Source: an uncultured virus (IMG/VR IMGVR_UViG_3300011969_000080)
Taxonomy: Duplodnaviria > Heunggongvirae > Uroviricota > Caudoviricetes
Reading direction: 5' to 3' (one strand)
IMG/VR virus record: IMGVR_UViG_3300011969_000080
Length of the DNA: 64,000 bases
Below the pieces are notes generated by a model, which ran no database searches, was not told the origin of the DNA, and was given only the letters and a program-made list of their open reading frames with translations. The position numbers were made by a program, and so were the translations under genes. Position 1 is the first letter of the stretch. Every line of letters starts with the position of its first letter. This document shows, piece by piece, positions 1 through 64,000 of this stretch.

Positions 1-76
1 CATTTCGTTCATGGTCTCCCAATCAGCCGTCAAGACCAGAACGCGGAACTCATCTCACCTATTCCGTAAGGGGGGG
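1..76 (-). mobile_element. Left end of a second, inverted copy of IS-B (partial, runs off window)
   Basis: 1-76 is the exact reverse complement of 23547-23622 (TIR plus transposase start). Confidence 0.95.
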
Positions 77-120
77 CCACAGTGGGTGCCGGCGCGGACA
101 ACGCAAGTCGGTGGCGCTGC

Positions 121-576
121 TCAGCCCGTAATGACGAGGCTGGCACCGGTGACCCGGCCCGCGTCGGGCGGGGACGCCAGGACGACGGTCAACGTCCCGG
201 CAACCAGGGTGACCGTGCCCGGGGATGTCGCCAGCGCCCCCGCGGCCCCCGACAGGGTGAGTGTGTAGCCCCGGCCCTCGCACGGCGGTGCGATGCCGGA
301 CACGGTGGCGGCCGTCGTCCGGTAGATGTGACTGGCCGCGTCGTAGACGGTGGTGTAGGCCAAGTCAATGCCGTCGCTCCCGCATGAGGAGGTTGTCGCC
401 CCCGGGGCGAGAACGCCGAGCGGCGCGGCGGCAGCAGTCAGTGCCCCGATCGCAACGAAGACGGCGAGACAGGTCAGGGGGCGCCTCGGGACACTACGCA
501 CGGCTGCGTCGTCACCGGTGAGCTGGGCTCGGCACGACCGTCGGCGGGATCCGCCGGGTGCAAGTCCACCCATCAC
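121..576 (-). CDS. Small secreted protein (start uncertain, probably near 500)
   Basis: Signal-like hydrophobic stretch LTCLAVFVAIGALTAAAA, then a Thr/Gly-rich body with two Cys. Confidence 0.5.
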   Translation of the reverse strand: MMGGLAPGGSRRRSCRAQLTGDDAAVRSVPRRPLTCLAVFVAIGALTAAAAPLGVLAPGATTSSCGSDGIDLAYTTVYDAASHIYRTTAATVSGIAPPCEGRGYTLTLSGAAGALATSPGTVTLVAGTLTVVLASPPDAGRVTGASLVITG

Positions 577-952
577 CCGTCACGGGCACACCGTCCGTGG
601 TGACGCCAGCGCCCCCGGAGTGCAGGCAGGTCTGGATCTCCCCGTCCGCCGTGCGGACGCGGATGCTAGACAGCGGCGGCGTCCAGCCGCGGGCAAGGAG
701 GTCGGCCTGCGGGTCTACCCGAAGCAGCCATACGTCGCTTTCGCCCACCGCCTGGGAACCCTCGTAGTACTTGCCGGGCATGAAGGCGAAGCTGCGTGAC
801 GCCGGCGGCAGGTCCTGGCCGGTGAGTACAGCCCCGACAAGAGACGAGGCGGGGTGGTGTGTCGCGTGGGCCACCCCGGCGAAGGTCGCGGCGGAACCCA
901 GGGCGAGGGCGGCAACGACCGCGAGCGTTGAGCGGAGAACAAGCTTTGACAT
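512..952 (-). CDS. Secreted hypothetical protein
   Basis: ATG at 952 after AGAAAGG; signal peptide MSKLVLRSTLAVVAALALGSAATFAGVAHA. Confidence 0.65.
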   Translation of the reverse strand: MSKLVLRSTLAVVAALALGSAATFAGVAHATHHPASSLVGAVLTGQDLPPASRSFAFMPGKYYEGSQAVGESDVWLLRVDPQADLLARGWTPPLSSIRVRTADGEIQTCLHSGGAGVTTDGVPVTGDGWTCTRRIPPTVVPSPAHR

Positions 953-1240
953 CTTTGTGCCTTTCTGTGGCAGGGCGTACAACCCACCGTGGTGGCCACC
1001 GCGAGCTCTCCCACCGGCGGGGGTGCGCGGGCCGGTGTCCCAGCCGTCGCGTATCATCGGAAGATGGCCCTTCCGCACACACCGAGCAGCCGCGTGGGCC
1101 CGAGATCCCGAGCGGGGTGGGCCTGAGATCTCGAGGGCACACTTTGGAAACAGCCACCGCCTGAGCCGGGGAACAGCCGACACACGTGGCTGCGGGAGCC
1201 TGGTCGCGCAGGGCAACCAGGCCCCCGCCACACCGCTCGG

Positions 1241-1525
1241 TCAGCCCTTGAGGGCGGCCTTGGCCGCGCGACGGTACTCGCGCTTGATCTGCCCGAAGGT
1301 GAACAGGGACGGCAGCACGACGCCCAGCACGCTCAGGGTGTAGACGGGTGCGGCAGACGGCCCAGTCGTGTCTATGTGGGCGAGCGTGTCAAGGGCGACC
1401 CAGAGGAATAACGGGAGGAGCACCAGAAAGCTGTAGACGAGGCCGAGGAGTGCGGCCACGACGATGCGCCCTGCGGGGGGCCGGCGTGTTGCTGAGATCG
1501 GGCCAGTACGGCAACTGGTAGGCAC
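1241..1525 (-). CDS. Small two-TM membrane protein, paralog of 28848-29156 (start uncertain)
   Basis: Two hydrophobic segments; C-terminus IKREYRRAAKA resembles VRHEYKLAARK. Confidence 0.5.
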   Translation of the reverse strand: MPTSCRTGPISATRRPPAGRIVVAALLGLVYSFLVLLPLFLWVALDTLAHIDTTGPSAAPVYTLSVLGVVLPSLFTFGQIKREYRRAAKAALKG

Positions 1526-1553
1526 TCGCGGGGTACCAGCCCACGCGTATCCG

Positions 1554-1720
1554 CCGTTTCCGTAGGCACAGCTTCCGCCGTGCCGCTCCCCGTCCAGCCG
1601 AAGCTGGCGTAGGGGCCGCGTCGCTTCAGGAGACCAGGGTCCCCAGCGCAGCTGCACGCCACCCGAAGGTGGCCGATGTCTTACGGCTGCTTGCTTCGCC
1701 GGCGTCGCTCACGCCGCAAG
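1554..1720 (-). ncRNA. Putative omega-RNA scaffold / IS607-type right end of tnpB1
   Basis: Directly 3' of tnpB1: GTAAGAC, hairpin GCCACC-TTCG-GGTGGC, GAAGCG, CCCC..GACGGGGA, hairpin GGCACGGC-GGAA-GCTGTGCC, ending GGAAACGG, resembling actinobacterial IS607 ends. Confidence 0.6.
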
Positions 1721-3091
1721 AACAAGATCCCGCACCGTCGGCCCGGGCGGACTGCCCGAGCTTTCGGGTCGGGTCAGCCAGGCCCTGGCAAGGGCTGCCA
1801 GGTTCCGGGCTGCGTTCACATCACGGTCCAGGATCAGACCGCATTCCATGCAGTGGTACTCGCGCTCGGAAAGGGGCAGCTTGGCTTTCACTGCACCACA
1901 GTCCGAGCACGTCTTGCTGGATGGGTAGAACCGGTCGGCCCTGAATACGGCCGAACCGCGCTTGGCGGCTTGACGGGTCAGAATCTGCACAAACAGGCCA
2001 TACCCGTTGTCGCCGACGGACTTCCCGAACCGGTAGCCTTTCTTCCGGCGGGCCATCCCGCGCAGGCTCAGGGTCTCCACACCGACAACGTGGGCGTGCT
2101 CGGCGAGAGTGATGGCGAGGTGCTGCTGCCAGGTTTGCCGCTTGGATGCGGCCCGACCGTGCAGCTTCTGCACCCGGGCCAGTGCTTTCGCGTGCCGCCT
2201 GCTGCCAGGCGTGGTGCGTTGGAGCGCGCGCTGCGCAACGGCCAGGTCACCCAGCGCGCGGCGCAGGAACATGGGTGCGCCGATGTGGCCTACTTCGCCA
2301 GTCACGCCCGGCAGGGGCTTGTCGAGGGTGGCAAAGTGCCTGCCCATCCCGGCATCAACGCCTATGGCGTCGGCCCGTGGCGGTACACGGTGCCTGGTCG
2401 GCTGGGTTTTGGCGACGGGCAGGACCCGCATCTGCAAGGATGCCCACCAGTACCCGCCAGAGAACGAATACGCGACCTCCTGGACCTGGCCGCGCCCGTC
2501 CCGGATAAGCTTGGCGGCCCGCCGTCCGCGGTTGTCCTTCACGACTGGGACGCTCGAGAGCTGGACGGATCTGACGCGGCCGAGCCCGCGCCGCGCCGTG
2601 TTCGAGATTGGCAGCGCGAGCGCGCGGCCTCCGTCGGTGAGCCAGGCGGCGTCTTTCTCTTTGAAAGTGACCGGCACCAGGCCGGCGCCATCTCCGCGCT
2701 TCTTGCGGAACCGCGGGAACCGCGCCGACCCGGTCTTCCACTTCTTGAGCCCGTCAGCCAGCTGATGGGCTTGCCGATCCAGCACCAGGTACGGGACCTG
2801 CGCGTGCCAGGGCAGCCAGGCGCCCCGGTTCTCCCGGAGCAGCTCCTCCAGCCCGTACTTGTGCCACGACAGCGATGACGTGAGGTCCGCGTCGGGGATG
2901 CCGTAGGTCTTCTCCGCAGCCCGCTGGTCGAGGTTAGCTTTCACGTGGAACAGCAGAATGTTGTACGCGGCCCGTGCCGTGCCGCAGTACCCGGCAAGGA
3001 GCTCGACCTGAGCACGCGACGGGTTCAGGCGCAACTTCACTACCTGGGTCACGCCCTGGTCGGAACTGATGCGTGCGCGCGTGCTGTGCAT
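1709..3091 (-). CDS. tnpB: IS607-type TnpB RNA-guided endonuclease, intact, no adjacent TnpA
   Basis: N-terminal KLRLNP..GTARAAYN..KANLDQRAAEKTYG; RuvC motifs IGVDAG, VGVETL, DRDVNAARNL; Zn finger CSDC..CMEC. Confidence 0.92.
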   Translation of the reverse strand: MHSTRARISSDQGVTQVVKLRLNPSRAQVELLAGYCGTARAAYNILLFHVKANLDQRAAEKTYGIPDADLTSSLSWHKYGLEELLRENRGAWLPWHAQVPYLVLDRQAHQLADGLKKWKTGSARFPRFRKKRGDGAGLVPVTFKEKDAAWLTDGGRALALPISNTARRGLGRVRSVQLSSVPVVKDNRGRRAAKLIRDGRGQVQEVAYSFSGGYWWASLQMRVLPVAKTQPTRHRVPPRADAIGVDAGMGRHFATLDKPLPGVTGEVGHIGAPMFLRRALGDLAVAQRALQRTTPGSRRHAKALARVQKLHGRAASKRQTWQQHLAITLAEHAHVVGVETLSLRGMARRKKGYRFGKSVGDNGYGLFVQILTRQAAKRGSAVFRADRFYPSSKTCSDCGAVKAKLPLSEREYHCMECGLILDRDVNAARNLAALARAWLTRPESSGSPPGPTVRDLVLAA

Positions 3092-3117
3092 AGTGCCTGC
3101 AGTTGGCGCCCGGGGCG

Positions 3118-3342
3118 TCAGACTGCGTCTTTCCAGTCATCGTCCTGCCAGTCGGCGCCCTCGCCGTTCGCGGCGTGGAGGGCCTCGGTGGCGTTGACGA
3201 ACCGGGCCTCGGCGTCGTAGTAGGCGGCCTGGGCCTTGTCGTAGTCGCGGGGGCCGGACATGGTGTAGTCGTCGAGCGCGGCCCTGAGGGCAGTAGCGGC
3301 CCGCTCGCGTACTACCTCGAGGCTGGGCGGTGTGGTGGGCAT
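3118..3342 (-). CDS. Hypothetical protein
   Basis: ATG after TAAGGA; acidic helical 74 aa. Confidence 0.6.
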   Translation of the reverse strand: MPTTPPSLEVVRERAATALRAALDDYTMSGPRDYDKAQAAYYDAEARFVNATEALHAANGEGADWQDDDWKDAV

Positions 3343-3428
3343 GGCGTGTTCCTTACTCGTTGGGGCCCGGGGATGTGCCACCACCCCATACCGTGTGTGC
3401 CGGCACGTGCATCCCAACTAGGCACCCC

Positions 3429-3761
3429 TCAGAACAGCTCGCCAGTCGAGCGGGTGTAAACGGCCGCCTCAAAACAGGCGCCGAGCGCAGTCCGAACCTC
3501 CCCCTCGGAGGGCCCGAGCTCCCAGGAGACGTAGGCAGTACCGTCGGCCATCGTCGCCACAGTGAAGGACCGGCCCGGCCACCGCCTGCCCGCCCGCTTC
3601 TTGGCTGCGGCGGTGCGCTGGCGGGCGCCATACGTGGGCGCCGGGGTGGGCAGGGCGCGTGTGGCGTCCAGCGCGCGGCTGATGGCTGCGGCAACAGGGG
3701 CGGTCGTGATGCGCATCGAGTTCTCCATACCCGGGACCTTTGGGGCGCCCCAGCAGGGCAC
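3429..3761 (-). CDS. Hypothetical protein (start uncertain)
   Basis: Protein-like ORF co-oriented with neighbours. Confidence 0.45.
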   Translation of the reverse strand: MPCWGAPKVPGMENSMRITTAPVAAAISRALDATRALPTPAPTYGARQRTAAAKKRAGRRWPGRSFTVATMADGTAYVSWELGPSEGEVRTALGACFEAAVYTRSTGELF

Positions 3762-3877
3762 AAGGTCCCGTGCGCGGGAGGGTACAGATTCCCGGGATCA
3801 GTCAGCTGGCGCCCCACTGTGCAGCTCTACTGTGCAGTCCCGCCCGAGAGTGCAGAGTAGCTGGGGCGCCCGGGCAG

Positions 3878-4234
3878 CTAGGGGGTGCGTGTGGCGCGGG
3901 CCGCGGTGCGGGCGACATGAGCAGCGTGGCGCGGGCAGCCCACCGGCTGGCGGTCCGCCCGGGAAACATGCCGCAGGTACCACGCAGCGAACCCCACCCA
4001 CGACAGGACGAACACACCGTTCCCGGCGCGGGTGTCGGTGCGAAACGACCACCTGGTGAACGCGGACAGGGTGTCGTCGCTGGCGTGCTGGTGCAGGCTG
4101 TACGTTTCCATAGCGGCGCAGGTTGCCAGGGCGGCCACCCAGGCGATCCGCCACGGGGGCAGCTGGGCAGGCAGGGTTACGCTGGTGCGCGGACGCCGCG
4201 GCGATGCTGCCGTAGGGGCGAGGAGGGCGGTCAT
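3878..4234 (-). CDS. Small membrane protein
   Basis: ATG after GAGGAAG; two hydrophobic segments; promoter TTGCGT-N16-CACGGT at 4301-4274. Confidence 0.6.
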   Translation of the reverse strand: MTALLAPTAASPRRPRTSVTLPAQLPPWRIAWVAALATCAAMETYSLHQHASDDTLSAFTRWSFRTDTRAGNGVFVLSWVGFAAWYLRHVSRADRQPVGCPRHAAHVARTAARATRTP

Positions 4235-4390
4235 TCTTCTTCCTCACTGTGCTGGCGGTGTGTGACGCAGATCACCGTGGGCGCTACACCTCGCGACGCA
4301 AGGCCACTGCGGGATGCGGGATCTCGCGCAGGCGGGCACTGATTCCCGGGGTCAGTCAGCGGGGCGTGGCGGGCGGGTGCTACGCCAGGA

Positions 4391-4471
4391 TCGGCGGCAC
4401 GGCCCCGGCGGCCGTCACGTAATTGCAGGCGACGATGTGAACCTCCCCGCCCCTACGGGCGGGGCTTCTCG
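4391..4471 (-). ncRNA. IS605-type right-end hairpin and predicted guide of tnpB2
   Basis: Hairpin CCCCGCCCGTAGGGGCGGGG, then GGTTCAC (TTCAC at 4441-4437); same structure at 49751-49785, with divergence starting exactly after TTCAC. Confidence 0.8.
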
Positions 4472-5432
4472 TTAGACCGCGCGAGCGGCTTGGCGAAGGG
4501 CAGTTCCTGCCCTCAGAATGTTGATCGCGCCAACGACGTCGGCGTGACCGGTAAACCCACACAGCTGGCAGGTGAACACGGCCTGCGAGGGTCTGTTCGC
4601 TGCTTCGCAGTGCCCGCACTCGATGCAGGTGCGGGAGGTGTTGGCGGCCGGTACCGGAATGGTCTCGCGTCCAGCCTTTTCAGCTTTGGCGGTCAGCACA
4701 CTCAGGAACAACCCCCATCCCGCGTCCAGTATTGCTTTGTTCAGGCCCGACTTTGCGGCCTGACCGTTCGGTAGGTACTGGCCCGGGTTGTCGGGGTCCG
4801 GTTTGGGTTTCGCCCGCCGGGTCATGTTCCGGATCCGGAGCGCCTCATGGCAGATGACGTCGTGGTCCTGCACCAGTTTCAGAGCAGTCTTGTGGGCGTG
4901 GTCCAGGCGCTGCCGCCGGACCGTCCCGTGCAGGGCGGCAACTTTTTCGGCGGCCTTCCTGCGCCGGTTAGACCCGCGCTTGCGTCCGGAAAGCACCCGC
5001 TGGGCGGCGGCCAGTGTGGCCGCTGCGGACTTCCCAAACCTTGGGTTGGGCAGAAACTTCCCCTCGGAGGTGGTTGCAAACGACGCCACCCCCATGTCGA
5101 TGCCAGTGATCGCACCCGAGGGTGGCAGCGGCGTTGGGGCAACCTCGAGCGGGATTACCACAAACCAGCGGGTCCGCCGCCCGGACCCTTCACGCTTCAC
5201 CGTCACCGTTTTGGGGATGGCGCCCTCGGGCAGTGGTCGGTGCAGCCGAACCCGGACGTGGCCGACACCCATCACATACAGGCGCCTAGTCTCCGTATGG
5301 AGTTTGATCCCATTCCCGTGGCGGAAGTCCACACTGTCAAACCGGGCAGCGGCCCGAAACCTCGGGTACCCAGGCGCCTCCCCAGCTTTGACCCGACGGA
5401 AGAACGCCGCGAACGCCTTGTCCAGCCGGCGC

Positions 5433-6905
5433 CCCCCTCTATGATTTCGTTGTGATAACGGGAACACAGTTTGCAGCTGAACTGTTGACGAGTGTGGTTC
5501 CTGTTGTCGGCTGGAAGGGTTCAGCGTGCCGAGGTTGCCAGGCGGACCAGCGAAGAACCTGCCGCCATGCCCGAAGCCGGGGCACGCGCAGAGGCCGGTC
5601 GTCAAGGACGGCTCGTACGGGAAGCCGCCACGTCAGCTGTTCCGGTGCATCGGCGAGGTCGTCAACCAGAAGACGGGCGAGGTTCGCCAGTTCCACCGGT
5701 TCACGCCATCGCCGCCACGGCTGCTCCGGGAGTTCGCCGTGTGCGACAACTGCGACAACAAGGTTCGCCGCCACACCGGCCCGGTCAGCTCGCGCAGCTA
5801 CGCCTTCCCGGTTCGTGAGGTCGCCTCCGCGTTCGTCTCGGTCGGCACCGGCGCGTCCTACATGCAGGCAGCTGCCCGCGCTCGGGTCTCAGCCCACCGA
5901 CTCTTGGTTCGCAAGGACCAGGGCGGTGCCCTCGTAGCCGAGTGGCTCGACCTACTCGCACCCGTGGTTCTCGAGGCGTACGCGGAGGAAAGCTGGCCCG
6001 AGACGCTGGTGCTGGACAGCACGTGGTTCATGGCCGAGAACCCATGGACCCACACGCAGGAGCGGGCGTTCAGCGTCCTGGGCGCCTACGGCTACCCCGA
6101 CGGCGACGCTGCCGGCCGGCTGTGGGCGCTGCACGCGACGCACACCGCGGCACAGGCGGACTGGGAGACATTCCTGCGCGGTCTCGACCTCACCACACCA
6201 CCCAAGCTCGTCATCAGCGACGCCAACGCGTCCATCATCAACGCCGTGCGAGCCGTCTGGCCGGCCACCCCGGGGCCGAGCTTCCCCACGCCGTTCATCG
6301 CCCGCTGCGAGCTCCACCTTCACCGCAACGGGATGGAGCACATGGCCAAAGACCACATCGGCGGCTGGATGCACCCGCTGCGCAAGCGTCTGGGCTCCGC
6401 CTTCCTGCGCAGCGAGGGGTGGGACGAGCTGGTGGAGAAGGCCGACGGCTACATGCACACCGAGGCATGGCTGACCGACATCGCCGAGGTCCGGACCCAG
6501 GTTGCGGTGCGGCATCTGCTGCCCGCCCACCACTCGACCTCGGCGCTGGACCAGGCACTCGGCCGGGTCAGGGACTTCCTCTCCTCCCGCACCTTCGTCC
6601 TGCGCAACAAGCGACGCACCAACCTCGCGCTGGGTCTCATCCGCCTGCACCTCAACAGCGTTGACATCGAACGCAACTACGGGACGCGCCTGCGGGAGTA
6701 CCTCGATGCCCACGGTGGTGTTCTGCCCGCCCAGCGCTCCGGGAAGGACACCGGGGCAGGCCCGAGGACGGACCGCCAGCACCGGGTCCCAGCCTCGCTG
6801 CGCATCTGAGAACGCGGTCCGGCCCCCGACCACCCGGACGCATCCCTGCCCAGCCGAAATCGACCGTCAACCAGGGGACTTATCACAACGAAATCATAGA
6901 GGGGG
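5433..6905 (+). mobile_element. IS-A, 1473 bp, unclassified Mutator/IS256-like IS
   Basis: Perfect TIR CCCCCTCTATGATTTCGTTGTGATAA; 8-bp duplication GCCGGCGC at 5425-5432 and 6906-6913. Confidence 0.95.
5526..6809 (+). CDS. Transposase of IS-A
   Basis: Fills the TIR-bounded element; N-terminal Zn ribbon, VLDST, VISDA, CELH (CxxH), STSALDQ; homologous to 23590-24918. Confidence 0.88.
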   Translation: MPRLPGGPAKNLPPCPKPGHAQRPVVKDGSYGKPPRQLFRCIGEVVNQKTGEVRQFHRFTPSPPRLLREFAVCDNCDNKVRRHTGPVSSRSYAFPVREVASAFVSVGTGASYMQAAARARVSAHRLLVRKDQGGALVAEWLDLLAPVVLEAYAEESWPETLVLDSTWFMAENPWTHTQERAFSVLGAYGYPDGDAAGRLWALHATHTAAQADWETFLRGLDLTTPPKLVISDANASIINAVRAVWPATPGPSFPTPFIARCELHLHRNGMEHMAKDHIGGWMHPLRKRLGSAFLRSEGWDELVEKADGYMHTEAWLTDIAEVRTQVAVRHLLPAHHSTSALDQALGRVRDFLSSRTFVLRNKRRTNLALGLIRLHLNSVDIERNYGTRLREYLDAHGGVLPAQRSGKDTGAGPRTDRQHRVPASLRI

Positions 6906-7196
6906 GCCGGCGCAACGTCTGCTGTTGGGAGGTGAATGACCACGCGGCCTGGTCCGGGCGGGCCGCCCGGATCTCCTTGAGCTGCAGCATCTGTGACACC
7001 GCGCTGATCGACGTCCCGCGCATCCGCCAGGCGTCCCGCCGCTCCTGCAAACCTGCGTTGTACAGCTCGGCGTGCGCAGCACACATCGCCCCGAGAGCGT
7101 CACGCTGCTTGCTCGTTGGGTACAGCCGGAACTTGAACGCCCGCATCACGGTACTGACCGTGGGAGCCCGCCCCAAAACAGCAACGCGCCACCGGG

Positions 7197-8117
7197 CTAG
7201 GGCCCCACCTGGGCACGGAAGGGCCAGCTCGGCGGCACGGCCCCGGCGGCGGTGACGTAGTTGCAAGCGACGACGTGCTCCGCGCCCTGCGAGAACCTGT
7301 TTTTGATGTTCACCCCGTACCTGACCGGGTAAACGTGGACGATGAAGTCCCGATACAGCCCCTCGGTCAGCTCGGACTTGTCGATGACGACCATGAAGCT
7401 GGCGTGCTTGAGCGCGGCAAGACGGTCCCGGAGCTCGAGCTGCTCCTGGTCTCCGAAGGTCGCGCCGGCCGAGTACGTCTTCATGACCCTGGTGTACGGC
7501 GGGTCGACGTAGATGAACGTGTTCGGCTTGTCGTTGTCTTCGAGCACCCGGTCGTAGCTGCCCTGCCGGATGTCCGTTGTGGCGAGCAGCCCCGCGTGGG
7601 CTGAGCTGCGGAGGGCGGAGGCGTTGAGGGTCGTGTAGTGGCCGAACGGGACGTTGAACTCGCCGGCGGCGTTGAACCTGCGCATGCCCGAGAAGGCCAG
7701 CTGGTTGACGATGAAGAAGCGTGCGGCCCGCTGCCAGTCGGGGCAGCGTGCGAGGCCTCCCGCCCTGTCAAGGTTGCGGAAGTCGTAATACGCCTGGGCA
7801 CGCTGGTCGTGGGTGCCCCCGGGCCCAAACAGCGCGGAGACCGCGTCCACCGCGGTGAGAAACTGCGGGTCCTGCCGGGCGGCCACCCGGTAGAAATTGA
7901 TGAGCTCGCCGTCCCAGTCGTTGATGACGCTGTCCGGGTTCGCTAGGGACCAGTAGACCGCGCCCCCGCCGACGAACGGCTCCACGTACCTGTACCGCTC
8001 ACCGGCCGTGACAAAAGCCGGGTAGTGCGGGGAGAACCGCGCTATCTCGCGGCGCTTGCCGCCAGTCCATTTGAACAGCGGCGCGAGAGTGGCGGGGGCG
8101 GTCGGAGTCTTCGGCAC
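7197..8117 (-). CDS. dam: Dam-like (D12 class) DNA adenine methyltransferase
   Basis: KWTGGK, YVEPFVGGGAV, FNVPFG, YVDPPY; GTG start 8 nt after CACGGT. Confidence 0.9.
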   Translation of the reverse strand: MPKTPTAPATLAPLFKWTGGKRREIARFSPHYPAFVTAGERYRYVEPFVGGGAVYWSLANPDSVINDWDGELINFYRVAARQDPQFLTAVDAVSALFGPGGTHDQRAQAYYDFRNLDRAGGLARCPDWQRAARFFIVNQLAFSGMRRFNAAGEFNVPFGHYTTLNASALRSSAHAGLLATTDIRQGSYDRVLEDNDKPNTFIYVDPPYTRVMKTYSAGATFGDQEQLELRDRLAALKHASFMVVIDKSELTEGLYRDFIVHVYPVRYGVNIKNRFSQGAEHVVACNYVTAAGAVPPSWPFRAQVGP

Positions 8118-8518
8118 GCCCCGGGACCGTGGGTGCTCGGCCCGAAATGGCAACGCGCCGCCGGGCTAGAAGCCCCGGCTGAGCACGGGAGGGCCAGTGC
8201 GGCGTCACTGGCCCGCAAAAGATGGGGAGCACCGTGGGGTAATTGCATGATGCGCACGCGCCCCGTCTCGGGGTGACGGACGCCGCCCGCGCGCAGCTTG
8301 GCCCCCGGCCAGGCCCAGCGCAGGGCCGGAGGTTACCCCCACCCCCAGGCTCAGCCGCCTGAGCACCCGCGTCACACCCCTGCGCCCACGCGCCCGGGGA
8401 GTTCAGGCGCGGGCACCGCAGCGGCTGGGCCGGGGGCGGGGCACGACCACCTTGCCGGGCCAAGGCTCCGGACGAGGCGAACACCCACCCGTGTTCCGCC
8501 TACGCCCCGGAGAACCCC

Positions 8519-9583
8519 GTGCAGACCCTCTACGCCACCCGCCCTGTCGACCTCACCGACCCAGACGTAGGTCGGGGGCCGTGTGACCTCACCGCCCTGG
8601 TCGCCGACCTGCCGCTGTCCGACGTGGACGGCTGCCTGGAACTGCTCGAGGCCGAGCGCGTGCCCTTCCTGCGGCAGGAGGGTGCCGAACCCGGCAGCGC
8701 GAAGCGCAACCTCGACGCCGACTTCTACAGCGAGGTCAACGACCAGCTGTTCACCCGTCGGAAGGCCTTGCAGGCGCAGCTGGCCCGGCTCGCCGCTACC
8801 GCCGAGGCCGACATGGCGCCGCTACACAACCTCACCGTCCACCGCACCACCTGCGCGGTCGAGTCGATGACCGAGCTGGTCGTCCGGTTCAACTACGGCA
8901 TGACCCTCAACTACGTCCGGCGCTTCACGAACTGCGTCACCGACGAGAGCGCCGAGGACTTCCAGAGCGCAGCGCTCGTGGGCCTGATGGCCGCGGTCAA
9001 CAGCTTCGACCCGGGCAAAGGCCGGTTCGGCTCGTGGGCGTACAAGCGCATCCAACACGAGGTGCTGCGCGCCGTGCGCGACGCCGACTTCGCCAACATG
9101 AACCAGCACGACTTCGCGCGCCGCCCCGACATCCTGCGCGCCAGGGCCAAGCTCACAGCGGAGGGCGTAGTCCCCACCCATCCGCTGGTGGCTGAGGAGG
9201 CCGGCGTGTCCGCCGAGATGGTCACCCGTGTCCTGGACGCCCCGCGCATCGAGTCGATGAACGTCATCGTGGGCCTGCCCGGGTCGGACACCGAGCTCGG
9301 CGACCTCATCCCCGACTGCGGCCCGGCCGTAGACGCCCAGGTCCTTGCCGCGGCGGACGTGCCCACCCTGGTTGAGCACGGCCTGAACTCACTGGATGCC
9401 CGCGAGCTGTACGTCCTGGCCCGCCGGTTTGGACTGGACGGCGAACCCGCCCAGTGCCTGACCTCCATCGGGGCCCAGCTACACCTGTCCCGTGAGACGG
9501 TCCGCCAGATTGAGTGCCGGGCGATGTCACAGCTTCTGCACCCGGTAACGCTGAGCAAGCTGGCCCGCCAGGGCCCGGCGTAA
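8519..9583 (+). CDS. Divergent RpoD-like sigma-70 factor
   Basis: Region 2 EDFQSAALVGLMAAVNSFDPGKGRFGSWAYKRIQHEVLRAV; region 3.2 ELGDLIPD; region 4 LDARELYVLARRFGLDG..SRETVRQIECRAMSQLLHP. Confidence 0.92.
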   Translation: MQTLYATRPVDLTDPDVGRGPCDLTALVADLPLSDVDGCLELLEAERVPFLRQEGAEPGSAKRNLDADFYSEVNDQLFTRRKALQAQLARLAATAEADMAPLHNLTVHRTTCAVESMTELVVRFNYGMTLNYVRRFTNCVTDESAEDFQSAALVGLMAAVNSFDPGKGRFGSWAYKRIQHEVLRAVRDADFANMNQHDFARRPDILRARAKLTAEGVVPTHPLVAEEAGVSAEMVTRVLDAPRIESMNVIVGLPGSDTELGDLIPDCGPAVDAQVLAAADVPTLVEHGLNSLDARELYVLARRFGLDGEPAQCLTSIGAQLHLSRETVRQIECRAMSQLLHPVTLSKLARQGPA

Positions 9584-9602
9584 CCCGCCGGGGACCGCAC
9601 AC

Positions 9603-10220
9603 TCAGCGGGGCTGAGCTGGTGGCGCGAAGAGGGCGTCGATGATGCCCGCGATCGTGCCCGGGTCCTGGCGGGCCTCCCGCTGGGTGAGCGCCTCAAACA
9701 GGTCCGCTGAACCGTGAGGTCCGCCATGTCGGTATGCATCGTACGCCGCCGACCACGCGACCCGGCACGCCATGCTCGCAGCACCCTGCGCTTTCCGGGT
9801 GGTGACGAGCGCGCGGACCCGGACCCCACCACCGTTGCTGTCGTCCCGGCACCTGTCGTAGGCCGCCCCGCTCGCGGCCACTGCCGCGTGCTCCTGCTGG
9901 GCCGCTGTGACAAACAGGGCCATGGCGTGGGAGGGCGTGTGCCGGACGTACAGGCCAGCCCGCTTCCGGGCGCACCTTTCGCAGGTTTGCCACCCGGGCG
10001 CAGTCGCTACCCAGTTTCCCTCGCGCACCCTGCCGACTAGTTCAAGGTTGATGAGGCCGCGGGCCGCCAGTGCCTGGACGGTGCGGGTACGCAGCCCCTC
10101 GCCACGGCGGACGACACCACGCTCCTGGACAGTGGCCAGCGCGCGGCTCTGGCCCACAGACAGCGTGCGGCCCCGGGCAGCGGCCAGCCCAGCGCGTGGC
10201 CGCCGCTGGTTCGTGGGCAC
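9603..10220 (-). CDS. Hypothetical protein (wHTH-like N-terminus, CxxC)
   Basis: GTG after AAGGAG; RTVQALAARGLI; promoter TTGCGT-N16-CAGGGT at 10295-10268. Confidence 0.55.
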   Translation of the reverse strand: MPTNQRRPRAGLAAARGRTLSVGQSRALATVQERGVVRRGEGLRTRTVQALAARGLINLELVGRVREGNWVATAPGWQTCERCARKRAGLYVRHTPSHAMALFVTAAQQEHAAVAASGAAYDRCRDDSNGGGVRVRALVTTRKAQGAASMACRVAWSAAYDAYRHGGPHGSADLFEALTQREARQDPGTIAGIIDALFAPPAQPR

Positions 10221-10307
10221 GTGGGGCTCCTTGGGTGTCCACCGGGGACGTCCGGCTTCTAGGTAAGACCCTGTCGGCGGGCGCCGCGAACGCAAGCCCC
10301 GGCGACC

Positions 10308-11393
10308 TCAGTCGCCCATCGGCAGGGCTGGCGGGGTTCCCGCTACCGCCGCCTCGGCGTGCCGGATACGGCCTTCCAGCAGCGGAATGTACTCGGCGCC
10401 CAACTCACAGCCGATGAACGGGAAGCCGGCACCCACTGCGGCCACGCCGGTAGTGCCACTGCCCATAAACGGGTCCAGGACCGTGCCGCCCGGCGGAGTG
10501 AGCATCGCTATAAGCCATTCGGCTACGCGGGTGGGCTTTACGGATGGGTGATTGGGGACGCCGTCTGGCACACCCAGCCGCTTCACCTTCCCGATGGGCT
10601 TCTTGCAGTACATGAAGCCGGGGTCGCCGTCCAGGCCCGGTTCCCAATTGACCCGGGTGAAGAAGCGGGACGCCCCGCCAGTGTCGCCATACGTGGTGTT
10701 GGACACGACGCCCGGCTTGGTCTTCCCACGGCTCGGCCCGTCGTAGCCGCGGGTCTCCTGCCCGGCCTTCATCAGGCCGCTGGTAAGGACCCCGGACTGC
10801 CTATCCAGCACCCCCGCCGCGAAGTCGTCGAGCAGCACGTTACTGGGCCAGCGTCCGGCCTCCCCGACCCGGCAGGCGTCCACGAACAGCTCCCCCGTGC
10901 CGTACAGGGCCACATTCTCCTTGCAGGTGCCGGCACACGGTTTGCGGGCCAGCAGGATGGGCTCGTGGGCGGGCTTCATCGCGCCCGCCTGTGGGCTGCC
11001 GGTGCCGTAGAGCCACTCGGCCATGTCGCGTATCTCGAACCCGGCGAGGCGAATCGATATGCCCATCAGGTAGGCAGTTCTCGCTCCGGCGAACGCGGCC
11101 AGGAACCCGCCTGGCTTCAGGACGCGCAGCACCTCGGCCCACAGCGCCGGCGGTGGCACGAACCGGTCCCAGCTGTGGCCCATGAAGCCACGGCCTGTGG
11201 GCATCGCGGCGGGGTCGTCGGTCAGCCAGGACAGCATCACTGCCTTCTCCTGCGCCAGGCTGATGTGGGAGAGCCCATACGGCGGGTCGCAGACGACCGA
11301 GTCGACGGAGCAGTCGGGCAGCTCTTTGAGCCGGTCCAGCGCGTCGCCTACAAGGACGACGCCGGTGCGGAACTGGATGGTGGTGGGGGTCAT
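10308..11393 (-). CDS. N4/N6 DNA methyltransferase (beta-class order)
   Basis: SVDSVVCDPPY before HPSVKP..VLDPFMGSGTTG; leaderless ATG at 11393. Confidence 0.9.
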   Translation of the reverse strand: MTPTTIQFRTGVVLVGDALDRLKELPDCSVDSVVCDPPYGLSHISLAQEKAVMLSWLTDDPAAMPTGRGFMGHSWDRFVPPPALWAEVLRVLKPGGFLAAFAGARTAYLMGISIRLAGFEIRDMAEWLYGTGSPQAGAMKPAHEPILLARKPCAGTCKENVALYGTGELFVDACRVGEAGRWPSNVLLDDFAAGVLDRQSGVLTSGLMKAGQETRGYDGPSRGKTKPGVVSNTTYGDTGGASRFFTRVNWEPGLDGDPGFMYCKKPIGKVKRLGVPDGVPNHPSVKPTRVAEWLIAMLTPPGGTVLDPFMGSGTTGVAAVGAGFPFIGCELGAEYIPLLEGRIRHAEAAVAGTPPALPMGD

Positions 11394-11724
11394 GGCGGGG
11401 ACCGTGGGGGCTGGGCCTAAAAGGGCACGGATCCGCTCCGCGGGCGAGCGCAGCACGAAGGGACGCTCGCGGTGAGCGTCCCTTCGGACAACCGGGCCTA
11501 TACCCGTAACACTGGTCAAATCGTCAAGGTGCGGTTCCCTGGGGTTCCGCGACGACGGGTGCCCAGCGGGGTGATAACCCCTACAGGTCCGCCGATACTG
11601 GCGGCCCCGCTGAACCCCCTTGGCGAGGCGGCACCCCCAACACACCGGCAGCTACCCGGCGGGCCAGTTCACGGCCTCGCTGATTACCACTGTGGGTGCT
11701 GCACGCGGCAGTGCAACCCCGGGC

Positions 11725-12405
11725 CTACGGACGGGCGGGCGCTGACATGGCCGCCAGGGCCACCGCGACCAGCTCGTCCGGCGACCCGTTGAGGGTGTGG
11801 AACAGCTGGCACGCCACCCGCCACGCGTCGTCGGGCAGCCCGCTGATCGCCAACTGGCGTAGCGCCCGCGTGAGCTCCGCCCTCGTCCACTCTCCGTGAT
11901 TCATGCGCATAGGCTCCCCGTTGGCCTGCCACCCGTCGAGGGCGTACCCGCGAGTAGCCTGGTCCAGGCGGAGCAGGGCCTGGAGTCTGCGCTCAGCGGG
12001 GTTTCGGCCCGAGGACCGCTGCCAGGCCTCCACGACGACGACAGCGGGCTGAAACTCCGCCCGCCTCTCCCCGAACATCTGCGCCCACCTACGTGCCGGC
12101 GCCCCCGTGCGGCCTGTTCCCCAGTCAAGGAGACGCGGGTCGCCCACACCCCAGTCGTTCCAGCGGGTCGTCCACGCGTGGACTCCCTTGATAGAGGGCG
12201 TGATCTGCAGCGCGTACTCCGCTTCGGGCCGCGGGTAGTGGCCCAGCGTTACGCCATAGCCCCCACCCAGGTCGACCGTGGTCCCCACGAGGGGGTCGAG
12301 CAGCGCCCGCACCGCGTCGGCGAAGCCGTGCAGGTCGTCGGGGGTTTGGGGAACGGGCCACAGCTCGGGTGCCGTTGCCAGTGCAGTTGAGGAGGGCGCG
12401 CGCAT
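11725..12405 (-). CDS. Hypothetical protein, C-terminal module family
   Basis: GRNPAERRLQALL; LAISGLPDDAWRVACQLFHTLNGSPDELVAVALAA. Confidence 0.7.
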   Translation of the reverse strand: MRAPSSTALATAPELWPVPQTPDDLHGFADAVRALLDPLVGTTVDLGGGYGVTLGHYPRPEAEYALQITPSIKGVHAWTTRWNDWGVGDPRLLDWGTGRTGAPARRWAQMFGERRAEFQPAVVVVEAWQRSSGRNPAERRLQALLRLDQATRGYALDGWQANGEPMRMNHGEWTRAELTRALRQLAISGLPDDAWRVACQLFHTLNGSPDELVAVALAAMSAPARP

Positions 12406-12698
12406 GGCCTCCACCATGTCGGCGCCAACGTGAAACGCAAGCGCCCTGCCCGCGGACCACGCGGGCGCACTCCCGTGTTTCCTGGCCGAGCCCACTACCG
12501 GCCCCGCCGCGGGGGCAGCACGAGGGCCCCACCGTGGCGGGGCCCTCGTTGGTAGAGCTCAGCGCCTCTCCCGGTGTGCCGGGGGTTGGTGCGCCGCTGC
12601 GATCCGACACCACCCACTGTGCGGGCCGAGACCGCCTGCGCAAGCAGTGCATGCGGGGCCGGCCCGGAAGCGTCAAGCGACCGCGGGGCGGGCCGGCG

Positions 12699-13496
12699 TC
12701 ACGAGTGCAGGCATCTGCCCCGGGGGCACAGCGGCGCGCCGACCGGGTGCGGTGGGCGGCGCATCGTCCACCTGGGAACACCGAACCTGACGTCACGCCC
12801 CACCGTCTGAAAGCACACCGACGTGAACGCGGCACACTTACCCTCCGCATGGGTACGCAGCCAGACCGCCGTGCCGGCTGCGTCGGCGCTGCGAAGCATC
12901 GGCTGAAGCAGCGGAGCGAGCTGACCTTTCCTGGTCTCCCGGGTGGCAACGTTGTGAAGGAGCCACGCCCCGGTCTGCTTGGGCGCCCCCGGCCCGCGAA
13001 CCGCCCGGGTCCGACCTGGCCTGATGCACGCCCAGACCACGCCGGGGAGGCCAGCAAACAGTAGGGACACGACAACCACCAGCCCGACCCGCGGCGGCAG
13101 CCCGACCAGGGAGGCCGCGATCGCGGCCAGCATCAGCCCCCCGATCAGTGGGAGCACGAAAGCCACCAACCCCGCGACCACGAAGACAGCCACGCCAGCG
13201 ACCTCCCGGCCACTCCGGTGGCACGCCGTGGCGCGCCTGCCCCAGGTAGCCGCGCCAAGCGTGGGGTCGTACACAAGAGAACCGGCAACTGCCGCTCCCA
13301 GAGAGCTGGGGACATGACCAGCGAGCAACACCGGGAGCCGCAGCCACCGCAGCGGAAACAGCCGCCGCCACATCGGATCGTCGGCCAACCGGTGCGTGAA
13401 TAACCACGCGGCCCCCACACCGCTCGTCAACATCCGCGGCCGCGCACGCCGCCAAGCGTCATGGGCTGTGTGAAACGTGCCGGGAAGGGTGCTCAT
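12699..13496 (-). CDS. Membrane protein with a GNAT-like C-terminal domain
   Basis: Three TM segments, then AWLLHNVAT..RKGQLAPLL..ADAAGTAVWLRT..FQTV. Confidence 0.55.
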   Translation of the reverse strand: MSTLPGTFHTAHDAWRRARPRMLTSGVGAAWLFTHRLADDPMWRRLFPLRWLRLPVLLAGHVPSSLGAAVAGSLVYDPTLGAATWGRRATACHRSGREVAGVAVFVVAGLVAFVLPLIGGLMLAAIAASLVGLPPRVGLVVVVSLLFAGLPGVVWACIRPGRTRAVRGPGAPKQTGAWLLHNVATRETRKGQLAPLLQPMLRSADAAGTAVWLRTHAEGKCAAFTSVCFQTVGRDVRFGVPRWTMRRPPHPVGAPLCPRGRCLHS

Positions 13497-13571
13497 GCCA
13501 CTGACCGTGGGAGGCCGCCACGGCAACGCCAGCTTCCCGGTGGGGCCGCCCAGCTGCGCGGCCGAGTGGGG

Positions 13572-14233
13572 TCAGACGGCCCAGAACGTGCCGGCGTCTG
13601 TGACGTACGCGGCTGTGCGACCCCGCCAGTACAGGACGCCGCCGGTGCCCACCGGCAGGGTGCCTGCCTTGTAGATGATGAAGGTGAGCTTGACGCCCTC
13701 GTTCGTGGCGGCGACGCGCAGGAGCCGCACGCCCTCGCGGCCAGCGCCACAGTCCTCGTCAACGGCCACTTCGGCGAGCTCGCCGGCCACCCCGGCCAGT
13801 ACCCCCAGCGCCCGGCGGCAGTGTCGCGCCTCGAGGGCAGACCTCGTGGAGACAGCTGCGAACACGGCAGCCCCGACGGCCGCCAGGGTGGGCTCCAGCC
13901 ACGCCGGCTCGAGCCGGTAAGCCGACGGCCTAACCGGGTGTGTCGTATTTCCGACTGGTCCCGTGCTGCGCCGCAGGGGATCTCGCGGCTCGGGCACCAC
14001 CAGGCCTGGGATCTCGGCGTGATCGCTCGCTCATCAGGGCGCTGACCTGCGGAAACGCCCGGATCTAATCCGACACACCCGGTAAGACCCCACACTGCAA
14101 AGAGGGCCGACACGAATGCGAACAGCAGAGCCGCGGGGACGAAGCGCCCGGCGAAGGCGGCAACCAGGTCACGCTGGTCGGCAGCTTCTGGCGTGCCAAA
14201 CTTGCCAGGGGACGGGTACGCGGGGTCTCTCAT
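13572..14233 (-). pseudogene. Membrane protein gene split by MITE-T; paralog of 14353-14826
   Basis: Excising 13934-14082 plus one TAA fuses AVWGL-RPSAYRLE in frame; shares EAADQRDL and the GT.G.LY..G C-terminus with its neighbour. Confidence 0.85.
13934..14082. mobile_element. 149-bp MITE-T copy 1
   Basis: TIR CCGGGTGTGTCG/CGACACACCCGG, 3-bp TSD TAA; second copy at 46886. Confidence 0.92.
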
Positions 14234-14352
14234 GTGGCCTACCGTTGGGGCTCCCGCGACGAGGACAAGGGGCAGCTGTGTGGCGGCTGGACTGAAACCA
14301 GAGTTGCCCTTATCCCGGATAACGGCTACTCCGGTGTCAGTTGACAGCGGGG

Positions 14353-14826
14353 TCAGGCGCCCCAGTAGGTGCGGTCAGCGGTAACGAGCGCGCCGGCCCC
14401 GCCCTGCCGGTACAGCATTCCCCGCGTACCTGACGCGACGCGCCGGCCCCGGTGCCAGTGCAGCTGCAAGAGCGCATCCGGCCCGCCATTGTCAGGCCGC
14501 ACGACCCTCGCAACCCACACGCCATGCCACTCCGTGCCGAGCACTGTCACAGCGTTCCCCGGGGCGCCGTCAAGAACCCCTGGGGCTTTGCTATACCGCC
14601 GCGCGCTGCGGATAAACAGCAGAGACGACGCCAGGCAGAAATACGCAGGGGCCGGGCCGGCGTCGGGAAGCAGGATGGGTTCCGCGCCGCGTGAGAGGGA
14701 GATCAGGGTGGCTGCACCAACAGCCACGTAGAGGATCGCCAACCCGACGGCCCAGGCAAACTGGGAGTAGAGGTCACGCTGGTCTGCGGCTTCGGCTACG
14801 CCGAACATCCGGGAGTGTGTGGTCAT
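14353..14826 (-). CDS. Membrane protein
   Basis: Leaderless ATG after TTGCGT-N16-CACGGT; two TM segments. Confidence 0.7.
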   Translation of the reverse strand: MTTHSRMFGVAEAADQRDLYSQFAWAVGLAILYVAVGAATLISLSRGAEPILLPDAGPAPAYFCLASSLLFIRSARRYSKAPGVLDGAPGNAVTVLGTEWHGVWVARVVRPDNGGPDALLQLHWHRGRRVASGTRGMLYRQGGAGALVTADRTYWGA

Positions 14827-14950
14827 GCCCTGTACCGTGGCCGCGCGGGGTGACAACGCAACCCCAGGCTGGCGTGCTCCCCAACTACGTGGGTACGAAA
14901 CTCTGCACCTGACCGGATCCGCGGGCAGGATGCCACAGGTCGGCGCCGGC

Positions 14951-15226
14951 CTACTTCTTGTGCTTCTTTGACGCCGGGCGCTCCTGCTTGGACTGTAGGT
15001 ACGCCACGTGCTCCGCATCCGACTGCCTGATGAGTGCGGCTTCCTTGGCTTCCGCCCGGGCCGCCTGATCGGCCCTGTACCAGATGCCGTACGCCACGTT
15101 CTCCCGGCCGCTCCTGGCTGCGCGGCGGTCCATGAGTTTGCCCCACCCCAGCATCGGCAGGCCGATGCCGTAGACCATGCCGAGCGCGTACAACACGAAC
15201 CGGACGTTGAACTCGGCGTTGCTCAC
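14951..15226 (-). CDS. Small membrane protein
   Basis: GTG after AGGAGG; one TM and a charged tail. Confidence 0.55.
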   Translation of the reverse strand: MSNAEFNVRFVLYALGMVYGIGLPMLGWGKLMDRRAARSGRENVAYGIWYRADQAARAEAKEAALIRQSDAEHVAYLQSKQERPASKKHKK

Positions 15227-15452
15227 GGGGAGCCTCCTGACGTTAGCCGGGAGGTGTTCCCGGCACCCACTACCGTGTCCGCGACAGGGGCTGCCGCAAG
15301 GGCTCGGGGCGAACATCTTCCGGGCCGCACCGCCGCCCGTGTCGAGTGTCCCGGCGGGCGCCGACTGCCCGGTATGAGATCTGCCGGTTAGGAACTATGC
15401 GATTCACCGGTTAGGGGGCCGCGAGCAGCGGTGGCGTGCCCCCGGCGCCCGG

Positions 15453-16004
15453 TCAGGTGATTGAGCGGAGCAGCACGCGCCGGGTCGGGGTGACCAGCAG
15501 CAGGAAGCCGTTGGCGAGGATCTGCGACCAGTACGGTGACCCTTTCAGGTAAAGTCCGCTGAGGGGCGTGCCGGCTGCGTCGCACACGCCCAGGCTGTAA
15601 GCGTCGGCAATGAAGTGGGTGGCCCGGTCGAGGAGGACCGACGGGTCGTCCAAGATCAGCGAGGGAAGGGGCCCGCGCAGCACGGTTGCGAGCTGCGACC
15701 TGGGTGCTGGCGGCATGAGCGCAGCCACGAGTGGGAAGCTGAGGATCCGGGCGGGTCCCACAAGGCTTACCGTGTGCGTGGTGAGCAGGTCAGTGACGTG
15801 CGCCTCGGTCACGCCGTCCGGCACCAGGTAGGACACCAGCGACACCCCTCGCGCGTCCAGCACAGTCACGACGGCGTTATCGATACTGGTTGACGCGTAC
15901 ATGACGGCGTGCGAGCCCACCTCAGCCAGGGCGCCCATGAGCCCCGCGTTGTCGTCGGTGTAGAGGACGGTGGTGGTTGGGGTGTCGTACTGCGGGGCGC
16001 TCAT
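15453..16004 (-). CDS. Hypothetical protein, paralog of 38411-38989
   Basis: Shared APQYDTPT..LILDDPSVLLDRATHFIADA..GFLLL; shared leader. Confidence 0.75.
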   Translation of the reverse strand: MSAPQYDTPTTTVLYTDDNAGLMGALAEVGSHAVMYASTSIDNAVVTVLDARGVSLVSYLVPDGVTEAHVTDLLTTHTVSLVGPARILSFPLVAALMPPAPRSQLATVLRGPLPSLILDDPSVLLDRATHFIADAYSLGVCDAAGTPLSGLYLKGSPYWSQILANGFLLLVTPTRRVLLRSIT

Positions 16005-16335
16005 GGCGGGCCTTCCAGGTGTGGTGCCCGCCATCGTGGGGGCCCCCGGGCCGCGAGCAACCGCGGCACCCGCCGCGTGAGTCGGGCGAGCGCGTGGCCC
16101 CCGGGGAAGGCAGAAGGCCCGCCGCGAGAGCTCAGTCGCGGGGGCCTTCCTGACAGCACACAGGTCTGGTAGCGAACTTCCCGGCACTGCCCTACGGGCT
16201 TGACGGGACGGCGATTCCACCAGACCTGCGTGCTGCGTACTGTGGGGGCCCGTTTCTCGATCTGCGCGCCGCCTCCGCAAACTTTCTCAGTGGGGTCTCC
16301 CGGCGTGGCCCCCGCTGCTGGCCGGCCGCACGGGG

Positions 16336-17013
16336 TCAGGCGGTGTCTTCCCAGTACTCTTCTGCCTCTTCCATGGTGAGGACGCGAGTCACCCGCATGG
16401 TGGGGACGTCAACGAGGACACGCCCGCTGCGCGGCTCAAAGCCCAGGTGCCGGTTAGCTGCACGGAGCAGCGCGGTCCCGTCAGCGACGGCGGACGGGTT
16501 GGCACTGAATGGGACGGTGGTCCCGTCTGGCATCTTGAGGACGTATGGGCGGCTCCGGCCGACGAGACGTGGCCGCTTGACGATGGTCTGCCCGCGGGTG
16601 TTTGTGCGGTCTGTGACCGTGCATGACAAGCTGACGGCGGCCCCCACTTCGGCGTCCAAAAGCACCCCATAGGCGATGTACTGCGCACCGTCAGGGGCGG
16701 TGAGGATGGTCGAGTCTTCGCTGGTCACCCACTTGCCGAAGTTGTAGTGGCCGGCCACCGGGTAGCTAGCCTTTCGGGTGAGGACCAGGGGGAGTGTGGC
16801 CTTGCCTGGGGCGGCCGGGGTGGGTGGGCGCTCGTGAGGGGCCAGCACAGGTGCCAGTGCTGGGCCGAAGCCCCTTTTCGTGGTGGGGGCCGCGACGGAG
16901 CGCCCGTGCTTACCGCAGTCCGTGCCCACAATCACCGTGTTCTTGCACCGGGTGGTGTCGCGGTTCTTCCGCGTGCAGCGGGTGGCCTTGCCCGTGGGTG
17001 TGTTCTTACTCAT
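16336..17013 (-). CDS. Hypothetical protein (N-terminal C-C-C-H Zn motif)
   Basis: Leaderless ATG 7 nt after CACGGT; RCT..RCKN..CGKH. Confidence 0.65.
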   Translation of the reverse strand: MSKNTPTGKATRCTRKNRDTTRCKNTVIVGTDCGKHGRSVAAPTTKRGFGPALAPVLAPHERPPTPAAPGKATLPLVLTRKASYPVAGHYNFGKWVTSEDSTILTAPDGAQYIAYGVLLDAEVGAAVSLSCTVTDRTNTRGQTIVKRPRLVGRSRPYVLKMPDGTTVPFSANPSAVADGTALLRAANRHLGFEPRSGRVLVDVPTMRVTRVLTMEEAEEYWEDTA

Positions 17014-17385
17014 GGGGGAGACCGTGGGCGTCGTCGCCGTCGTCCGGTAGCCGGTCGTAGGCACGCCGCGGACTGAACACGGCCTGGGTGATCGCTACGG
17101 CCTCGGGCACGGTGGGCCCCACGAACCCCCCATCAAGGCGGTCTTGCACGAGGTGCCACAGGAGCTCGGCGGCCGCAACCCCGTGTGCGTCCGCGAGGGC
17201 CCCAGCGACGGGCTCGACGGACCAGTGCCACTCGTGTTCCGCCTCCGACATCCCCTCAAAGCCGGCGTCGTCGGCGGCCTGGATGCCGAGACGTGCCGTG
17301 TCAAAGGCGTGGTTGTCGGTACGCGCCATGCACCACATGTACGCCACGGCCTCCTCGGCGAGCGCCTCGGCCAGGGTGACCACGG

Positions 17386-17604
17386 CTACGCCGCCCACGC
17401 GGCGCCGCACCGCACCGTCAGCAGTGTGAAGAGGACCGCCTGTGCGCCCCACACGCCGCCGGCAACAGCCACGGTTGGGGCGAGTGCGAGACCGGCCACA
17501 ACGCCGATGCCCACGGTGGTCGCAAAGAGGAAGCCAAAGATGCCCAGGCAGAGCAGGGTCACGCGGGTCAGTCGGCGGGCCAGCGGCCAAGTTTTCGTTT
17601 CCAT
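17386..17604 (-). CDS. Small membrane protein
   Basis: Leaderless ATG 7 nt after CACTGT; hydrophobic. Confidence 0.55.
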   Translation of the reverse strand: METKTWPLARRLTRVTLLCLGIFGFLFATTVGIGVVAGLALAPTVAVAGGVWGAQAVLFTLLTVRCGAAWAA

Positions 17605-17675
17605 GTACACCACAGTGCGCGCACACGCGCGGAGCACAACCCCCTGAAAACAGCCACCCCTGCTGCCGCGACCCA

Positions 17676-18041
17676 CTACCAGGCCAGCGTGGCTCCGCGC
17701 TGCCGCGGGCCCGACCCAACGCCGGGCTTCACGTCGGCGGCCATGGCGTCGAGCTCCGCGCACTCCTCCGCGGTCTCCGGGGTGTGCCTAGTGGTTCGGC
17801 TCATCCCGGGGTTGGCGTCAGTCCACGCCGCGAACGCCGCGCCCGCCGTGGGGTACCCGGTTGCCACCCACCAGAACGTGCCCATGTCGTACTCAGCGTC
17901 CCACTCGTAGTCACCGTCGAGGGGCACGTAGTAGTCGAAGTGACCAAGGCTCCACGTGCCGTCAGCAGACTGCCAGACTACGTTTTCGCGGTTGAGGCTC
18001 ACGGTGTGCTCCTGCAGGTAGGTGAGCGGACGTCCGCTCAT
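17676..18041 (-). CDS. Hypothetical protein
   Basis: Aromatic/acidic protein-like ORF. Confidence 0.6.
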   Translation of the reverse strand: MSGRPLTYLQEHTVSLNRENVVWQSADGTWSLGHFDYYVPLDGDYEWDAEYDMGTFWWVATGYPTAGAAFAAWTDANPGMSRTTRHTPETAEECAELDAMAADVKPGVGSGPRQRGATLAW

Positions 18042-18236
18042 CTACTACCTTTGCCGCGCGGGCCGCCATCGCAAGCCCCTGCGCAGCGGGCACCCGGCAC
18101 GGGGGGCACCACGGCACTACTTCGCAGGAAATACCTACCGCTGATCGGCGCCTACGGCCTTGCGTTGCCGGCGATGCCCCAACGGTAGGTGGTAGCGGAA
18201 AATCCGCGCAGCACCCACCCGAAACAGGGGCACCCC

Positions 18237-18491
18237 ATGACCGCCCCCACCACCTGCGACGCAGCACCCGCCGCCACGCCCGAGATCATGGGCACCTACG
18301 GCGGCCGCCTCTTCAACGCCGCAGGCACCCGCCTCTGCCAGCCGCGCTGCGATGTCTGCAACCACACCATAAAGGTGGACGACGGGGAGAAGTGGGTAAT
18401 GCTGGCAGAGGGCGTGCTGCACGAGTTCTCCGCTGTTGTGTGTGTCCCGTGTAACCAGGCCAGGCTGGCCGCGCCCACCGCCGCTGCCTGA
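18237..18491 (+). CDS. Small CxxC zinc-binding protein
   Basis: CDVC..CVPC; TTGCGT-N15-AACGGT upstream. Confidence 0.55.
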   Translation: MTAPTTCDAAPAATPEIMGTYGGRLFNAAGTRLCQPRCDVCNHTIKVDDGEKWVMLAEGVLHEFSAVVCVPCNQARLAAPTAAA

Positions 18492-18647
18492 CCGCGCCCC
18501 GGACGAGCTGGCCGACCTGTTGCAACCTGTCCGCGGATCTGGTCAGGTGCCGGCGCAGCGCACCCCCTTGCGAGCGCTGACGTCGCCGCAACTGTCCATG
18601 GGTAGCGGGGGACGCCCGCGCAGACAACCACGCCCGACGGGAGGGCC

Positions 18648-19346
18648 ATGAGCACGCGGAGCATCATCGCAGTGCGCGACGAAACCGGCGAGGGCTGGCG
18701 CGGAAGGTACTGCCACAGCGACGGCGCACCCCACCACAACGGCGTGGAGCTGCTCACCATCGTGCAGCGCGACGGGTTTGACGCCGCCGTCAAGCAGCTC
18801 ACTGTGGACCGCCGCAGGTGGAACAGCCTGGACGCCGGCATGCCCGCCGGCACAATCCTGGCTAGCTGCACTGACGACGGGTGCTTCGTGCTCGTGCCCG
18901 GGTACGGCACCGCGCACACCAGCCCAGCGGACTGGACCACCGAGACCCGCGGGGCGGCTGACGCGGAGTGGGTGTACGGCCTTGACCGATCCGGCGTCAC
19001 GGTGCTGCGCGTCGTCGAGCGCACGTGGGTAGAGGTCGGGCACGTCCCGTTCGGCGCCAGCTACGGGCTGGAGGCCATGCGCGGCATCGAGGGCCGGGTG
19101 GGTTGGCTCATCCGCGCACACACCTTCTGGGCGATCAACGCGAAAGACGCACTAGGCGGGATGCCGCCGCTGAGCCCGTCAGCCGATCAGCTTGCCACCA
19201 CAATCGGACGGCTCCACCACTACGGGAAAGCCCGGAGGCCCGCAGCCGTCCAGGTCCTGCTGGCGCTTGTCAGGGACCACGGCTGCACCCTGGCAGCCGA
19301 CGACATTGACGCCGTGGTCAGCCAGCTCGACCCGGCGCGTGGGTAG
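18648..19346 (+). CDS. Phage-type conserved hypothetical protein, tandem paralog 1
   Basis: MSTRSIIA..YCHSDG..G motif; paralog at 19472. Confidence 0.8.
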   Translation: MSTRSIIAVRDETGEGWRGRYCHSDGAPHHNGVELLTIVQRDGFDAAVKQLTVDRRRWNSLDAGMPAGTILASCTDDGCFVLVPGYGTAHTSPADWTTETRGAADAEWVYGLDRSGVTVLRVVERTWVEVGHVPFGASYGLEAMRGIEGRVGWLIRAHTFWAINAKDALGGMPPLSPSADQLATTIGRLHHYGKARRPAAVQVLLALVRDHGCTLAADDIDAVVSQLDPARG

Positions 19347-19471
19347 CCGCGTGGGCGCCTGCAGAGAACGCCGCCAGCCAATCCCGCTGCGCCCCCTTGC
19401 GGGCGGGGACGCCGCCGCGACAGTGGTAAGTGTTGGGGAGCACCTGCCCCCAGAAGAGGAGAGCTGAGACC

Positions 19472-20182
19472 GTGGGCACCAACAGCGTGATCGCAGTCCA
19501 GGACGCCACCGGCGACGGCTGGCGTGGGCGGTACTGCCACAGCAATGGGGAGCCGCACTACACCGGTGTGCAGCTGCTCACCATCTTGCGCCGCGATGGG
19601 TTCGACACCGCCGTCAAGCAGCTCACCGTGGACCGCCGCGCGTGGAGCTACCTGGCCGCTGGCCGGCCTGAGGGGGCGAGCGCGGCGCGCGGGTACGACA
19701 ACGACGAGGACTTTGTGTCCGTTCCTGGGTACGGCACGGAAAACGTAAGTGACCCGGGCGAGGACGACTGGATCACGGACACGGGGCACGCCCACGGTAC
19801 GGACTGGGCTTACGTGCTCGACCGCCAAGGCATCGGCGTGCTGTCCCGGTGGGCCGCGGGCGAGGCCGCCGGGTGGACGGGGGTCGGTTACATCAGGATC
19901 GCCGACGACGACGGGGAGAGTGCCATGGGGGACGTCGGGTGGAGGCTGGACCGAATCACCAGCGCACACGCCGCCCGGGCGACCGGGCTCTCCTGGCGGA
20001 GCCGGCGCATATCGGCCGAACAGCTCACCGCAACGCTGGGCCGGCTCCACTACTACGAGAAGGCTGGGCGCCACACAGCCGTCCAGATCCTGCTGACGCT
20101 CGTCAGGGACCACGGCTGCACCCTGGCAGCCGACGACATCGACGCCGTGGTCGGTGAGCTCGACCCCGTAGTGGGAAACTGA
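19472..20182 (+). CDS. Phage-type conserved hypothetical protein, tandem paralog 2
   Basis: GTNSVIA..YCHSNG; C-terminus LVRDHGCTLAADDIDAVV identical to paralog 1. Confidence 0.8.
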   Translation: MGTNSVIAVQDATGDGWRGRYCHSNGEPHYTGVQLLTILRRDGFDTAVKQLTVDRRAWSYLAAGRPEGASAARGYDNDEDFVSVPGYGTENVSDPGEDDWITDTGHAHGTDWAYVLDRQGIGVLSRWAAGEAAGWTGVGYIRIADDDGESAMGDVGWRLDRITSAHAARATGLSWRSRRISAEQLTATLGRLHYYEKAGRHTAVQILLTLVRDHGCTLAADDIDAVVGELDPVVGN

Positions 20183-20516
20183 CCGGCCGCTGTTCGCATA
20201 CCGCGGCCCGGGACTGCGGGGGAGTGCCACACCAGCCGCCGTGGGTGGGCACAAACAGAAGCAAACGCAGGCTACCGTACTGAACGGGGCGCAAGCGTGC
20301 CAGAAACAGCACGACCGTGCCAGCCGTGGCACACGGGCAGTGGCGCGGCCCGCCGGGTGGGCCCTAGCCTGCACCATCCCCGGCCATGGCCCCCACGGCA
20401 CAAGATGTTGTGCCCAGCCACGCCCGTAGGCACAGGATGTTGTGGTTGGCCACACCGCGCCCCGTGCTCCCCAACATTGTGCGTACGAAACTATGGGCCC
20501 CAGCTGGGGCCCATAG

Positions 20517-21356
20517 TCAGCGGGATGGTGCCGCGGCGATTGCCGTGGCTACGTCGACCAGCTCGTCGGGTGTGCCGGGGAAGCCACGCACCAGCATCTT
20601 CGCCACCTGCCAGGCAGGCTCGGGCAGGCCGGACACCGCAAGCATGCGTACCGCAGCCGCTAGGTCGGGCAGATGCACCGCCAGCTGCCGTTGTTCGACG
20701 GCAAACAGCTCAGCCGGGGTTGCCTCGTCGCACTGTACGCTGCGGGTGGCCCAAAGGGTGGACTGGTTGGCACAGAGAAGGGCGCGCACCCTGCGCGCCA
20801 TGGGGGTGTCGCCCCACCCAGACACCCAGAGGTCCGGCACACCACACGCCGCCTCGTACGCTCCGGCGCCCGCGATCATCGAACTGGTGGGGTGCGCCAC
20901 CCGCCGGGCGAGTCGGGCGTGCCGCCAGTTGTGCAGTCGCCACGCGAGCTTCTCGCCAGCGCTGCGGTAGGCCTGACTGTCAAGCTCCAGCTGGGCGTAG
21001 GATGGGTGCGCCCGCCGCCACATGTGAAGGCGCATCGCCTGCGTGCTCAGGGGCGCGCCCTCCGGCACCGACAGCCACAGGCGGCGGTCCGGGACGTCCC
21101 ATGGGAGGGTGCCCGCGCTGTCGGCCGGCACCAGCCGCAGGGTGACACCCTCGATGGGCGGGGTGAGTCGAAGCCCATACACGTCGGCGTCACAGGACGG
21201 CGAGTGTTCCAGCACCAGGCCAAATCCACCCACCCGCGTGATCTCGGTCCCTACGAACGGCTCGAGCAGCGCCCCCGCAGCGCGGCGTGCAGCAAGCGCG
21301 CCCCCACGGGTTGCGGGCACAACCCGCAGTTCCGGCGGAAGGTCAGCGATGTTCAT
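20517..21356 (-). CDS. C-terminal module family protein
   Basis: MLAVSGLPEPAWQVAKMLVRGFPGTPDELVDVATAIAA. Confidence 0.75.
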   Translation of the reverse strand: MNIADLPPELRVVPATRGGALAARRAAGALLEPFVGTEITRVGGFGLVLEHSPSCDADVYGLRLTPPIEGVTLRLVPADSAGTLPWDVPDRRLWLSVPEGAPLSTQAMRLHMWRRAHPSYAQLELDSQAYRSAGEKLAWRLHNWRHARLARRVAHPTSSMIAGAGAYEAACGVPDLWVSGWGDTPMARRVRALLCANQSTLWATRSVQCDEATPAELFAVEQRQLAVHLPDLAAAVRMLAVSGLPEPAWQVAKMLVRGFPGTPDELVDVATAIAAAPSR

Positions 21357-22021
21357 GGACTCAACCGCTGTTCCGTAGCGGGGCGAGCAGGCGTGGACGT
21401 GGCCGCAAGGACCACCGCGACCAGCTCGTCGGGTGTGCCAGGGAAGTCGGGCACCAACGCCCGAGCCACCTGGTGGGCGGCCTCATCCAGGTCGGACACC
21501 ACCAGCATGCGAACCGCAGCCGCTAGGTCGGACCGCCACCGTTCCAGCTGCCCTTGTTTGAAGGCGAGATGCTCGGCCGGTGCGATGCTCGGGTCGCGCC
21601 CACCACGGGTGGCGGCCCCAGCGGTGGCCTGGTGCGTGCATAGGAGGGCACGTAGCCTGCGCTCGGCGGGGGTAGTGCCCCACGTGGCCGCCCAGATGCG
21701 GGACGCCACGGACGCTGCGTCATCTGGCGGGGGCGGGTAGGGCTGTTGGCTGGACCACGGGAAGTCCCCAACGACTCCTGCGCCCCCACTCACGCGTGCG
21801 CCTTCGCCGGGCGAGGCCAGCCGCAGCCCGTACGTGTCTTTCCAGGGCACTGGGTGATCCAGGGTTAGCCCCACCCCGAACCCGCCAACCCAGACGACAC
21901 AGACGACCCCGGTCCCCACTAGGGGCTCAAGCAGCGCCCCCACGGCGGCCCGCGCAGCGAGCACGTCATCGAGGGTTGCGGGCACAACCTGTAGCGCGGG
22001 TGGAAGGTCAGTGACGTCCAT
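21353..22021 (-). CDS. C-terminal module family protein
   Basis: GTTPAERRLRALL; LVPDFPGTPDELVAVVLAA. Confidence 0.75.
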   Translation of the reverse strand: MDVTDLPPALQVVPATLDDVLAARAAVGALLEPLVGTGVVCVVWVGGFGVGLTLDHPVPWKDTYGLRLASPGEGARVSGGAGVVGDFPWSSQQPYPPPPDDAASVASRIWAATWGTTPAERRLRALLCTHQATAGAATRGGRDPSIAPAEHLAFKQGQLERWRSDLAAAVRMLVVSDLDEAAHQVARALVPDFPGTPDELVAVVLAATSTPARPATEQRLSP

Positions 22022-22026
22022 GGCCT

Positions 22027-22740
22027 CTACCGTTGTTCCATACGTGCGGGGCGTGCGGGGGCAGCTGCGACAGCGAGGGCCATCCCGACGAGCTCTGCGT
22101 GTGTGCCGGGGAACCGTGTGTGCGCGGACGCCACCCAGGCCACCTGCCACGCAGCGTCGGGCAGGTCACTGATGTCCAGCAGGCTCAGCCGGCCAGCCAG
22201 GTCGTCAAGCTCATCAGGCGCATCCCCGCCATTGCGCCCGAGGGACTGGGCCAGCAAGGCAGTGAGCCGTGGAGGGGTGCAGGGACCGCGCAGCTCGCGC
22301 CACGTGTGCCAGTCCCCGGTTGGCAGCGTCGGCATCTCTTCAAAAGAGATGCCGAAACCCAGGCATGCAAAGTAGTCGCAGGCCTGCTGCAGCGCGATCA
22401 GGCGCCGCTCAGCGGTGTTGCGGCCCCCGCTGCTCCGCCAGTCCTCGGTGTGGTGGTCCCGGCTATCCGGCAGGTCCGCCGACCTGGCCGGCAACCGCAG
22501 GACCCCACGCCACCCGGTAGCGCGCGGCCAGGTACCGAGCTCCACAGCCCGGAAGTGGCAGTCGCAGGGGGAGTAGCGCGCACAGCCACGTTCCAGTGCG
22601 ATCCCGCGGCCACCCCCGAGGTCAACCACGGTCCCCAGCAATGGGGCGACCAGCTCGGTCAGCGCTTGCTCGACCGCGAGCAGACCCTCGTACGTACGAG
22701 GGCACTGCTGCAGCGCCGGCGGAAGGGCGGGAACGGTCAT
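22027..22740 (-). CDS. C-terminal module family protein
   Basis: GRNTAERRLIAL; LPDAAWQVA..FPGTHAELVGMALAV. Confidence 0.75.
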   Translation of the reverse strand: MTVPALPPALQQCPRTYEGLLAVEQALTELVAPLLGTVVDLGGGRGIALERGCARYSPCDCHFRAVELGTWPRATGWRGVLRLPARSADLPDSRDHHTEDWRSSGGRNTAERRLIALQQACDYFACLGFGISFEEMPTLPTGDWHTWRELRGPCTPPRLTALLAQSLGRNGGDAPDELDDLAGRLSLLDISDLPDAAWQVAWVASAHTRFPGTHAELVGMALAVAAAPARPARMEQR

Positions 22741-22783
22741 GCCCATCACCCTTACGGCGAACGCCGCAAACGCAAGGTGGCGG

Positions 22784-23053
22784 TCACGCCACGGGGGGCA
22801 GCACAGGCGGGGGTGTGCCCTGTGCGCGCCTGGCCCGGCCCAGGGCGTGCAGGCCCCGCAGCGTGCCCAGCGGACTGGAAACCACGTCCTCAAAGATGCG
22901 CTCGAACTCAGGTGAGCCCGCAATCGCCGCCGACAGAGCGCGCACCGCCTCGGCGTCCTCAGTCTGCCCTTTCTCCTGGGCAATGTCCGCCAGCTCGGCG
23001 AGGTTGTGGTGCAGGCGGCCAATCACGGGGCGGGACGGTTTGCGGCCAAACAT
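22784..23053 (-). CDS. Hypothetical protein
   Basis: ATG after AGAAAGG; helical 89 aa. Confidence 0.55.
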   Translation of the reverse strand: MFGRKPSRPVIGRLHHNLAELADIAQEKGQTEDAEAVRALSAAIAGSPEFERIFEDVVSSPLGTLRGLHALGRARRAQGTPPPVLPPVA

Positions 23054-23130
23054 GGGGAGAACCTTTCTGAGGGGGCGGCTGGTCCGCACCTCTCATGGGA
23101 GCACCGTGGGCGCCGCCGGCCGCACGCCCA

Positions 23131-23255
23131 CCGTAGGGGTACATTTTGGAACGCGACCCCAGCCCGTAGGGGTACATTTTGGAACGTGCCAGCCACCGGG
23201 ACCCCGACCGGCGGGCCAGCCAAGTGTAACGCGGGATGTAACGGGAAATGTAACG
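23131..23255. repeat. Intergenic direct repeats
   Basis: CCGTAGGGGTACATTTTGGAACG at 23131 and 23164; TGTAACG at 23225, 23237, 23249. Confidence 0.85.
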
Positions 23256-23387
23256 CGCGTCACATTTGAGCCGCGGCGGCCACCCGGCGGCACTACCCAG
23301 TCAGGGCCGGGTACCCACGCCGGGGGTACGTTTTACCGCAAGGGTTGAGGTAGTTGGTATACATCCCGCCGCAGGGACCCGCGGACG

Positions 23388-23546
23388 TCAGCAGGAAGGG
23401 GGCGCAGCGATCGCCTGGGCCACGTCAACCAGCTCGTCGTCGGTGCCAGGGAAGGTCGGAAGCAGCGTGATGACCACCCGCACCACGGGCGCCGGCAGAA
23501 GCATGACCCCCTTCACCCAGGCTCTCGAGGCGACCCTGTCCGGGCG
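23388..23546 (-). pseudogene. 3' fragment of a C-terminal module family gene truncated by IS-B
   Basis: LLPTFPGTDDELVDVAQAIAAPPSC* abuts the IS-B TIR. Confidence 0.75.
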
Positions 23547-24924
23547 CCCCCCCTTACGGAATAGGTGAGATGAGTTCCGCGTTCTGGTCTTGACGGCTGA
23601 TTGGGAGACCATGAACGAAATGCCGCAGTGTCCACGTGGTTGCGCGTCGGCGAAGGTTGTCCGCGACGGTGTTCAGCGGCACCCCGGTGGACGTGCCCGC
23701 CAGCGCTATCGCTGCGTCGCCCCGGACGGGTCCTTTCACCGCTTCGTTGGCGAGGGCGAGCTGAGCCACACACGCGGCCATGGCTCGTGTGACGAGTGCT
23801 ACCGGCCCCTGGCGGCGGACGGCGGGCCGGTCGCTCCCAAGTTCGGCAAGTACCTCGTCAAGGAGGTCGCGGGCGCGCTGTGGGCACTGGCAGACGGCGC
23901 CTCCTACACCGACGCCGCGGCCCGGGTCCGCAGACAGGCCTGGGGTGACGACGGCGCGAAGAAACGCGCTGCCACCACCATCGCGTCCGGCCAGAGCGTT
24001 GCGGAGTGGCTGTCGCGCTATGGCGCTGTGGTGACGGCGCCGCACGCGGAGACGCAGTGGCCACAGACCATCGTCGTGGACAGCACCAGGTTCATGCACA
24101 ACGACTCGCGCGGGGGCGGGACCAACCAGCTGTTCTGCGTCCTTGCGGCCTGGGGCTACCCCGCCGGGCCGGACACGCCGCGTCTGTGGCGTCTGCGCGC
24201 CTACCCCTTGCAGGATGCCCCCACCTGGGCGAACTTCCTTGCCGAGCTTCCCGGCCGGCCCGACCTGGTAGTGGTGGACCGCGACTACGGCGCCATCGGT
24301 GGCGTCCAGAAGCACTGGGGCACCGGGAAGTCGGCCGTGCCCATCCACCTATGTGAGCACCACCTGTACGCCAGAGGCAAAGCGGCTCTGAAGAAGGACA
24401 AGCACACCACCTACAAGCACCCGTTACAGGTCGCGCTCGCTTCTGCGCTGGCCACACCGGCCGGCTGGGACACCTTCTACCAGCTCGCGCTCGGAGCCGG
24501 TGGCGAGACCGCCAAGTGGGCACGCCACTGGAACAAGCGGATGCGCGTCCAGACCCGGCGGCGCTCGTCCATGCCCGCCCACTACGCCAACGGCGCCGTC
24601 GAGGCGCCCATCAAGGAGGTCAAGCGCGTCCTCGCGTCGCGCAGCTGGACGTTCCGCAACGCCCAGCGGATGAACGCACTGCTGGAGCTGGTGCGGGTGC
24701 GCTACAACGGCACCGCCAGCGAGGCCCAGTTCGCCACCACGCTGCGCACCACGCTGTCCAGCGGAGTCCGCCCGACAGACCTCGTCGCCGCGGACGCCCG
24801 GCTACCTGGCGTGCGTGTCTCCAGCTCAAGCCTCAGGGCCTGGATGCCCAAGCAAGCCGCCCGCCATAAGCCCCGCTACCGGGCTCGAGCGAAAGCCGCC
24901 ATCTCACCTATTCCGTAAGGGGGG
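23547..24924 (+). mobile_element. IS-B, about 1378 bp, same family as IS-A
   Basis: TIR CCCCCCTTACGGAATAGGTGAGATG at 23548-23572 and 24900-24924. Confidence 0.95.
23590..24918 (+). CDS. DDE transposase of IS-B (true start likely 23611 or 23620)
   Basis: Zn ribbon CPRGC..RQRYRC, VVDST, VVDRD, CEHH, NGAVEAPI; stop lies inside the right TIR. Confidence 0.9.
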   Translation: MTADWETMNEMPQCPRGCASAKVVRDGVQRHPGGRARQRYRCVAPDGSFHRFVGEGELSHTRGHGSCDECYRPLAADGGPVAPKFGKYLVKEVAGALWALADGASYTDAAARVRRQAWGDDGAKKRAATTIASGQSVAEWLSRYGAVVTAPHAETQWPQTIVVDSTRFMHNDSRGGGTNQLFCVLAAWGYPAGPDTPRLWRLRAYPLQDAPTWANFLAELPGRPDLVVVDRDYGAIGGVQKHWGTGKSAVPIHLCEHHLYARGKAALKKDKHTTYKHPLQVALASALATPAGWDTFYQLALGAGGETAKWARHWNKRMRVQTRRRSSMPAHYANGAVEAPIKEVKRVLASRSWTFRNAQRMNALLELVRVRYNGTASEAQFATTLRTTLSSGVRPTDLVAADARLPGVRVSSSSLRAWMPKQAARHKPRYRARAKAAISPIP

Positions 24925-25209
24925 CACTGTGGTGTGTACCGCGAAACACGGCGGAAGGTTTCCCCCGCGCCCACCCCGGAGTTGGTCCGGCTGTGCGATG
25001 TCCGCCCCGATGGGCCTACACGGGACCGTGACCACTACCGAACGAGCCGGGAGGCACCAGATGTAGCACCACCGCGCGACACTGGGAACACCGCACCGCC
25101 CACCCTGGGCGGGGCGGTGCTCTGCTGCCCGCTTGCGTTGTTGCCCAGGGCGCGCACAGTGCCTGCGTGAGAGGCCCGGATCCGCCGCGCCATCGGAAAG
25201 GCCCCCACC

Positions 25210-25689
25210 GTGCTCCCCACCCGCAGCGCCAAGGCGCTCGTTACCACCGCCGTGGCCTCCGCCGTGGCCGCCGCCATCGTGGTCGGGCTGGCCGCGTGCT
25301 CCACCCCCGCCGCGCGTGTGACCGCGCCGGCTCCCAAGGCCCCGCGCGTCACGGCATCCGTGCCCGCCACCCCCAACGCCACCCGCCCGACGTACTGCAG
25401 CCCCCTGGCCGAGCTGGCTGCACGGGTCAACCCCGAGTTCACGGCGGGTGGCGGGAGCACCGCTGACCAGGACCAGGCGCAGTACGTGGCCCTGCTCCGG
25501 CAGGTTGCCAAGTCCGCCGCCGCAGACGGCCGCAAAGACGTGGCCACGCTGTTCACCACGCTAGCTGCCAGCCTCCTCACCCCGCCGCCCACCACTGAGC
25601 AGATCAACCAGGTCGCCGCTCTCAGTGAGTCGGCGCTGAACACCGAGGATGCGGACTGCGGGATGACCGAGATGCCCTGGGGGGAGTGA
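25210..25689 (+). CDS. Lipoprotein, cassette 1
   Basis: Lipobox LAAC; TYC.PLA..AAADGRKDVA..DC domain. Confidence 0.8.
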   Translation: MLPTRSAKALVTTAVASAVAAAIVVGLAACSTPAARVTAPAPKAPRVTASVPATPNATRPTYCSPLAELAARVNPEFTAGGGSTADQDQAQYVALLRQVAKSAAADGRKDVATLFTTLAASLLTPPPTTEQINQVAALSESALNTEDADCGMTEMPWGE

Positions 25690-25842
25690 GGCTGGCGCGG
25701 CCCCGGGCTCACCAAACGCCGCCCCGCCGTGATCGCGGGGCGGTGTTTTCCTGCCGCCGCCGGGGCTGCACCCGGGCATTTGGCGCCCACAGTGTCTGCG
25801 TGAGAGGCCCGGATCCGCCGCGCCGCCAGAAAGGCCCCCATC

Positions 25843-26844
25843 ATGTTCCGCACCCGCAGCGTCAAAGCGCTCGTCACCATCGCCGCTGCCGGCGCCCTCG
25901 TTGGCGGGCTGGCCGCGTGTGCCACCCCAGCCGCGCCCGCGGTCAAGGCCCCGCGCGTCACGGCGTCCGCGCCGACCTACGCCGCCCACCCGACATACTG
26001 CGCGCCGCTGGCGGTGGCCCAGAAGATGGAGCAGCCGGTGTGGGCGACGACCGCCAAGAAGACCCCCGCCCTGGACAAGTCCGCCGGGCTGCTCGAGCAG
26101 GTCGCCAAAGCTGCCGCAGCCGATGGTCGCAAGGACGTCGCCGAGCTGTTCAGCACGGTCGCTGCCGGCTTCCGCCAGGGCCTGCCCACGCAGGCCCAGT
26201 CCGAGAAGGTCATCGCACTCAGCGAGAAGGCCAACCCGGTCATGGTGAAGGACTGCGGTGCCGCAGCCGTCGCCGATCCGAACGCGCCGCCGGCCGGTAC
26301 GCCGGCCTACTGTGCGCTGAAGGCCGCGGCTGACGCCGCCGAGATGGCACATCAGCAGCAGGAGTCGTTGGATGTTGTTAGTCCCACAGACGTGAAGTTC
26401 GCCGCCGCCGCAAAGGCCCTTGCCGCCGCCTCGACGGCTAGCGGTCGAGGCGACGTGGCCGCGATGTACACCGCGCTGGCGAAGCAGGCCCTGACCGCCG
26501 CGGAGCCGACGGACGCCCAGGTCACCGCACTCATGGACCTCACACTCAAGGGGTCGTCAACCCTGGACAGCGCGTGTGCGCCGCCCGCGGGCGGGCAGCT
26601 GGCGGTGAACCTGGACGCCGTCAGGAACGTGGCGCAGGCGTTCGATGTCGCGGCCGCCATGGACGAGCTCAGCGACGGCGCGCTTGTTTCCGGGGTCTTC
26701 AGGGTTGGCCCCGCCGCGGTCATCGTGCCGGCAGGCACCACAGCAGTCGGCGGCGTCGTCACCATCGCCGGAAGGGCGCTCTGCACTGTGACCAAGCCCG
26801 CCCCCACCGACGCGTCGACAACCTTCGTCGACACCGGCTGCTGA
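25843..26844 (+). CDS. Lipoprotein with a duplicated domain, cassette 2
   Basis: Lipobox LAAC; two YC..GR.DVA..C repeats. Confidence 0.8.
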   Translation: MFRTRSVKALVTIAAAGALVGGLAACATPAAPAVKAPRVTASAPTYAAHPTYCAPLAVAQKMEQPVWATTAKKTPALDKSAGLLEQVAKAAAADGRKDVAELFSTVAAGFRQGLPTQAQSEKVIALSEKANPVMVKDCGAAAVADPNAPPAGTPAYCALKAAADAAEMAHQQQESLDVVSPTDVKFAAAAKALAAASTASGRGDVAAMYTALAKQALTAAEPTDAQVTALMDLTLKGSSTLDSACAPPAGGQLAVNLDAVRNVAQAFDVAAAMDELSDGALVSGVFRVGPAAVIVPAGTTAVGGVVTIAGRALCTVTKPAPTDASTTFVDTGC

Positions 26845-26993
26845 GCAACAGGGCACCGTCGAGCACCGCCCCGCCTCAGCGCGGGGCGGTGTTTCGCTGT
26901 GCCGTGCTGGGCACTACTTGTCTTCTAGTCACCAGCGCCCACGGTCACCTAGCGAGAGGCCCGGATCCTCCGCGCCGGCAGAAAGGCCCCATC

Positions 26994-27410
26994 ATGTTCC
27001 GCACCCGCAGCGCCAAGGCGCTCGTTACCCTTGCCGTTGCCGGCGCCCTTGTCGGCGTCTCGGCCGCGTGCTCAACCCCCACCGTGCCCCCGCCGGCCGC
27101 CCTGACGTACTGCGCGCCCCTGGCCAAGCTGATTGCCCTGGGCCCGGTCGACCACCGGGTGGGCAAGACGCTCACCGCTGACCAGACGCGGTACGCCAAC
27201 CAGGCGATGCTGGTTGTCCAGGCCGCGAGTGCCGACGGGCGCGAGGACGTCGCCGCCCGGTTCAGCCTCGTCAACATGTGGCTCCGGGTCCCCGCCGACT
27301 CGGCCGTCACGTGGGGTTCGCAGGCGGCCGCAGAAGCAACCCTCGTCACGGGGATCGCGTCGACCACCCGCGCGGACTGTTCGCTGGCCGAGACGGCTGT
27401 GGGGCACTGA
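26994..27410 (+). CDS. Lipoprotein, cassette 3
   Basis: MFRTRSAKALV..SAAC; TYCAPLA..ADGREDVA. Confidence 0.8.
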   Translation: MFRTRSAKALVTLAVAGALVGVSAACSTPTVPPPAALTYCAPLAKLIALGPVDHRVGKTLTADQTRYANQAMLVVQAASADGREDVAARFSLVNMWLRVPADSAVTWGSQAAAEATLVTGIASTTRADCSLAETAVGH

Positions 27411-27523
27411 GGCGGCTGCGCCCCGCGCTCCGCAAAGATGCCGCTTGTCCGCGGGCCGGTGGCACCCACGGTGTCTGCGTGAGAGGCCCGGATCCGCCGC
27501 GCCGACAGGAAGGTCCCCCCATC

Positions 27524-28288
27524 ATGTTCCGCGCCGCCCAAGAGAACCCCGGCCGGGTTGCCGCAGCCGCTGCCGCTGTCGTCGCCGTTGCCGTTGCCCT
27601 CGCCCTCGCCCTGAACGCGTGCTCGGCCCCCGCCGCGCCCGCCCCGGCCCCCAAAGCCCCCCTCGCCACGGCGCCAGTCGCCACGACTCCAGTCATCACG
27701 ACGCCCGCCGCCCTCTGCGACACCCCGCCGAAGGCCCCGACCGACAAGCGGGCACGCACCCTGCCCGACAAGAGTACCGCCGCGGGCAAGACTTTCGTCG
27801 CGACCATTACCACGAACTGTGGGGTCATCACGGTGGAGCTCTACGGGGCCAAGGCGCCCCAGACTGTGGCGTCCTTCCTCAGTCTGGCCAAGAGTGGCTA
27901 CTGGGCCAGCAGCCCGTGCCACCGCCTGACCACCTCGGGGATCTTCGTCCTGCAGTGCGGAGACCCCACAGGCACCGGTAGCGGCAACCCCGGCTACAAC
28001 TTTGGGGTTGAGAACGCGCCAGCCAGCGCCACTTACGCCCCCGGGACCCTCGCTATGGCGCGGACCACCAAAGCCACCAGCAATGGCGGCCAGTTCTTCA
28101 TTGTCTACAAGCAGACCGTGCTGAGGGACGCGATCGGCTACTCAGTCTTTGGCAGGGTCACGTCTGGGATGGGCATCGTCGACAAGATCGCCGCAGCCGG
28201 AGCCACCCCGCCTGACGCCGGCGGCAACACCGCACCGGTGCAGCCCGTCAGCATCCTCTCGGTGGTTGTCACCGAAAAGAAGGCCTGA
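27524..28288 (+). CDS. Cyclophilin-type peptidyl-prolyl isomerase lipoprotein, cassette 4
   Basis: LNAC lipobox; APQTVASF..CHRL..FVLQCGDPTGTGSG..GTLAMAR..SNGGQFFIVY..YSVFGRV. Confidence 0.92.
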   Translation: MFRAAQENPGRVAAAAAAVVAVAVALALALNACSAPAAPAPAPKAPLATAPVATTPVITTPAALCDTPPKAPTDKRARTLPDKSTAAGKTFVATITTNCGVITVELYGAKAPQTVASFLSLAKSGYWASSPCHRLTTSGIFVLQCGDPTGTGSGNPGYNFGVENAPASATYAPGTLAMARTTKATSNGGQFFIVYKQTVLRDAIGYSVFGRVTSGMGIVDKIAAAGATPPDAGGNTAPVQPVSILSVVVTEKKA

Positions 28289-28330
28289 CAGGGACTGGCG
28301 GTCGCTGCTGACGCGGCCCTAGATCTCGTG

Positions 28331-28367
28331 AAGCACCGCCCCACCTTGATCGTGGGGCGGTGTTTTT
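28331..28367 (+). terminator. Intrinsic terminator-like hairpin (related copies near 25093, 25714, 26861)
   Basis: CACCGCCCCAC-loop-GTGGGGCGGTG followed by TTTTT. Confidence 0.75.
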
Positions 28368-28410
28368 GCGCCTCAATGCAGTACCGCCGCACCCCGGCAC
28401 AGTAGCCGCC

Positions 28411-28779
28411 GTGACCCCTCTTGGTGCATGCCCGCAGCCTCCTGTGCCACCCCCTGTCGTGGCGCTGCTCGCGGTGGGCCCGCCCGCCACGGTCCTGACG
28501 CTGCTCGCCCTGGACGGGGCACACATGCTGACCACGCTGCCGCTATCGGTTTGGCTGCTCGGCGCCGCGCTGCTGTGGTTCCCTCACCCGTTGTCCCTAA
28601 CCGCAGTCTTGACGGACGCCCACCGGGACGCGATCCTGCCAGGCTGGACAGGACTGGCCCGTATCCCCCGCGCCGCCCTGCTGCTGCCCGCCATGCTGGC
28701 GCCCGGGCACCCCGCTGCGGCGGCGACGGCTGCGAACCTGGCCGGGCTGCTCGCGGCGCTGTTCCTGCTGGTTGCGTAA
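28411..28779 (+). CDS. Membrane protein
   Basis: GTG 7 nt after CACAGT; hydrophobic. Confidence 0.55.
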   Translation: MTPLGACPQPPVPPPVVALLAVGPPATVLTLLALDGAHMLTTLPLSVWLLGAALLWFPHPLSLTAVLTDAHRDAILPGWTGLARIPRAALLLPAMLAPGHPAAAATAANLAGLLAALFLLVA

Positions 28780-28847
28780 GGGTGGCAGGCGCCCACAGTG
28801 ACTGTCGAGGGCACGGACCTGCCGGGCCTCAGAAAGGTTCCACCGCC

Positions 28848-29156
28848 ATGTCCACCGACGCACCCACCCCCGTGGTGGCGCTGTCCCCCAGTCCCAGCAC
28901 AGGCGCCGTTGTCGGCTCCGTCGTCATGGGCATCATCTACGGCTTCGTCGCGCAGCTCATCGCCTACTTCGCCCTGTCCCTGTTCGCGGACATGCTGTCC
29001 AAGAACGCGACGTCCATCCCCATGTTCGTGTTCACGGCCATCGGCGTGCTGCAGGTCGTGGCAGTTCTCGGGCTCCTCCCAGTGTGCGTCTACCTGAAGG
29101 TGCGCCACGAGTACAAGCTGGCTGCCCGCAAGTATGCAAAGGCGCAGCAGGCCTGA
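28848..29156 (+). CDS. Two-TM membrane protein
   Basis: TTGCGT-N16-CACAGT promoter, AGAAAGG RBS. Confidence 0.7.
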   Translation: MSTDAPTPVVALSPSPSTGAVVGSVVMGIIYGFVAQLIAYFALSLFADMLSKNATSIPMFVFTAIGVLQVVAVLGLLPVCVYLKVRHEYKLAARKYAKAQQA

Positions 29157-29419
29157 CACCGCGCCGCTCCTGCTGGTTGCGTAGGGGCCGCCGGTGACTT
29201 TGGTCCCCAGCTGGGGACCAAAGTTCAGGACGCCGCGGGTCGGCGGCGGTCCGAAGTGTTCGGTGCGGTTTGTTTGTCCCAGCCCAAACAACCTCGCTGG
29301 CCGGAGGCACTTGCCCCCTCATCTGGGGGACATCCCTGCGGGGCCGGCCTGGCTGTTCAGCCTTCCCGAACGGCGGCGAAAACTGAACAGCCCCGTCACC
29401 GGCCCCCACGATACGGAAC

Positions 29420-29659
29420 ATGAAGCACGCCCCCGCCGCAGCCCGGCCGCAAACGCACTACGCCACCCTCGGCGTGCCCGAGGACGCGAGCGTCGCCATC
29501 ATCGAAGCCACCTTCCGGCTTCGCAGCATCCGCGCACGCATGGGCCTCGGCGGCAGGTCCTTCTGCGAGCTGGTAGAGGCGCGGCGTGTCCTGACAGACA
29601 AGTCCGCCCGGGCGGAGTACGACCAGCAGCTGCGCACCCTGCGCACCTCAGCCAGCTGA
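29420..29659 (+). CDS. Small J-domain-like protein lacking HPD
   Basis: THYATLGVPEDAS..IEATFR..EARRVLTDKSARAEYD. Confidence 0.65.
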   Translation: MKHAPAAARPQTHYATLGVPEDASVAIIEATFRLRSIRARMGLGGRSFCELVEARRVLTDKSARAEYDQQLRTLRTSAS

Positions 29660-30142
29660 CACCTACGGTCCGCAGCTGCGGACCGTAGCGCGGGACGCAT
29701 GCGCCAGGTCGAGCAGAAGTCAAATCCTAACGGTTCTGACAGCAGGTTAGGACTTGCGCCAAGTCTGGGAGGAACTGGGCGGAAGTTGGGAGCATGAACC
29801 CTGCAATCCGCGGCCTGCGAACCCCGCAATCCGCGGCACAGCCTCACACCCACGGCGCGCCCGAGCCGCGTGGGGCCTGCCTGGTGCGGGGACCCCTCCC
29901 GGCGCTGATACTGGACAGCCCACCAGTTCTACTCGACCGCACCACCCACTTCGTTGCCCACGCGGGCCACCTGGTCCTGTGCGACGAGGCGCGGGGCCGG
30001 GCGCCCCTAAGCGGTAAAGCTTCTTACCTCTTACGCGAACTGCCCGCAGTGTCAAAAGTATACAGATTCTGGCATAGTTTTGACAGTCCTGAGCCCGCGC
30101 GGCCCGGTGGGCACCCGGCGCCGCACCCCCACGGTGGGGCAC

Positions 30143-30757
30143 ATGGAACGCACCGGCCAGGACATCAGCTACGACCCCGTGCTGCTCGACGTCCCCCTAA
30201 CCTACGCGGACGTCAACCTCATAGACGCAGCCGCGGCCCGGCTCCTCGAGGGGCACCGGGGCACACGGACCTTCCGGACCGGCAGGCACCTCGTGCGCCT
30301 GGGCCGGGACGGGCGACTGCGCGTGGGTGGGCAGCCCACATCCCAGTGCTTCGCAACCAGCAGCGGGGAGGTGGGCGTGGCCCCGGACGCCCTGCGGCGT
30401 TTCCGGCTGTGGGCGAGCGCAGCCGACTACGCGGTAGTCCAGGCGCGCTCGGCCGACGAGCGCGAGCTCATCGCCCTGTGCGGCATCCGAGACCTCAGCG
30501 CGCGCATCCAGCCGTACGGCGTAGGGACCACACAGCTGCAGGACAACCAGTGGGCCGACCCACGGGGCGGCAGGACCGCGTACGTCACCTACACGCTGCT
30601 GCCGTCGCTGCTCCTGTTCATGCGGCTGCTGGCCGTGAGCCGGCTGGACGAAGACGCGCGGCACATCGCCGCGACCCTCATCGGCGCTGGTACCGACTGT
30701 GGCCCGGGGGACCTGGCCGCCGCGGCCCAGGCCCTTGTGGCCGCGCCCGGCGCCTGA
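30143..30757 (+). CDS. C-terminal module family protein
   Basis: Leaderless; LLAVSRLDEDARHIAATL..GDLAAAAQALVAAP. Confidence 0.7.
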   Translation: MERTGQDISYDPVLLDVPLTYADVNLIDAAAARLLEGHRGTRTFRTGRHLVRLGRDGRLRVGGQPTSQCFATSSGEVGVAPDALRRFRLWASAADYAVVQARSADERELIALCGIRDLSARIQPYGVGTTQLQDNQWADPRGGRTAYVTYTLLPSLLLFMRLLAVSRLDEDARHIAATLIGAGTDCGPGDLAAAAQALVAAPGA

Positions 30758-30806
30758 ACTACGGCACCCCATGGGGAACGTGGGCCCCACCCACACGATG
30801 TGGGCC

Positions 30807-32315
30807 ATGGACCTTTACCGTGACCCCGCCCTACTGACCGAGCCCACAACGTGCAGCGACGTAGTCGCCCTCAACACTGCCCTGGGGCGGTGCCTGCACG
30901 AGCTGGTGGGCACTACCCTGGAAATCGGAAATGGTTGCAAGCTGCGCCTTGCGGCTTCGCACCAGGGCACACCGGATGCCCACTACGAGCTCCAGCTGAC
31001 CGCAGGCGTGGCTGGCGCCCCCATGTGGCTGTGCCCGGAGGAGGGTCCCTGGGCGGACGCCCAACTGTGGCCATCTTTCACTGACGAGAAAGTGCCCCAG
31101 CGGGCGTGGCGCTCGGCCCGACGCTTGGAGGTACTCCTGTGGGGCCCGCAGCGCCCCGTGGCCAGGTACCTGCTGACGCTGCGGGCCCCGCGGTGGTGCC
31201 GGGACGCTGAGCTGGAGTACGACTGCGCCAACTCCCAGGCGGTCCAGTGGTGGGCCACTGATGGCCGCACCCCGCAGGAGCGGCGGCTTCACGCGTTGCT
31301 GCTCGCCTGGAGCACCGTGGGCTGCTTTACCGAGCTCGCGGCAGAGCAGGTGCCCACCACCCCCGTGGCGGAGTTCCTCGGCACCTCCGTCTGGGAGCAG
31401 GTGGGGCGTGCGCTGCGGATGCTGGTGGTAGCCGACCTGCCCGAGCCGGCCTGGCGTGTGGCGCGGGCACTGGCCCCCGACTTCCCCGGTACCCCGTCCG
31501 CGCTGGCGGCCACCGCAACCGACGTCGCCAGCACCCCCGCCGCCGTGGCCGGGATGTCCCACGTTCAGCGTGTGCCCGTGGTCGACCCCGTGCTGCGCAA
31601 GTTCCCCTGCACACCGGAGGACGACGAGGCGCTCAGCGAAGCGATCATGGACTGGAAGGAGAACGTGGAAAGAAGGGACGTCAGCATCGGGGAGGGGTTC
31701 GGTCTACGGTCCGAATGGGTCGAGGGCGGTGAGGTCGTGCTCACGCACCGGATCGGCGGGAGGCTGATGCTCGTGGACCTCCCATTCCCCCAGCACACCG
31801 ACCTGGAAAAGGTACTGCTGGTGCCGGTCCCACACCGCTGGTCGAGCACACGGCCCGGGCGGTGCATTGCGAGGCTGCGCGCCCGCCTCACACCTGAGAA
31901 GGACGTCCCCGAGGACACCACCATCGCTGAGGCCATCGCTGAGGCCCGCTACCTCGCCGGCGGCTTCCGGCACGGAGTATCCACTCTGCCGGGTCTCCGC
32001 CGCATCGAGCGCAAACGCCAGCACGCCAGCGAACTCGTGGACGCCTGGGTGGCGTCTGGCGGTGCCACCCCGGAGGAGCGGGAGATCTGCGCGCTGTTCG
32101 TGGCCCAGGAGTACCTCCGCCTCCGCCCGACGTGGACCACCCGACGCCCACCCAGCGACCTAACAGTCCTGCGCCCAGCGCTGCTCCGCCTGGCGGTCGC
32201 GCACCTACCCGAAAACGCGTGGTTCGCGGCCCAGACACTGATACCCACCTTCACCGGCACCCCAGACGAGCTGGTGGCCGCGGTCCAGGCCCTCACGCCG
32301 GCTCCCGCCGTCTGA
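30807..32315 (+). CDS. Fusion of two C-terminal module family units
   Basis: Two copies of the module: PDFPGTPSALAA and PTFTGTPDELVAAV. Confidence 0.75.
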   Translation: MDLYRDPALLTEPTTCSDVVALNTALGRCLHELVGTTLEIGNGCKLRLAASHQGTPDAHYELQLTAGVAGAPMWLCPEEGPWADAQLWPSFTDEKVPQRAWRSARRLEVLLWGPQRPVARYLLTLRAPRWCRDAELEYDCANSQAVQWWATDGRTPQERRLHALLLAWSTVGCFTELAAEQVPTTPVAEFLGTSVWEQVGRALRMLVVADLPEPAWRVARALAPDFPGTPSALAATATDVASTPAAVAGMSHVQRVPVVDPVLRKFPCTPEDDEALSEAIMDWKENVERRDVSIGEGFGLRSEWVEGGEVVLTHRIGGRLMLVDLPFPQHTDLEKVLLVPVPHRWSSTRPGRCIARLRARLTPEKDVPEDTTIAEAIAEARYLAGGFRHGVSTLPGLRRIERKRQHASELVDAWVASGGATPEEREICALFVAQEYLRLRPTWTTRRPPSDLTVLRPALLRLAVAHLPENAWFAAQTLIPTFTGTPDELVAAVQALTPAPAV

Positions 32316-32745
32316 GGAGATTGGTCAGCAGCCGCTGACCAATCTCCCAGGGGACCTCAGCGGTTCGGGCAGGTGTTGGGGAGCACAGGGTGGCGTCCAA
32401 GGACGGCGCCCGTTGGCGCCGCTGCACTGAGGTAGGGGCCGCCCCCACCCGGCACAAGCGACGGCCCTGGTGCAGTGTGCTCGCGCCGAGGGTCGTCGCC
32501 GTGTCGCCGGCGGGCCCTACAAGGGAGCGGGGCGCCGACGTTGTCCGTAGGCCCGCGCGGGCGTGGGGGACACCCTGGCGCGGCGGACGCCCTGGATTAT
32601 ACACCCGGACGGGCGGGTGGGGTCCCGGGGGGCGCGCGGCGCCAGCGGCCCCGGAAATGAGTACAGCCCAGCCCCTTGTCATCGGCGCCGCAGCCGACAC
32701 GGTACTCGTTGGTCCGGCGAGCGCCGGCCGCTTAAGGAGCCCCCT

Positions 32746-33633
32746 GTGAACGCCAAGCTTGCCGCCGCCCTAGACGACGCACGCGCCAAAGCCCTGAACG
32801 ACTTCGTCAAGGCCGCGACCAAGAAAGAAGCCGGGGCGGTGTTCACCTACAACACCAGGCCGGAGGCTGTGCCTGTCATCCGCACCGGTGCGCTCAGCCT
32901 GGACTTCGCCCTGGGCGTCGGCGGGATCCCCCGCGGCCGGGTCATAGAGCTATACGGACCCGAGTCATCGGGTAAGACGAGCCTTGCCTTATCTATCTGT
33001 GGGCAGGCCATCAAGGCCGGCGGCATGGTCGGCTTCGTTGACGTCGAGCACGCGCTGAACCCCAAGCACATGGAGGCGATGGGGTGCGACACGGCGTACG
33101 TCGCGATCGCCCAGCCGTCCTCGGGCGAAGACGCCCTGCAGATGGCCGAGACGATGGTGTCCTCAGGCCGCTTCGCGGTCGTCGTCGTGGACTCCGTGGC
33201 CGCGCTCGTCCCGCAGGCCGAGCTGGACGGGGAGATGTCCGACTTCTCAGTCGGCGCCCAGGCGCGGCTGATGTCCAAGGCGCTGCGCAAGCTGACCGGC
33301 CCATGCGCCCAGACCAACACCACGCTCATATTCATCAACCAGCTCCGGATGAAAATCGGAGTCCAGTTCGGGTCNNNNNNNNNNNNNNNNNNNNNNNNNN
33401 NNNNNNNNNNNNNNNNNNNNNNNNNNNNNNNNNNNNNNNNNNNNNNNNNNNNNNNNNNNNNNNNNNNNNNNNNNNNNNNNNNNNNNNNNNNGTACTCGGT
33501 GACCTCCACCGGTGAAGTCATCGCGCGTGGCAAGGACAACGCGATGGCCTACCTGTCGGAGAACCCGGTCCTGGCTGACGCGATCGCGGAAGAGTGCTAC
33601 GCGCTCCTGCTGGCCGACACCGTCGAGGCGTAG
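32746..33633 (+). CDS. recA: RecA recombinase, with a 117-N gap at 33375-33491
   Basis: [52 protein letters not shown]. Confidence 0.95.
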
Positions 33634-33728
33634 AACCCGCCCACGTGGCTACGCTTTGAAAGTGCCGCCTCCCCCGGGCCTTGTCCTGGGGGAGGCGGCG
33701 CCCACAGTGGGGTGGGGAGGAGGCAACC

Positions 33729-34421
33729 ATGCCAAAGGCACACACCCACTGCGGCGGCCTACACGAGATCATCAGCTTGGCGCCCCAGTGGGCCCCAACA
33801 GCCGCGGTTTCGCGCGGGGAGCTTCCAGCCGGCATGGCCGGCGAGGTCGAGGACTTCCTCTGCTTGTGCCCCGAAGGGCTCTTTTCCCGGCATGCGCAGG
33901 ACGCCCGCCACCGTGCGCGTGCTGCCCGCAACAGCCGCAGGAAGGCCTGACGTGTCATACGTTCCCGCCCGCCCGTCGTGCCGTCACCGCTACGCCCCCA
34001 GCGCCATCGCCGAGTGCAACCAGCTCACCGACGTGCTTCCCGACGTGGGCCCGACAGTCCGGCGCCGCCAGGAGCTGAGGCTAGACGCGGCCATGGGATC
34101 ATCGGCCCGCGCCGCTGCCCTTCGGGTGGCACTCCTAGAGGACGCCGCCGCAGACAGGGACGCGGGCCTCGGGCTGCACGAAGACCGCGGCCCGGTTGAC
34201 GAGGCTCGCTGATGCCGGGCGTCGGCCTATTCGTGGACTTCCCGCCGATCAACGCTTCCCACCGGTTCAGCACATGGCTGAGCCGGGACGAGCGCGCAAA
34301 GCTCAGCGTTGGCCAGCTCGTGACCCTGGTGGGCGACTCGGTTGGCCCACTCCCGGCCCGCGTCATCAGCGTGAGTGCCGACGGCCCATCCGTGGAGTTT
34401 GAGCTCCTGGCCGACGCCTGA
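33729..34421 (+). other. Three small co-oriented hypothetical ORFs (33729-33950, about 33952-34212, 34212-34421)
   Basis: TTGTCC-N16-CACAGT at 33681-33708, GGAGG RBS, abutting stops and starts. Confidence 0.5.
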
Positions 34422-34505
34422 ACCTGGAAATAGCCGCTGCACGAACTTGAAAGTAGCCGCCGTTCTAACCGGCAAACAGCCGAGGCTTGAACCGGGAAAT
34501 AGCCG
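34421..34505. repeat. Four 16-bp iteron-like repeats with a 23-bp period
   Basis: AACCTGGAAATAGCCG, AACTTGAAAGTAGCCG, AACCGGCAAACAGCCG, AACCGGGAAATAGCCG. Confidence 0.85.
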
Positions 34506-35076
34506 GTACCCTAGTCGGGGCGGGCAGGGTTCCGCTTGAGCAGCCGGGGCGTGGGCCAGCCGATGAGGCCGAGCTCATCGAACAGGGTTGCGGCCCCGCC
34601 GGGGGGCGCCACCGAGGCTGGTAGGTGTGGGCCGCCGGGTTTGTGTTCTGGCGCCGGGCCACAACAGTGTCCTGTGAGCTGGCGTGTGCTGGCACCCGAA
34701 GGAGCCCCACCATGGTCCAGCCCGAAGACCACGGCCCCGCAGGCCTGCTACGGCCATCCGCTGCTGTGCTCGCTGCTCGCACTGCCGAGCTGCACGAGAA
34801 CCGCGATCTCATCGAGGGTTCCCCCGAGCACCTTCTCGCCAGCCTTGCCGGCGTCACCGTCGAGGACCTGCGCCGCCTCGGCGGCATCTGACCCACCGGC
34901 GGCCGGTGCCGCCCTGCTGTGGGCCATTTTGGCAAAGTATGCAGTACGGGGTTGCCCTCAGCGTAGTAGCGCGCACGGTACCGAGCATGTCACCCACGAA
35001 AAAAGCGCCGCGAAGGCCGACAAGTGAGTGCCGTCTGGAGCTTGTCCCGGCCCCACCAGCACCCACGGTGGCTGCC

Positions 35077-35750
35077 ATGAGCACCCCACGACATTCCCCG
35101 CCGGCCCCCATGCCCCTTACGCCCTCGCCGCTCGACTACGACTTCCCCGCGTCCCCCGCCGACGCCCCCGCGACCGCGCCGACACTGCCCGCCTGCTTGA
35201 CATCATCGCCGCGGAGGCGGCCGAGGAGGGGCAGCGGAGCCTGGACGCCTACGAGACCGTCCTCGCCCCCACCCTCCGCGCCAGGCTGGTGGGCACCCCG
35301 CGCAACGCGAGTCTGCTCACCCTGCACAAGGTCCTCGGCTGCCCCGACTGCGGCGGCGGGGCCGGGCCGTCCCGCGCGTGGCGCCTACTGCAGCACCTGG
35401 TCCGGGTCCACGCACACAACCCCGCCGAGCCCCCGACACTTCGGGTCCTCCACCCACTTCCCGCGGCCCGCCTCCGGTTTGGCCTACGGTTGCCGCGCGC
35501 CAGCCGGATGCAGATGCGCTTCTCCGTCGGGCAGACCCTCGTACTTGAGGGCCACCCCACAGGTCCTGTCGTCGCCCGCGTGGTGGACGCGGACAACCAA
35601 TACGTCGGGCAGTACACGGGGGGAACGGGCCTCTACCAGCCCTCTGTGCCCGGGTGGATTGACATCGCGATCTCCCCCACGCCCCCGCCCACCGCGTCCG
35701 CAGTGCAGGACGCCCCGCGGCGCCAGTACGTCTACGCCGACTCCCACTAA
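35077..35750 (+). pseudogene. Hypothetical gene with an apparent frameshift near 35165
   Basis: Promoter-supported ATG 35077 is in a different frame from the protein-like ORF body (ARLLDIIAAEAA..). Confidence 0.5.
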
Positions 35751-35767
35751 CCAAACCGGAGGTTCCC

Positions 35768-36112
35768 TTGTCCCGCACGTATGCTCACCGCCCCCGTTGG
35801 GTGATCATGAACCACAACCCCGGCCTGGTCCGCGAACACCACAACCACGACGCCGGGCCCTGCACGCTGCCCAAGCCGCCGTACACGGAGGCTGCCATGT
35901 TTAGCACAGGTGGCTGCTACGTCTACCTGGACTGGAACGTGCGGACCTGCTCGTGTGGCATGTGCTCGGGCCGCTGGTTCCACCGCCTGGCCAAGCGTCA
36001 GACCCGCGCCGCGGTCCGCACCATGCTGCTGGCCGCCCGCCGGGGTGCGCCCGCCGCACAGTTGGAGACCCTCGAGGCCGACATCGGCCGGATCGACCGC
36101 TCCACCGGGTAG
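35768..36112 (+). CDS. Cys/His-rich hypothetical protein
   Basis: GGAGG RBS; HNH..C, CSCGMC. Confidence 0.6.
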   Translation: MSRTYAHRPRWVIMNHNPGLVREHHNHDAGPCTLPKPPYTEAAMFSTGGCYVYLDWNVRTCSCGMCSGRWFHRLAKRQTRAAVRTMLLAARRGAPAAQLETLEADIGRIDRSTG

Positions 36113-36150
36113 GCGATCCGCCCGCTGCCCAATAGTTCGACCCGCGGCGA

Positions 36151-36708
36151 ATGTATCTGAAGCGTCGTACATTCGCCGTTGGCCGATCCGATCCACGCCC
36201 CCTTGTCTTGGGCGCTGCGGCACCAACTGTAGAAGCCGCGAGCAACCTCCCGAACCTTCCCACCGCCGACGCTGTGCGCTTCGCTGTCGACCGCGCGCAG
36301 GCGGCGCTGCGCAACCACTGCCCCGACGCGACGTTCCCCGTGAATGTGGTCGAGGTCGCACGTGGCATGGGCCTCGAGGTGTACACGGCGACGCTGGACG
36401 AGGGAACCGTGCTGAGCGCGCTCACGGAAGAGCCCGGGGAGCCCACGCGCATCTGCATATCCCGCAGGGTTCCGCTGGTTACTCAGCGCTTCTCTGTGGC
36501 ACGCGAGCTCGGGCACTACGTGCTGGGCCCTGACGGGGCCCTCGATGTGTTCGCGGTCGAGCTGCTGATGCCCGCGTATGCGGTTCGCGAGTGTCACACG
36601 CTCGGTCTTTCGCCGTACGACATGGGCCAGTTCTTCTGCGTTTCCCCGCTGGCCGCGATGCGGCGGCTGGCCGCCCTGCACGCGCGCCCACACCCCAGCC
36701 GCGGGTAG
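36151..36708 (+). CDS. ImmA/IrrE-family metallopeptidase-like protein with a degenerate site
   Basis: PVNVVEVARGMG..QRFSVARELGHYVL..FAVELLMP. Confidence 0.8.
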   Translation: MYLKRRTFAVGRSDPRPLVLGAAAPTVEAASNLPNLPTADAVRFAVDRAQAALRNHCPDATFPVNVVEVARGMGLEVYTATLDEGTVLSALTEEPGEPTRICISRRVPLVTQRFSVARELGHYVLGPDGALDVFAVELLMPAYAVRECHTLGLSPYDMGQFFCVSPLAAMRRLAALHARPHPSRG

Positions 36709-36775
36709 GCGCCCGTTGTGGGCTGTCGGTTCTTGGGCCACTGTGCCGCCCCGCCCCCAGCGGCACGCTTGCAGT

Positions 36776-37201
36776 ATGAGCGCACCCGCCGCCACCCGGT
36801 GGTACATCCAGTCGCCCAACGGGTCCATGGCCGCGTGCTGCTCAGAGGAGCACCGGCTGCGCTACCGCGCTGTGACTGTGCGCACAAACCCCGCGGACCG
36901 GCCCGTGGACCTCGTGGGACTTACCATCAGCTGCGAGGTGTGCGCGTGGTGTGGAATTGGCCTTCCGCCGACCGGGAACTGCTGCCACCACTTCCCCGAC
37001 CCGTGCCCTGACTTTGATTGGGAGCACTCGCTGTGTGGGGCCCGGGCGGTCAGTGAGCTTTCCCGCCTTGCCGGCCGGCGGCTCCCGGACGCTGCGTTCG
37101 CCCTGCTTGGCGACACCGCACGGAGTTTGCATGCCGCGGGCACGTTCCCGTCTGTCGAGCTGGTTGAGCGCGCCTGGGCCGGGCGGGACGCCTGGGCCTG
37201 A
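36776..37201 (+). CDS. Cys-rich hypothetical protein
   Basis: Leaderless ATG; CEVCAWCG. Confidence 0.55.
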   Translation: MSAPAATRWYIQSPNGSMAACCSEEHRLRYRAVTVRTNPADRPVDLVGLTISCEVCAWCGIGLPPTGNCCHHFPDPCPDFDWEHSLCGARAVSELSRLAGRRLPDAAFALLGDTARSLHAAGTFPSVELVERAWAGRDAWA

Positions 37202-37268
37202 GGGCCCACACAAAGACGGGCCGTCGGGGCACCTTGTGCCCACTGGGTGCGCGCGCAGGGTCAGTGCC

Positions 37269-37772
37269 ATGACCACCATCGATCCAGCCCCCGCCGAGCA
37301 GCTCCTCAGCGAGCTCTACAAGACGGGCGCCGCAACGCACTGGCACAGCGCGGTGCTGGCGGAGATGCTCTCCCCCGGGGGCCTACACCCGAGGCACGCC
37401 GACTTCCCGCGCATCGAGCAACTCTCCTGGAAACTCACCCGCATCGGGTACACGGTGGAGGAACCGCCGCCCGGGCCCCACGGGGGAAGGCGTGCGGTCA
37501 TCACTGCCTACGCGCCGCTCACGCCGCTGCAGCTGGTCATCCTGGCACTCACTGACGTGATGTACCACAACCCGGAGTGGGCGACGCGGTTTGGGCACCT
37601 GAGCTACGAGGACTTCCGGGCAGGCAAAACCGCCGCCTGGGTCGCCGGCGCAACGGCCGCGGAGCTGGAAGTGGCTACCATGCTCGCCCCGACGTTCCCG
37701 GGGCCCTGGGCGGACCTGGTGGCCGTGGCGGAAGCCACGTGTGCGGCTCCCACACAGAGGGAGACCCAATGA
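37269..37772 (+). CDS. C-terminal module family protein
   Basis: ATMLAPTFPGPWADLVAVA; TTGTGC-N16-CAGGGT-N7-ATG. Confidence 0.7.
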   Translation: MTTIDPAPAEQLLSELYKTGAATHWHSAVLAEMLSPGGLHPRHADFPRIEQLSWKLTRIGYTVEEPPPGPHGGRRAVITAYAPLTPLQLVILALTDVMYHNPEWATRFGHLSYEDFRAGKTAAWVAGATAAELEVATMLAPTFPGPWADLVAVAEATCAAPTQRETQ

Positions 37773-38290
37773 CCGCCATCGATCAGGCCCCCGCAAAGCG
37801 GCTCCTCGACGAGATCTACGCGGCGGGTTTCTCCGCGCGCTGGCGCCGCGGGGTGCTGGCTGCGCTGTTCTCCCCGGAGGGCCTGCACCCCATCAACGAC
37901 CGCGGCCCCTGGCGGGCGCGCCGCAACTACGTGCTCCTCATGAGGCTCGGCGAGCGGCTCAGGCGCGCCGGCTACACCGTGAAGGTGCTGCCATCCGTGC
38001 GCTTTGACGGGTCACGCGCCGTAATCACCGCCTACGCGCCACCCACGCCCAAGCAGCTGGCCACCCGGCAGCTGACTGACACCCTGTGTATGTACTACAA
38101 CGTTGGGTTCCTCGCGCCCCTCGCGCGCGACGCGTCGCAGGCCGAGACCGCTGACTGGATTGCCGGCGCAACTACCGCGGAACTGCGGCTGGCTACCCAG
38201 CTTACCCCGACGTTCTCCGGCTCCCTGGCGGAGCTCCTAGCTGTGGCGGGGGCCATGTGCGCGGCGCCCTTTGCGGCCACACCGAGGTAG
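37769..38290 (+). CDS. Tandem paralog of 37269-37772
   Basis: MTAIDQAPA..SPEGLHP..RAVITAYAP..PTFSGSLAELLAVA. Confidence 0.7.
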   Translation: MTAIDQAPAKRLLDEIYAAGFSARWRRGVLAALFSPEGLHPINDRGPWRARRNYVLLMRLGERLRRAGYTVKVLPSVRFDGSRAVITAYAPPTPKQLATRQLTDTLCMYYNVGFLAPLARDASQAETADWIAGATTAELRLATQLTPTFSGSLAELLAVAGAMCAAPFAATPR

Positions 38291-38410
38291 TCCCAGCCCC
38301 CGCGGTTGGCCGATGTGTTCGCCAACCCGAAGCGATCTGCCAACCGGCACCTGCCCGCGATCGGCGGGCCGGCATCCACGGTGGCGGGCACCCCACCCGG
38401 AAGGCTCGCC

Positions 38411-38989
38411 GTGACCGCCCCGCAGTACGACACTCCCACGATCACTGTCCTCTGCACCAACGACGGGGACGGCTATCTGCGCCCGTTGGCCGAGATGGGC
38501 TCACACGCGGTCCTGTTCCTGCCGAGCGCGAGCTCGCCCAGCCCGGATAGCGCGGTCGTGACGGTGCTGACCGTACGGGGGGTGCCGCTGGTGTCGTACC
38601 TGGTGCCCTGCGGCATGACGGCGGCCTGCGTCAACGACCTGCTCACCACGCACGCGGTCAGCATCTCAAGCCACGACCGGACGATCAGCTTCCCGCTCAC
38701 TGCCGCGCTGATGGCCCCGGCGCCTGTGGTGCAGGAGGCCTGGGTTCTGCGGGGTCCGTGCCCCGCGCTGATACTGGACGACCCGTCGGTCCTTCTCGAC
38801 CGCGCCACCCACTTCATTGCCGACGCCGACAACCTGGGCCTGTGTGACGCGAAGGGCGCGCGCCTCAGCGGCCTGTTCCCGACAGGGTCGCCGGCCTGGG
38901 TAACGATGCTCGCCGACGGCTTCTTGCTGCTGATCACCCCGACCCGGCGCACACTGCTCCGCAACATCGTGACCTCACCCGTCGTGTAG
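38411..38989 (+). CDS. Paralog of 15453-16004
   Basis: High similarity throughout; a third fragment lies near 29870-30010. Confidence 0.75.
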   Translation: MTAPQYDTPTITVLCTNDGDGYLRPLAEMGSHAVLFLPSASSPSPDSAVVTVLTVRGVPLVSYLVPCGMTAACVNDLLTTHAVSISSHDRTISFPLTAALMAPAPVVQEAWVLRGPCPALILDDPSVLLDRATHFIADADNLGLCDAKGARLSGLFPTGSPAWVTMLADGFLLLITPTRRTLLRNIVTSPVV

Positions 38990-39043
38990 TCGGCCGCACA
39001 GGTCCTGCGCGTGAATCGCACGCCGGCCCCCACGTTGGGAAGC

Positions 39044-39961
39044 ATGGCTGAAGTACGACCAGCGCACTGGTGCAAGAAGTGCCCGTCCGACCCCGAAAAC
39101 CGCACGCGGTGCCTCGGGCCGCTGAATTACGCGGCCGAGCTGTGCCACAAGCACCTTTCGCACGCCGAGGACACGGCCGCCCCCGTACACACCATGCACG
39201 TGGGGCCCGCGCTGCCCGTTGCCGAGGCCGTGCTACTTGAATGCCAGCGGTGCGGCGAGCCGACCAGTGAGCTGGACGGGGTCTGCTTCCGTTGCGACCA
39301 GCTCGCCGCCGGCCCCAAGTGCGTGTACTGCCACGAGGCGCTCGCCAGCGGCTGGGTTGACGTCTGTGAGCGGTGCCGGCTGGGCGCCGCCAACGGCCCC
39401 GCGAACGAAGAGGCGTTGTATGAGATGGGCCGCCAGGCCTTCATGGCCGGCGAGGCCGAGGACCCCGCGTTCAGCGTTGAGATTGGTGTGGCCCTGGGGG
39501 GCCTGGTCAAGACTGCGCCGCGAACCCAGCACATTGTGGCTGCGTTCACTGCGGGCTGGCGGGACGCCCGCGACACTGCCGCGCTGGCCACGCCGTCCGC
39601 AGAGGCGACCCGCGTGTGCGAGATCTGCGGAGCGGAGATCACCTTTGTCGAGTGGCGCGCGGGCCCCGATGACCTTTGCCTCTTCTGCCGCACGAGCGCT
39701 GACGGCCCGTCCCCGATGACTATCCCAGGCGACGACGCCCTGCCGTGTGACGAGGCCCCACCAGACGACATCCCGGGGGACGAGGACGCTGTCGGCTGCC
39801 CCCACGAACTGATCAACTCCGGCATCACGGATGGTGTCCGACACACCTGGTGCGACAGCTGCTTCGCGCAGCTGAGCGTGACAGGGCTTGAGGTTTGCCC
39901 CAAGTGTGGTGAGGCCACCCGCGACCCGGGCGAGGCCCTCTGTACCGGCTGCGATCAGTAA
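39044..39961 (+). CDS. Multi-CxxC zinc-finger protein
   Basis: About ten CxxC pairs; leaderless ATG. Confidence 0.7.
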   Translation: MAEVRPAHWCKKCPSDPENRTRCLGPLNYAAELCHKHLSHAEDTAAPVHTMHVGPALPVAEAVLLECQRCGEPTSELDGVCFRCDQLAAGPKCVYCHEALASGWVDVCERCRLGAANGPANEEALYEMGRQAFMAGEAEDPAFSVEIGVALGGLVKTAPRTQHIVAAFTAGWRDARDTAALATPSAEATRVCEICGAEITFVEWRAGPDDLCLFCRTSADGPSPMTIPGDDALPCDEAPPDDIPGDEDAVGCPHELINSGITDGVRHTWCDSCFAQLSVTGLEVCPKCGEATRDPGEALCTGCDQ

Positions 39962-39983
39962 GCCACCCACCACGGTGTAGCGC

Positions 39984-41990
39984 ATGAGCTGGTTCCAGAA
40001 GCGAGACAACCCCCACACTGCCGAGGTGCGCGCCGAGATGGCCGCCTCGGGGTTTGCGGTGCTGCCCGAGGGGCGCGTGTTGCTGCCCGGGGGTGTGGAC
40101 GCTGACGTTGCGCAGGCCGCGGCTGAGAACTGCCAGTCGATCTTGGGCGGTACGTGGGTGCCCCCCACGGAGGCCCAGCGCCTGGCCACGCAGGGGGCGC
40201 TTCGGGTGGCGGCTGGCGGCGCTAACCTTCCCTGGGGGGCCGACTACCTGACAGCACCCGAAGCTGCCCGCCGGGAGTGGGCGGTGGGCGGGGTCGGCCA
40301 GGGTGACGTATGGGCCGCCTCCGAGATGCCCTACGCCCCATGGGGGTACATCCTCAACGCCCTGGACCTGCTGGCCCGCCTGGCTGCGGCACTGCCCGTG
40401 GTGGTGACCTGGGCCCCAGAACCAGACGCCGGCATGGTCCTGCTGCGTGGGGTCGTCGGCGGACTCAGTGCTACCCCCGCCGACGTTGATGCGCTCGAGA
40501 ACGCCGCGTCGCTGGTCACGCTCGCGTGGAGTGAGGCGCTCCGGACTACTTTTGACCAGCTCGCCACCCTTCCGCTCGAGTCTGTGGGCCGGGTCCGGGG
40601 TGCCCTGCTGCACACATCGACGCGCGGCCTGGGGCGCGCCGTCCACCAGGCACTCCCTGCGTGCGCCGAGCTGCTGGCCGAGGGCCTGGCTGACGCGGCG
40701 GAGCTTTTGGCGGCTACGGCCCTAACCCGCATACCGCCGGAGCTGGCAGTCAGTGCCGGTGTGTGCGCCGAAGCCTGCAAGCCGAACTTTGCCGGGGCCG
40801 CCGCGGGTGTCCCGGTGGTGCTTTACCCAGACGCGGCGGACTTTTCTGCAATACCGGCTGTCGCGGACGTGGTACTTCCGGGAGGTGTGCCCCTGCAGTG
40901 GGCTTACGAGGCCGCCGTTGGATGTCAGTCGATAGTTGACGGCACGTGGGCGCCACGAACGGAGCCTGGGCGTCTGGCGCTACAGGACGAACTCCGTATG
41001 GCGGTCGACGGTATCGCTCTTCCGTGGGGCGTGCAGTATCTGAGCGCGCCGCTGGCTGACCGCCGGACGTGGGCGGCGGCCGGGGTCGGGCATGGCGAAG
41101 TGTGGTCCGCGTCCCCAATGCCGTACATGCCATGGGGGGACGTCCTCGCCGCCCTGTCCCTACTGGCCAACCTGGCTGAGGCGCTGCCGGAGGTGGCGGC
41201 CTGGGACGAGAACGTCATTGACGTCCTGGTGGGCCGCGTCGTCCAGATGAGCGCCTACCCGTACGACGCAGCTGCCCTGAGGGGCGCTGCGGCGCTGGTC
41301 ACACTCGCGTGGGCTGAGGCGTTCCGGGTGCTAATCGTGGGCTCGGACGACGAGGCCGAGAACGATGCGCCCGCCACGGCAGGGTCATCCCCGGAGCTGC
41401 CGCCCGGCACACCGTACGACCAGCTTGCGGGGTGCGTCCCGCCGCCGGCGCTGTCACTCGCCGCGCTGCAGTCGTACATCGACGACTGCGCGAGCTACCA
41501 CCCCACCAGGACGAGCGGCGGCCGCGAGCACACACCCTGGGTTGCCGTCCGCTCGGCGATGCTGGGTCTGTCCCCCGTCACGGATGGCGCCGGCTCCCCT
41601 GTCTCCCCGCAGGAGGTGCGCCGCCTGGTGGGCGGAGTCGCGGACGCCACCTCCAAGGCGTCCTGGCTCGCACAGATGGCGCGGAACGCCGAGGGACTGC
41701 TGGGCCCGGGGGCCGCGGCGGGTGCCATGAGCGCCCAGCGGGCCGTGCGCGGCTCACTCAAACGGGGCGATCTGCGCGGACTACGGCGGAACACCACCCA
41801 GCTTCGATCTGCCCTTGTCGACCTGGGCGTGCTCCAGCAGGGCGCGCCGCGCGACGCCGGGCCCGCAGCCCCCACAGGCACACCGCCCGCGGCGCCGGTA
41901 TCGGTGCCAAGCACCGGGGCTACCTCCCCGCGACGCAGGGGCCGGGGCACAGTAGATGAGCCCACCGTTTGGCGCCCGCCGGGACGCTGA
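39984..41990 (+). CDS. Large repeat-domain hypothetical protein
   Basis: Two copies of CQSI.GTW.P.TE..LPWG..YL.AP..MPY.PWG. Confidence 0.75.
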   Translation: MSWFQKRDNPHTAEVRAEMAASGFAVLPEGRVLLPGGVDADVAQAAAENCQSILGGTWVPPTEAQRLATQGALRVAAGGANLPWGADYLTAPEAARREWAVGGVGQGDVWAASEMPYAPWGYILNALDLLARLAAALPVVVTWAPEPDAGMVLLRGVVGGLSATPADVDALENAASLVTLAWSEALRTTFDQLATLPLESVGRVRGALLHTSTRGLGRAVHQALPACAELLAEGLADAAELLAATALTRIPPELAVSAGVCAEACKPNFAGAAAGVPVVLYPDAADFSAIPAVADVVLPGGVPLQWAYEAAVGCQSIVDGTWAPRTEPGRLALQDELRMAVDGIALPWGVQYLSAPLADRRTWAAAGVGHGEVWSASPMPYMPWGDVLAALSLLANLAEALPEVAAWDENVIDVLVGRVVQMSAYPYDAAALRGAAALVTLAWAEAFRVLIVGSDDEAENDAPATAGSSPELPPGTPYDQLAGCVPPPALSLAALQSYIDDCASYHPTRTSGGREHTPWVAVRSAMLGLSPVTDGAGSPVSPQEVRRLVGGVADATSKASWLAQMARNAEGLLGPGAAAGAMSAQRAVRGSLKRGDLRGLRRNTTQLRSALVDLGVLQQGAPRDAGPAAPTGTPPAAPVSVPSTGATSPRRRGRGTVDEPTVWRPPGR

Positions 41991-42096
41991 GCGCCTGCGG
42001 GGCCTGCTAACTCCGCAGAGCTGCCGACCGGCGCCCCGTACTCCGGGGCGGGCCCAGCCCCTCGGGCTAAAGGGCCCGGCGCCCACGGTGGGAGGC

Positions 42097-44574
42097 ATGA
42101 TAACCCCGCCGAAGGACACGTACAGGGCGGACGACCTGCTGGCCGGTGTCGCGCCACCCCCGCTCACGCTTGACCAGCTGCGCCTGGCTGTGGGCTACTG
42201 TGCCAACTTTCGCCCAACCACCGACCAGCACGTGGGGATCCTTGCAAAACCCTGGGTGGTTATCGCCGCCGGCCTGCTCGGCCTCGCCTCGTTTGCTGAA
42301 CCCGGTGGGGACCCCCTGACGCCTGGCGCCATCCGAACGCTGGTTGGCGACGACGCGCTGACCATTTGCGCCGCGGCTTGGCTGACTGAGCTCTCGCAGC
42401 GGAAGTTCGGACGCCCAGGTGGCGGACCCCTCGCCCCCAAGCACGCCCGGGATCTATTCCGCAAGGGCCTCACCGGCCGCAACCTGGACAGGGTGCGCCA
42501 GTCTGCCAACAACCAGTACGCGCTGCTCGTAGCCGCTGGTCACCTGCCCGCCGTCGAGGCAGCTGACGGGGACAGTGCCACAGTCCGATGCTTCCTGTCC
42601 GACCACCCGCTCGTTCCCAAGCCGGTGTACACGCACACCCCCGAGCAGATGGCCGCGCACGACTTGGTGCTTCGCGGCCAGCGGCAGGGTGAGGGCCGTG
42701 TTGAGGGCCCCGCGCCGGTCCCGGACGCGGAAATCGCCGACACCCTAATCAACCCCCTGCCTGGTTTTGCCGCCCCGGCGCAGATTGACCTGTCGCAGCT
42801 GCGGGAGGCGATCGGGCACTGCGCGGAGTACAAGCCTGACTGCATCGTCACCCCAGCCCCGGGTGGCACACCTGTTCCGGCGTGGGTGGTCCTTCGCGCG
42901 GCACAGGTGCAACTCTCTGCTGTTTGCAAGGTGGACGGACGCCGCATGTCCGTGAGCGACGTGGAGGCGTTGGCGGGGGTGACCGCGCTGACCACCGTGG
43001 ACGCGGCGTCCGTCTTTGCACTCACGCACGCCCGGCGCCTCTGGCTGGACGCGCAGCACCTCGCTGTTGCCGCCCGCCAGGAGGCGCTGCTCCGGGAAGC
43101 CTTTGCCCTGCGAGATCGGGCACTGGTGGATCGGCTGTACCTTCGGCAGTACGCACTCCTGATCAGCGGCGGCGCGATACTCGCACCCGCCGGCTACCTG
43201 CTGGGGGAGGGTGCGTCAGCGGGGTGGGGTGCCCGCGCGGGGTGGGGCCTGGCTGTTGGGGAGTTCACCCAGCTGCTGAGCGAGTTCTCCTCCGCGCCTG
43301 ACGCCAACGTCCGGCCCGCGTTCGCGGACCCGGACGCTGTCCTGGCGCTTGCACTATCCATGGCGGGCGACCCGGGCGTGAGCGACGCTCCCGCTACCCT
43401 GTGTGGCTTCGCCATCCCGGCGCAGCTAAGCCTGCCCCTTCTGCGGGAGGCAATCGGGCACTGCGCGAACTACGCACCTGACTACGACGTCTACTGCGAC
43501 CCCGACGGCAGGCCGGTTCCGGCGTGGGTGGTCCTTCGCGCTGCGCGGTTGGGCCCCACACCCGTCACCGGGATTGGCGGGGTGCCCATGTCGCGGGGCG
43601 ACGTGGAGGGGCTGGCGGGACCCGCGGCGCTTATCACCACCGAGGCGGAGTGGGCTTCCGGGTTCACGGGCATTGTGAGCGCGAGCCTAGACGGGGCGCA
43701 CGTCGCCGCCTACGCCCGGCAGTCAGCGCTGCTCCACGACGCCTACGACCGGCGGGACCAGGACCGGGTGGCCGCACTGTTCCTCCGGGAGATTGCGCTG
43801 CTGGTCAGCGCCGGCGAGGTCACCGCCACGGTACAGGCCAGCAGCCCCGACACGCCAGACACGGCGTGGGGTGTGGCGTGCGCAGAGTTCGACGAGCTGC
43901 TGAGGGAGTTCCCCACCGCGCCTGCGGCGGCTGCGGGGCCCGCAATCCAGGACACAGACAGCCCCGACACGGTGTTTACGCCACAGGATCTCCCCGCCGC
44001 GGGTGACGCCACCGGCGGGCCGCTGCAGGGCGGCGCCAAGCGGGCCACCAGCGGCGCAACGCTGCTCGACGCGATCAGCGTGCCCATTGCGGCAATAGTC
44101 GCCAGCGTAGTCACGATCCCGGCGGCGGTGTGGCCCTCCGTGCGGCCCGTGGCATGGGCCTGCTGGGGCCTAGGTGTCCTGCTCTTCCTGCGCCTCGGCT
44201 GGCGTGGAATGAGGCACGCCCGTGCCGAGCGCCACGGGGTGGCAGCTGCGGGCGTCGCCCCAATCCAGGAGGACAGCGGGGCACGCCCCCATGACGTGGC
44301 CGCGCCGCAGGGCACCCACGCCGTCGACGCGGGCCGGTGCTCCGACAGCGGGACGACGTTCGGGCTGTGGGGCAGGTACGCCCTGGGGATGGCCACAATG
44401 TACGCCACGATACGTTTTGGGGTCTCGTGGCTATTCGCGGTACTGCCCTCCTGGGCGGCCTTCGCCGTTGCCATCGGTCTAGCCTCGGCCGCGTTCTGGC
44501 TGACACGTAACAGCAGGAACGCGTGGCTGGCGCACTGGCTGGGGACGGGGCACATCCGCCATGGCCACCGCTGA
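42097..44574 (+). CDS. Large repeat-domain membrane protein
   Basis: Three copies of G.A.P..L.L..LR.A.G.CA.Y.P..PAWVV; C-terminal TM helices. Confidence 0.75.
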   Translation: MITPPKDTYRADDLLAGVAPPPLTLDQLRLAVGYCANFRPTTDQHVGILAKPWVVIAAGLLGLASFAEPGGDPLTPGAIRTLVGDDALTICAAAWLTELSQRKFGRPGGGPLAPKHARDLFRKGLTGRNLDRVRQSANNQYALLVAAGHLPAVEAADGDSATVRCFLSDHPLVPKPVYTHTPEQMAAHDLVLRGQRQGEGRVEGPAPVPDAEIADTLINPLPGFAAPAQIDLSQLREAIGHCAEYKPDCIVTPAPGGTPVPAWVVLRAAQVQLSAVCKVDGRRMSVSDVEALAGVTALTTVDAASVFALTHARRLWLDAQHLAVAARQEALLREAFALRDRALVDRLYLRQYALLISGGAILAPAGYLLGEGASAGWGARAGWGLAVGEFTQLLSEFSSAPDANVRPAFADPDAVLALALSMAGDPGVSDAPATLCGFAIPAQLSLPLLREAIGHCANYAPDYDVYCDPDGRPVPAWVVLRAARLGPTPVTGIGGVPMSRGDVEGLAGPAALITTEAEWASGFTGIVSASLDGAHVAAYARQSALLHDAYDRRDQDRVAALFLREIALLVSAGEVTATVQASSPDTPDTAWGVACAEFDELLREFPTAPAAAAGPAIQDTDSPDTVFTPQDLPAAGDATGGPLQGGAKRATSGATLLDAISVPIAAIVASVVTIPAAVWPSVRPVAWACWGLGVLLFLRLGWRGMRHARAERHGVAAAGVAPIQEDSGARPHDVAAPQGTHAVDAGRCSDSGTTFGLWGRYALGMATMYATIRFGVSWLFAVLPSWAAFAVAIGLASAAFWLTRNSRNAWLAHWLGTGHIRHGHR

Positions 44575-45220
44575 CCGCCGGGCCGGGCACGCTGCGCCGG
44601 CGAAAAAGGACGAGGACCCCCGCGCGCTCTACTACGCCGCCATCGCCGCCAAGGCCCCCAAACGCTCGCGGGCATCGACGGGCAGGAAGCTGCTCACCGC
44701 CGCCGAAAGCAAGGACCGGGATCCGGTGCGGGACCTGATGGCCGCCGCCAGGGCTCTACTCCCGGAGGTGCCCCGCACCGACGGCCCGCTCGACTTCGAG
44801 TTCGTGGTGTCCTTCCCCGCCCCCATTGACGTCCGCACCAGCAACAAGCTGAACGAGGAGGCCGAAACCCACTGGTCCGCCCGGTCGAAGTACCGGAAGG
44901 TGTGGCGGGATGCTGCGCGGGAGGCGGTGTGGGCAGTGCGCGAGCAGCTGGCCCCGCTGGCCGGGTGCCCCATCTCCGTCACGGTGTCCATCCCCCGCGC
45001 TACACACGGCTGGATAGATGAGCATGGGCTTGTGGATACCCTGGTCAAGCCCTGCGTGGACGCCATTGTCGACACAGGTGTGCTCATTCCGGACGACCAC
45101 ACGAAGCCGGGGGAGTACACGTGGGTGGTGGTGGAGCAGCCCATCGCGCGCTACGGCGCCGGCGACGTCCTGATAGGCATCCGGCATGCGCAGCCCGACC
45201 GGTGGGACCCCGCCGCCTGA
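44561..45220 (+). CDS. RusA-like Holliday junction resolvase
   Basis: N..HWSARSK..W; DEHGLVDTLVKPCVDAIVDTGVLIPDD. Confidence 0.65.
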   Translation: MATADRRAGHAAPAKKDEDPRALYYAAIAAKAPKRSRASTGRKLLTAAESKDRDPVRDLMAAARALLPEVPRTDGPLDFEFVVSFPAPIDVRTSNKLNEEAETHWSARSKYRKVWRDAAREAVWAVREQLAPLAGCPISVTVSIPRATHGWIDEHGLVDTLVKPCVDAIVDTGVLIPDDHTKPGEYTWVVVEQPIARYGAGDVLIGIRHAQPDRWDPAA

Positions 45221-45760
45221 GCCGCGGCGGTTGGCGGGCCCGGCCCAAACGGCCACGTCGACGCCCCTGAGGCCGTGCCGGCACCCGGCGGCCCGCCACA
45301 CCCTGAAAACCCGCCCAGCGGGCTCCTGGACCCCTTCCTGGCCCTGTTTGGTGGAAGGCCCCGGCGGTCTGGACTTTCCCCGCAGCCTGTGGTACACGCG
45401 CCGCCCCTACGTCGGCCCCGGGTGCCCCGTACCCCACCGCGATGTACCTGAACGAGGACAACCGCTTTTGTCCCCGAACGAGGACACGCGGGGGCGCCCC
45501 TAGCGGCCTACGGCGACCTTGCCGGGCTCCGCGGGTGGGAGCTGCTAACTCTGAGTTAGCAGTTGCCGCCGGGCCGGTGCCGTACGTTCTGGGGCGGACA
45601 GGCGGTCCCCCACGGTGGCCGCCACCTGTGGTGTCAGGAAGACCCCCGGAGTTGCCGGAACCGACGCCACCGCGCTGCCCGCGACACCCCCAGACAGTTG
45701 GGGAGCACGGGGTGTCACGGCCCGCTTGTGTTAGCCACTGCGGCGCGCACAGTCACCCCT

Positions 45761-46123
45761 ATGAGCAAATACCCGAGCAGCCACCCCTCCCCCGCCCGCA
45801 CCCTACGTTCCGCCGCAGCGGCCGCGTGGCACCGCTGGGGCACCCTGGGTGGCCTCTACCGCGTGCTCGTCACGCTGGCCGTCGTGGCGACGTTCGTGGT
45901 GCCCCTCTGGGTCTGGCTGAGGAACCCACTGCTTGTCCTGGCCTACGTGCTTCTCTACGCGCCGGTGGTGGTCGTGGGCATCGCGGACGTTGTCATGATC
46001 GTGATGACTGGCGCGCGGGGGTGGCGGGGCGTGTCGGAGTACCGCGAGTCCGTACACGCGGCGGAGCTCCGCCGGGCCGACCGGATGCGCGAGCAGCAGC
46101 ACGAGTACGAGCGCGGTCGCTAG
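45761..46123 (+). CDS. MSKY-family membrane protein, copy 1
   Basis: TTGTGT-N16-CACAGT-N7-ATG; two TM segments. Confidence 0.7.
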   Translation: MSKYPSSHPSPARTLRSAAAAAWHRWGTLGGLYRVLVTLAVVATFVVPLWVWLRNPLLVLAYVLLYAPVVVVGIADVVMIVMTGARGWRGVSEYRESVHAAELRRADRMREQQHEYERGR

Positions 46124-46456
46124 GGACCCTGCGCGCCCCTCCATGATCTGACTGTGGTAGATCCGGGCCTGGTGCCGCCGAAGGCGTTGTGGGCCAGGGG
46201 ATCGGCTGTCCCCGGCTCGCCGGTTGTCGCACCGAAACCGTAGAGGGGCCCGCCGGGGTGTGTCCGAACGAGGACGTAGCAGGCACGCCTGCGAGCTGTT
46301 ACCCCCGGCTCGGGGCAACTGATAACTCAGAGTTAGCAGTTCGACCACGCGTGGGGGCACACACCTGGGTAGTTGGGGAGCACGGGGCGCGCCCTCCCAC
46401 AAACCAGGCAGCTGCAAGCCCTTGTGCCCGGCGAGTGTGCGCGCAAGGTCAAGTAC

Positions 46457-46819
46457 ATGAGCAAATACCTGAGCAACCACCCGTCCACCGCCCGCGCCCT
46501 GCACTCCGCCGCGGAGGCGGCCCAGTACCGTTGGGACACCCTGAGTGGCCCCGCCCGCGGCCTCTACCGCGTGCTTGTCCCGCTGGCGGTCGTGGCGGCC
46601 TTCGTGGTGCCCTCCTGGGCCTGGCTGGGGAGCCCCCTGGCTTTCCTGCCGTACGCCGCGTACGCCGCGCTCGCGGCGCTGTGGGCCACCATGGTGGCCA
46701 CGGTCGGCGCCATGTTCATCGTCACGCTGCGTGAGAGCGTCGCGGACATCCGCGAGTCCGTCCGCGAGGCCGCGCTCCGCCGGGCAGCTCGCGTGCGCTG
46801 GTACCAGCGCACCCACTAG
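46457..46819 (+). CDS. MSKY-family membrane protein, copy 2
   Basis: Paralog of copy 1; TTGTGC-N16-CAAGGT-N7-ATG. Confidence 0.7.
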   Translation: MSKYLSNHPSTARALHSAAEAAQYRWDTLSGPARGLYRVLVPLAVVAAFVVPSWAWLGSPLAFLPYAAYAALAALWATMVATVGAMFIVTLRESVADIRESVREAALRRAARVRWYQRTH

Positions 46820-46885
46820 GGCCACCGTCCGCGGCTAGCCCGGCCACCCCCGCTCTTCCCGGCCTGGCGGCCGTTCGGCCTCTCA

Positions 46886-47034
46886 CTGGGTGTGTCGGGT
46901 TTCCGACTGGTTCTGTGCTGCGCCGCAAGGGATCTCGCGGCGCGGGCACCACCAGGCCTGAGATCTCGCCCTGATCACTCGCTCAGCAGGGCGCTGACCT
47001 GCGGAAACACCCAGATCTAACCCGACACACCCGG
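46886..47034. mobile_element. 149-bp MITE-T copy 2
   Basis: Homologous to 13934-14082; TSD TCA. Confidence 0.92.
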
Positions 47035-47095
47035 TCACAAAAACAGGCAGCTGCAAGCCCTTGCGCCCGCCGGGTGCGCATGCAAGGTGGGGTAC

Positions 47096-47266
47096 ATGAG
47101 CAAATACCTGAACAGCCCCCCGCCCACCGTCCGCACCGCGTACTGCGCGCTCGGTCGCGTCGTCGCTGCTGTCCGGGAGCTCGTGATCGGCCGGCAGGGG
47201 GACCCCTTCGAGCGTGAGCAGCGCCTCCACCACCTCCGGATGAGCGAGTACCTGCGCGGGCGCTAG
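47096..47266 (+). CDS. MSKY-family short copy 3 (56 aa, TM region missing)
   Basis: Duplicated promoter and MSKYLNS start. Confidence 0.5.
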   Translation: MSKYLNSPPPTVRTAYCALGRVVAAVRELVIGRQGDPFEREQRLHHLRMSEYLRGR

Positions 47267-47335
47267 GCCCCGGCGCCCCGTCCTGCGCCGGGCGGACTTG
47301 TGGCAGGTCGGCACTCGGCCACCACGGTCCCGCCC

Positions 47336-48742
47336 ATGACCCCCACAGAGCGGACAGAAAGCCGGGCCGGCGGACGACGCGGCGCCGATCGGGCCCAGCG
47401 ATCTGCCGCGCGGATAGCCGAGATTGAGCAGGAGCTCCTGGGCCGGGTGGACCGGACGCCACTAACGAGTGGCCGGGATCGGACCCTGCAGGACCGCGCA
47501 GGCGCCTTGATGGGACTGCTTGGGGACCCACAGCGCACCTTCCCAGTCATCCACGTCACCGGCACCAACGGCAAGACCTCCACCACGCGCCTGGCCGAGC
47601 GCCTGCTGCGGGAGCTCGGCCTGACCACCGGGCGTTTCACCTCCCCGCACCTGCACGACATCCGCGAACGGATTGCCCTGGACGGGGCGCCGATCGCCGC
47701 CGACAAGTTCATCAGCGCGTACTCGCGCGTACTCCCCGCCGCCAAAAAGGTGGACGCACAGCTGGTCGCCGCGGGCGAGGCGCCCCTGGCTTTCTTCGAG
47801 GTCCTGACAGCTGTTGCATTCGTCGCATTCGCCAAGGCGGGCGTGAACGCCGTCGTCGTCGAGGTGGGCATCGGGGGCACACACGACTCCACCAACATTG
47901 TCGACGCCGAGGTTGCCGTGGTGACCCCCATCGGCATGGACCACATGCAGATCCTGGGCGACACGCTGGAGGCCATCGCCACCGACAAGTCCGGCATCAT
48001 CAAAGCTGGGGCCGTAGTCATCAGCAGCTTCCAGGAGCCGGCCGCCGCCACCGTACTCGCCGCCCGTGCCCAGGAGGTCGGTGCGACGTTGGCTTTGGAG
48101 GGCAGCGAGTTCTGCGTCCTAAGCCGAGAGGCCGCACCCGGCGGGCAGTACCTCACCCTGTGCGGCCTGGGCGGGGAGTACGACGACCTGTTTCTCCCGC
48201 TGTACGGGGCCCACCAGGCGCAGAACGCCGCGGTGGCCGTGGCGGCCGTGGAAGCGTTCATGGGCGTCGACGGGCGCCGGACCCTGGACGCCACCACCGT
48301 TCGCGCTGCGCTGGCCGGGGCGTCATCCCCGGGACGCCTCGAAGTGGTGCGCCGCGAACCGACCGTCGTGGTGGACGCCGCCCACAACCCGGCCGGGGCC
48401 CTGGTCCTGCGCGCCGCGGTGCGGGACTCGTTCCACTTCGTCACGATGGTCGGGGTTGTGGCCATCCTCGAAGGCAAGGCCGCAGCTGAGATGCTTGAGA
48501 TCCTTGAGCCGGTGCTGGACCAGATCATCGTCACCCGCACCACGTCAGCGCGGGCCATGAGCCCCGACGCCCTGGGCGCCCTCGCCAGTGCGGTCTTTGG
48601 CGTGGACCGGGTGACCGTAGTCGACAGTCTTACCGAGGCTATCGCCCTGGCGCGGGTGCGGGCCGGCGAGAGCGGCGCAGTCCTGGTCACCGGCTCAGTC
48701 ACCACGGCCGCCGAGGCCCGCAAGCTGCTCGGCGCGGTGTAG
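47336..48742 (+). CDS. folC: Folylpolyglutamate/dihydrofolate synthase
   Basis: IHVTGTNGKTS, FTSPHL, EVGIGG.DSTN, DH, PGRLE, DAAHNP, TGS. Confidence 0.95.
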   Translation: MTPTERTESRAGGRRGADRAQRSAARIAEIEQELLGRVDRTPLTSGRDRTLQDRAGALMGLLGDPQRTFPVIHVTGTNGKTSTTRLAERLLRELGLTTGRFTSPHLHDIRERIALDGAPIAADKFISAYSRVLPAAKKVDAQLVAAGEAPLAFFEVLTAVAFVAFAKAGVNAVVVEVGIGGTHDSTNIVDAEVAVVTPIGMDHMQILGDTLEAIATDKSGIIKAGAVVISSFQEPAAATVLAARAQEVGATLALEGSEFCVLSREAAPGGQYLTLCGLGGEYDDLFLPLYGAHQAQNAAVAVAAVEAFMGVDGRRTLDATTVRAALAGASSPGRLEVVRREPTVVVDAAHNPAGALVLRAAVRDSFHFVTMVGVVAILEGKAAAEMLEILEPVLDQIIVTRTTSARAMSPDALGALASAVFGVDRVTVVDSLTEAIALARVRAGESGAVLVTGSVTTAAEARKLLGAV

Positions 48743-48942
48743 TTATCCCAGGTTTCCCGGAAAGCGGATAACTCGGGATAACCAGGCCGCGGCTTGGCGC
48801 GGGGTAGCGAAACTTTCAGTAAGTTTTGTCAGGCCTGGCCCGTCCGCAACCCGTGGGGGCGGTGTTGGCTGGCCGGGGCTTGCGCATCCGTACCGCGCGC
48901 GCAGGGTCTGAGGTACCGAACCACGCCCGGGAGGACACACCC

Positions 48943-49332
48943 ATGACCATCGCCGCTGCCGACCTGCAGGAGCTCGCGGACGCCGCCGCCTTCGAGGCGC
49001 ACGCGGCGACCGCCCCGGTGCGCCTTGCCCGGGCCGCCTGGCTGATTGCGTTAGGCCTCAGCGATGCCGCGGAGGCTGCCCGGGCCGCAGCAGTCGACGC
49101 CCTGACCGACTACGAGAACTCGGCGTGCGACGACTGCAATGGCGTACTCGACCCGGACTGCTCCGGGTGCTTGGAACTCGGCGTGCCCTGCCCCAGTGAG
49201 TGCGGGCCCCTGTGTGACGACTGCGAAGAGCAGATCGGGGCCCTGTACACGCGCTCTGAGGATGCGGCCGACGCGGCGAAGGATGCCGTTGGGCTCGTGG
49301 ACGCCCTGTGGGCTGCCTACCTCGATGCCTGA
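48943..49332 (+). CDS. Acidic Cys-rich hypothetical protein
   Basis: GGAGG RBS; TTGCGC-N16-CAGGGT promoter; CDDC..CSGC..CDDC. Confidence 0.6.
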   Translation: MTIAAADLQELADAAAFEAHAATAPVRLARAAWLIALGLSDAAEAARAAAVDALTDYENSACDDCNGVLDPDCSGCLELGVPCPSECGPLCDDCEEQIGALYTRSEDAADAAKDAVGLVDALWAAYLDA

Positions 49333-49705
49333 GCGCCGGGCCCCAATCTCCAACAATGCCGCCGCGGGCACCCACGGTCCCTGCTACTGGCGGCCCACGC
49401 CGCCAGCAGGAAGGCGGCACCGTGCTCGGCGCACGCAGGGGTCCCCCGGCGGCGGCGGACCCCGCCCCCGTGCAGCGCAATGCTCTGCGGGCCGGGGCAG
49501 CGGCAGCCAGGCGGGTGCGCGACGGCGCGGACGAGGGGGCGTTGGCGGTGTGGTGTGACGACGGCGGCCGGGACGTGCGCGAGTCTCCCGAGCCCCACGG
49601 CGCCACCGGGGAGACACCTAACGCCTGGTTCTTCCTGTACTGGGCGTAGCTGCTACGCGACGTGGCGGCGGGCCGGCGGCTTGCACAGCGTGGTCACGGC
49701 GGGCC

Positions 49706-49785
49706 GCGTACTTGGCCGCGAGGGCGGCCATCTGGGTCCTCTCGTACTGCGTGAACCTCCCCACCCGTACGGGTGGGGCTCCTCG
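49706..49785 (-). ncRNA. IS605-type right-end hairpin and predicted guide of tnpB3
   Basis: CCCCACCCGTACGGGTGGGG hairpin, then GGTTCAC (TTCAC at 49755-49751). Confidence 0.8.
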
Positions 49786-51104
49786 TTAGGCCGCGTGAGC
49801 GGTTTGGCGAAGGGCAGTTCCTGCCCTCAAAATGTTTATCGCGCCAACAACGTCGGCGTGACCTGTGAACCCACACCGCTGGCAGGTGAACACGGCCTGA
49901 GATGGCCTGTTCGCTGCTTCGCAGTGCCCGCACTCAACGCAGGTGCGGGAAGTGTTGGCGGCCGGTACCGGAACAGTCTCGCGTCCAGCCTTTTCAGCTT
50001 TGGCGGTCAACACACTCAGGAACAACCCCCATCCCGCGTCTAGTATGGCTTTGTTCAGGCCCGACTTCGCGGCCTGACCGTTCGGCAGGTACTGCCCCGG
50101 GTTGTCCGGATCCGGCCTGGGCTTAGCGCGCTTGGTCATGTTCCGGATCCGCAGGGATTCGTGGCAGATGACGTCGTGGTCTTGCACGAGTTTCAGGGCA
50201 GTTTTGTGAGCGTGGTCCAGGCGCCGTAACCGGATGGTCCGGTGTATCGCAGCGACCCTCTCGGCGGCTTTCCTGCGCCGGGCAGACCCGCGCTTGCGAC
50301 CAGACAGCACCCTTTGGGCGGCGGCCAGCTTGACCGCAGCGGCCTTCCCGAACCGCGGGTTGGGCAGGAACTTGCCCTCAGAGGTAGTTGCAAACGACGC
50401 CACACCCATGTCAATGCCCGTGATCGCGCCTGAGGGCGGCAATGGTGCCGGGGCCACCACGAGCGGGATGACCACAAACCAGCGGGCCCGCCGCCCCCCT
50501 CTATGATTTCGTTGTGATAACTGGGGCCGCGCAGCACGTAGATCCCTTGTGGCACAAGCCTTTCGCCAGGCCGGCGGCCGGATCTATCACAGTCAGATCA
50601 TGGAGGGGGCCGCCGCCCCGACCCCTCGCGCTTCACGCTGACCTGGCCCAGGGCGGCTCCCTCAGGCAGCGCCCGGTGGGGCCGAACCCGGACGTGGCCG
50701 ACGCCCATCACGTACAGACGCCTGCTCTCCGGGCGGAACTTGATCCCGTTCCCGTGGCGGAAGTCCACGCTGCCAAACCGGGCTGCGGCGCGGAACCTTG
50801 GATACCCCGGCGTCTCCCCGGCCTTTACCCGGCGGAAGAATGCCGCGAATGCCTTGTCCAGTCGGCGCAACGTCTGCTGCTGCGATGTGGCCGACCACAC
50901 CCCCTGGTCCGGGCGGGCCACCCGGATCTCCTTGAGCTGCAGCATCTGCGACGCCGAGCTGATTGACTTCCCACACACCCGCCAAGCGTCCCGCCGTTCC
51001 TGCAAGGCGGCGTTGTACAGCTCGGCGTGTGCCACGCACATCTGCCCGAGAGCGTCACGCTGCTTGCTCGTCGGGTACAGCCGAAACTTGAACGTCCGCA
51101 TCAC
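49786..51104 (-). pseudogene. tnpB: tnpB3, close paralog of tnpB2, interrupted by a 115-bp MITE
   Basis: Removing 122 bp restores a 1197-nt ORF (KREGSGRRARWFVV); RuvC D/E/D intact. Confidence 0.93.
50495..50609. mobile_element. MITE-A, carrying the IS-A TIR
   Basis: Left end identical to the IS-A TIR; variant right TIR; TSD CCGCCGC. Confidence 0.9.
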
Positions 51105-51378
51105 CCCACTGACCGTGGGCGCCCCCTGCCGGCAGGACAACCTGGTAAACGGCGGCATGACGGCCCGCGAACGCCGGAGGGGGCCACCCCCGCCCTCCCG
51201 GACCCTGTTCGGCGCTAGTGGGACTTGCGGGCGCGTGGCAGGCACTGATCGTGGCGCCTACGCGCTCGGGGCAACGACGGGCGAGCACGCACAGGGCGGT
51301 GCGGGTAGCCGCCTCGCTGGGCAGACTACCTAGCCGGCGGCCAGTCTGTATCGCCAGCCCGCCAACGAGCATGTTCAG

Positions 51379-51562
51379 CGGCCGCCGCAGGTGGCGGGGG
51401 TGCCTGGCCCGGGCCGGGAGCCACAAAAAGCCCCTACCAGGCCCCGCTAATGCCGAGCAAGCCAGCCTGCTGGGTGGGGAGCGGCACGGCGGAAGCTGTG
51501 CCTACGGAACCGGGGGTTGCGGGAGCTCGCACCCTGCGAGTACCCGCCCGTTGCCGTACTGG
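51379..51562 (+). ncRNA. Orphan homologue of the tnpB1 omega-RNA region
   Basis: 34-nt exact match 51476-51509 to the reverse complement of 1558-1591, plus conserved hairpins. Confidence 0.55.
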
Positions 51563-51596
51563 GCGACTGGGGTTTTTCGTACTGGCCGTGTAGTGG

Positions 51597-53510
51597 TTAG
51601 GCGGCGTGGCGGCGACGAGCCAGCGGCTTGCGCAGCGCGGTCACGGCGGGCAGCTTGTCCCCGGGCCGGCGGGCGTCACCCAGCAGGCTGAGCCAGTCAC
51701 GCAGGTGAAGCTGGGCAGCCACGTCGTCCTCGTTATAGCACCGAAGGCGCTCGATGTTCGCGGCGGCTACCTGGGGGTTGTTGCTGGCCGCGGCGCGGTA
51801 CCAGACCATGGACTGGTCCCCGCCGGGGGTGTTGTCCCGCCAGGAGAACCGCGCCCACTTCGCGAGCGACTTGATCGAGTGGCTCTGGGTGGGCCACACG
51901 AGCTGCTTGTGCAGCACCTCGTACAGGTCCACAACCATGTCGGAGCCGAAGAACTCGTGAACCTCGCCGACGGTGGGAACCCCGCGGCCACCGGCGTACT
52001 TACCGGCCAGGGCGACCATCTGGGTCCGCTCGTACGCCGTGTAGTGATAAAAGCAGATGGAGTGTCCACCCTTTGCGGCTTTGGTGATCATCCGCTGGAA
52101 GTACCGCCACGTTTTGACGAACACGGCCCGCTCGCCGCCCGGGGTGGCGGTGTAGTTGTCGAACGTGTTCATTTCGGTGCGCTCGCGACCGGAGCGGCGA
52201 CCCGTCTGCTTGCGGCCGGTGGCCAGGACACCCCACATGTACACGAGGTTCTCGGAGCTTCCGGCGGCGGTCGCGTTCTCGCAGTCAAAGTCGATCTCGA
52301 TGTCTGCACGGGGCAGGTCCACGAACTCGACGCCCGCGTTCCGGGCGACCTTGCCAGCGGCAAACACCCGCGCCTGACGAATGTGCTTGACGTCGGTGAG
52401 GTCTGCGCCGCGAACGTCCATGCGGGCCAGGCTGCGAATGTCGGTGATACCGCGGCGGTAGAAGGGCTGCGCGGCTGTCGGCGTGACGCCGGGGAGGAGG
52501 GTGATGTGGCCGCCGTCGCCGTAGGTGCGGAGCTCCTCGGCGCACACGGTGCGCCACGGGCACTCGGCGCACGCGGTCTTCTTCTCGGGGAGCACGATGG
52601 ACGCGACGGTCGGGTCCAGGTTGCGCACGACGGCGTTGTCCACGACGGCCATTGCACGGGCGAAGTTCGCGTCGTACAGCTCGAGGGCCGTGTGGGCGGC
52701 AACCGGGCCGCCGTCAGTCAGCGCCTTGCGGAACATCTTCGCGTCCAGGCGGGCCCAAACGAGCTTCTCCTCCTTGCCGATGACCGCACCCCAGGGGGAG
52801 AGGCCGTTGTCTACCACGCCGAGGCTTTCGCCGTGCCGGTAGTAGTGGGACAGCTGCATCCAGTCTTCCAGGTGCAGCGCGCCGGTGAACTCCTCGCTGT
52901 CACCGTAGGGGTCGTAAGGGCCGGCGAAGTCGGACACGGGGGCGGACTTTGGACGGACTGTTTTGCCGCTGAACGTTTTGTGCCACTTGACGTCCACGAA
53001 GGACATTGAGCGCAGGCCGTTGGCCATAACCGGTCCGAACACGATTGCGTCCGGCTCGCTGATCCGGTCGGTGTCAGAAACGTCCGCGCCCAGGTGCGCC
53101 GAGAGCAGCGCCTCAAACACAGACCCGATGCGTGCGTTGAAGATCATCGCGACACCCGGGTTGAGCCAGGCTGCGAAGGTTGCCGCCTCCTTGGCGGCTT
53201 TGCCTTCCGCGGTGCGCTCCCCGGTCTCGTCGCGAGCCTCCACGATGGAGACCACGGTGCCCGGTGTGGCAGCGGCGACGATGTCCAGGCCGATCTTCGT
53301 CTCAAACAGGTTGCCGGAGTTCATCAGGTCCGCGGTGAACGCGGACGGGTCGTCCCGCAGTGTCACCGGGTACAGGTTTGGGCTGTGGTCCTTGCTGAGC
53401 GCCTCCGGGCAGGTCTTGGCTGCGTACCCACCAAGGCGCGAACGCTGTGGCGCGGTTACTGCCACCGGGGTGCTCGGCGGGGTCTGGCAGGAAATCGAGG
53501 AAGTGTTCAT
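51597..53510 (-). CDS. TM0106-like nuclease: PD-(D/E)xK/Cas4-like domain plus RNase H-like (YprB) domain
   Basis: EPD..VDVKWH..QLSHY..CAECPWRTVC; IDFDCE..FYHYTAYE..VDLY..SIKSLA..YNEDDV. Confidence 0.85.
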   Translation of the reverse strand: MNTSSISCQTPPSTPVAVTAPQRSRLGGYAAKTCPEALSKDHSPNLYPVTLRDDPSAFTADLMNSGNLFETKIGLDIVAAATPGTVVSIVEARDETGERTAEGKAAKEAATFAAWLNPGVAMIFNARIGSVFEALLSAHLGADVSDTDRISEPDAIVFGPVMANGLRSMSFVDVKWHKTFSGKTVRPKSAPVSDFAGPYDPYGDSEEFTGALHLEDWMQLSHYYRHGESLGVVDNGLSPWGAVIGKEEKLVWARLDAKMFRKALTDGGPVAAHTALELYDANFARAMAVVDNAVVRNLDPTVASIVLPEKKTACAECPWRTVCAEELRTYGDGGHITLLPGVTPTAAQPFYRRGITDIRSLARMDVRGADLTDVKHIRQARVFAAGKVARNAGVEFVDLPRADIEIDFDCENATAAGSSENLVYMWGVLATGRKQTGRRSGRERTEMNTFDNYTATPGGERAVFVKTWRYFQRMITKAAKGGHSICFYHYTAYERTQMVALAGKYAGGRGVPTVGEVHEFFGSDMVVDLYEVLHKQLVWPTQSHSIKSLAKWARFSWRDNTPGGDQSMVWYRAAASNNPQVAAANIERLRCYNEDDVAAQLHLRDWLSLLGDARRPGDKLPAVTALRKPLARRRHAA

Positions 53511-53561
53511 GTACAGCACAGTGCGCGCTGTGCGGAAATCACAAGGGGGCGCCGGGGCCTA

Positions 53562-54323
53562 TTACGCCGAGGCGTCGGCTCTGCGGATGACCACGAGGCC
53601 CGTGGGGTACGCCGCGCGGACGCCGGCAGCTGTCACGACGATGACTTTGGCTGGTCGTGCGCCCACAGTCCCACCCAGAAGGTGGCCCCCTGCGGCTGGG
53701 CGTTCCTCCACGACCTCGCCCAGAAGCCGGCCGCCCTTGGTGTACGCGCACAGTGCGCCCTCGGGCGCCGGTGTGGTGACTGGCCCGTCGAGCAGACTGA
53801 GCACGGGTGGGGCCCCCGCGGGGGCGGTCTTCGCTGGGGTCTCGACTGCCGCTGGGGTCTTGACTGCCGCTGGGGTCTTGACTGCCACCGGGGTCTTGAC
53901 TGCCGCCGGGGCGGCGTCCACGGGCGCAACGTCTACCGGTGCGTCGTCGTCGGTGTAGCCGTCGTCACGGTTGCGCAGGCCGTCCGTGCCGCGAGGGGCG
54001 CTCACGCCGATGGCCGGGCCGAGGTAGAACCGCACGCCGATGGTCTCGTCTCCGAGGACCTCGTGGATCTTGGCGCGCCAGCGCCCGTTCGGCAGAGACC
54101 CGGCCAGCCTCCCGGCGACCGCGGCAGGGACGTGCCCGATCATGGCGCCCTCGGTGGTGCGGACCTCGATGGCGTTCGCGTCATACGCGTTCTCCGGGGT
54201 GTGCGCCAGGACGAGCTCCTGGCCGACCTTGAGGGTCGCGGCGACGTCCTGGTGGAAGGAGATGCCGGCCACGGACAGGATCGTGTTCAGCGGCAGGGGT
54301 CGGGGCGTCGAGGAGGTATTCAT
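53562..54323 (-). CDS. HIRAN-domain protein
   Basis: VAGISFH..L.HTPENAYDANAIEV..IGHVP; AVKTP linker repeats. Confidence 0.85.
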   Translation of the reverse strand: MNTSSTPRPLPLNTILSVAGISFHQDVAATLKVGQELVLAHTPENAYDANAIEVRTTEGAMIGHVPAAVAGRLAGSLPNGRWRAKIHEVLGDETIGVRFYLGPAIGVSAPRGTDGLRNRDDGYTDDDAPVDVAPVDAAPAAVKTPVAVKTPAAVKTPAAVETPAKTAPAGAPPVLSLLDGPVTTPAPEGALCAYTKGGRLLGEVVEERPAAGGHLLGGTVGARPAKVIVVTAAGVRAAYPTGLVVIRRADASA

Positions 54324-54562
54324 GTGCTTCACTGTGAGCGCCGGAGCGAGCGACGCAAGGGGCCACGGCTCCCTCATTTGACACCGTCGGCCCACGCGGC
54401 GGGGGCGGCCGCGCCGCTGTCGGGGGTTCGCGGGTGCGGCCCACGGGGTGTGACGCAGCTCACAATCCAGCCGCGCCTGGCGGCCTCGTGGCCTTTCTAG
54501 TAGCCACCCCCACAGTCCCCTGATGTGAGACGGAACGGCCGCCTCGCCGGGAAGGCCCTAGC

Positions 54563-54811
54563 ATGTCTCAGCTCACCACGCAGACCCCGACGGGGTCCCG
54601 CATCCAGGCGTACCTGGACGCGGAGGGCGGGTCCACGGACGCATCTGTCGCCACGATCGCCGAGGCCCTCGAGGTATCCACCACTGCCGTGAAGACGGCC
54701 CTGGCCCGCGAAGAGGCCGGTGGCCGCATCGAGATCGACCGCCGCCGCCGCAATCAGTACGCCGGCGACCCGACAGGATGCACTATCCGAGCTGTCGGGG
54801 TGTCGTCATGA
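54563..54811 (+). CDS. Small wHTH protein
   Basis: SVATIAEALEVSTTAVKTALAR; paralog at 57820. Confidence 0.7.
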   Translation: MSQLTTQTPTGSRIQAYLDAEGGSTDASVATIAEALEVSTTAVKTALAREEAGGRIEIDRRRRNQYAGDPTGCTIRAVGVSS

Positions 54812-55726
54812 CCGACGCCGTCGCGCCAATCGTATTCGACGCCGCCCGGCTTTTCAGCGACGACATCGCCGGGCTTGCTGACGCCGAGTTCCGCCTGTAC
54901 ATCATGGCCCTGGCCAAGTCCTCCGTCGACCGCGACCGCGGCGTGACCCACATGGGCAAGCCCGCGATTGTCCAGCGGTGGGCATCCCTCGAGGGTGGCA
55001 AAGAGGCGTGTGAGATGGCGCGGGACATCCTCCGGGACAAGGACATGCTGACCCCAGCCGGGCATGGTGCGTTCATACTGCGCGACGCCACGGCGGCCAG
55101 CACGGCGCTGCTCATCCGGCTGAACGAGGACGGGGTGGCTGAGGGGTACCACCCCCCTGCGCCGAAGGAGGCCGACGAGGGCGGCCTGCCCACCGAGGGG
55201 ATAATGATAGACAGCATCAAGAAGTTCCTGGCTGACACACTCCCTGGCGCTGCGAGACCCACGCGAGGCGTACCGCCGCGTGTTCGCCCCGGAGGACGGG
55301 GAGATTGCCAAGACGCTGGCCATGCTGACGGAGGCTGACGAGGACGGCTACGCCCTGATCTCCGACTTCACGAAGCCCACCAAGAAGGGCAGCGACGTGA
55401 TGGAGACCGCGAAGGAGGCCGAGGCGCGGCTGCGCGGGAACATGGAGTTCGCCGCGGTCCAGTATGCAATCAGCAGCATCTTTGAGACCTTCCCGCGCGA
55501 AAGCTGGGGGCGCATCCGGCGGTCTATCTCGGGCATGGGTGGGACCCGGTGGGCCGCCATGTGGATGATCGTCGCTGCGCTGGATTGCGCGGGGGCAGAC
55601 ATCACGGGTGACCCTGCCGCTTACCTGATCCGCACCGCCACGAACAAGCAGCGGGAGTCCGCCCAGAGCCGGGCCAACAACGGCCCCCGCCCCGCCCCGC
55701 GACCCGCGCTGACGGCCGGGCAGTGA
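54808..55726 (+). CDS. Putative replication protein in two overlapping ORFs (54808-55338, 55280-55726)
   Basis: LADAEFRLY N-terminus and DPAAYL C-terminus, as in phage-type Rep proteins; lies before the helicase. Confidence 0.4.
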
Positions 55727-55811
55727 ACGCCCGCACCCCGGCCCGGGTGGAGATCCCTGGCCGCACCCCCACAGTATTCGTCGCCACCACCACCCAGCAA
55801 GGAGCTAGATC

Positions 55812-57302
55812 ATGACGTCGTCCGAGGTCGCCCGTCGCGGCCAGGTGCTCGAGAACAAGCCCTGGCGGTCGATGGCCGACGTCGTGGCCGAGATGAAGAT
55901 GCTGGTCCACCTTGCCAACGCCTACCCGGACATTGGCGGTCTTCCGACCGGCATCACCGAGCTGGACCACCTGGTCAGCCATGTTCTCACCCCGGGCCAC
56001 CTCGTAGTCGTCGCTGCAGAGACTGGTGGCGGCAAGACCGCGCTGGTCCAGCAGCTCTCCGAGCGGTTCGCCCAGCGGGTCCCGGTACTGTCCCTGGTGC
56101 TCGAGGACACGGAGACCGGCGCTGCGATGCGTATGGCCGCCGGCGTCTCCCGCACGGACCTCGGGCAGCTCCGCCGGGGGTACGCCGGCGCCGGTGGCGT
56201 GCCGCAGGACTTCTACTACGCCGCTGACCACATGTCCAAGCTGAAGCTGGACATGGTGAGCGAGATGGCGCTGCCGGTAGAGCAGGTTGTTGTCATGGCC
56301 ATGGACTGGATGATCACGCAGAACGTCGACAGGGGCGGTGTGCTGATTATCGACCAGCTGAGCCACCTCGTCACCAGCGACCCCGACTGGTGGCTGGGCA
56401 ACAAGAACGCCTTCATCCCGCGGCCCCCACGTGCGGGCGCCGCCGAGACCACCTGGCTGAAGTGGCAGACCCGCGTCCTGAAGGTCGCCGCCCAGCACCT
56501 GGGGCTCCTGGTCATCCTCGTCCACCAGCTGAATGAAAACCACGGCACGGGCAAGCCCGGCCTGAGCTCAATGAGTGGCTCCCGCGGCATCAACCAGGAA
56601 GCCGACCTGATCCTCCTCCCGTGGCGCCCACGTCTGGCCCCCGAGGGCTTTGAGGACCCGCTGGGCGGCCCCGCGGCGGCGCAGCCGACCCGCACCGCCG
56701 ACGGCGAGGCGTTCATCATCTGTCCGAAGTCGCGCCACGGCGTCGAGTTCGAGATCCCCGTCCACTGGATTGGTGCGGAGCAGCGGTTTGCAGACCCGGG
56801 CGTCAACGCCGCGCACTCCGCCATCGCCCCTCAGTCCGCAAGGTCCATCGAGGGGGAGAGCGCCATGGACGCACTGCGTCGGCAGATCGCCAGCGCCAGG
56901 GGCCTGCGTCAGGAGGCTGCGGCTCAGGAGAAGCGTGTGGGTGACAAGCTCATGGCTGAGCAGGTCCGCCGGGGCATCGGCGGGCCCATCAAAGCCCACG
57001 TGTACACCGACGAGAACGTGTTTGACGACGACCCGCAGGACAACGAGGTCGTCTGGGACGGGGTCGTCGAGCAGGCGGCCGCAGCTCAGGACGTCGTAGA
57101 CGCGGAGGTCGTGGTGGTCGCAGAGATCGTGGAGGACGCCATGGTGGCTATCCCGCTGCCGCGGGTGCTTTCCCGGGACGAGTACGACCTGTCCGAGATC
57201 GCGCGCAAAGCACGCCACGCCGCGTACGCCCCGAAGCCGGCACCGACAGTCGCAGCAGCCCCGGCTAGGCCGCGGGCGCCCCGCGGGTTCGACGCGTTCT
57301 GA
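55812..57302 (+). CDS. DnaB-like replicative helicase
   Basis: PTGITELD, AAETGGGKT, IIDQL, VHQLN, GSRGINQEADLIL, KSRHG. Confidence 0.88.
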   Translation: MTSSEVARRGQVLENKPWRSMADVVAEMKMLVHLANAYPDIGGLPTGITELDHLVSHVLTPGHLVVVAAETGGGKTALVQQLSERFAQRVPVLSLVLEDTETGAAMRMAAGVSRTDLGQLRRGYAGAGGVPQDFYYAADHMSKLKLDMVSEMALPVEQVVVMAMDWMITQNVDRGGVLIIDQLSHLVTSDPDWWLGNKNAFIPRPPRAGAAETTWLKWQTRVLKVAAQHLGLLVILVHQLNENHGTGKPGLSSMSGSRGINQEADLILLPWRPRLAPEGFEDPLGGPAAAQPTRTADGEAFIICPKSRHGVEFEIPVHWIGAEQRFADPGVNAAHSAIAPQSARSIEGESAMDALRRQIASARGLRQEAAAQEKRVGDKLMAEQVRRGIGGPIKAHVYTDENVFDDDPQDNEVVWDGVVEQAAAAQDVVDAEVVVVAEIVEDAMVAIPLPRVLSRDEYDLSEIARKARHAAYAPKPAPTVAAAPARPRAPRGFDAF

Positions 57303-57463
57303 GGGCACACGGCGCCCTAGCGCGCCCCCGGGGCCCCCACCCCCGCCGGTGGAGATCTACTTCGCTGACTCGCCCAGCACCGAGGTGGGGTACCCGCCCG
57401 CCGCCGACTGGCATCACCTCGCGTAACAGCGGGCGTGGGCCCGGCTGGCGGCCGCTTTGTGCT

Positions 57464-57570
57464 CAACCTGGTAGGTCAAGCTAGGTGACCTACCAGGTAA
57501 CCTAGGTTGACCTGCGGGTGGACCTAGGTTACCTGCCTGGAGTAGAAGAGATTAGATGAGATAGAGAGGA
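57464..57570. repeat. ACCT/AGGT palindrome cluster plus purine tract (origin-like)
   Basis: Inverted repeat ACCTGGTAGGTCA/TGACCTACCAGGT, AACCTAGGTT, ACCTAGGT, then AGAAGAGATTAGATGAGATAGAGAG. Confidence 0.7.
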
Positions 57571-57819
57571 ACAACCCCGGCAGCCCCTTCGGGTGCTGCG
57601 TCGATGTCGTCCAAGCAACTGGAAGCAGACGCACACACCTGACGCCAAAGGCAGGTTCACCACCCCCATCGACGGGGTGTGACACAGGTCACAAACCACG
57701 GCGCCTGATCGGCTCATGGGCTTTCCGGCGGCAACCCCCACAGTGGCTTTCGTAGCGAGGCAGGCAAGGGAACCGGGTGGTTCCACCCCGCTGCCGGCAG
57801 GGGCGAGGAGCCCTGAGAC

Positions 57820-58062
57820 ATGACGACACTCGAAGGCCAGACCCCGACCGGGGTTCTCGTCGTGAGCCACATCGCCGAAGTGGGCGGGTCCACGACCGAG
57901 ACGAACGCCGAGCTCGCTGCCCTGGCAAAGGTGACGACGATGACCGTGAAGAACGCGCTGAGCAGCCTGGAGGACGCCGGCCTCATCGTCCGCGACTTCC
58001 GCGCCGGTAACCACGGCGCCGGGGACCACTCGGGCCGCACTATTCGGATTGTGCAGGAGTGA
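57820..58062 (+). CDS. Small wHTH protein, paralog of 54563
   Basis: QTPTG..GGST..TVKNALSSLEDAGLI..TIR. Confidence 0.7.
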   Translation: MTTLEGQTPTGVLVVSHIAEVGGSTTETNAELAALAKVTTMTVKNALSSLEDAGLIVRDFRAGNHGAGDHSGRTIRIVQE

Positions 58063-58556
58063 CGATGGCAACCAGGACGCGGGCCCCGCAGGCCAAAACC
58101 CCCAACTTCGCCCGGGCGTGGGTGGCGCTGCAGACCTCTATCCTCACCGATGGGGAGTTCATGCTCTGCTCGGATGGAGCCCGGCTACTGCTCGTGCTCT
58201 CAATGCCCCTTTCGGCGGCGCAGGGACTGGAGGGCCGCATCCCTGCCGACCCCAGGCACCTGCAGCTGATCGTGCGGCTTCAGGACGGCGTGCCCGCCTG
58301 TGTGGCAGCCTTGCAGGAACTTCGTGACGCTGGTGGGATCGTCCAGGACGACCCGGAGGGCGACCCCAAGTACCTGTACCTGCGGGACTGGGAAAAGTGC
58401 CAGTTCGACAAGGGTGGCTCGACTACCCGAGAGGAGAGCAACCGGAAGGCTGCCCTGCGCAACGGGCACAACTCTGGAAAGCACGCCGACGACCCACGCA
58501 GCAGCTGCGAGCTCTGCCAGGACGGCGCTCCGCCGGTGCCACCCACGTCCGACTGA
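58059..58556 (+). CDS. Rep N-terminal-like protein
   Basis: CSDGARLL..LQELRDAG..YLRDWEKCQ..H..CELC. Confidence 0.5.
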   Translation: MTMATRTRAPQAKTPNFARAWVALQTSILTDGEFMLCSDGARLLLVLSMPLSAAQGLEGRIPADPRHLQLIVRLQDGVPACVAALQELRDAGGIVQDDPEGDPKYLYLRDWEKCQFDKGGSTTREESNRKAALRNGHNSGKHADDPRSSCELCQDGAPPVPPTSD

Positions 58557-58690
58557 GCGCGCAGTTTACACGACCACCCCAGCCCACCGGGCCTTGTCTC
58601 TCGGTGGGCTGCGGGTTTTTTCGTGGTCGCACCCGGAACCGGGGTTTCGGCCCCCACGGTAAGGCGTACCTCACCTACAAGGAGAACCCC

Positions 58691-58981
58691 GTGCCGCTGA
58701 ACCACCCGACCACGCTGCCCGCACTGAGGCGCGCCCTGCACAGGGGCGCCCAGTTCCGGGTTGTCGCCCACCCGGCGCCGGGTCACGTGGGTGCAGTACA
58801 CCGAATCCACTCCACGCACCCCAACCACTTTGTGACGGTGGCCGAGCACCCCGACGGTTCCACCCGCACCCACACAACGCAGTGGCCGCGATGGGACGAG
58901 GTGGCCTTCACCCCCGCCGGCTGGTCTGTGCGCCGCCAGTGGGATGGTGCGCTGTTCGCCTGGGAGTACGCAGCCCGCTGA
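58691..58981 (+). CDS. Hypothetical protein
   Basis: GTG after AAGGAG; CACGGT upstream. Confidence 0.55.
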   Translation: MPLNHPTTLPALRRALHRGAQFRVVAHPAPGHVGAVHRIHSTHPNHFVTVAEHPDGSTRTHTTQWPRWDEVAFTPAGWSVRRQWDGALFAWEYAAR

Positions 58982-59089
58982 TCCGCGGGCGCCTACGCCG
59001 CCGCACCCCTGTTGGGTTTGACACGCCGCCCACCACGGTCCCACCAGACAGGCCACCCTGGCCCGCACCCCCGCACCCTGGAGCTCCAA

Positions 59090-60628
59090 GTGGCACGTTC
59101 GGTAGGCATTGACCTCGGTACCACCAACTCGGTAGTTGCCGTCCTCGAGGGTGGGCAGCCCACCATCATTGCCAACGCCGAGGGCGGGCGCACGACGCCA
59201 TCCGTTGTTGCGTTCTCCAAGGACGGCGAGGTGTTCGTCGGCGAGGTCGCCAAGCGGCAGGCCGTCACCAACGTTGACCGGACGATCCGCTCGGTCAAAC
59301 GGCAGATCGGCACCAACTGGACCCAGAAGATTGACGGCAAGACGTACACCGCCCAGGAGATCAGCGCCCGCATCCTGCAGAAGCTCAAGCGTGACGCGGA
59401 AGCGTACCTGGGCGAGGACGTCACAGACGCCGTGATCACGGTCCCGGCGTACTTCGATGACGCTGAGCGCCAGGCGACCAAGGAGGCCGGTGAGATCGCG
59501 GGCCTGAACGTCCTGCGCATCATCAACGAGCCCACCGCTGCGGCGCTCGCCTACGGCCTGGACAAGGGCAAGGAGGACGAGCTCATCCTCGTCTTCGACC
59601 TCGGCGGTGGCACCTTCGACGTCTCGCTGCTCGAGGTCGGCAAGGACCCCGACGACGGCTTCTCCACCATCCAGGTCCGCGCGACCAACGGCGACAACCG
59701 GCTGGGCGGCGACGACTGGGACGACCGCATCGTCGAGCACCTGGTGGCCTGCGTGAAGAACGCACACGGCATCGACCTGACGGGCGACAAGATCGCCATG
59801 CAGCGTCTGCACGACGCCGCGGAGCAGGCAAAGAAGGAACTGTCCGCGGTGTCGAGCACCAACATCAGCCTGCCCTACCTTTCCATGACCGCAAACGGGC
59901 CAGTCCTCCTGGACGAGACCCTGACCCGCGGGCACTTCGAGCAGCTCACCGCAGACCTGCTCGAGCGCGTCAAGGAGCCGTTCCGCCAGGTCATCCAGGA
60001 CGCCGGCATCGGCCTCGCGGACATTGACCACGTCGTGCTTGTCGGCGGGTCCACCCGGATGCCCGCCGTCGTGACAGTGGTCACCGAGCTCACCGGCGGG
60101 AAGGCCCCCAACAAGGGTGTCAACCCCGACGAGGTTGTTGCTCTCGGCGCCACCCTGCAGGCGGGCGTCCTCAACGGCGAGCGCGAAGACGTCCTCCTGA
60201 TCGACGTGACGCCAATGTCCCTGGGCATCGCCATCGCCCATGGCAGCGTACGGGACCGGATGAGCAAGATCATCGAACGCAACACGGCCATCCCGACCAA
60301 GCGCTCGGAGGTGTACACCACGTCGGAGAACAACCAGACCTCGGTCCTCATTCAGGTATTCCAGGGGGAGGACGAGACCGCCAGCCGCAACACCGGCCTG
60401 GGCACCTTCGAGCTCGACGGCATCGCGCCGGCCCCCACGGGCGTGCCCCAGATCGAGGTCACCTTCACCATCGACGCCAACGGCATCGTCCACGTGTCCG
60501 CCAAGGACCTGGCCACCGGCCGGGAGCAGCACATCACCATCTCGGGCGGCTCGGCAACGCCGGGGCACGAGCTGGCGCGCATGGTCCGCGAAGCCGCAAG
60601 CGGCACCGTTGACCGCTGGAACGGGTGA
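59090..60628 (+). CDS. dnaK: Hsp70 chaperone DnaK, C-terminally truncated (512 aa)
   Basis: [46 protein letters not shown]. Confidence 0.95.
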
Positions 60629-61358
60629 CGGCGCCGTGGGTACGCCGTGGTCCCGGTTCCTCGATGCCCCCCGTGGGACCATCGGGCGGGCCCTAGACGA
60701 CCTGGCGGCCGCTGCCGCTGAGACGCCCACTGAGGATCTGACAAGCGCGACGCCCGCAGAAGACGCCCTGGCCATCGAGACTCCACCCGCGGGCGCAACC
60801 AGCGCTGAGCCGGTGGAAGACGCCCCGCCGTGTCCCGACCTGGCCGAGGAGATCACCGTCGAGGCCCCCTGTGAAGAAGAGGGCCCGGGGGAGTACGTCG
60901 AGGCCGCCCACCCAGACACCACCCGCGCCGGCGAGCTGGCCCGCAAGCTGGAAAGGGAGCTGGAAAGGGAGCGCGCCGAGTACGCCAACTACAAGCTGCG
61001 GGTGGACCGCGACCGCGACCTGCAGCGCGACCTGGCGGTTAGCGGCGTGTTCCAGTCGGCGCTACTGCCCGTGCTGGACGACATCCACCTGGCGCGCCAA
61101 CATGGCGACCTCACGGACGGTCCCGGTGGTGCCATCGCTGCCAAGTTCGAGGGACTGGTTGACCGCCTTGGCCTTCGGCAGTTTGGGCAGGCCGGCGACG
61201 TGTTCGACCCGCGAATCCATGAGGCGCTCATGCACACCCCGGCCGCAGACCCCGGCGCCCCCTCAGTGACCACAGTCGTGCAGGTGCTGCAGCCCGGCTA
61301 CCTGATGGGCGAGCGGGTCATCCGCGCTGCCCGCGTCGCCGTGGCGGACCTGCCGTAA
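60609..61358 (+). CDS. grpE: Nucleotide exchange factor GrpE (start uncertain)
   Basis: [37 protein letters not shown]. Confidence 0.93.
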
Positions 61359-61385
61359 CACCCCACCCAGAGAGGGGCGACAACG

Positions 61386-62285
61386 ATGGCCAGCCAGGAC
61401 TTCTACACGATCCTCGGCGTCCCCCACGACGTCACAGGGGACGGCGTCAAGAAGGCGTACCGCCAACTCGCCCGCAAACTGCACCCCGACCACAACCCCG
61501 GGGACGCCGCGGCTGAAAAACGGTTCAAGGAGATCAGCGCGGCGTACGCCACCCTGTCCCGCCCCGAGGCGCGCAAGGCGTACGATGCCGCGCGTCAGGC
61601 GCCAGCACCCTTGCCCTACACCGCCGACCCCGTGTTTGACGACGTATTCAGCAGCCTGTTTGGCGGGCGCGCCCCCCGGTATGGGAACCTAGAAGACCTG
61701 CTTAGCGGCCCACCCCGGCGTGTCGGCCCTCGTCCAGGCGCCGACGTGCAGGCGCACGTCACGCTGCCCTTCCGCGACGCGGTTGAGGGCGCAACGGTGA
61801 CGCTGAGCACCGAGGACGGCGCCAGAATCACCGCGCGCATCCCGGCCGGCGTCAAGAACAGCCAGAAGATCAGGCTCCGCGGTAAGGGCGACCCCGGCGA
61901 ACGGGGCGGCCCGGCCGGCGACCTCCTGCTCACCGTGAAGGTGGCCACACATCCAGTGTTTGGCCGCACCGGCAACAGCCTGACCGTTGACCTGCCGGTC
62001 ACCTTTGCCGAAGCCTGCCTGGGGGCAACGGTGCGGGTGCCCGTGCTGTCTGGTGCCCCCGTCAGCGTCAGGATCGCCGCCGGGACAGCGGGCGGGCAGG
62101 TACTGCGCGTCAAGGGCCGGGGTGTTGTCACCGGTGAGCGCACAGGCGACCTGCTGGTCCGGGTGCGCGTGGTGGTCCCCCGGCAGCTGTCTGACAAAGC
62201 CCGCGAGGCGCTCGGGGTGCTGCGTGCTGAGGACGCTGCCACAGACCCCCGCGCAGACGTATTTGCGCACGCCACAGAGCGCTGA
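61386..62285 (+). CDS. dnaJ: DnaJ co-chaperone (no zinc finger)
   Basis: J domain with HPD; C-terminal domain IPAGV..IRLRGKG..GDLL. Confidence 0.92.
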   Translation: MASQDFYTILGVPHDVTGDGVKKAYRQLARKLHPDHNPGDAAAEKRFKEISAAYATLSRPEARKAYDAARQAPAPLPYTADPVFDDVFSSLFGGRAPRYGNLEDLLSGPPRRVGPRPGADVQAHVTLPFRDAVEGATVTLSTEDGARITARIPAGVKNSQKIRLRGKGDPGERGGPAGDLLLTVKVATHPVFGRTGNSLTVDLPVTFAEACLGATVRVPVLSGAPVSVRIAAGTAGGQVLRVKGRGVVTGERTGDLLVRVRVVVPRQLSDKAREALGVLRAEDAATDPRADVFAHATER

Positions 62286-62329
62286 CCAGCCCGCTTGCGT
62301 TATCCCCGTCAGCCCCCACAGTGAAGGTC

Positions 62330-63079
62330 ATGAACCGCACACCGCTAACCACTGAGTTCCTGACCACCCGCTACGTTCGGGACGGCGCCACCTTCGGCGA
62401 GCTCGCCGCCGAGACCGGCTGGTCCTCCACCAAGATCCGCAACGCCATGCACGACGCCGAGCTGCCCATCCGCCCGCGGGGTGGCGTGACCCTTTCTGGG
62501 GCCCTCACCGCGGACTACCTCGCCCAGCGGTACACGACCGACGCCGCCAGCGTCGTCGACATCGCCGCGGAGACCGGCCTCTCCGCCGCCACTGTCCTGC
62601 GAGCCATGCGCCGCGGCCGTGTGGCCACTGACGTCGCCCACCGGCGCGGGTCGCGGTACGCCAGCGTCCTCACTCGGGACTTCCTCATCGGGCTGTACAT
62701 GTTCGATGGGTCATCCGCTGCTGCGATCGCGTCAGAGGTTGGCTGCTCCACCCAGACCGTCCTGACGGCCCTGCGCAACCACGGGCTCACCGTCCGGGTC
62801 CAGAAGGCCCCGCCGATCGCCCGCGAGCAGCTGCTCGACCTGTACATCACCCAGGGCCACGCCGCCGGCTTCGTCGCGAACGCCCTCGGCGTCTCCCGCG
62901 GCACGCTCAACGCGGCCCTCATTCGCGAGCACCTGCCCACCCCGCGGCAGATGCGCCAGGCCCTGGGTGACACCGGGCTGACCGTTGCCGCGGCGTACCA
63001 GGCGCTGGCCACCTACGTCCCCACGGACGAGCCGGGCACCTGCGTGCTCGCCGCGGCGTGGGCCCTCGCAGCCCGGTAA
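62330..63079 (+). CDS. Protein with four tandem HTH repeats
   Basis: Repeated L...Y......IA.E.G.S...V. Confidence 0.75.
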   Translation: MNRTPLTTEFLTTRYVRDGATFGELAAETGWSSTKIRNAMHDAELPIRPRGGVTLSGALTADYLAQRYTTDAASVVDIAAETGLSAATVLRAMRRGRVATDVAHRRGSRYASVLTRDFLIGLYMFDGSSAAAIASEVGCSTQTVLTALRNHGLTVRVQKAPPIAREQLLDLYITQGHAAGFVANALGVSRGTLNAALIREHLPTPRQMRQALGDTGLTVAAAYQALATYVPTDEPGTCVLAAAWALAAR

Positions 63080-63167
63080 GGCCCGCTGCACGCCCATTGC
63101 GATTGCGTCACCCGCCTCCACGGTGTGTGCGGAGGCGCCCACCGCGCCCACTACTACTGGAGCCCCC

Positions 63168-63653
63168 ATGCCCTGCGACCGCAACACCCCCTGCGACCAC
63201 CACGCCACCCCCTCACCGTTCCGCCCCGGGGAGGCCCTTTTCGTGGGTGCCGAAACAGGCGGAGGCAAGTCGGCCGTGCTGTACCCCCCCCATCTGCGCG
63301 GAGTGTCCGAGGCAATGTGGCAAGAGGCTCTCGGGTTCGCCGAACAGGGCATATCCGTGCTGCTGTTTTCCCTGGAGGACGCGGGTGCGGGACACCTGTC
63401 CAGGCTGATGGCCAACTGCTCTCGCCTCGACGTCCCCAGCCTCCCGCAGCTGGACCTTAGCGTGGTCTACGGGCCGGCGACGTACAGTGGGGTTGCAAGT
63501 GCTGTGCGCGAATGGGAGGCCACCCGCCGTCCCGGGGTCGTCATGCTCGACCGGACGACTGCCGTAGTTCTGGACGGCACCGAACCTGCGGGTCTGCTTC
63601 CCGAGCTGCACGTTCTCGACTTTGCCACCCGCCACATGACGTTCATCGCCTGA
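63168..63653 (+). CDS. Short or degenerate DnaB-like ATPase
   Basis: GAETGGGKS, VLLFSLED, VVMLD. Confidence 0.55.
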   Translation: MPCDRNTPCDHHATPSPFRPGEALFVGAETGGGKSAVLYPPHLRGVSEAMWQEALGFAEQGISVLLFSLEDAGAGHLSRLMANCSRLDVPSLPQLDLSVVYGPATYSGVASAVREWEATRRPGVVMLDRTTAVVLDGTEPAGLLPELHVLDFATRHMTFIA

Positions 63654-63693
63654 CGGGCCCACCCCGCCGGCACACCTGCTGCGCACACACAGC

Positions 63694-63728
63694 GAGGCAC
63701 CCCCAGCCGTCGACGGCTGGGGGTGCTT
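63694..63728. terminator. Hairpin between convergent genes
   Basis: GCACCCCCAGCCGT-CG-ACGGCTGGGGGTGC. Confidence 0.65.
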
Positions 63729-63740
63729 GGTTGCGATCGG

Positions 63741-63998
63741 TCAGAACGCGTTGGCGAACGGGTTCCCCGAGTCTGCGGCGGGGGCAGCCGCGGGGGCAGC
63801 TGCGGGGGCCGCGGGCTTGGGGGTTGCAGGGGCCGCGGACTTGGGGGCTACCGGAGCCTGCGGGGCCACCTGACCGGTGGGACGGTCGCGCTCGACGCCG
63901 GTGACCATCTGGTAGATCAGCGAGATGCCGACGGTGGCGTCCTTGACCTCGGTGACCGAGCGCTTGTCGCCGGCGGAGGTCTCGTAGTCGCGGGTGCG
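63741..63998 (-). CDS. ssb: Single-stranded DNA-binding protein, 3' part (absent from ORF track)
   Basis: Manual translation RTRDYETSAGDKRSVTEV..VGISL, Ala/Pro linker, tail DSGNPFANAF*. Confidence 0.8.
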   Translation of the reverse strand, partial: RTRDYETSAGDKRSVTEVKDATVGISLIYQMVTGVERDRPTGQVAPQAPVAPKSAAPATPKPAAPAAAPAAAPAADSGNPFANAF

Positions 63999-64000
63999 GA

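Follow-up and report, generated by a model that had tools for sequence, protein, structure and literature searches.

TnpB, the ancestor of Cas12, is encoded by one of the commonest genes in prokaryotes. Some integrating elements bring along a new 3' end that replaces the one of the gene they enter; examples are phage 21 and e14 in icd, and elements that integrate into tRNA genes. Synthetic cleave-and-rescue (ClvR) drives pair a guide that targets the usual form of a useful gene with a linked, recoded escape copy. In ISDra2, the TnpB guide consists of about 16 nt of flanking DNA, according to one study (PMC8612924), and another reports that double mismatches at guide positions 1 to 12 abolish ISDra2 cleavage (PMC10097598). 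As a 2026 review describes it, TnpB homing discriminates by the presence or absence of the transposon and not by substitutions, while the free-standing phage homing endonucleases SegF, SegB, and Mob carry out intronless homing and marker exclusion, with a resident allele that differs by a few substitutions (PMC13565253).

The window analyzed here (the whole stretch of DNA, 64,000 nt) belongs to an uncultured high-GC soil replicon. Its two tnpB cassettes resemble IS200/IS605 TnpB systems (the ISDra2 type, the tnpB-only "IS1341" group, and transposon homing of the restorative and nonrestorative kinds) in having the same HTH, OrfB, and zinc-ribbon domains plus the RuvC triad. As in the ISDra2 type, the omegaRNA overlaps the 3' end of the gene, the right end is sharply conserved, and the guide is predicted to come from the flank. 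Unlike the ISDra2 type, the window cassettes have no tnpA that we found and no recognizable left end, and their flank is a displaced 3' part of the neighboring gene instead of arbitrary target DNA. Because the flank is a displaced neighbor-gene copy, a site that differs from the guide at 3 of 16 positions lies 0.1 to 0.9 kb upstream of the cassette at both loci.

Other described systems match parts of this arrangement. As with SegF, SegB, and Mob, a nuclease gene adjoins a conserved gene and the predicted target lies inside that neighbor, but recognition here would use an RNA guide derived from a gene remnant instead of a protein. As with elements in icd, the gene remains whole and has acquired a new 3' end, while its old end persists as a pseudogene fragment beyond the insert and differs from the new one mostly at silent sites; the window cassettes, however, have no integrase, and the replacement end lies outside the DNA common to both of them. 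The logic of the layout is that of ClvR, although the window layout is natural, is probably accidental in origin, and has nuclease genes that are now broken.

Two interrupted tnpB cassettes with a defined right end

The following features of the first locus, all on the minus strand except the insertion sequence, are referred to below.

4380..4436, minus: displaced dam 3' end, IVACNYVTAAGAVPPILA and stop (tblastn E 7e-6), predicted to supply the cassette 1 guide with its first ~16 nt
4437..4650, minus: cassette 1 right end with the omegaRNA scaffold, closing with ...GGGGCGGGGAGGTTCAC at 4437 (consensus fold)
4472..5431, minus: C-terminal part of tnpB copy 1, 318 aa, with RuvC D/E/D and zinc ribbon (PF01385, PF07282; NF040570 E 2.4e-63)
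5432..6906, plus: IS256-like insertion sequence, 1475 nt, splitting tnpB copy 1, with perfect 27-28-nt inverted ends and a 427-aa open reading frame (ORF) at 5526-6809
6907..7169, minus: left part of cassette 1, comprising 23 nt upstream (GGGCTCCCACGGTCAGTACCGTG) and the N-terminal part of tnpB up to the IS target duplication (86% nucleotide identity to 51124-50863; PF12323)
7170..7228, minus: terminal part of dam that the flank copy lacks (SWPFRAQVGP, stop 7199-7197), followed by 27 nt, from alignments
7197..8117, minus: dam, D12-class N6-adenine DNA methyltransferase, 306 aa (PF02086 E 1.4e-35; TIGR00571 E 4.6e-48)
7229..7274, minus: resident near-target within dam, AGCAC in front, 41/46 to the cassette 1 flank, guide mismatches 1, 9, 15, 21, 24
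8125..8262, minus: remnant A, a decayed third dam tail with the same downstream promoter-like stretch, directly ahead of the dam start

The product of tnpB copy 1 scored 151 bits against the IS200_TnpB profile and 93.5 bits against IS607_TnpB, both under the curated "exception" cut-offs, and ISDra2 TnpB provided its nearest solved structures (E 8e-27). Its domain set comprises HTH_OrfB_IS605 (PF12323), OrfB_IS605 (PF01385), and the zinc ribbon (PF07282). The first-pass annotation had called the RuvC residues intact, and the motifs GIDMG, CHEAL, and HADV did line up with the catalytic residues in a TnpB-like chain; they are also kept in copy 2. The same annotation described a 1197-nt tnpB, which holds only in part. 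An open frame of that length exists only with 1481 nt omitted (joint 5426>6908); the gene, which starts at GTG 7149 or ATG 7146, is split by the 1475-nt insertion sequence, which the annotation left out.

This insertion sequence is flanked by a target duplication, CCGGCG (5426-5431 and 6907-6912), and contigs about 99% identical to it have other flanks in runs X4, X5, and X8. Its assignment to IS256 comes from a weak NF033543 match (E 3.6e-4, far under the cut-off). In relatives L001 to L003, the N-terminal part of tnpB runs straight into the C-terminal part. Copy 2 is split and frameshifted by a 116-nt MITE (50494-50609, target duplication CGGCGG), the ends of which are the same as those of the insertion sequence. 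Without the insertion sequence or MITE and one target duplication, both copies are open for 398 codons, and these two insertions are their sole defects. A single IS256-like family has thus disabled both frames. Activity today would depend on TnpB made by another copy; an intact 398-aa paralogue is on record (P0123, 90% identical), from a contig of 133,593 nt, which equals in length the longest contig with this dam. The two window copies have the same residue at 350 of 398 codons, with a dS of 0.52 and a dN/dS of 0.13, values indicating that both paralogues were under purifying selection.

A consensus fold of the omegaRNA from four sequences has 55 pairs, 9 of them with compensatory changes, and an Rfam scan returned no family over its threshold. 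The conserved right end of cassette 1, ...GGAGGTTCAC, stops at 4437, giving cassette limits of 7169-4437. This boundary is backed by the window paralogue, by IMG/VR relatives with the same right end (n = 3, two near-identical to each other), by the copies on a Streptomyces plasmid (14/14 end ...GGAGGAGTCAC, at most 3 nt from the homology end), and by a loose contig end at 4437 in run X1. Throughout the two window copies, the three IMG/VR loci, and all 14 plasmid copies, the right end reads ...GGAGG(A)(G/T)TCAC and is followed by unrelated flanks. These four supports are independent of one another. The guide position given by the first-pass annotation was right.

The left side of the cassettes is less clearly delimited. 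Homology between them begins at 7169/51124, 23 nt ahead of the start codon, and the flanks beyond are unrelated. No left end was recognizable in either cassette and no TAM emerged, the 5' flanks GGGGC and GCAGG having no common motif, and the true left limit is uncertain because the shared 23 nt overlap a promoter-like motif that is frequent in the window. In Streptomyces relatives (57% identical), the left end is preceded by CAT and not by CAC in 8 of 9 copies, so CAC may be microhomology and not a TAM. A Pfam scan covering most of the 64 ORFs that a GC3 filter retained among 341 with at least 80 aa revealed neither a Y1 transposase (PF01797), in agreement with the first-pass report that tnpA is absent, nor a serine recombinase/resolvase. 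Relatives at 51-57% identity carry tnpA; the window cassettes are therefore a tnpB-only form.

Neighbor-gene 3' ends beyond the cassettes

On the minus strand, cassette 1 is followed directly past its right end by ATCGTCGCCTGCAATTACGTGACGGCCGCCGGGGCCGTGCCGCCGA (4436-4391) and then by TCCTGGCGTAG, with a stop at 4382-4380. The first-pass annotation had recognized a dam-like stretch after the right-end TTCAC, and rereading confirmed it in detail: 4436-4391 repeats 7274-7229 in dam at 41/46 positions, with differences at 1, 9, 15, 21, and 24, and the remnant continues in frame to its own stop (4380). In the dam frame, four differences are synonymous third-codon-position changes and one is ATC/GTC (I/V). 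The similarity is beyond chance. Local alignment of flank and dam scored 81 (shuffle mean, 19.8; maximum, 32), and the 18-nt guide, allowing up to 3 mismatches, matched itself and dam only (expected 0.02; two hits in 0/100 shuffles). The flank tail, ...AGAVPPILA and stop, resembles the PPxL-type tails of dam homologues and marks the flank as a true 3' end of dam.

The tail of the resident gene has a different distribution. It was not found in the 27 dam homologues compared and is common only to remnant A, whereas the family-typical tail (PPIL) is on the copy 1 flank. The stretch 7170..7228 is also common to dam and remnant A and absent from cassette 2; the 27 nt behind the dam stop contain a TTGC -35-like box. 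Remnant A aligned with the resident gene at 8214-8125 versus 7243-7156 (score, 91; shuffle maximum, 29), and its 8250-8173 part matched dam with a tblastn E of 0.03. The dam start itself is a GTG, 8 nt past a CCCACGGT motif. No dam relative above 65% amino acid identity, with or without tnpB, was present in IMG/VR, GTDB genomes, JGI metagenomes, INPHARED phages, or the protein collection, and five DNA collections held no DNA relative of the replicon.

The first-pass annotation described the TnpB guide as a recoded copy of the neighboring dam gene. In favor of recoding, the changes are mostly at third positions; at least 4 of 5 would fall there with a probability of 0.045 if randomly placed (our own arithmetic). 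This pattern is only suggestive, and it would be weaker still had some of the changes arisen in the constrained resident copy. Nor does the dam tail belong to the DNA that the two cassettes have in common: their homology sets in just 23 nt ahead of the start codon, which leaves the resident tail outside the shared element. All five differences fall within the first 24 of the 46 nt (C(24,5)/C(46,5) = 0.03, also our own arithmetic).

A similar arrangement was found at the second cassette.

49627..49750, minus: cassette 2 flank, made up of displaced fragments from the gene upstream (E 3e-10 and 1.7e-13)
49751..51124, minus: cassette 2, paralogous tnpB and omegaRNA, MITE-split, 87% nucleotide identity to cassette 1
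51597..53519, minus: RecB-like nuclease gene (TM0106 family), upstream of cassette 2 (TIGR03491 E 1.7e-40; PF13482)

An intact gene lies immediately upstream of each cassette (dam in the case of copy 1, the RecB-like nuclease gene in that of copy 2), and because the layout is repeated at a second cassette in the window, it is systematic and not due to chance. The flank piece 49750-49706 matches 52038-51994 in the RecB-like gene at 37/45 positions, this near-target having TACAC in front and guide mismatches 2, 3, and 11. A second piece, 49707-49627, matches 51654-51571, stop included, and about 340 nt between the two pieces were lost, a frame-breaking gap that makes the copy 2 remnant a pseudogene. 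The 18-mer guide of cassette 2 gave two hits in 0/100 shuffles, and the window contains no paralogue of the RecB-like gene. Both flank remnants retain the stop codon of the neighbor gene, and CAC stands in front of each resident stretch (AGCAC, TACAC), as in the TTCAC of the right end.

Within the first 16 nt, guide and resident differ at three positions per locus, two or three of these in the first 12; for dam they are 1, 9, and 15, bearing out the first-pass statement that the resident gene differs from the guide. This number is no higher than predicted from overall repeat divergence (11-18%) and thus gives no separate sign of selected escape. Protection of the resident allele by such mismatches would be expected by analogy with ISDra2 only, as reported in PMC10097598. 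The idea of a layout shared among homologous tnpB loci held for cassette 2 and failed for relatives L002/L003 and L004 to L008, which have no neighbor-gene layout; L001 has a weak one, its score being reached by 19/500 shuffles.

Origin of the layout and prospects for homing

We consider it slightly better than an even bet that these are two old, paralogous, transposase-less IS200/IS605-type tnpB-omegaRNA cassettes that joined to CAC sites within genes. A second 3' end would have preserved each gene, and the end thus displaced would have turned into the guide. The right end would once have joined at a CAC site inside the neighbor gene, and a second copy of the gene's 3' part, derived from a paralogue or a related replicon, would have been placed between gene body and cassette, so that the gene stayed, or again became, functional. 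For dam, remnant A shows a tail of this kind in tandem. Because the ~16-nt guide is taken from DNA 3' of the right end, each cassette's guide would be a near-copy of a site in the neighbor gene. The prerequisites of homing would then be present, since the guide would target the un-rearranged allele, the resident allele carries mismatches, and the cassette is flanked by homologous DNA on either side, and the layout could allow homing-endonuclease-like spread. No intermediate documenting placement of the second 3' end was found. Observations that run against this origin are the undefined left end, the lack of a RecB-like paralogue in the window, the CAT of the Streptomyces relatives, the relatives without the layout, and a mismatch count that overall divergence already predicts.

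The first-pass annotation, whose interpretation is partly supported overall, went further and saw a cleave-and-rescue drive or competitor exclusion. In such selected, RNA-guided "intronless" homing, the guide, a retained neighbor-gene 3' end, would cut the un-rearranged allele of dam or of the RecB-like gene in co-resident relatives, and either the cassette and resistant 3' end would be co-converted during repair or the rival replicon destroyed. Spread of TnpB would then need neither TnpA nor a left end, self and nonself would be told apart by substitutions and not by transposon presence, and the cassettes would have been active until the IS family silenced them, if they are not still active. 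We regard this as a possibility, though an unlikely one. It fits with the same layout at two loci beside different genes, with resident mismatches inside guide positions 1 to 12 (1 and 9; 2, 3, and 11), where double mismatches are reported to abolish ISDra2 cutting (PMC10097598), with the clustering of the copy 1 differences, and with a copy 2 remnant that retains its guide-proximal part and loses the 340 nt behind. Long purifying selection on tnpB without tnpA, an intact tnpB paralogue probably on the same contig, and TnpA-independent IS605 spread among plasmid copies, for which the review PMC13565253 cites literature, also favor it. However, both nuclease genes are interrupted, CAC may not be the TAM given CAT in the Streptomyces relatives, and the mismatch count equals the divergence expectation. 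At more than 65% identity, no relative of the replicon, and hence no cuttable allele, was found in the collections searched, and the window is not established as a phage or multicopy element.

That the new 3' end was instead left-end cargo of the transposon, a unit from the gene CAC to the right-end CAC having moved whole to the homologous CAC of another allele, seems improbable. Both units do have CAC at their left border (7275, 52039) and ...TTCAC at their right one, the gene remains intact, and copy 1 flank and resident differ mostly at silent positions, as alleles do. Yet the cassettes share nothing upstream of 7169/51124, so cargo would need fresh pick-up each time (105 nt and 914 nt), and remnant A carries the same dam tail and spacer without a cassette behind. 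Left-end cleavage in IS200/IS605 elements requires a nearby left-end hairpin, and neither such a hairpin nor tnpA was found. An artifact, in which the assembler joined a flank to the wrong tnpB copy, or an accidental similarity, is very hard to credit. The tnpB copies are 87-90% alike, Logan contigs break within them, and among the contigs listed none at 100% identity covers 4692-4811, but a source-run contig spans 3900-4512 across the 4437 junction and another spans 4812-8500. A mis-join also fails to explain why the flank matches its own cassette's neighbor gene at two loci, and chance is excluded by the shuffles.

Implications for transposase-less TnpB

The persistence of many transposase-less TnpB copies is the question that these two loci address. 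If the layout fails to work, the locus still documents how a duplicated 3' end makes an insertion into a useful gene tolerable. It also illustrates that guides close to self may emerge incidentally, which warns against reading intent into guide matches. If it works, it would provide a testable route for TnpB spread or competitor exclusion by recombination alone, like that of free-standing phage homing endonucleases, and would parallel in nature the cleave-and-rescue drives built by engineering.

The dam-side cassette and the source of its guide

The first of two tnpB cassettes (tnpB and its omegaRNA, 7169-4437, minus strand) lies downstream of dam, with the tnpB start codon (GTG 7149 or ATG 7146) 50 nt past the dam stop on the minus strand. 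An insertion sequence (IS) interrupts this tnpB behind codon 80, and the two pieces adjoin each other in relatives.

8117-7197 (-): dam, D12-class adenine methyltransferase
5432-6906: IS in tnpB copy 1, 1475 nt; target duplication CCGGCG, inverted ends perfect over 27-28 nt

The IS encodes a 427-aa ORF with a faint IS256 likeness and without a Pfam match. The 1197-nt tnpB described in the first-pass annotation is a single open frame of 398 codons only with 1481 nt omitted, the gene being split by the IS. The RuvC residues reported at the same time were found in place, as D/E/D motifs in the C-terminal piece. This piece contains OrfB_IS605 and zinc-ribbon domains; its scores place it with the IS200/IS605 type and not with IS607, and ISDra2 TnpB provides its closest solved structures.

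The right end of the cassette is followed by a dam-like flank, as first reported: GGGGCGGGGAGGTTCAC ends at 4437, the next 46 nt match dam 7274-7229 at 41 positions, and TCCTGGCGTAG comes after them. Four independent comparisons agree on the boundary at 4437, namely the second copy within the window, three IMG/VR relatives, a 57%-identical IS605 on a Streptomyces plasmid (14/14 copies end in GGAGGAGTCAC, with unrelated flanks beyond), and, in the source sequencing run, a loose end at 4437. Folding four right ends to a consensus gives 55 pairs, nine of which show compensatory changes. Loose ends at 4437 and 4433 in the same run indicate at least two more right-end flanks in the source sample.

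When an 18-nt guide was searched with up to three mismatches, it matched only itself and dam (expected, 0.02; two hits in 0/100 shuffles). Within the first 16 nt, the resident dam site differs from the guide at positions 1, 9, and 15. A further likeness between the right end and dam (GGGCGGGGAGGTTCAC versus GGGCGCGGAG-CAC) was treated as chance because it is absent at copy 2.

The same layout beside a RecB-like gene

A tblastn search with the tnpB pieces detected a paralogue at 51124-49751 on the minus strand, with 87% DNA identity. Homology between the copies spans 7169 to 4437 and 51124 to 49751, and the flanks are unrelated on either side (alignment scores reached by 356/500 shuffles on the left and 50/500 on the right). 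Copy 2 is broken and frame-shifted by a 116-nt MITE (TSD CGGCGG).

51597-53519: RecB-like nuclease gene, TM0106 family, immediately upstream of copy 2

The flank at the right end of copy 2, beginning GCAGTACGAGAGGACC, matches 52038-51994 inside the RecB-like gene at 37 of 45 positions, and its next 81 nt correspond to the last codons of that gene, the stop, and 25 nt beyond, so that about 340 nt are absent between the two gene pieces (E 3e-10 and 1.7e-13). The resident RecB-like site differs from the copy 2 guide at positions 2, 3, and 11 of the first 16. In both resident genes, CAC precedes the homologous stretch (AGCAC and TACAC; compare TTCAC at the right end). From the guide matches at dam and at the RecB-like gene, it follows that at two loci with different neighbor genes, TnpB would read its guide from a displaced copy of the neighbor's 3' part. 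Neither a convincing ORF nor a visible trace of tnpA is present in the 470 nt that separate cassette 2 from the RecB-like gene.

Probable past function and limits of the cassettes

With the IS and MITE omitted, both tnpB copies are stop-free over 398 codons and have the same residue in 350 of them (dS 0.52; dN/dS 0.13), indicating that selection kept them long after they diverged. Their inactivation is recent and due to a single IS family. The MITE, of about 115 nt, occurs twice (50494-50609, inside tnpB copy 2, and 46136-46249, intergenic), and its ends resemble the inverted ends of the IS256-like element; in the first copy the right end is identical and the left end is a diverged version. 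Because of this match between ends, one IS family is considered to have struck both paralogues, in each case at a GC-rich target of 6 nt. A further paralogue, P0123, is intact (398 aa) and is 90% identical to the C-terminal part of copy 1 and 85% identical to the N-terminal part. It is on record from three contigs, the longest of which (133,593 nt) has the same length as the longest dam-bearing contig, and we infer for P0123 a position on the same replicon but beyond the window.

Runs X4, X5, and X8, soil and peat metagenomes from other studies, also contain the IS256-like element at about 99% identity and with other flanks; it is thus currently mobile in soil bacteria. These runs yielded mainly this element and short pieces. 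Run X4 held low-depth dam-like pieces (7560-8349), and the dam tail was covered by none of the contigs examined.

Because copies 1 and 2 share no more than 23 nt upstream of the start codon, neither the resident dam tail nor the 27-nt spacer behind it belongs to the shared element DNA. The shared stretch includes CCCACGGT, which has 22 sites in the window versus 6.2 expected. Ten of these sites are followed 6 to 8 nt later (mostly 7) by an ATG or GTG that begins an ORF of 60 codons or more, and about 18 nt 5' of the motif there is often a TTGnC box. Example sites are as follows.

7157-7164 (-): CCCACGGT
8126-8133 (-): CCCACGGT
11401-11408 (-): CCCACGGT
13504-13511 (-): CCCACGGT
35062-35069 (+): CCCACGGT
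42082-42089 (+): CCCACGGT

The motif resembles the -10 element of a promoter that serves leaderless genes and is specific to this replicon; the sigma factor encoded at 8519-9583 may recognize it. Since the shared 23 nt contain this promoter-like sequence, the left limit of the cassette is indistinguishable from a promoter of the general kind. Neither a left-end hairpin nor a TAM was found for the cassettes, and comparison with the three IMG/VR relatives gave no clear left end. As the first-pass annotation had stated, no tnpA was found among the window ORFs scanned. Relatives with 51 to 57% identity are complete IS605 elements including tnpA, and 8/9 of the Streptomyces plasmid copies have CAT immediately before the left end. 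A literature search for a CAC-type TAM of TnpB returned only primers and one unrelated motif. One complete IS605 (tnpA and tnpB; TnpB 53% identical), at 1094-3700 of the Mycolicibacterium plasmid pCBMA213_1, adjoins a convergent DNA adenine methylase gene, which may be coincidence.

A third tnpB (1709-3091, minus strand), with an open frame of 460 aa, differs from copies 1 and 2 and scores best as IS607-type (NF038280, 194 bits, below the cutoff). Rfam gave no match at threshold, the best being a weak "Transposase-2 RNA" match 3' of this gene (1561-1627; E 0.13). For this third tnpB, the only match of the kind sought was one of 18 nt to ORF 4234 (E 0.03), which was judged chance. The rest of the window is mostly ORFans, along with genes for a sigma factor, a DnaB-like helicase, and two methyltransferases; among the ORFans at 58982-63079 stands a dnaK-grpE-dnaJ cluster, with the gene of a multi-HTH protein behind it. 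Among 12 ORFs scanned, PHROGs matches were limited to dam and the helicase. A run of 117 N occupies 33375-33491.

Possible homing and the proposed history of the displaced gene ends

ISDra2 uses about 16 nt of flank as its guide, and its TAM is the TnpA target (PMC8612924); double mismatches at positions 1 to 12 abolish cutting (PMC10097598). If the present cassettes behaved likewise, an un-rearranged allele would be cut and the resident sites would escape, provided that the TAM is CAC (or whichever motif stands before the target in that allele). The first-pass annotation had proposed such a drive, in which TnpB cuts another dam allele and the resident allele escapes. Its flank and guide observation was confirmed and now extends to a second cassette; homing or cleave-and-rescue drive by solo TnpB cassettes is plausible but unproven. 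Against it, the nearest characterizable relatives use CAT, and the mismatch count is that predicted by the 11 to 18% divergence of the repeats. The silent-site pattern of copy 1 is statistically weak (P ~0.045 at best), and in the first segment of copy 2, four of eight differences alter the residue.

Searches for other alleles returned no match to the dam region in phage DNA, no hit to a degenerate dam-tail pattern in IMG/VR, and no relative of the RecB-like gene in IMG/VR. The dam protein has relatives of at most 57% identity in IMG/VR, GTDB genomes, and JGI metagenomes, with tnpB beside none of them, and none of the collections searched, these included, yielded a relative of the replicon. 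Among loci of tnpB relatives, the same layout was not significant in L002/L003 (score reached by 351/500 shuffles) and weak in L001 (19/500), where the upstream match may be the locus's own left end; L004 to L008 did not have it.

The 3' ends of dam bear on how the arrangement may have arisen. The flank copy ends in ...AGAVPPILA*, resembling the tails of dam homologues (VPPVL, TPPFL, and VPPSL); the resident tail, ...AGAVPPSWPFRAQVGP*, occurs in none of 27 aligned homologues. Directly before the dam start, remnant A (8125-8262, minus strand) is a decayed version of the resident tail, spacer, and promoter-like stretch (8214-8125 versus 7243-7156, score 91; shuffle maximum 29), which suggests that a dam paralogue once stood here in tandem and has since lost its body. 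The final 22 nt of the 46-nt repeat are identical, with no likeness past its abrupt end, which looks like a recombination breakpoint rather than decay. Starting from a tandem dam paralogue with another tail, the cassette right end would have joined at the CAC of dam, and an intact 3' end and promoter would then have been copied from the paralogue, between the dam body and the cassette. We infer this history as one that fits the facts using only pieces present in the window. At copy 2, the donor of the second 3' end is not visible. The idea of an older right end upstream of remnant A was dropped, as inspection by eye showed nothing similar to the omegaRNA region there. A 38-nt direct repeat (3772-3809 and 4326-4363; 84%) with a CCCGGGAAT core lies just past the consecutive stops of the dam remnant and ORF 3878-4234; it may represent an intergenic repeat or resemble a terminator.

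In the available text of a 2026 OMEGA homing review, TnpB homing is restorative or non-restorative, both distinguished by transposon presence or absence, and substitution-based "intronless" homing is credited to protein endonucleases only (PMC13565253). By protein and omegaRNA, the cassettes belong to the IS200/IS605 TnpB family; they differ from it in having no intact ORF, tnpA, or definable left end, and are therefore tnpB-only, stranded forms. Their distinctive feature is a guide that is a remnant of the adjacent gene.

Follow-up and report, generated by a model that had tools for sequence, protein, structure and literature searches.

A Sigma Factor of an Uncharacterized Actinobacterial Clade and the Promoters That It Probably Reads on Its Own Mobile Element

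Introduction

SigN of the Bacillus plasmid pBS32 and gp28 of the phage SPO1 are plasmid- and phage-encoded sigma factors that drive the genes of their own elements. The 64,000-nt stretch of DNA analyzed here (the window) raises the question of whether a comparable arrangement exists in actinobacteria, and of what determines its specificity. It encodes a sigma-70-family protein at 8519-9583, and promoter-like words with C at -12 recur along it. A sequence-only reading had described the protein as carrying a natural Q437H-type change that matches these -12C promoters. Does this sigma factor read the repeated sites, and is the histidine the reason for their C?

The window encodes a phage-type DnaB, a replication-initiator-like protein, a RecB-like nuclease, two methyltransferases, three TnpB-like proteins, a FolC-like ligase and its own DnaK-GrpE-DnaJ, and most of the scanned ORFs have no family match. 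No capsid, terminase, relaxase or T4SS match was found among the ORFs scanned in the 64-kb window, and no tRNA. It is called here a large mobile or extrachromosomal element of a high-GC soil actinobacterium.

Results

A Promoter Class Recurs throughout the Window

The motif TTGnnn-N16-CACRGT is present at 21 sites in the 64,000-nt window, where 1.02 ± 1.01 are expected; none of 100 shuffles reached 21 and none exceeded 4. The promoters had initially been described as TTG-N16-CACRGT, a literal pattern with 0 matches in the window; they are real only when the three bases following TTG are counted. The spacer length is exact, one base shorter giving 0 sites and one base longer 2. With the looser pattern TTG-N19-VACNGT, 35 window sites were obtained against 10, 1, 6 and 2 at control spacings that preserve codon phase. 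At -12 these 35 sites have C in 26 (74%), A in 5, G in 4 and T in none. C at -10 and G at -8 are invariant, and A at -11 and T at -7 are kept. In the frequency table of the motif, 82% of the sites have G at -17, 82% have C at -16, and 65% have C at each of -14 and -13; the spacer is otherwise unconserved.

The individual sites, with two variants at the end, are as follows.

3390..3417, minus strand, TTGGGA-N16-CACGGT, 48 nt before ORF 3118-3342
4274..4301, minus strand, TTGCGT-N16-CACGGT, before ORF 3878-4234
7157..7184, minus strand, promoter-like site with GTG 7 nt after the -10 box, before a TnpB-like ORF (MRAFKFRLYP)
8126..8153, minus strand, promoter-like site in front of the D12 adenine methyltransferase gene, which diverges from the sigma gene
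11689..11716, minus strand, promoter-like site before the N6_N4 DNA methylase gene
12616..12643, minus strand, TTGCGC-N16-CACAGT
14834..14861, minus strand, promoter-like site with ATG 7 nt after the -10 box (putatively leaderless)
15272..15299, minus strand, TTGCGG-N16-CACGGT
25133..25160, plus strand, promoter-like site followed by the shared leader GCCTGCGTGAGAGGCCCGGA
26918..26945, plus strand, promoter-like site with a related leader
27445..27472, plus strand, promoter-like site with the shared leader, before a peptidyl-prolyl isomerase-like gene
28772..28799, plus strand, TTGCGT-N16-CACAGT
32676..32703, plus strand, TTGTCA-N16-CACGGT
33681..33708, plus strand, TTGTCC-N16-CACAGT
34952..34979, plus strand, promoter-like site with ATG 7 nt after the -10 box
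35042..35069, plus strand, promoter-like site with ATG 7 nt after the -10 box
45726..45753, plus strand, promoter-like site with ATG 7 nt after the -10 box
51112..51140, minus strand, promoter-like site with one extra spacer base and GTG 7 nt after the -10 box, before a TnpB-like ORF
54331..54358, minus strand, promoter-like site with ATG 7 nt after the -10 box, before the HIRAN-domain gene
59012..59039, plus strand, promoter-like site before the dnaK-grpE-dnaJ genes of the element
62295..62322, plus strand, promoter-like site with ATG 7 nt after the -10 box, before the multi-HTH protein gene
63097..63124, plus strand, TTGCGA-N16-CACGGT
17612..17639, minus strand, variant TTGTGC-N16-CACTGT with ATG 7 nt after the -10 box
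14241..14268, minus strand, variant with A at -12 (AACGGT) and ATG 7 nt after the -10 box

The sites lie throughout the window on both strands and are aimed at the nearest ORF. Most of the 26 CACNGT sites are within about 50 nt of the 5' end of a correctly oriented ORF, and in 9 of the 26 an ATG or GTG begins exactly 7 nt past the box, a position that implies leaderless mRNAs. Among the nine sites with a base other than C at -12, about five look functional by position (four with A, one with G). Genes behind the motif include both methyltransferase genes that flank the sigma gene, dnaK-grpE-dnaJ, the HIRAN-domain gene, TnpB-like genes and many ORFs with no family match. The promoter class is almost certainly real and element-wide.

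The ORF at 8519-9583 Encodes a Sigma Factor outside the Curated Groups

The features of the sigma gene and of the region preceding it are listed below.

8154..8508, plus strand, intergenic region 5' of the sigma gene, without the element motif or a sigma70-consensus promoter
8509..8512, plus strand, GGAG ribosome-binding site ahead of the sigma GTG (read from the sequence)
8519..9583, plus strand, gene for a sigma-70-family factor of 354 aa, KR-type clade (Pfam region 2 and region 4; matches to solved sigma structures)
9026..9070, plus strand, codons of the region 2.3-2.4 helix FGSWAYKRIQHEVLR, residues 170-184 (gap-free against FSTYATWWIRQAITR; helix 170-189 in the model)
9056..9058, plus strand, CAC codon of His180, at the sigma70 Q437 position (codon read)
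9488..9508, plus strand, codons of S-R-E-T-V-R-Q in region 4.2, residues 324-330, putative -35-reading residues (alignment; invariant positions)

The ORF on the plus strand opens with GTG, and the GGAG lies 6 nt 5' of this codon. Region 2 is recognized by PF04542 (Sigma70_r2; 3e-12, 46.6 bits against a cut-off of 24) and region 4 by PF04545 (Sigma70_r4; 2.7e-9, 36.8 bits against a cut-off of 24.1). The Pfam match to Sigma70_r3 is weak in the window protein (0.011, below cut-off) and clear in its relatives (6.6e-9). At E ≤ 0.01, 71 distinct solved sigma sequences match the protein, the best being SigA at 1.2e-16. It is a sigma factor with near certainty. An AlphaFold2 model built on the family alignment has a mean pLDDT of 82.6, and its best fold matches are SigA and HrdB chains in initiation complexes; the protein is predicted to bind core RNA polymerase and direct initiation.

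The nearest NCBIfam models are those of cyanobacterial SigC/SigD, RpoS and RpoD, for which the window sigma scores 57-79 bits against cut-offs of 354-779 (79 against 554 for SigC). Only the generic superfamily model TIGR02937 is passed and the others are missed by far, which places the protein outside all curated sigma groups. Assignment to group 1/2 (RpoD/SigA/HrdB/RpoS-like) was rejected, as the RpoD, SigA, SigB and RpoS models all failed at 57-79 bits and the group helix YATWWIRQAITR is absent; the window reads WAYKRIQHEVLR and the family WA(Y/F)K(P/R)IQREVLR. Assignment to group 3 was rejected both for FliA/WhiG (TIGR02479, 40.4 bits against 189.6) and for SigB/SigF/SigG (TIGR02980, 53.1 bits against 234). 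The protein is likewise not of the ECF type (group 4), since a region 3 segment exists, weak in the window and clear in relatives.

The window sigma belongs instead to a large unnamed actinobacterial clade, with at least 139 relatives at E ≤ 1e-5 in a large protein collection, by a search that scored only the 8000 candidates sharing most words. Both marks of this clade, a signature helix WA(Y/F)K(P/R)IQREVLRAVRDAD and an N-terminal N..LF..R motif, are present in the window protein, which nests within the KR-type branch of the clade tree; 40 columns are invariant across 36 aligned members. The large protein collection contains an identical protein, encoded on a 133,593-bp contig; the two relatives that follow it share 82% and 68% identity with the window protein. 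No close relative was found in the plasmid, phage and viral-contig collections searched. Homologues are chromosomal in many actinobacteria; on an Ilumatobacter chromosome, the clade sigma adjoins flagellar genes. NCBIfam holds no curated family model for the clade, and no description of it or of its promoter was found in the literature on actinobacterial conjugative-element sigma factors, GACGGT/CACGGT boxes and Q437H, where the matches were unrelated.

Sequence Register of the Recognition Helices

In HMMER alignments with two SigA chains and one RpoS chain, rfgsWAYKRIQHEVLRAVRD falls opposite kfstYATWWIRQAITRAIAD, gap-free within the 15-mer, with a single-residue gap just before it (GKG-RF against KGYKF). 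A 36-member family profile reproduces this register. In the E. coli sigma70 numbering, Trp173 corresponds to Y430, Lys176-Arg177 to W433/W434, Gln179 to R436, His180 to Q437, Leu183 to T440 and Arg184 to R441. The placement of His at Q437, Leu at T440 and KR at the WW dyad, as originally proposed, is thus upheld by both the alignment and the profile. His180 does not shift in the sequence profiles and sits in the middle of helix 170-189 of the AlphaFold2 model, an assignment made by sequence profile and helix position. The earlier description of region 4.2 as keeping RE..RQ also holds: LSRETVRQIE in the window aligns with VTRERIRQIE, retaining R, E, R and Q, and none of S324, R325, E326, R329 and Q330 varies among the 36 family members aligned.

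The Motif Clusters with the Sigma Gene in Relatives

Because the motif had been derived from the window, its counts in the DNA around homologues of the sigma gene are independent data. The 32 Thermomonosporaceae loci (Actinomadura, Spirillospora, Actinoallomurus and Bailinhaonella; 619 kb) contain 143 copies of TTG-N19-VACNGT, where control spacings gave 25, 16, 16 and 18; about 10 of the 143 represent one conserved stretch within the sigma coding sequence and are to be discounted. The remaining 128 homologue loci gave 214 sites against 72-90 at control spacings, only about 2.7-fold. The co-occurrence of sigma and motif in related replicons, suggested earlier as a check on the pairing, is therefore pronounced in Thermomonosporaceae (143 against 16-25) and weaker elsewhere.

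The Thermomonosporaceae consensus is TTGCC-N17-(CCG)GACGGT-C, and its distribution was followed in six complete Thermomonosporaceae genomes. In the 9.3-Mb Spirillospora chromosome (G001), TTGCC-N17-GACGGT occurs 21 times against 1 for the reversed control, with 3 copies in the 20.8-kb sigma locus and 1 about 4 kb beyond it. The same pattern ending in CACGGT occurs 7 times (reversed control 1), 2 of them in the 20.8-kb locus; ending in TACGGT, 3 times (reversed control 1), 2 of them within 9 kb beyond the locus; and ending in AACGGT, 3 times (reversed control 0), once inside the sigma coding sequence and once about 15 kb before the locus. For TTGCC-N17-SACGGT, clustering was also evident in G002 (19 against a control of 6; 6 within about 40 kb around the sigma gene), G006 (25 against 2; 7 within about 42 kb) and G005 (17 against 2; 4 within about 24 kb). 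G003 showed 8 sites against 4, with 1 in the sigma locus and no clustering, and G004 showed 9 against 7, with none near the sigma gene. Clustering around the sigma gene is strong in four of the six genomes and absent in two. The clustered islands are mutually syntenic and therefore represent few independent cases.

In 9 of the 32 Thermomonosporaceae loci, a same-strand site such as TTGTCG-N16-GACAGT occupies a conserved spot directly 5' of the sigma ORF, where 0.058 is expected per locus. This is the pattern expected of an autoregulated alternative sigma. In loci from outside this family, such a site was found in 3 of 117, about chance level. No copy of the motif was detected in the 365 nt 5' of the window sigma gene, and a scan of the same region for a sigma70-consensus promoter was also null; autoregulation is accordingly not seen for the window sigma, which has no motif copy upstream.

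The gene content around the homologues points in the direction of mobile DNA. The Spirillospora island carries genes for a TraG/TrwB/VirD4-like coupling ATPase and for NERD-domain, DnaJ-domain, Lon_C, transglycosylase-like and TnpB proteins. The closest relatives fetched, L001 and L003 (52%-57% identical), together with L020, have loci with SNF2 helicases, NERD, DnaJ-domain, NlpC/P60, a T2SSE-type ATPase, UvrD and further sigma-like genes, again with a mobile-element flavor. The multi-HTH protein of the window (62321-63079) was considered as a relative of these extra sigma-like genes and rejected, no significant likeness being found. Apart from the sigma gene itself, no synteny was observed between the window and the 160 homologue loci.

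Co-location of the motif with the sigma gene in relatives supports the pairing at the level of the family. The earlier claim that this sigma reads the TTG...CACRGT promoters survives in this form, as a clade-level pairing seen in the four clustered genomes and the nine sigma-upstream sites, tempered by the two genomes in which the sites do not cluster; on balance, the clade probably reads the TTGnnn-N16-VACNGT class. That the promoters are instead read by another sigma (the host principal factor, a host copy of the clade, or a second element sigma encoded outside the window) while the present gene serves a narrower regulon appears unlikely. The box does retain A at -11, T at -7 and a TTG -35 like housekeeping promoters, and the window sigma gene itself lacks the motif. 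Clade sigmas are chromosomal in many actinobacteria, so that a host could own one, and extra sigma-like genes are found at some homologue loci. Moreover, the contig extends to at least 133 kb, of which the window covers 64 kb, and a further sigma gene could be encoded in the remainder. However, T at -12, which is typical of principal-sigma promoters, occurs in 0 of the 35 window sites, all of which have C at -10 and G at -8. The complete genomes contain few copies of the motif, and these gather near the sigma gene instead of being spread genome-wide; no second region-2-bearing sigma gene was found among the scanned ORFs of the 64-kb window.

The Histidine Is a Recent Variant of an Ancestral Arginine

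All 35 other members of the 36-sequence alignment have Arg opposite His180. Among the 120 matches listed, the helix pattern matched 119, of which 117 have Arg at the Q437 position, one has His (the window) and one Gly (P0012); a looser pattern shows Arg in the unmatched protein, P0026, as well. Of the 160 homologue loci, 153 allowed the position to be read, and it is Arg in 152 and His in one (L030). This second carrier is a distant member on a 3.2-kb contig without usable promoter sites. The window sigma thus departs from its own clade at this position. Nearly all of the 36 aligned sequences have Leu at the T440 position. In a maximum-likelihood tree of 60 members, the window protein is sister to P0002 (82% identity), with P0003 next, and support is 100/100 at both nodes; both of these relatives have Arg. 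Long contigs in three soil-metagenome runs of one study, two of which may have been the origin of the window DNA, have CAC at the His180 codon, and short minor contigs of related sequence in the same runs have G at 9057 (CGC, Arg) together with G at 9055. His180 is genuine in the assemblies and, by comparison of these sequences, is a single CGC-to-CAC transition from Arg confined to the window tip. With Arg rather than Gln as the ancestral residue (117 of 119 proteins, 152 of 153 loci, and the sister P0002), the description of His180 as a natural Q437H-type change does not fit its origin.

In E. coli sigma70, the substitutions Q437H and T440I each suppress a T:A to C:G change at -12 (PMC2613000), and the idea of linking His to -12C is sound as background. 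It was not supported as the cause of the C, because relatives that bear Arg use C at -12 as well. At the L001/L003 loci (n = 8), the -12 base is C in 4, A in 2, G in 2 and T in none. At the Thermomonosporaceae loci (n = 147), it is G in 80, C in 43, A in 20 (about 10 of which are the coding-sequence site) and T in 4. The remaining loci, nearly all with Arg, show A 47, C 62, G 97 and T 37, with T at control level. Hence His is not supported as the feature that matches -12C, CACGGT sites occurring with Arg at 4 of 8 L001/L003 sites and 43 of 147 Thermomonosporaceae sites. Avoidance of T at -12 is, judged from these counts, a trait of the clade that would fit Arg and Leu at the Q437 and T440 positions.

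The proposal itself, in which His180 is an adaptive Q437H-like switch that makes the sigma read -12C, matches it to the CACRGT promoters of the element and insulates these promoters from other sigmas, is quite improbable. In its favor are the presence of His at the very position at which Q437H favors C at -12 in E. coli (PMC2613000); the occurrence of C in 26 of 35 window sites (74%), against G 80, C 43, A 20 and T 4 at Arg-bearing Thermomonosporaceae loci; and the recovery of the His codon from the main contigs of three runs, all belonging to one study. Yet the clade has Arg rather than Gln, and His is a tip change beside an 82%-identical sister with Arg. C is also the commonest -12 base at the Arg-bearing L001/L003 loci (4 of 8, with A 2 and G 2), CACGGT promoters are present in Arg-bearing islands, and there is a single informative His case because L030 lies on its 3.2-kb contig without usable sites. 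The stronger C bias of the window could be an effect of His or a drift of the promoter set of the element, within this one lineage. A third alternative, that the repeated word is a regulator binding site or repeated mobile DNA rather than a promoter, may be set aside as highly improbable: several sites precede TnpB-like genes and four have a conserved downstream leader, but the spacer is unconserved in sequence and nevertheless exact in length (21 sites at 19, 0 at 18 and 2 at 20), the two boxes have -35/-10 geometry, and the sites are oriented with the downstream genes, often at a fixed 7 nt from the start codon.

Discussion

The explanation that we favor, and consider rather likely on the strength of the sequence comparisons, is that the protein is an alternative sigma of an uncharacterized actinobacterial clade that travels with mobile DNA and reads the element's own promoters. 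The window sigma would join the core RNA polymerase of the host and recognize TTG(Y/S)nn-N16-(GCnCC)CACRGT. R325, E326, R329 and Q330 of region 4.2 would read the -35 TTG as in sigma70, region 2 would capture the invariant A at -11 and T at -7, and the helix bearing Q179, H180 and L183 would face the -12 pair. Transcription may start approximately 7 nt past the -10 box, often on the start codon itself, and would then yield leaderless mRNAs. The specificity for C at -10, G at -8 and any base but T at -12 would belong to the clade at large, in which Arg occupies the Q437 position and Leu the T440 position; His180, which arose recently from that Arg by a single base change, may sharpen the preference for C and would not be required for it. 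Since the motif is missing at the window sigma gene, this gene is probably switched on by a host sigma or regulator, and its product would then drive the remainder of the element in a cascade.

The clade resembles group 1/2 sigma-70 factors (RpoD, SigA/HrdB and RpoS) in its domain order of regions 2, 3 and 4 and finds its best sequence and fold matches among them. R-E..R-Q in region 4.2 and the TTG -35 box are shared, and the promoters keep A at -11, T at -7 and a 16-nt spacer. In contrast, the clade scores far below every NCBIfam equivalog cut-off, and in place of the WWIRQAIT helix it has YK(R/P)IQ(R/H)EVL, with loss of the W433/W434 pair and deletion of one residue before the helix. The -10 box is VACNGT rather than TANNNT.

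The likeness to the E. coli Q437H and T440I mutants (PMC2613000) lies in the helix positions concerned, the clade having Arg or His together with Leu there and promoters that avoid T at -12. The difference is that these are natural proteins in which the ancestral residue is Arg rather than Gln, and that members with Arg accept G, C and A at -12. The helix of the clade has diverged strongly from that of sigma70, and applying the E. coli -12 rule to it is therefore an extrapolation.

A mobile element that brings its own sigma together with a matching private promoter set is common ground with pBS32 SigN and SPO1 gp28, whereas the window sigma is of another lineage, has another promoter consensus and is associated with actinobacterial hosts. 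A wider proposal can be made, though it is doubtful: actinobacterial conjugative and other mobile elements might possess, in this clade and its TTGnnn-N16-VACNGT promoters, a widespread transcription module of their own that has gone undescribed, and the window might hold a natural specificity variant in which the change from Arg to His accompanies a move of the promoters from G/C to nearly exclusive C at -12.

The Arg/His polymorphism falls at a position with a classic genetic history, and if His180 does go with the shift to C, it would supply two orthogonal sigma/promoter systems that already exist in nature, and would put the Q437 rule to a natural test in sigmas beyond group 1. If the pairing of sigma and promoter holds, naturally orthogonal pairs would be at hand for engineering high-GC actinomycetes, and the compact promoter code could be used for annotating gene starts, those of leaderless genes included, and for delimiting actinobacterial islands. 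An element with its own sigma can time gene expression independently of the main programme of its host, and the pairing, if it holds, would account for the control of the TraG/VirD4-like islands of approximately 40 kb in Actinomadura and Spirillospora.

The Sigma Protein at His180 and Its N-Terminal Segment

In the element-encoded sigma factor, His180 occupies the position equivalent to Q437 of sigma70, where nearly all relatives carry Arg. The residue is specified by the second of two neighboring codons, CAA CAC (Gln-His), at window 9053-9058. In minor contigs of related sequence from the same soil metagenome runs, this stretch reads CAG CGC, and two adjacent G/A differences thus separate the two forms. 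CAA is a rare codon for this gene, in which GC3 is 90%. Two other natural departures from Arg were observed among the homologues: His in L030 (about 1454), a locus from a distant freshwater member, and Gly in protein P0012.

The sigma factor also has an N-terminal segment in common with its close relatives:

8585-8700, encoding approximately residues 23-60

Its consensus in these relatives is CD[LF]TALV..LPLS[DN]V[DE]GCLEL, and confident helices are predicted for the segment (pLDDT 87-96). No family match was obtained for these residues.

Genes behind the Promoter Motif

The element promoter word, TTGnnn-N16-CACRGT, or a site resembling it, precedes most of the following features of the window:

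1709-3091 (-), about 6883-7150 (-) and 50598-51245 (-), three TnpB/IS605 OrfB-like genes or remnants
7197-8153 (-) and 10308-11645 (-), DNA methyltransferase genes of the D12 and N6_N4 classes, flanking the sigma gene
25161-25180, 25794-25813, 26946-26965 and 27473-27492, near-identical leader after a promoter site (four copies)
59012-62285 (+), dnaK-grpE-dnaJ set with one promoter-like site ahead

Two of the three TnpB-like genes have the promoter word in front of them and a GTG 7 nt downstream of it, and therefore insertion-sequence genes appear to be wired into the same regulon as the other motif-bearing genes of the element. A motif site lies ahead of each methyltransferase gene; no restriction enzyme partner for either was recognized in the window. 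The element DnaK is short (538 aa) and its match covers the profile no further than position 513 of 625; the protein thus apparently lacks the C-terminal lid. The leader reads G[CT]CTGCGTGAGAGGCCCGGA, with one variant, CACCTAGCGAGAGG, and the four sites that bear it, one with CTG rather than TTG at -35, stand ∼50 nt ahead of their ORFs. They look like a family of cassettes with a common 5′ untranslated region.

Homologue Neighborhoods and Islands

Two of the loci fetched around sigma homologues, L003 and L020, carry extra sigma-like or region-3-containing genes:

L003 12187-13161 (-)
L020 4328-5497 (+) and 15885-16727 (+)

They are separated from the sigma homologue by a few kb, hinting at multi-sigma cascades in related elements. 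On an Ilumatobacter chromosome (L143 2-8375), the homologue adjoins flagellar genes (FliF, FliE, rod protein, FliD); despite these neighbors, it does not score as FliA/WhiG.

A further homologue-bearing region was found in Spirillospora:

L107, chromosome about 1,913,000-1,958,000, island of about 45 kb

Matching regions are present in L110, L117, L118 and L102. The island encodes a TraG/VirD4-like ATPase, NERD, DnaJ-domain, Lon_C and transglycosylase-like proteins and TnpB, and most TTGCC-N17-SACGGT sites of the genome fall on it. It probably represents an integrative conjugative element that has a sigma regulon of its own. In the complete genome of L110 (G006), three TTGCC-N17-CACGGT sites lie within 7 kb (8,112,944-8,119,348), distant from the sigma locus; this cluster could mark another small island, or a satellite, that uses the same promoter code.

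Follow-up and report, generated by a model that had tools for sequence, protein, structure and literature searches.

Gene content of the tnpB3 locus

The window (the whole 64,000-nucleotide stretch of viral DNA that was analyzed) contains an intact TM0106-family RecB-like nuclease gene, 378 nt downstream of which begins the tnpB3 element; beyond the right end of this element lies DNA that resembles the 3' part of the nuclease gene. The features of the locus are as follows.

51597..53510, minus strand, TM0106-family RecB-like nuclease gene, intact (637 amino acids from the ATG at 53510; the open reading frame listing has a GTG start at 53519)
51994..52038, minus strand, resident ("self") copy of the guide-like site (first 20 nt, 52038-52019), preceded by ..CACTACAC
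51219..51596, no strand, spacer from the gene stop to the tnpB3 element, ending next to the element in ..GTCCCAC (51228-51218)
51461..51562, plus strand, inverted relic of a tnpB1-type right end and guide-RNA scaffold (last ~100 nt), 82% identical to 1608-1503
51102..51217, minus strand, degenerate left end of tnpB3, the 3' ~100 nt of which align to the canonical left end
50610..51101, minus strand, N-terminal part of tnpB3 (HTH_OrfB_IS605), whose frame enters the MITE and then stops
50494..50609, no strand, 116-bp MITE with ~27-bp terminal inverted repeats, inside tnpB3
49786..50493, minus strand, C-terminal part of tnpB3 (OrfB_IS605 and Cas12f1-like TNB domain), stop at 49788-49786, D/E/D and Cys4 columns retained
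49751..49980, minus strand, predicted guide-RNA (omega RNA) scaffold and right end, complete, with a terminal hairpin at 49779-49759 and the end GGTTCAC at 49751
49706..49750, minus strand, guide position and remnant piece 1, of P0002-type allele, encoding TQYERTQMAALAAKYA
49627..49707, minus strand, remnant piece 2, comprising the last ~15 codons, a stop at 49655-49653, and 26 nt of post-gene sequence

The nuclease, identical to protein P0001, matches PF13482 in a Pfam profile search (E value, 3.6e-13) and belongs to the TM0106 family by its TIGR03491 score (139.4 bits versus a cutoff of 97.45). Its gene is a mosaic of alleles. Informative sites divide between P0002-like and P0003-like states 5:28 over residues 81 to 256, 51:9 over residues 257 to 460, and 20:14 over residues 461 to 637, and the allelic makeup of the latter two segments differs (Fisher P, 0.006); allele recombination is therefore frequent here. 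The site resembling the guide had been placed in a conserved motif, and residues H489, Y490, and E494 are indeed invariant in 31 aligned homologues, but the 7-codon window as a whole ranks only 183rd of 631 windows, at the 70th percentile of conservation. The relic in the spacer aligns at 87/106 positions (E value, 3e-26), and loose contig ends at 51469 show that full copies of it exist elsewhere in the samples.

We identify tnpB3 as an IS200/IS605-family element of the tnpB-only, IS1341-like type that is stranded and now broken. The domain set of an IS200/IS605-family TnpB (HTH_OrfB_IS605, OrfB_IS605, and the Cas12f1-like TNB zinc finger) is present, with PF12323 in the N-terminal part (E value, 5e-9) and PF01385 (2e-20) and PF07282 (2e-19) in the C-terminal part. 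The MITE, which is absent from related tnpB contigs and flanked by a 6-bp duplication, CGGCGG (50615-50610 and 50493-50488), puts an in-frame stop in tnpB3, leaving it without an uninterrupted ORF. At the left end, neither the 5' hairpin arm nor the rest of the first ~22 nt can be recognized; the local score is nevertheless 67, compared with a maximum of 43 in 200 shuffles, and a CCCAC flank is present. No Y1 transposase TnpA was found in the window by tblastn with TnpA from related loci (best E value, 0.25). With its ORF interrupted and transposition impossible, the cassette could therefore not act on its own in this genome.

Columns that hold D, E, or C in at least 97% of 107 full-length relatives are all kept in tnpB3 and in its paralogue tnpB2. 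In the numbering of P0077, an intact 398-amino-acid paralogue encoded outside the window on a contig equal in length to the window's source contig (90% identical to tnpB2; 256 bits against NF040570, cutoff 100), these are D191, E275, and D377, presumably the RuvC catalytic residues, and C348, C351, C367, and C370. TldR identity, which implies an inactivated RuvC and a C-terminal truncation, was considered and rejected, as the catalytic columns are kept and the C terminus is full length relative to P0077.

The predicted scaffold and right end (z, -3.5) are 91% identical to those of tnpB2 over 200 nt. A 10-sequence alignment of right ends contains compensatory AU/GC/UA changes at one hairpin pair, and GGTTCAC ends 10/10 of the aligned elements; an Rfam search gave no match at the gathering score. 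Since tnpB3 and tnpB2, 87% identical up to that point, cease to be homologous precisely at 49751 (4437 in tnpB2) and the 10 relatives end in GGTTCAC, the TTCAC at 49755-49751 is the true right end. Its subterminal hairpin and conserved cleavage motif overlap the scaffold.

The remnant at the guide position

The first 45 nt beyond the right end (49750-49706) match 52038-51994 of the nuclease gene on the minus strand with 37/45 identities, as the preliminary description had it, the mismatches falling at positions 2, 3, 11, 24, 31, 34, 36, and 37. In BLASTN this match also takes in the CAC of TTCAC and reaches 40/48 (E value, 2e-10; search space, 391 x 2101 nt). Over the first 30 flank bases, identity to the upstream region is 26/30; the opposite strand gives 18/30 and none of 49 related loci exceeds 20/30, so that the match to the upstream gene is above chance.

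The second piece, 49707-49627, aligns with 51654-51571 at 67/86 positions with 7 gap positions (BLASTN E value, 1e-13). Its TAG at 49655-49653 is aligned with the TAA stop of the nuclease gene, and the post-gene sequence 51596-51571 is seen again after it. Between the two pieces 341 nt are absent by BLAST coordinates, in agreement with the deletion of about 340 bp first estimated. The missing 341 nt put piece 2 out of frame with piece 1, and the small ORF 49764..49618 consequently runs past the stop first given at 49653.

Piece 1 encodes TQYERTQMAALAAKYA where the resident gene encodes TAYERTQMVALAGKYA, a peptide pair that had been given correctly. An allele with exactly the peptide of the guide does exist: P0002, one of 30 homologues aligned with the window's protein and known here from protein alone, is an intact 626-amino-acid ORF. 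All three amino acid differences between remnant and resident gene equal P0002, to which the piece 1 peptide is identical at 16/16 residues; piece 2, by contrast, is visibly decayed. The two-piece match, the 341-nt gap, the frameshift, and the post-gene sequence are the signature of a displaced gene end and not of a tailored guide. These alignments support the earlier view that the guide region is a surviving bit of a former 3' half of the gene, derived from another allele.

The dam locus and related tnpB loci

A similar arrangement had been noted at the dam methyltransferase gene, and the comparison bears this out. The features of that locus are as follows.

7197..8153, minus strand, dam methyltransferase gene (PF02086; TIGR00571, 164 bits), with its self site starting at 7274, after GGAGCAC
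4380..7146, minus strand, tnpB2 cassette (N-terminal part, 7146-6907; C-terminal part, 5431-4472; right end, 4437)
6906-5432, terminal inverted repeat (TIR) element splitting tnpB2 (1,475 bp; target duplication, CGCCGG), parent of the tnpB3 MITE
5526-6809, plus strand, 427-amino-acid ORF in the TIR element
4436-4380, dam 3' remnant, directly after the tnpB2 right end

Flank positions 2 to 46 of tnpB2 are 91% identical to dam over 45 nt (E value, 4e-14), and the guide mismatches the resident copy at positions 1, 9, and 15. The order of intact gene, element, and 3' end of another allele is thus common to the two loci. The left end of tnpB2 is essentially absent (score of 26 versus a 95th percentile of 40), and the dam target window lies at the 38th percentile of conservation. 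Both tnpB ORFs are split, the MITE and the TIR element each having a clean 6-bp target duplication. Between tnpB2 and tnpB3 the dN/dS ratio is 0.10 over 708 nt and 0.23 over 237 nt (dS, ~0.4 to 0.5). Given this purifying selection, the retained catalytic and zinc-finger columns, and the complete scaffolds, both were probably working nucleases until recently, perhaps already immobile. P0077 might use the tnpB2 and tnpB3 guide RNAs in trans.

Loci of the same TnpB family provide the comparison. Of 80 loci fetched, 13 were set aside for want of a stop or a right end and 18 for insufficient flank, leaving 49 testable, among which only 3 (L004, L005, and L009) are close relatives (at least 70% identity). 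The layout of gene, element, and remnant was found in 0/49, which speaks against the proposal of a general system. Canonical insertion sites of close relatives are preceded by CCAC in 7/7 distinct flanks, L009 being a clean in-frame insertion in an ndh gene. The window's two sites have ACAC (nuclease gene) and GCAC (dam) in its place. L004 and L005 share 89% identity as far as the right end but show no relationship past it; L007 and L009, whose left flanks are unrelated, share 98.8% identity starting 5 nt ahead of the left end. This flank exchange supports an origin of the window's layout by recombination.

Origin of the layout

The most probable explanation (about 0.55, in our estimate) is that recombination between two related replicons left a stranded IS200/IS605-type element with an intact gene on one side and, on the other, the displaced 3' end of a different allele. 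In this founding event, which we infer from the layout, the right end of the element would have been joined to a near-cognate site in another replicon's allele, just after ..ACAC in the nuclease gene and ..GCAC in dam, by non-allelic recombination either via TnpA acting on the near-cognate site or through CAC microhomology. One parent would supply everything through its intact gene and element and the other everything from the site onward, and the product would have a functional gene followed by the element and by a short duplication of the gene's tail, which then decays. Combinations in which the resident gene still matched the guide would be cut, and mismatched ones alone would survive. The impression that the guide copies the upstream gene would be automatic, because the guide in this family is whatever DNA follows the right end. 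The immobility and breakage of both elements, the noncanonical sites, and a layout foreign to the family favor recombination. Against it are the signs of recently working nucleases, the possible use of these guide RNAs by P0077, and the retention of the piece 1 peptide while piece 2 decayed, and for a pure accident it is odd that 2/2 subfamily copies in the window carry a layout found in 0/49 relatives, although just 3 of these are close. The locus has the appearance of a recombination fossil, an arrangement in which TnpB could at one time have been directed at rival versions of the neighboring gene.

Some integrating elements, such as prophages and islands in tRNA and tmRNA genes, bring with them a replacement for the 3' end of the gene they target. 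They share with our loci the order of intact gene, element, and displaced native 3' end but depend on an integrase and an att core, whereas no integrase is present here and the repeat copies are 9 to 22% diverged.

The preliminary description had TnpB attacking non-self alleles. Such allele-directed, RNA-guided homing or exclusion is possible at these loci from their sequences, though doubtful. The cassette, comprising a replacement gene 3' end, spacer, tnpB, and guide RNA, would act like a free-standing homing endonuclease, with the displaced native gene end as its guide, and would cut P0002-type alleles in coresident relatives. Repair from the cassette-bearing genome would then copy in the cassette together with the immune replacement end, and for that reason the host gene would never be lost. 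The recurrence of the layout at two different genes fits this account, as do P0002, an intact ORF with the exact guide peptide, and tnpB genes under purifying selection with catalytic residues and scaffold intact. The 3' third of the nuclease gene also differs in allelic makeup from the middle third, as expected of co-conversion. The resident seed mismatches (guide positions 2, 3, and 11 in the nuclease gene, 1 and 9 in dam) count in its favor as well, but with alleles ~17% diverged, chance alone would produce a seed mismatch about 9 times in 10, so "immunity" by mismatch is not informative.

Other observations weigh against homing. Both ORFs are interrupted, tnpB3 by the MITE stop and tnpB2 by the 1,475-bp TIR element; such broken copies would have to be recent casualties or still suppliers of guides to intact P0077. 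The inferred targets have ACAC and GCAC, the family's insertion motif is CCAC, and the right end that escapes cutting has TCAC, so the nuclease would have to read position -4. Neither target window is specially conserved, and the layout is missing from the relatives. Among the Logan joints reported, a contig joining 52038 to 49750, the cassette-free form, is absent. The match of P0002, a protein record, to the guide is one of peptide, and for dam no closely matching allele was found, the nearest being 65% identical.

TnpB is known to help its transposon persist: it cuts the site left empty by excision. Among the closest known systems are the IS200/IS605 TnpB/omega-RNA elements with their "transposon homing" (Karvelis 2021, PMC8612924; Meers 2023, 10.1101/2023.03.14.532601). 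tnpB3 is like these elements in its domain set, its RuvC D/E/D and zinc-finger columns, and a scaffold that shares sequence with the 3' end of the ORF and terminates together with the element, the DNA beyond serving as guide. It is unlike them in its damaged left end, missing tnpA, non-CCAC site, and broken ORF, and in having to its left a complete different allele, not the other half of an interrupted target.

In T-even phages, SegF and other free-standing homing endonucleases effect intronless homing and localized marker exclusion, according to a 2026 review (PMC13565253). Our loci resemble that arrangement: a nuclease gene adjoins a conserved gene, in relatives the would-be target falls within the conserved gene, substitutions set the resident copy apart, and flank co-conversion would be expected. 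Recognition here would be by an RNA guide, and a copy of the target, the remnant, would for that reason have to stay beside the nuclease gene. In a full-text search this review was the only literature found to pair TnpB with intronless homing; none of the four kinds of homing in its Table 1 is TnpB telling alleles apart by substitutions, and the part consulted contains no case of TnpB driving itself and a linked gene segment into rival genomes by allele discrimination.

A precedent for escape of the adjacent homologue is provided by the fliC_P-tldR loci, prophage TnpB-derived RNA-guided repressors (10.1101/2023.11.30.569447). There too a TnpB relative without transposon ends sits on a mobile element with a guide matching a homologue of the adjacent gene, and the adjacent copy escapes through changes in TAM and seed. 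TldR, however, is nuclease dead and targets a promoter, whereas here catalytic residues are kept and the guide matches coding sequence, the matching bases belonging to a longer remnant of the gene.

We regard it as rather improbable that the TnpB/guide-RNA cassettes of this soil replicon, which lack left ends, are an RNA-guided equivalent of the free-standing homing endonucleases of phages, carrying an immune replacement 3' end, keeping the native end as guide, cutting naive alleles, and being copied along. Copies with a broken ORF may still feed guides to the intact paralogue P0077 on the same replicon, which, if true, would be a primitive multiguide arrangement. Both loci have the structure that an allele-discriminating TnpB drive would need, namely, an intact mismatched gene, a nuclease with a complete scaffold, and a guide from another allele, and both also suggest how such a structure arises as a by-product of recombination. 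A right-end flank matching the upstream gene offers a search image for other mobile elements. Even if only a fossil, the locus would document the reassignment of a TnpB guide by flank exchange, which bears on how CRISPR-like targeting could start.

In another scenario, which we consider very unlikely, the ancestor had the gene in two tandem copies, insertion took place in or beside the second, and deletions adjoining the element then removed most of that copy. The ..CCCAC flank of the tnpB3 left end, about where canonical elements have CCAC, would fit primary insertion downstream of a first copy, and deletions are evident in the remnant. Nonetheless, dam as well as the nuclease gene would previously have had to be present as tandem copies, ~17% diverged; for neither gene was a 5' fragment found elsewhere in the window, the tnpB1-type relic that follows the intact gene is missing downstream of the remnant, and the 30 aligned homologues, compared without genomic context, give no hint of tandem pairs.

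We give hardly any credence to metagenome misassembly, with the intact gene and the element plus remnant coming from two strains and fused at a repeat. In its favor, the window derives from soil metagenome data rich in tnpB paralogues, with tnpB at a summed depth 5 to 10 times the flanking depth; breaks in Logan contigs fall at 49811, 50467/50489, 51125, 51505, and 52006; and the tnpB1-type relic is a repeat. Against it, independent Logan contigs span the right end, remnant, and downstream sequence (49098-49811) and tnpB3, its left end, and the spacer (50610-51505) with 0 differences, bridging contigs are similar in depth (9.8 to 15.8 in X1), the 6-bp duplications on either side of both tnpB insertions match, only 50 nt and no repeat separate the dam stop from the tnpB2 ATG, and the same nuclease protein occurs on 3 contigs.

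Features of the nuclease gene and tnpB loci

Positions, strands and descriptions of the elements discussed here are as follows.

53510-51597, minus strand: intact TM0106-family RecB-like nuclease gene, 637 aa (TIGR03491, 139 bits, cut-off 97; Pfam PF13482)
378 nt, downstream of the nuclease gene: spacer between the nuclease gene stop and the tnpB3 element
51461-51562, plus strand, inverted, just 3' of the nuclease gene stop: relic of the last ~100 nt of a tnpB1-type right-end/guide-RNA scaffold, 82% identical to 1608-1503, with compensating changes
51101 (ATG) to 49786 (ORF end), minus strand: tnpB3; N part HTH_OrfB_IS605, C part OrfB_IS605 plus a Cas12f1-like zinc-finger domain
50609-50494: 116-bp MITE splitting the N and C parts of tnpB3, with ~27-bp inverted ends and the 6-bp target duplication CGGCGG
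7146-4437, minus strand: tnpB2, the copy at the dam locus, of the same subfamily as tnpB3
6906-5432: 1,475-bp TIR transposon splitting tnpB2; its inverted ends are perfect over at least 27 bp (28 bp in the BLAST alignment), and its target duplication is CGCCGG
1709-3091, minus strand: tnpB1, the third tnpB, intact, 460 aa, 28% identical to tnpB2/tnpB3, with an IS607-type TnpB as best NCBIfam match

The tnpB3 and tnpB2 copies are 81-87% identical over 51124-49751, and their homology ends exactly at 49751, which corresponds to 4437 at dam. The terminal GGTTCAC is also found in ten related metagenome elements, in agreement with the TTCAC boundary proposed in the preliminary description. A hairpin, GCCCCACCC-GTAC-GGGTGGGG, lies 3' of the tnpB3 ORF, and Rfam returned no family at gathering score.

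Directly after this end, in the position of the guide, 49750-49706 matches 52038-51994 of the nuclease gene at 37 of 45 nt; counting the CAC common to both raises this to 40/48 (E 2e-10). A second piece of this remnant, 49707-49627, corresponds to the last ~15 codons of the gene, its stop, and 26 nt beyond (67/86; E 1e-13). Both the 37/45 match and the survival of a gene 3' end with about 340 bp deleted were thereby reproduced; a 341-nt deletion separates the pieces and shifts the second into another frame. No second 5' fragment of the nuclease gene or of dam was found elsewhere in the window, and no remnant-side sequence resumes inside the spacer.

The dam locus is a genuine parallel, as the preliminary description had held. 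The dam gene is complete (TIGR00571) and ends 50 nt ahead of the tnpB2 ATG, and the flank following the tnpB2 GGTTCAC (4436-4392) shares 91% identity with dam 7274-7230 across 45 nt (E 4e-14). The last 10 codons of the resident dam (..PPSWPFRAQVGP*; 7197-7229) seem to be in a frame displaced by 1 nt from that of the remnant, which ends ..PPILA* (4380-4391) and is nearer to the tails of relatives (PPVL, PPSL, and PPFL). The tail of the "intact" resident gene may therefore be the derived version. A dam allele with the C terminus of the remnant was absent from the 120 relatives listed, the nearest of which is 65% identical. The proposal that the guides are aimed at a conserved motif did not hold at either locus, the target windows ranking 183/631 in the nuclease gene and 184/300 in dam.

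Past function and canonical relatives of the element

Both tnpB2 and tnpB3 retain all columns with a D, E, or C in 97% or more of 107 full-length relatives. Compared with each other, they give dN/dS values of 0.10 over 708 nt and 0.23 over 237 nt, at a dS of ~0.4 to 0.5; identity across their final 200 nt is 91%, and one pair of the terminal hairpin occurs as AU, GC, and UA. This combination of kept residues, low dN/dS, and conserved 3' end indicates that both were working genes until recent transposon insertions. The reading frame of tnpB3 enters the 116-bp insert and terminates there. Because the ends of this MITE are the same as those of the TIR element, one transposon family has struck both copies, the MITE being a derivative of the 1,475-bp transposon. 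The 6-bp target duplications of the two lie at CG[G/C]CGG. The 427-aa ORF of the TIR element (5526-6809, plus strand) has no Pfam or PHROG match and resembles IS256 only faintly (E 3.6e-4), well under the cut-off; the family has two copies only in the window, each within a tnpB gene. An intact 398-aa TnpB paralogue (P0077), 90% identical to tnpB2, lies outside the window, on a contig whose length, 133,593 nt, equals that of the contig from which the window was taken.

Thousands of TnpB relatives are present in databases, those of Streptomyces and Frankia being ~60% identical. We retrieved 80 related loci from JGI metagenomes, including a close set at 70-83% identity. In the close relatives the left end spans ~122 nt and includes a hairpin, and CCAC terminates the left flank at 7/7 distinct sites. 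One of them (L009) cleanly interrupts an NADH-dehydrogenase gene, in which the junction reads VVVIGSGFGGLFA-T-QALKRADVD only with the cut at CCAC|. In the window, the motif 5' of the site is ACAC in the nuclease gene and GCAC in dam, and the right end reads TCAC. From CCAC at the canonical sites and TCAC at the right end, we infer that position -4 distinguishes sites that can be cut from the right end of the element itself. The left end of tnpB3 keeps its inner ~100 nt (score 67 versus at most 43 in shuffles) and lacks the first ~22 nt; for tnpB2 no left end reaches significance, and no Y1 transposase (TnpA) was detected in the window by tblastn.

Two of the metagenome loci, L004 and L005, have 89% identity over the 3.7 kb leading up to the right end and are unrelated past that point, and L007 is 98.8% identical to L009 from the left end on, with unrelated left flanks. 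Such pairs of near-identical or related elements, sharing one flank and differing wholly in the other from the element boundary on, show that guide and flank exchange also occurs in canonical members of the family; the short L007 contig may be an assembly chimera.

After exclusion of 13 of the 80 loci with no stop or no right end and of 18 with insufficient flank, 49 loci were compared, 3 of them close relatives. The 30-nt flank matches the upstream region at 26/30 and 25/30 at the window's two loci and at 18/30 on the opposite strand, and none of the 49 exceeded 20/30; with the E values of the remnant pieces, these comparisons rule out chance similarity. The same search lent no support to the earlier suggestion of a general system in which TnpB attacks non-self alleles of adjacent conserved genes. 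The 3' flank of tnpB1 likewise had no match to its own upstream region.

Allelic origin of the remnant and accounts of the layout

The window's own protein was aligned with the best 30 of 76 nuclease relatives found in databases. One of these 30, P0002, is an uninterrupted protein of 626 aa with 81% identity and contains CFYHYTQYERTQMAALAAKYAGG, exactly the peptide of the first remnant piece, so the remnant comes from a real, circulating allele. A second homologue, P0003, and the resident gene read TAYERTQMVALAGKYAG at this site, which lies at residue 491 of the resident nuclease. The resident gene is a mosaic of both types, its informative sites dividing between P0002-like and P0003-like states at 5:28 for residues 81-256, 51:9 for residues 257-460, and 20:14 for residues 461-637. 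An "immunising" conversion patch at the site (residues 492, 499, and 503 P0003-like amid P0002-like neighbours) was considered and dropped, the stretch 461-531 being entirely a fine mosaic.

The simplest account is recombination. Two related replicons would recombine at the element's right end, restoring or keeping intact the gene beside the element and leaving behind the tail of the other allele; the likeness of the guide to the neighbouring gene would then arise automatically.

A bolder account would see in the locus an RNA-guided counterpart to intronless homing, bringing along an immune gene end of its own. The anatomy of the locus and the selection on tnpB are consistent with it; against it, the motif 5' of the target (TAM) is not canonical, the nucleases are not intact, and there is no sign of enrichment. 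The cassette-free form that skips from 52038 to 49750 was absent from the best-supported joints listed for the source samples. A 2026 review (PMC13565253) distinguishes intron homing, intronless homing, transposon restorative homing, and transposon non-restorative homing; in none of these four kinds does TnpB discriminate between alleles on the basis of substitutions, and a literature search for "TnpB" with "intronless homing" yielded nothing besides this review. The nearest precedent is TldR, for which a preprint (10.1101/2023.11.30.569447) describes how the neighbouring homologue escapes by changes in its TAM and seed.

Assembly and replicon setting

A chimeric assembly join is unlikely: although the repeat at 51461-51562 is the weak link, Logan contigs with 0 differences span 49098-49811 and 50610-51505 at a depth similar to that of the nuclease gene's contig, and the matched target duplications show that each tnpB is a single piece. 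The source is a soil metagenome, and the window is present in three runs of one study.

No close relatives of the locus were found in the phage collection by DNA or protein, and the window as a whole had no match in phage collections. IMG/VR gave no match for the nuclease and just a 39% one for TnpB, and the genome collection just one match to the locus (31%).

The tnpB1-type relic in the spacer, from an unrelated element, shows that the region 3' of the nuclease gene has been struck repeatedly by such elements. The would-be guide of the relic is the complement of the nuclease gene's post-stop region.

The window, at 69% GC with an N run at 33375-33491, has a replicon-like setting and many ORFs without a family match. 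It encodes two DNA methyltransferases, a sigma factor, a DnaB-like helicase, a replication-initiator-like protein, a HIRAN protein, a folC-like gene, and dnaK-grpE-dnaJ.
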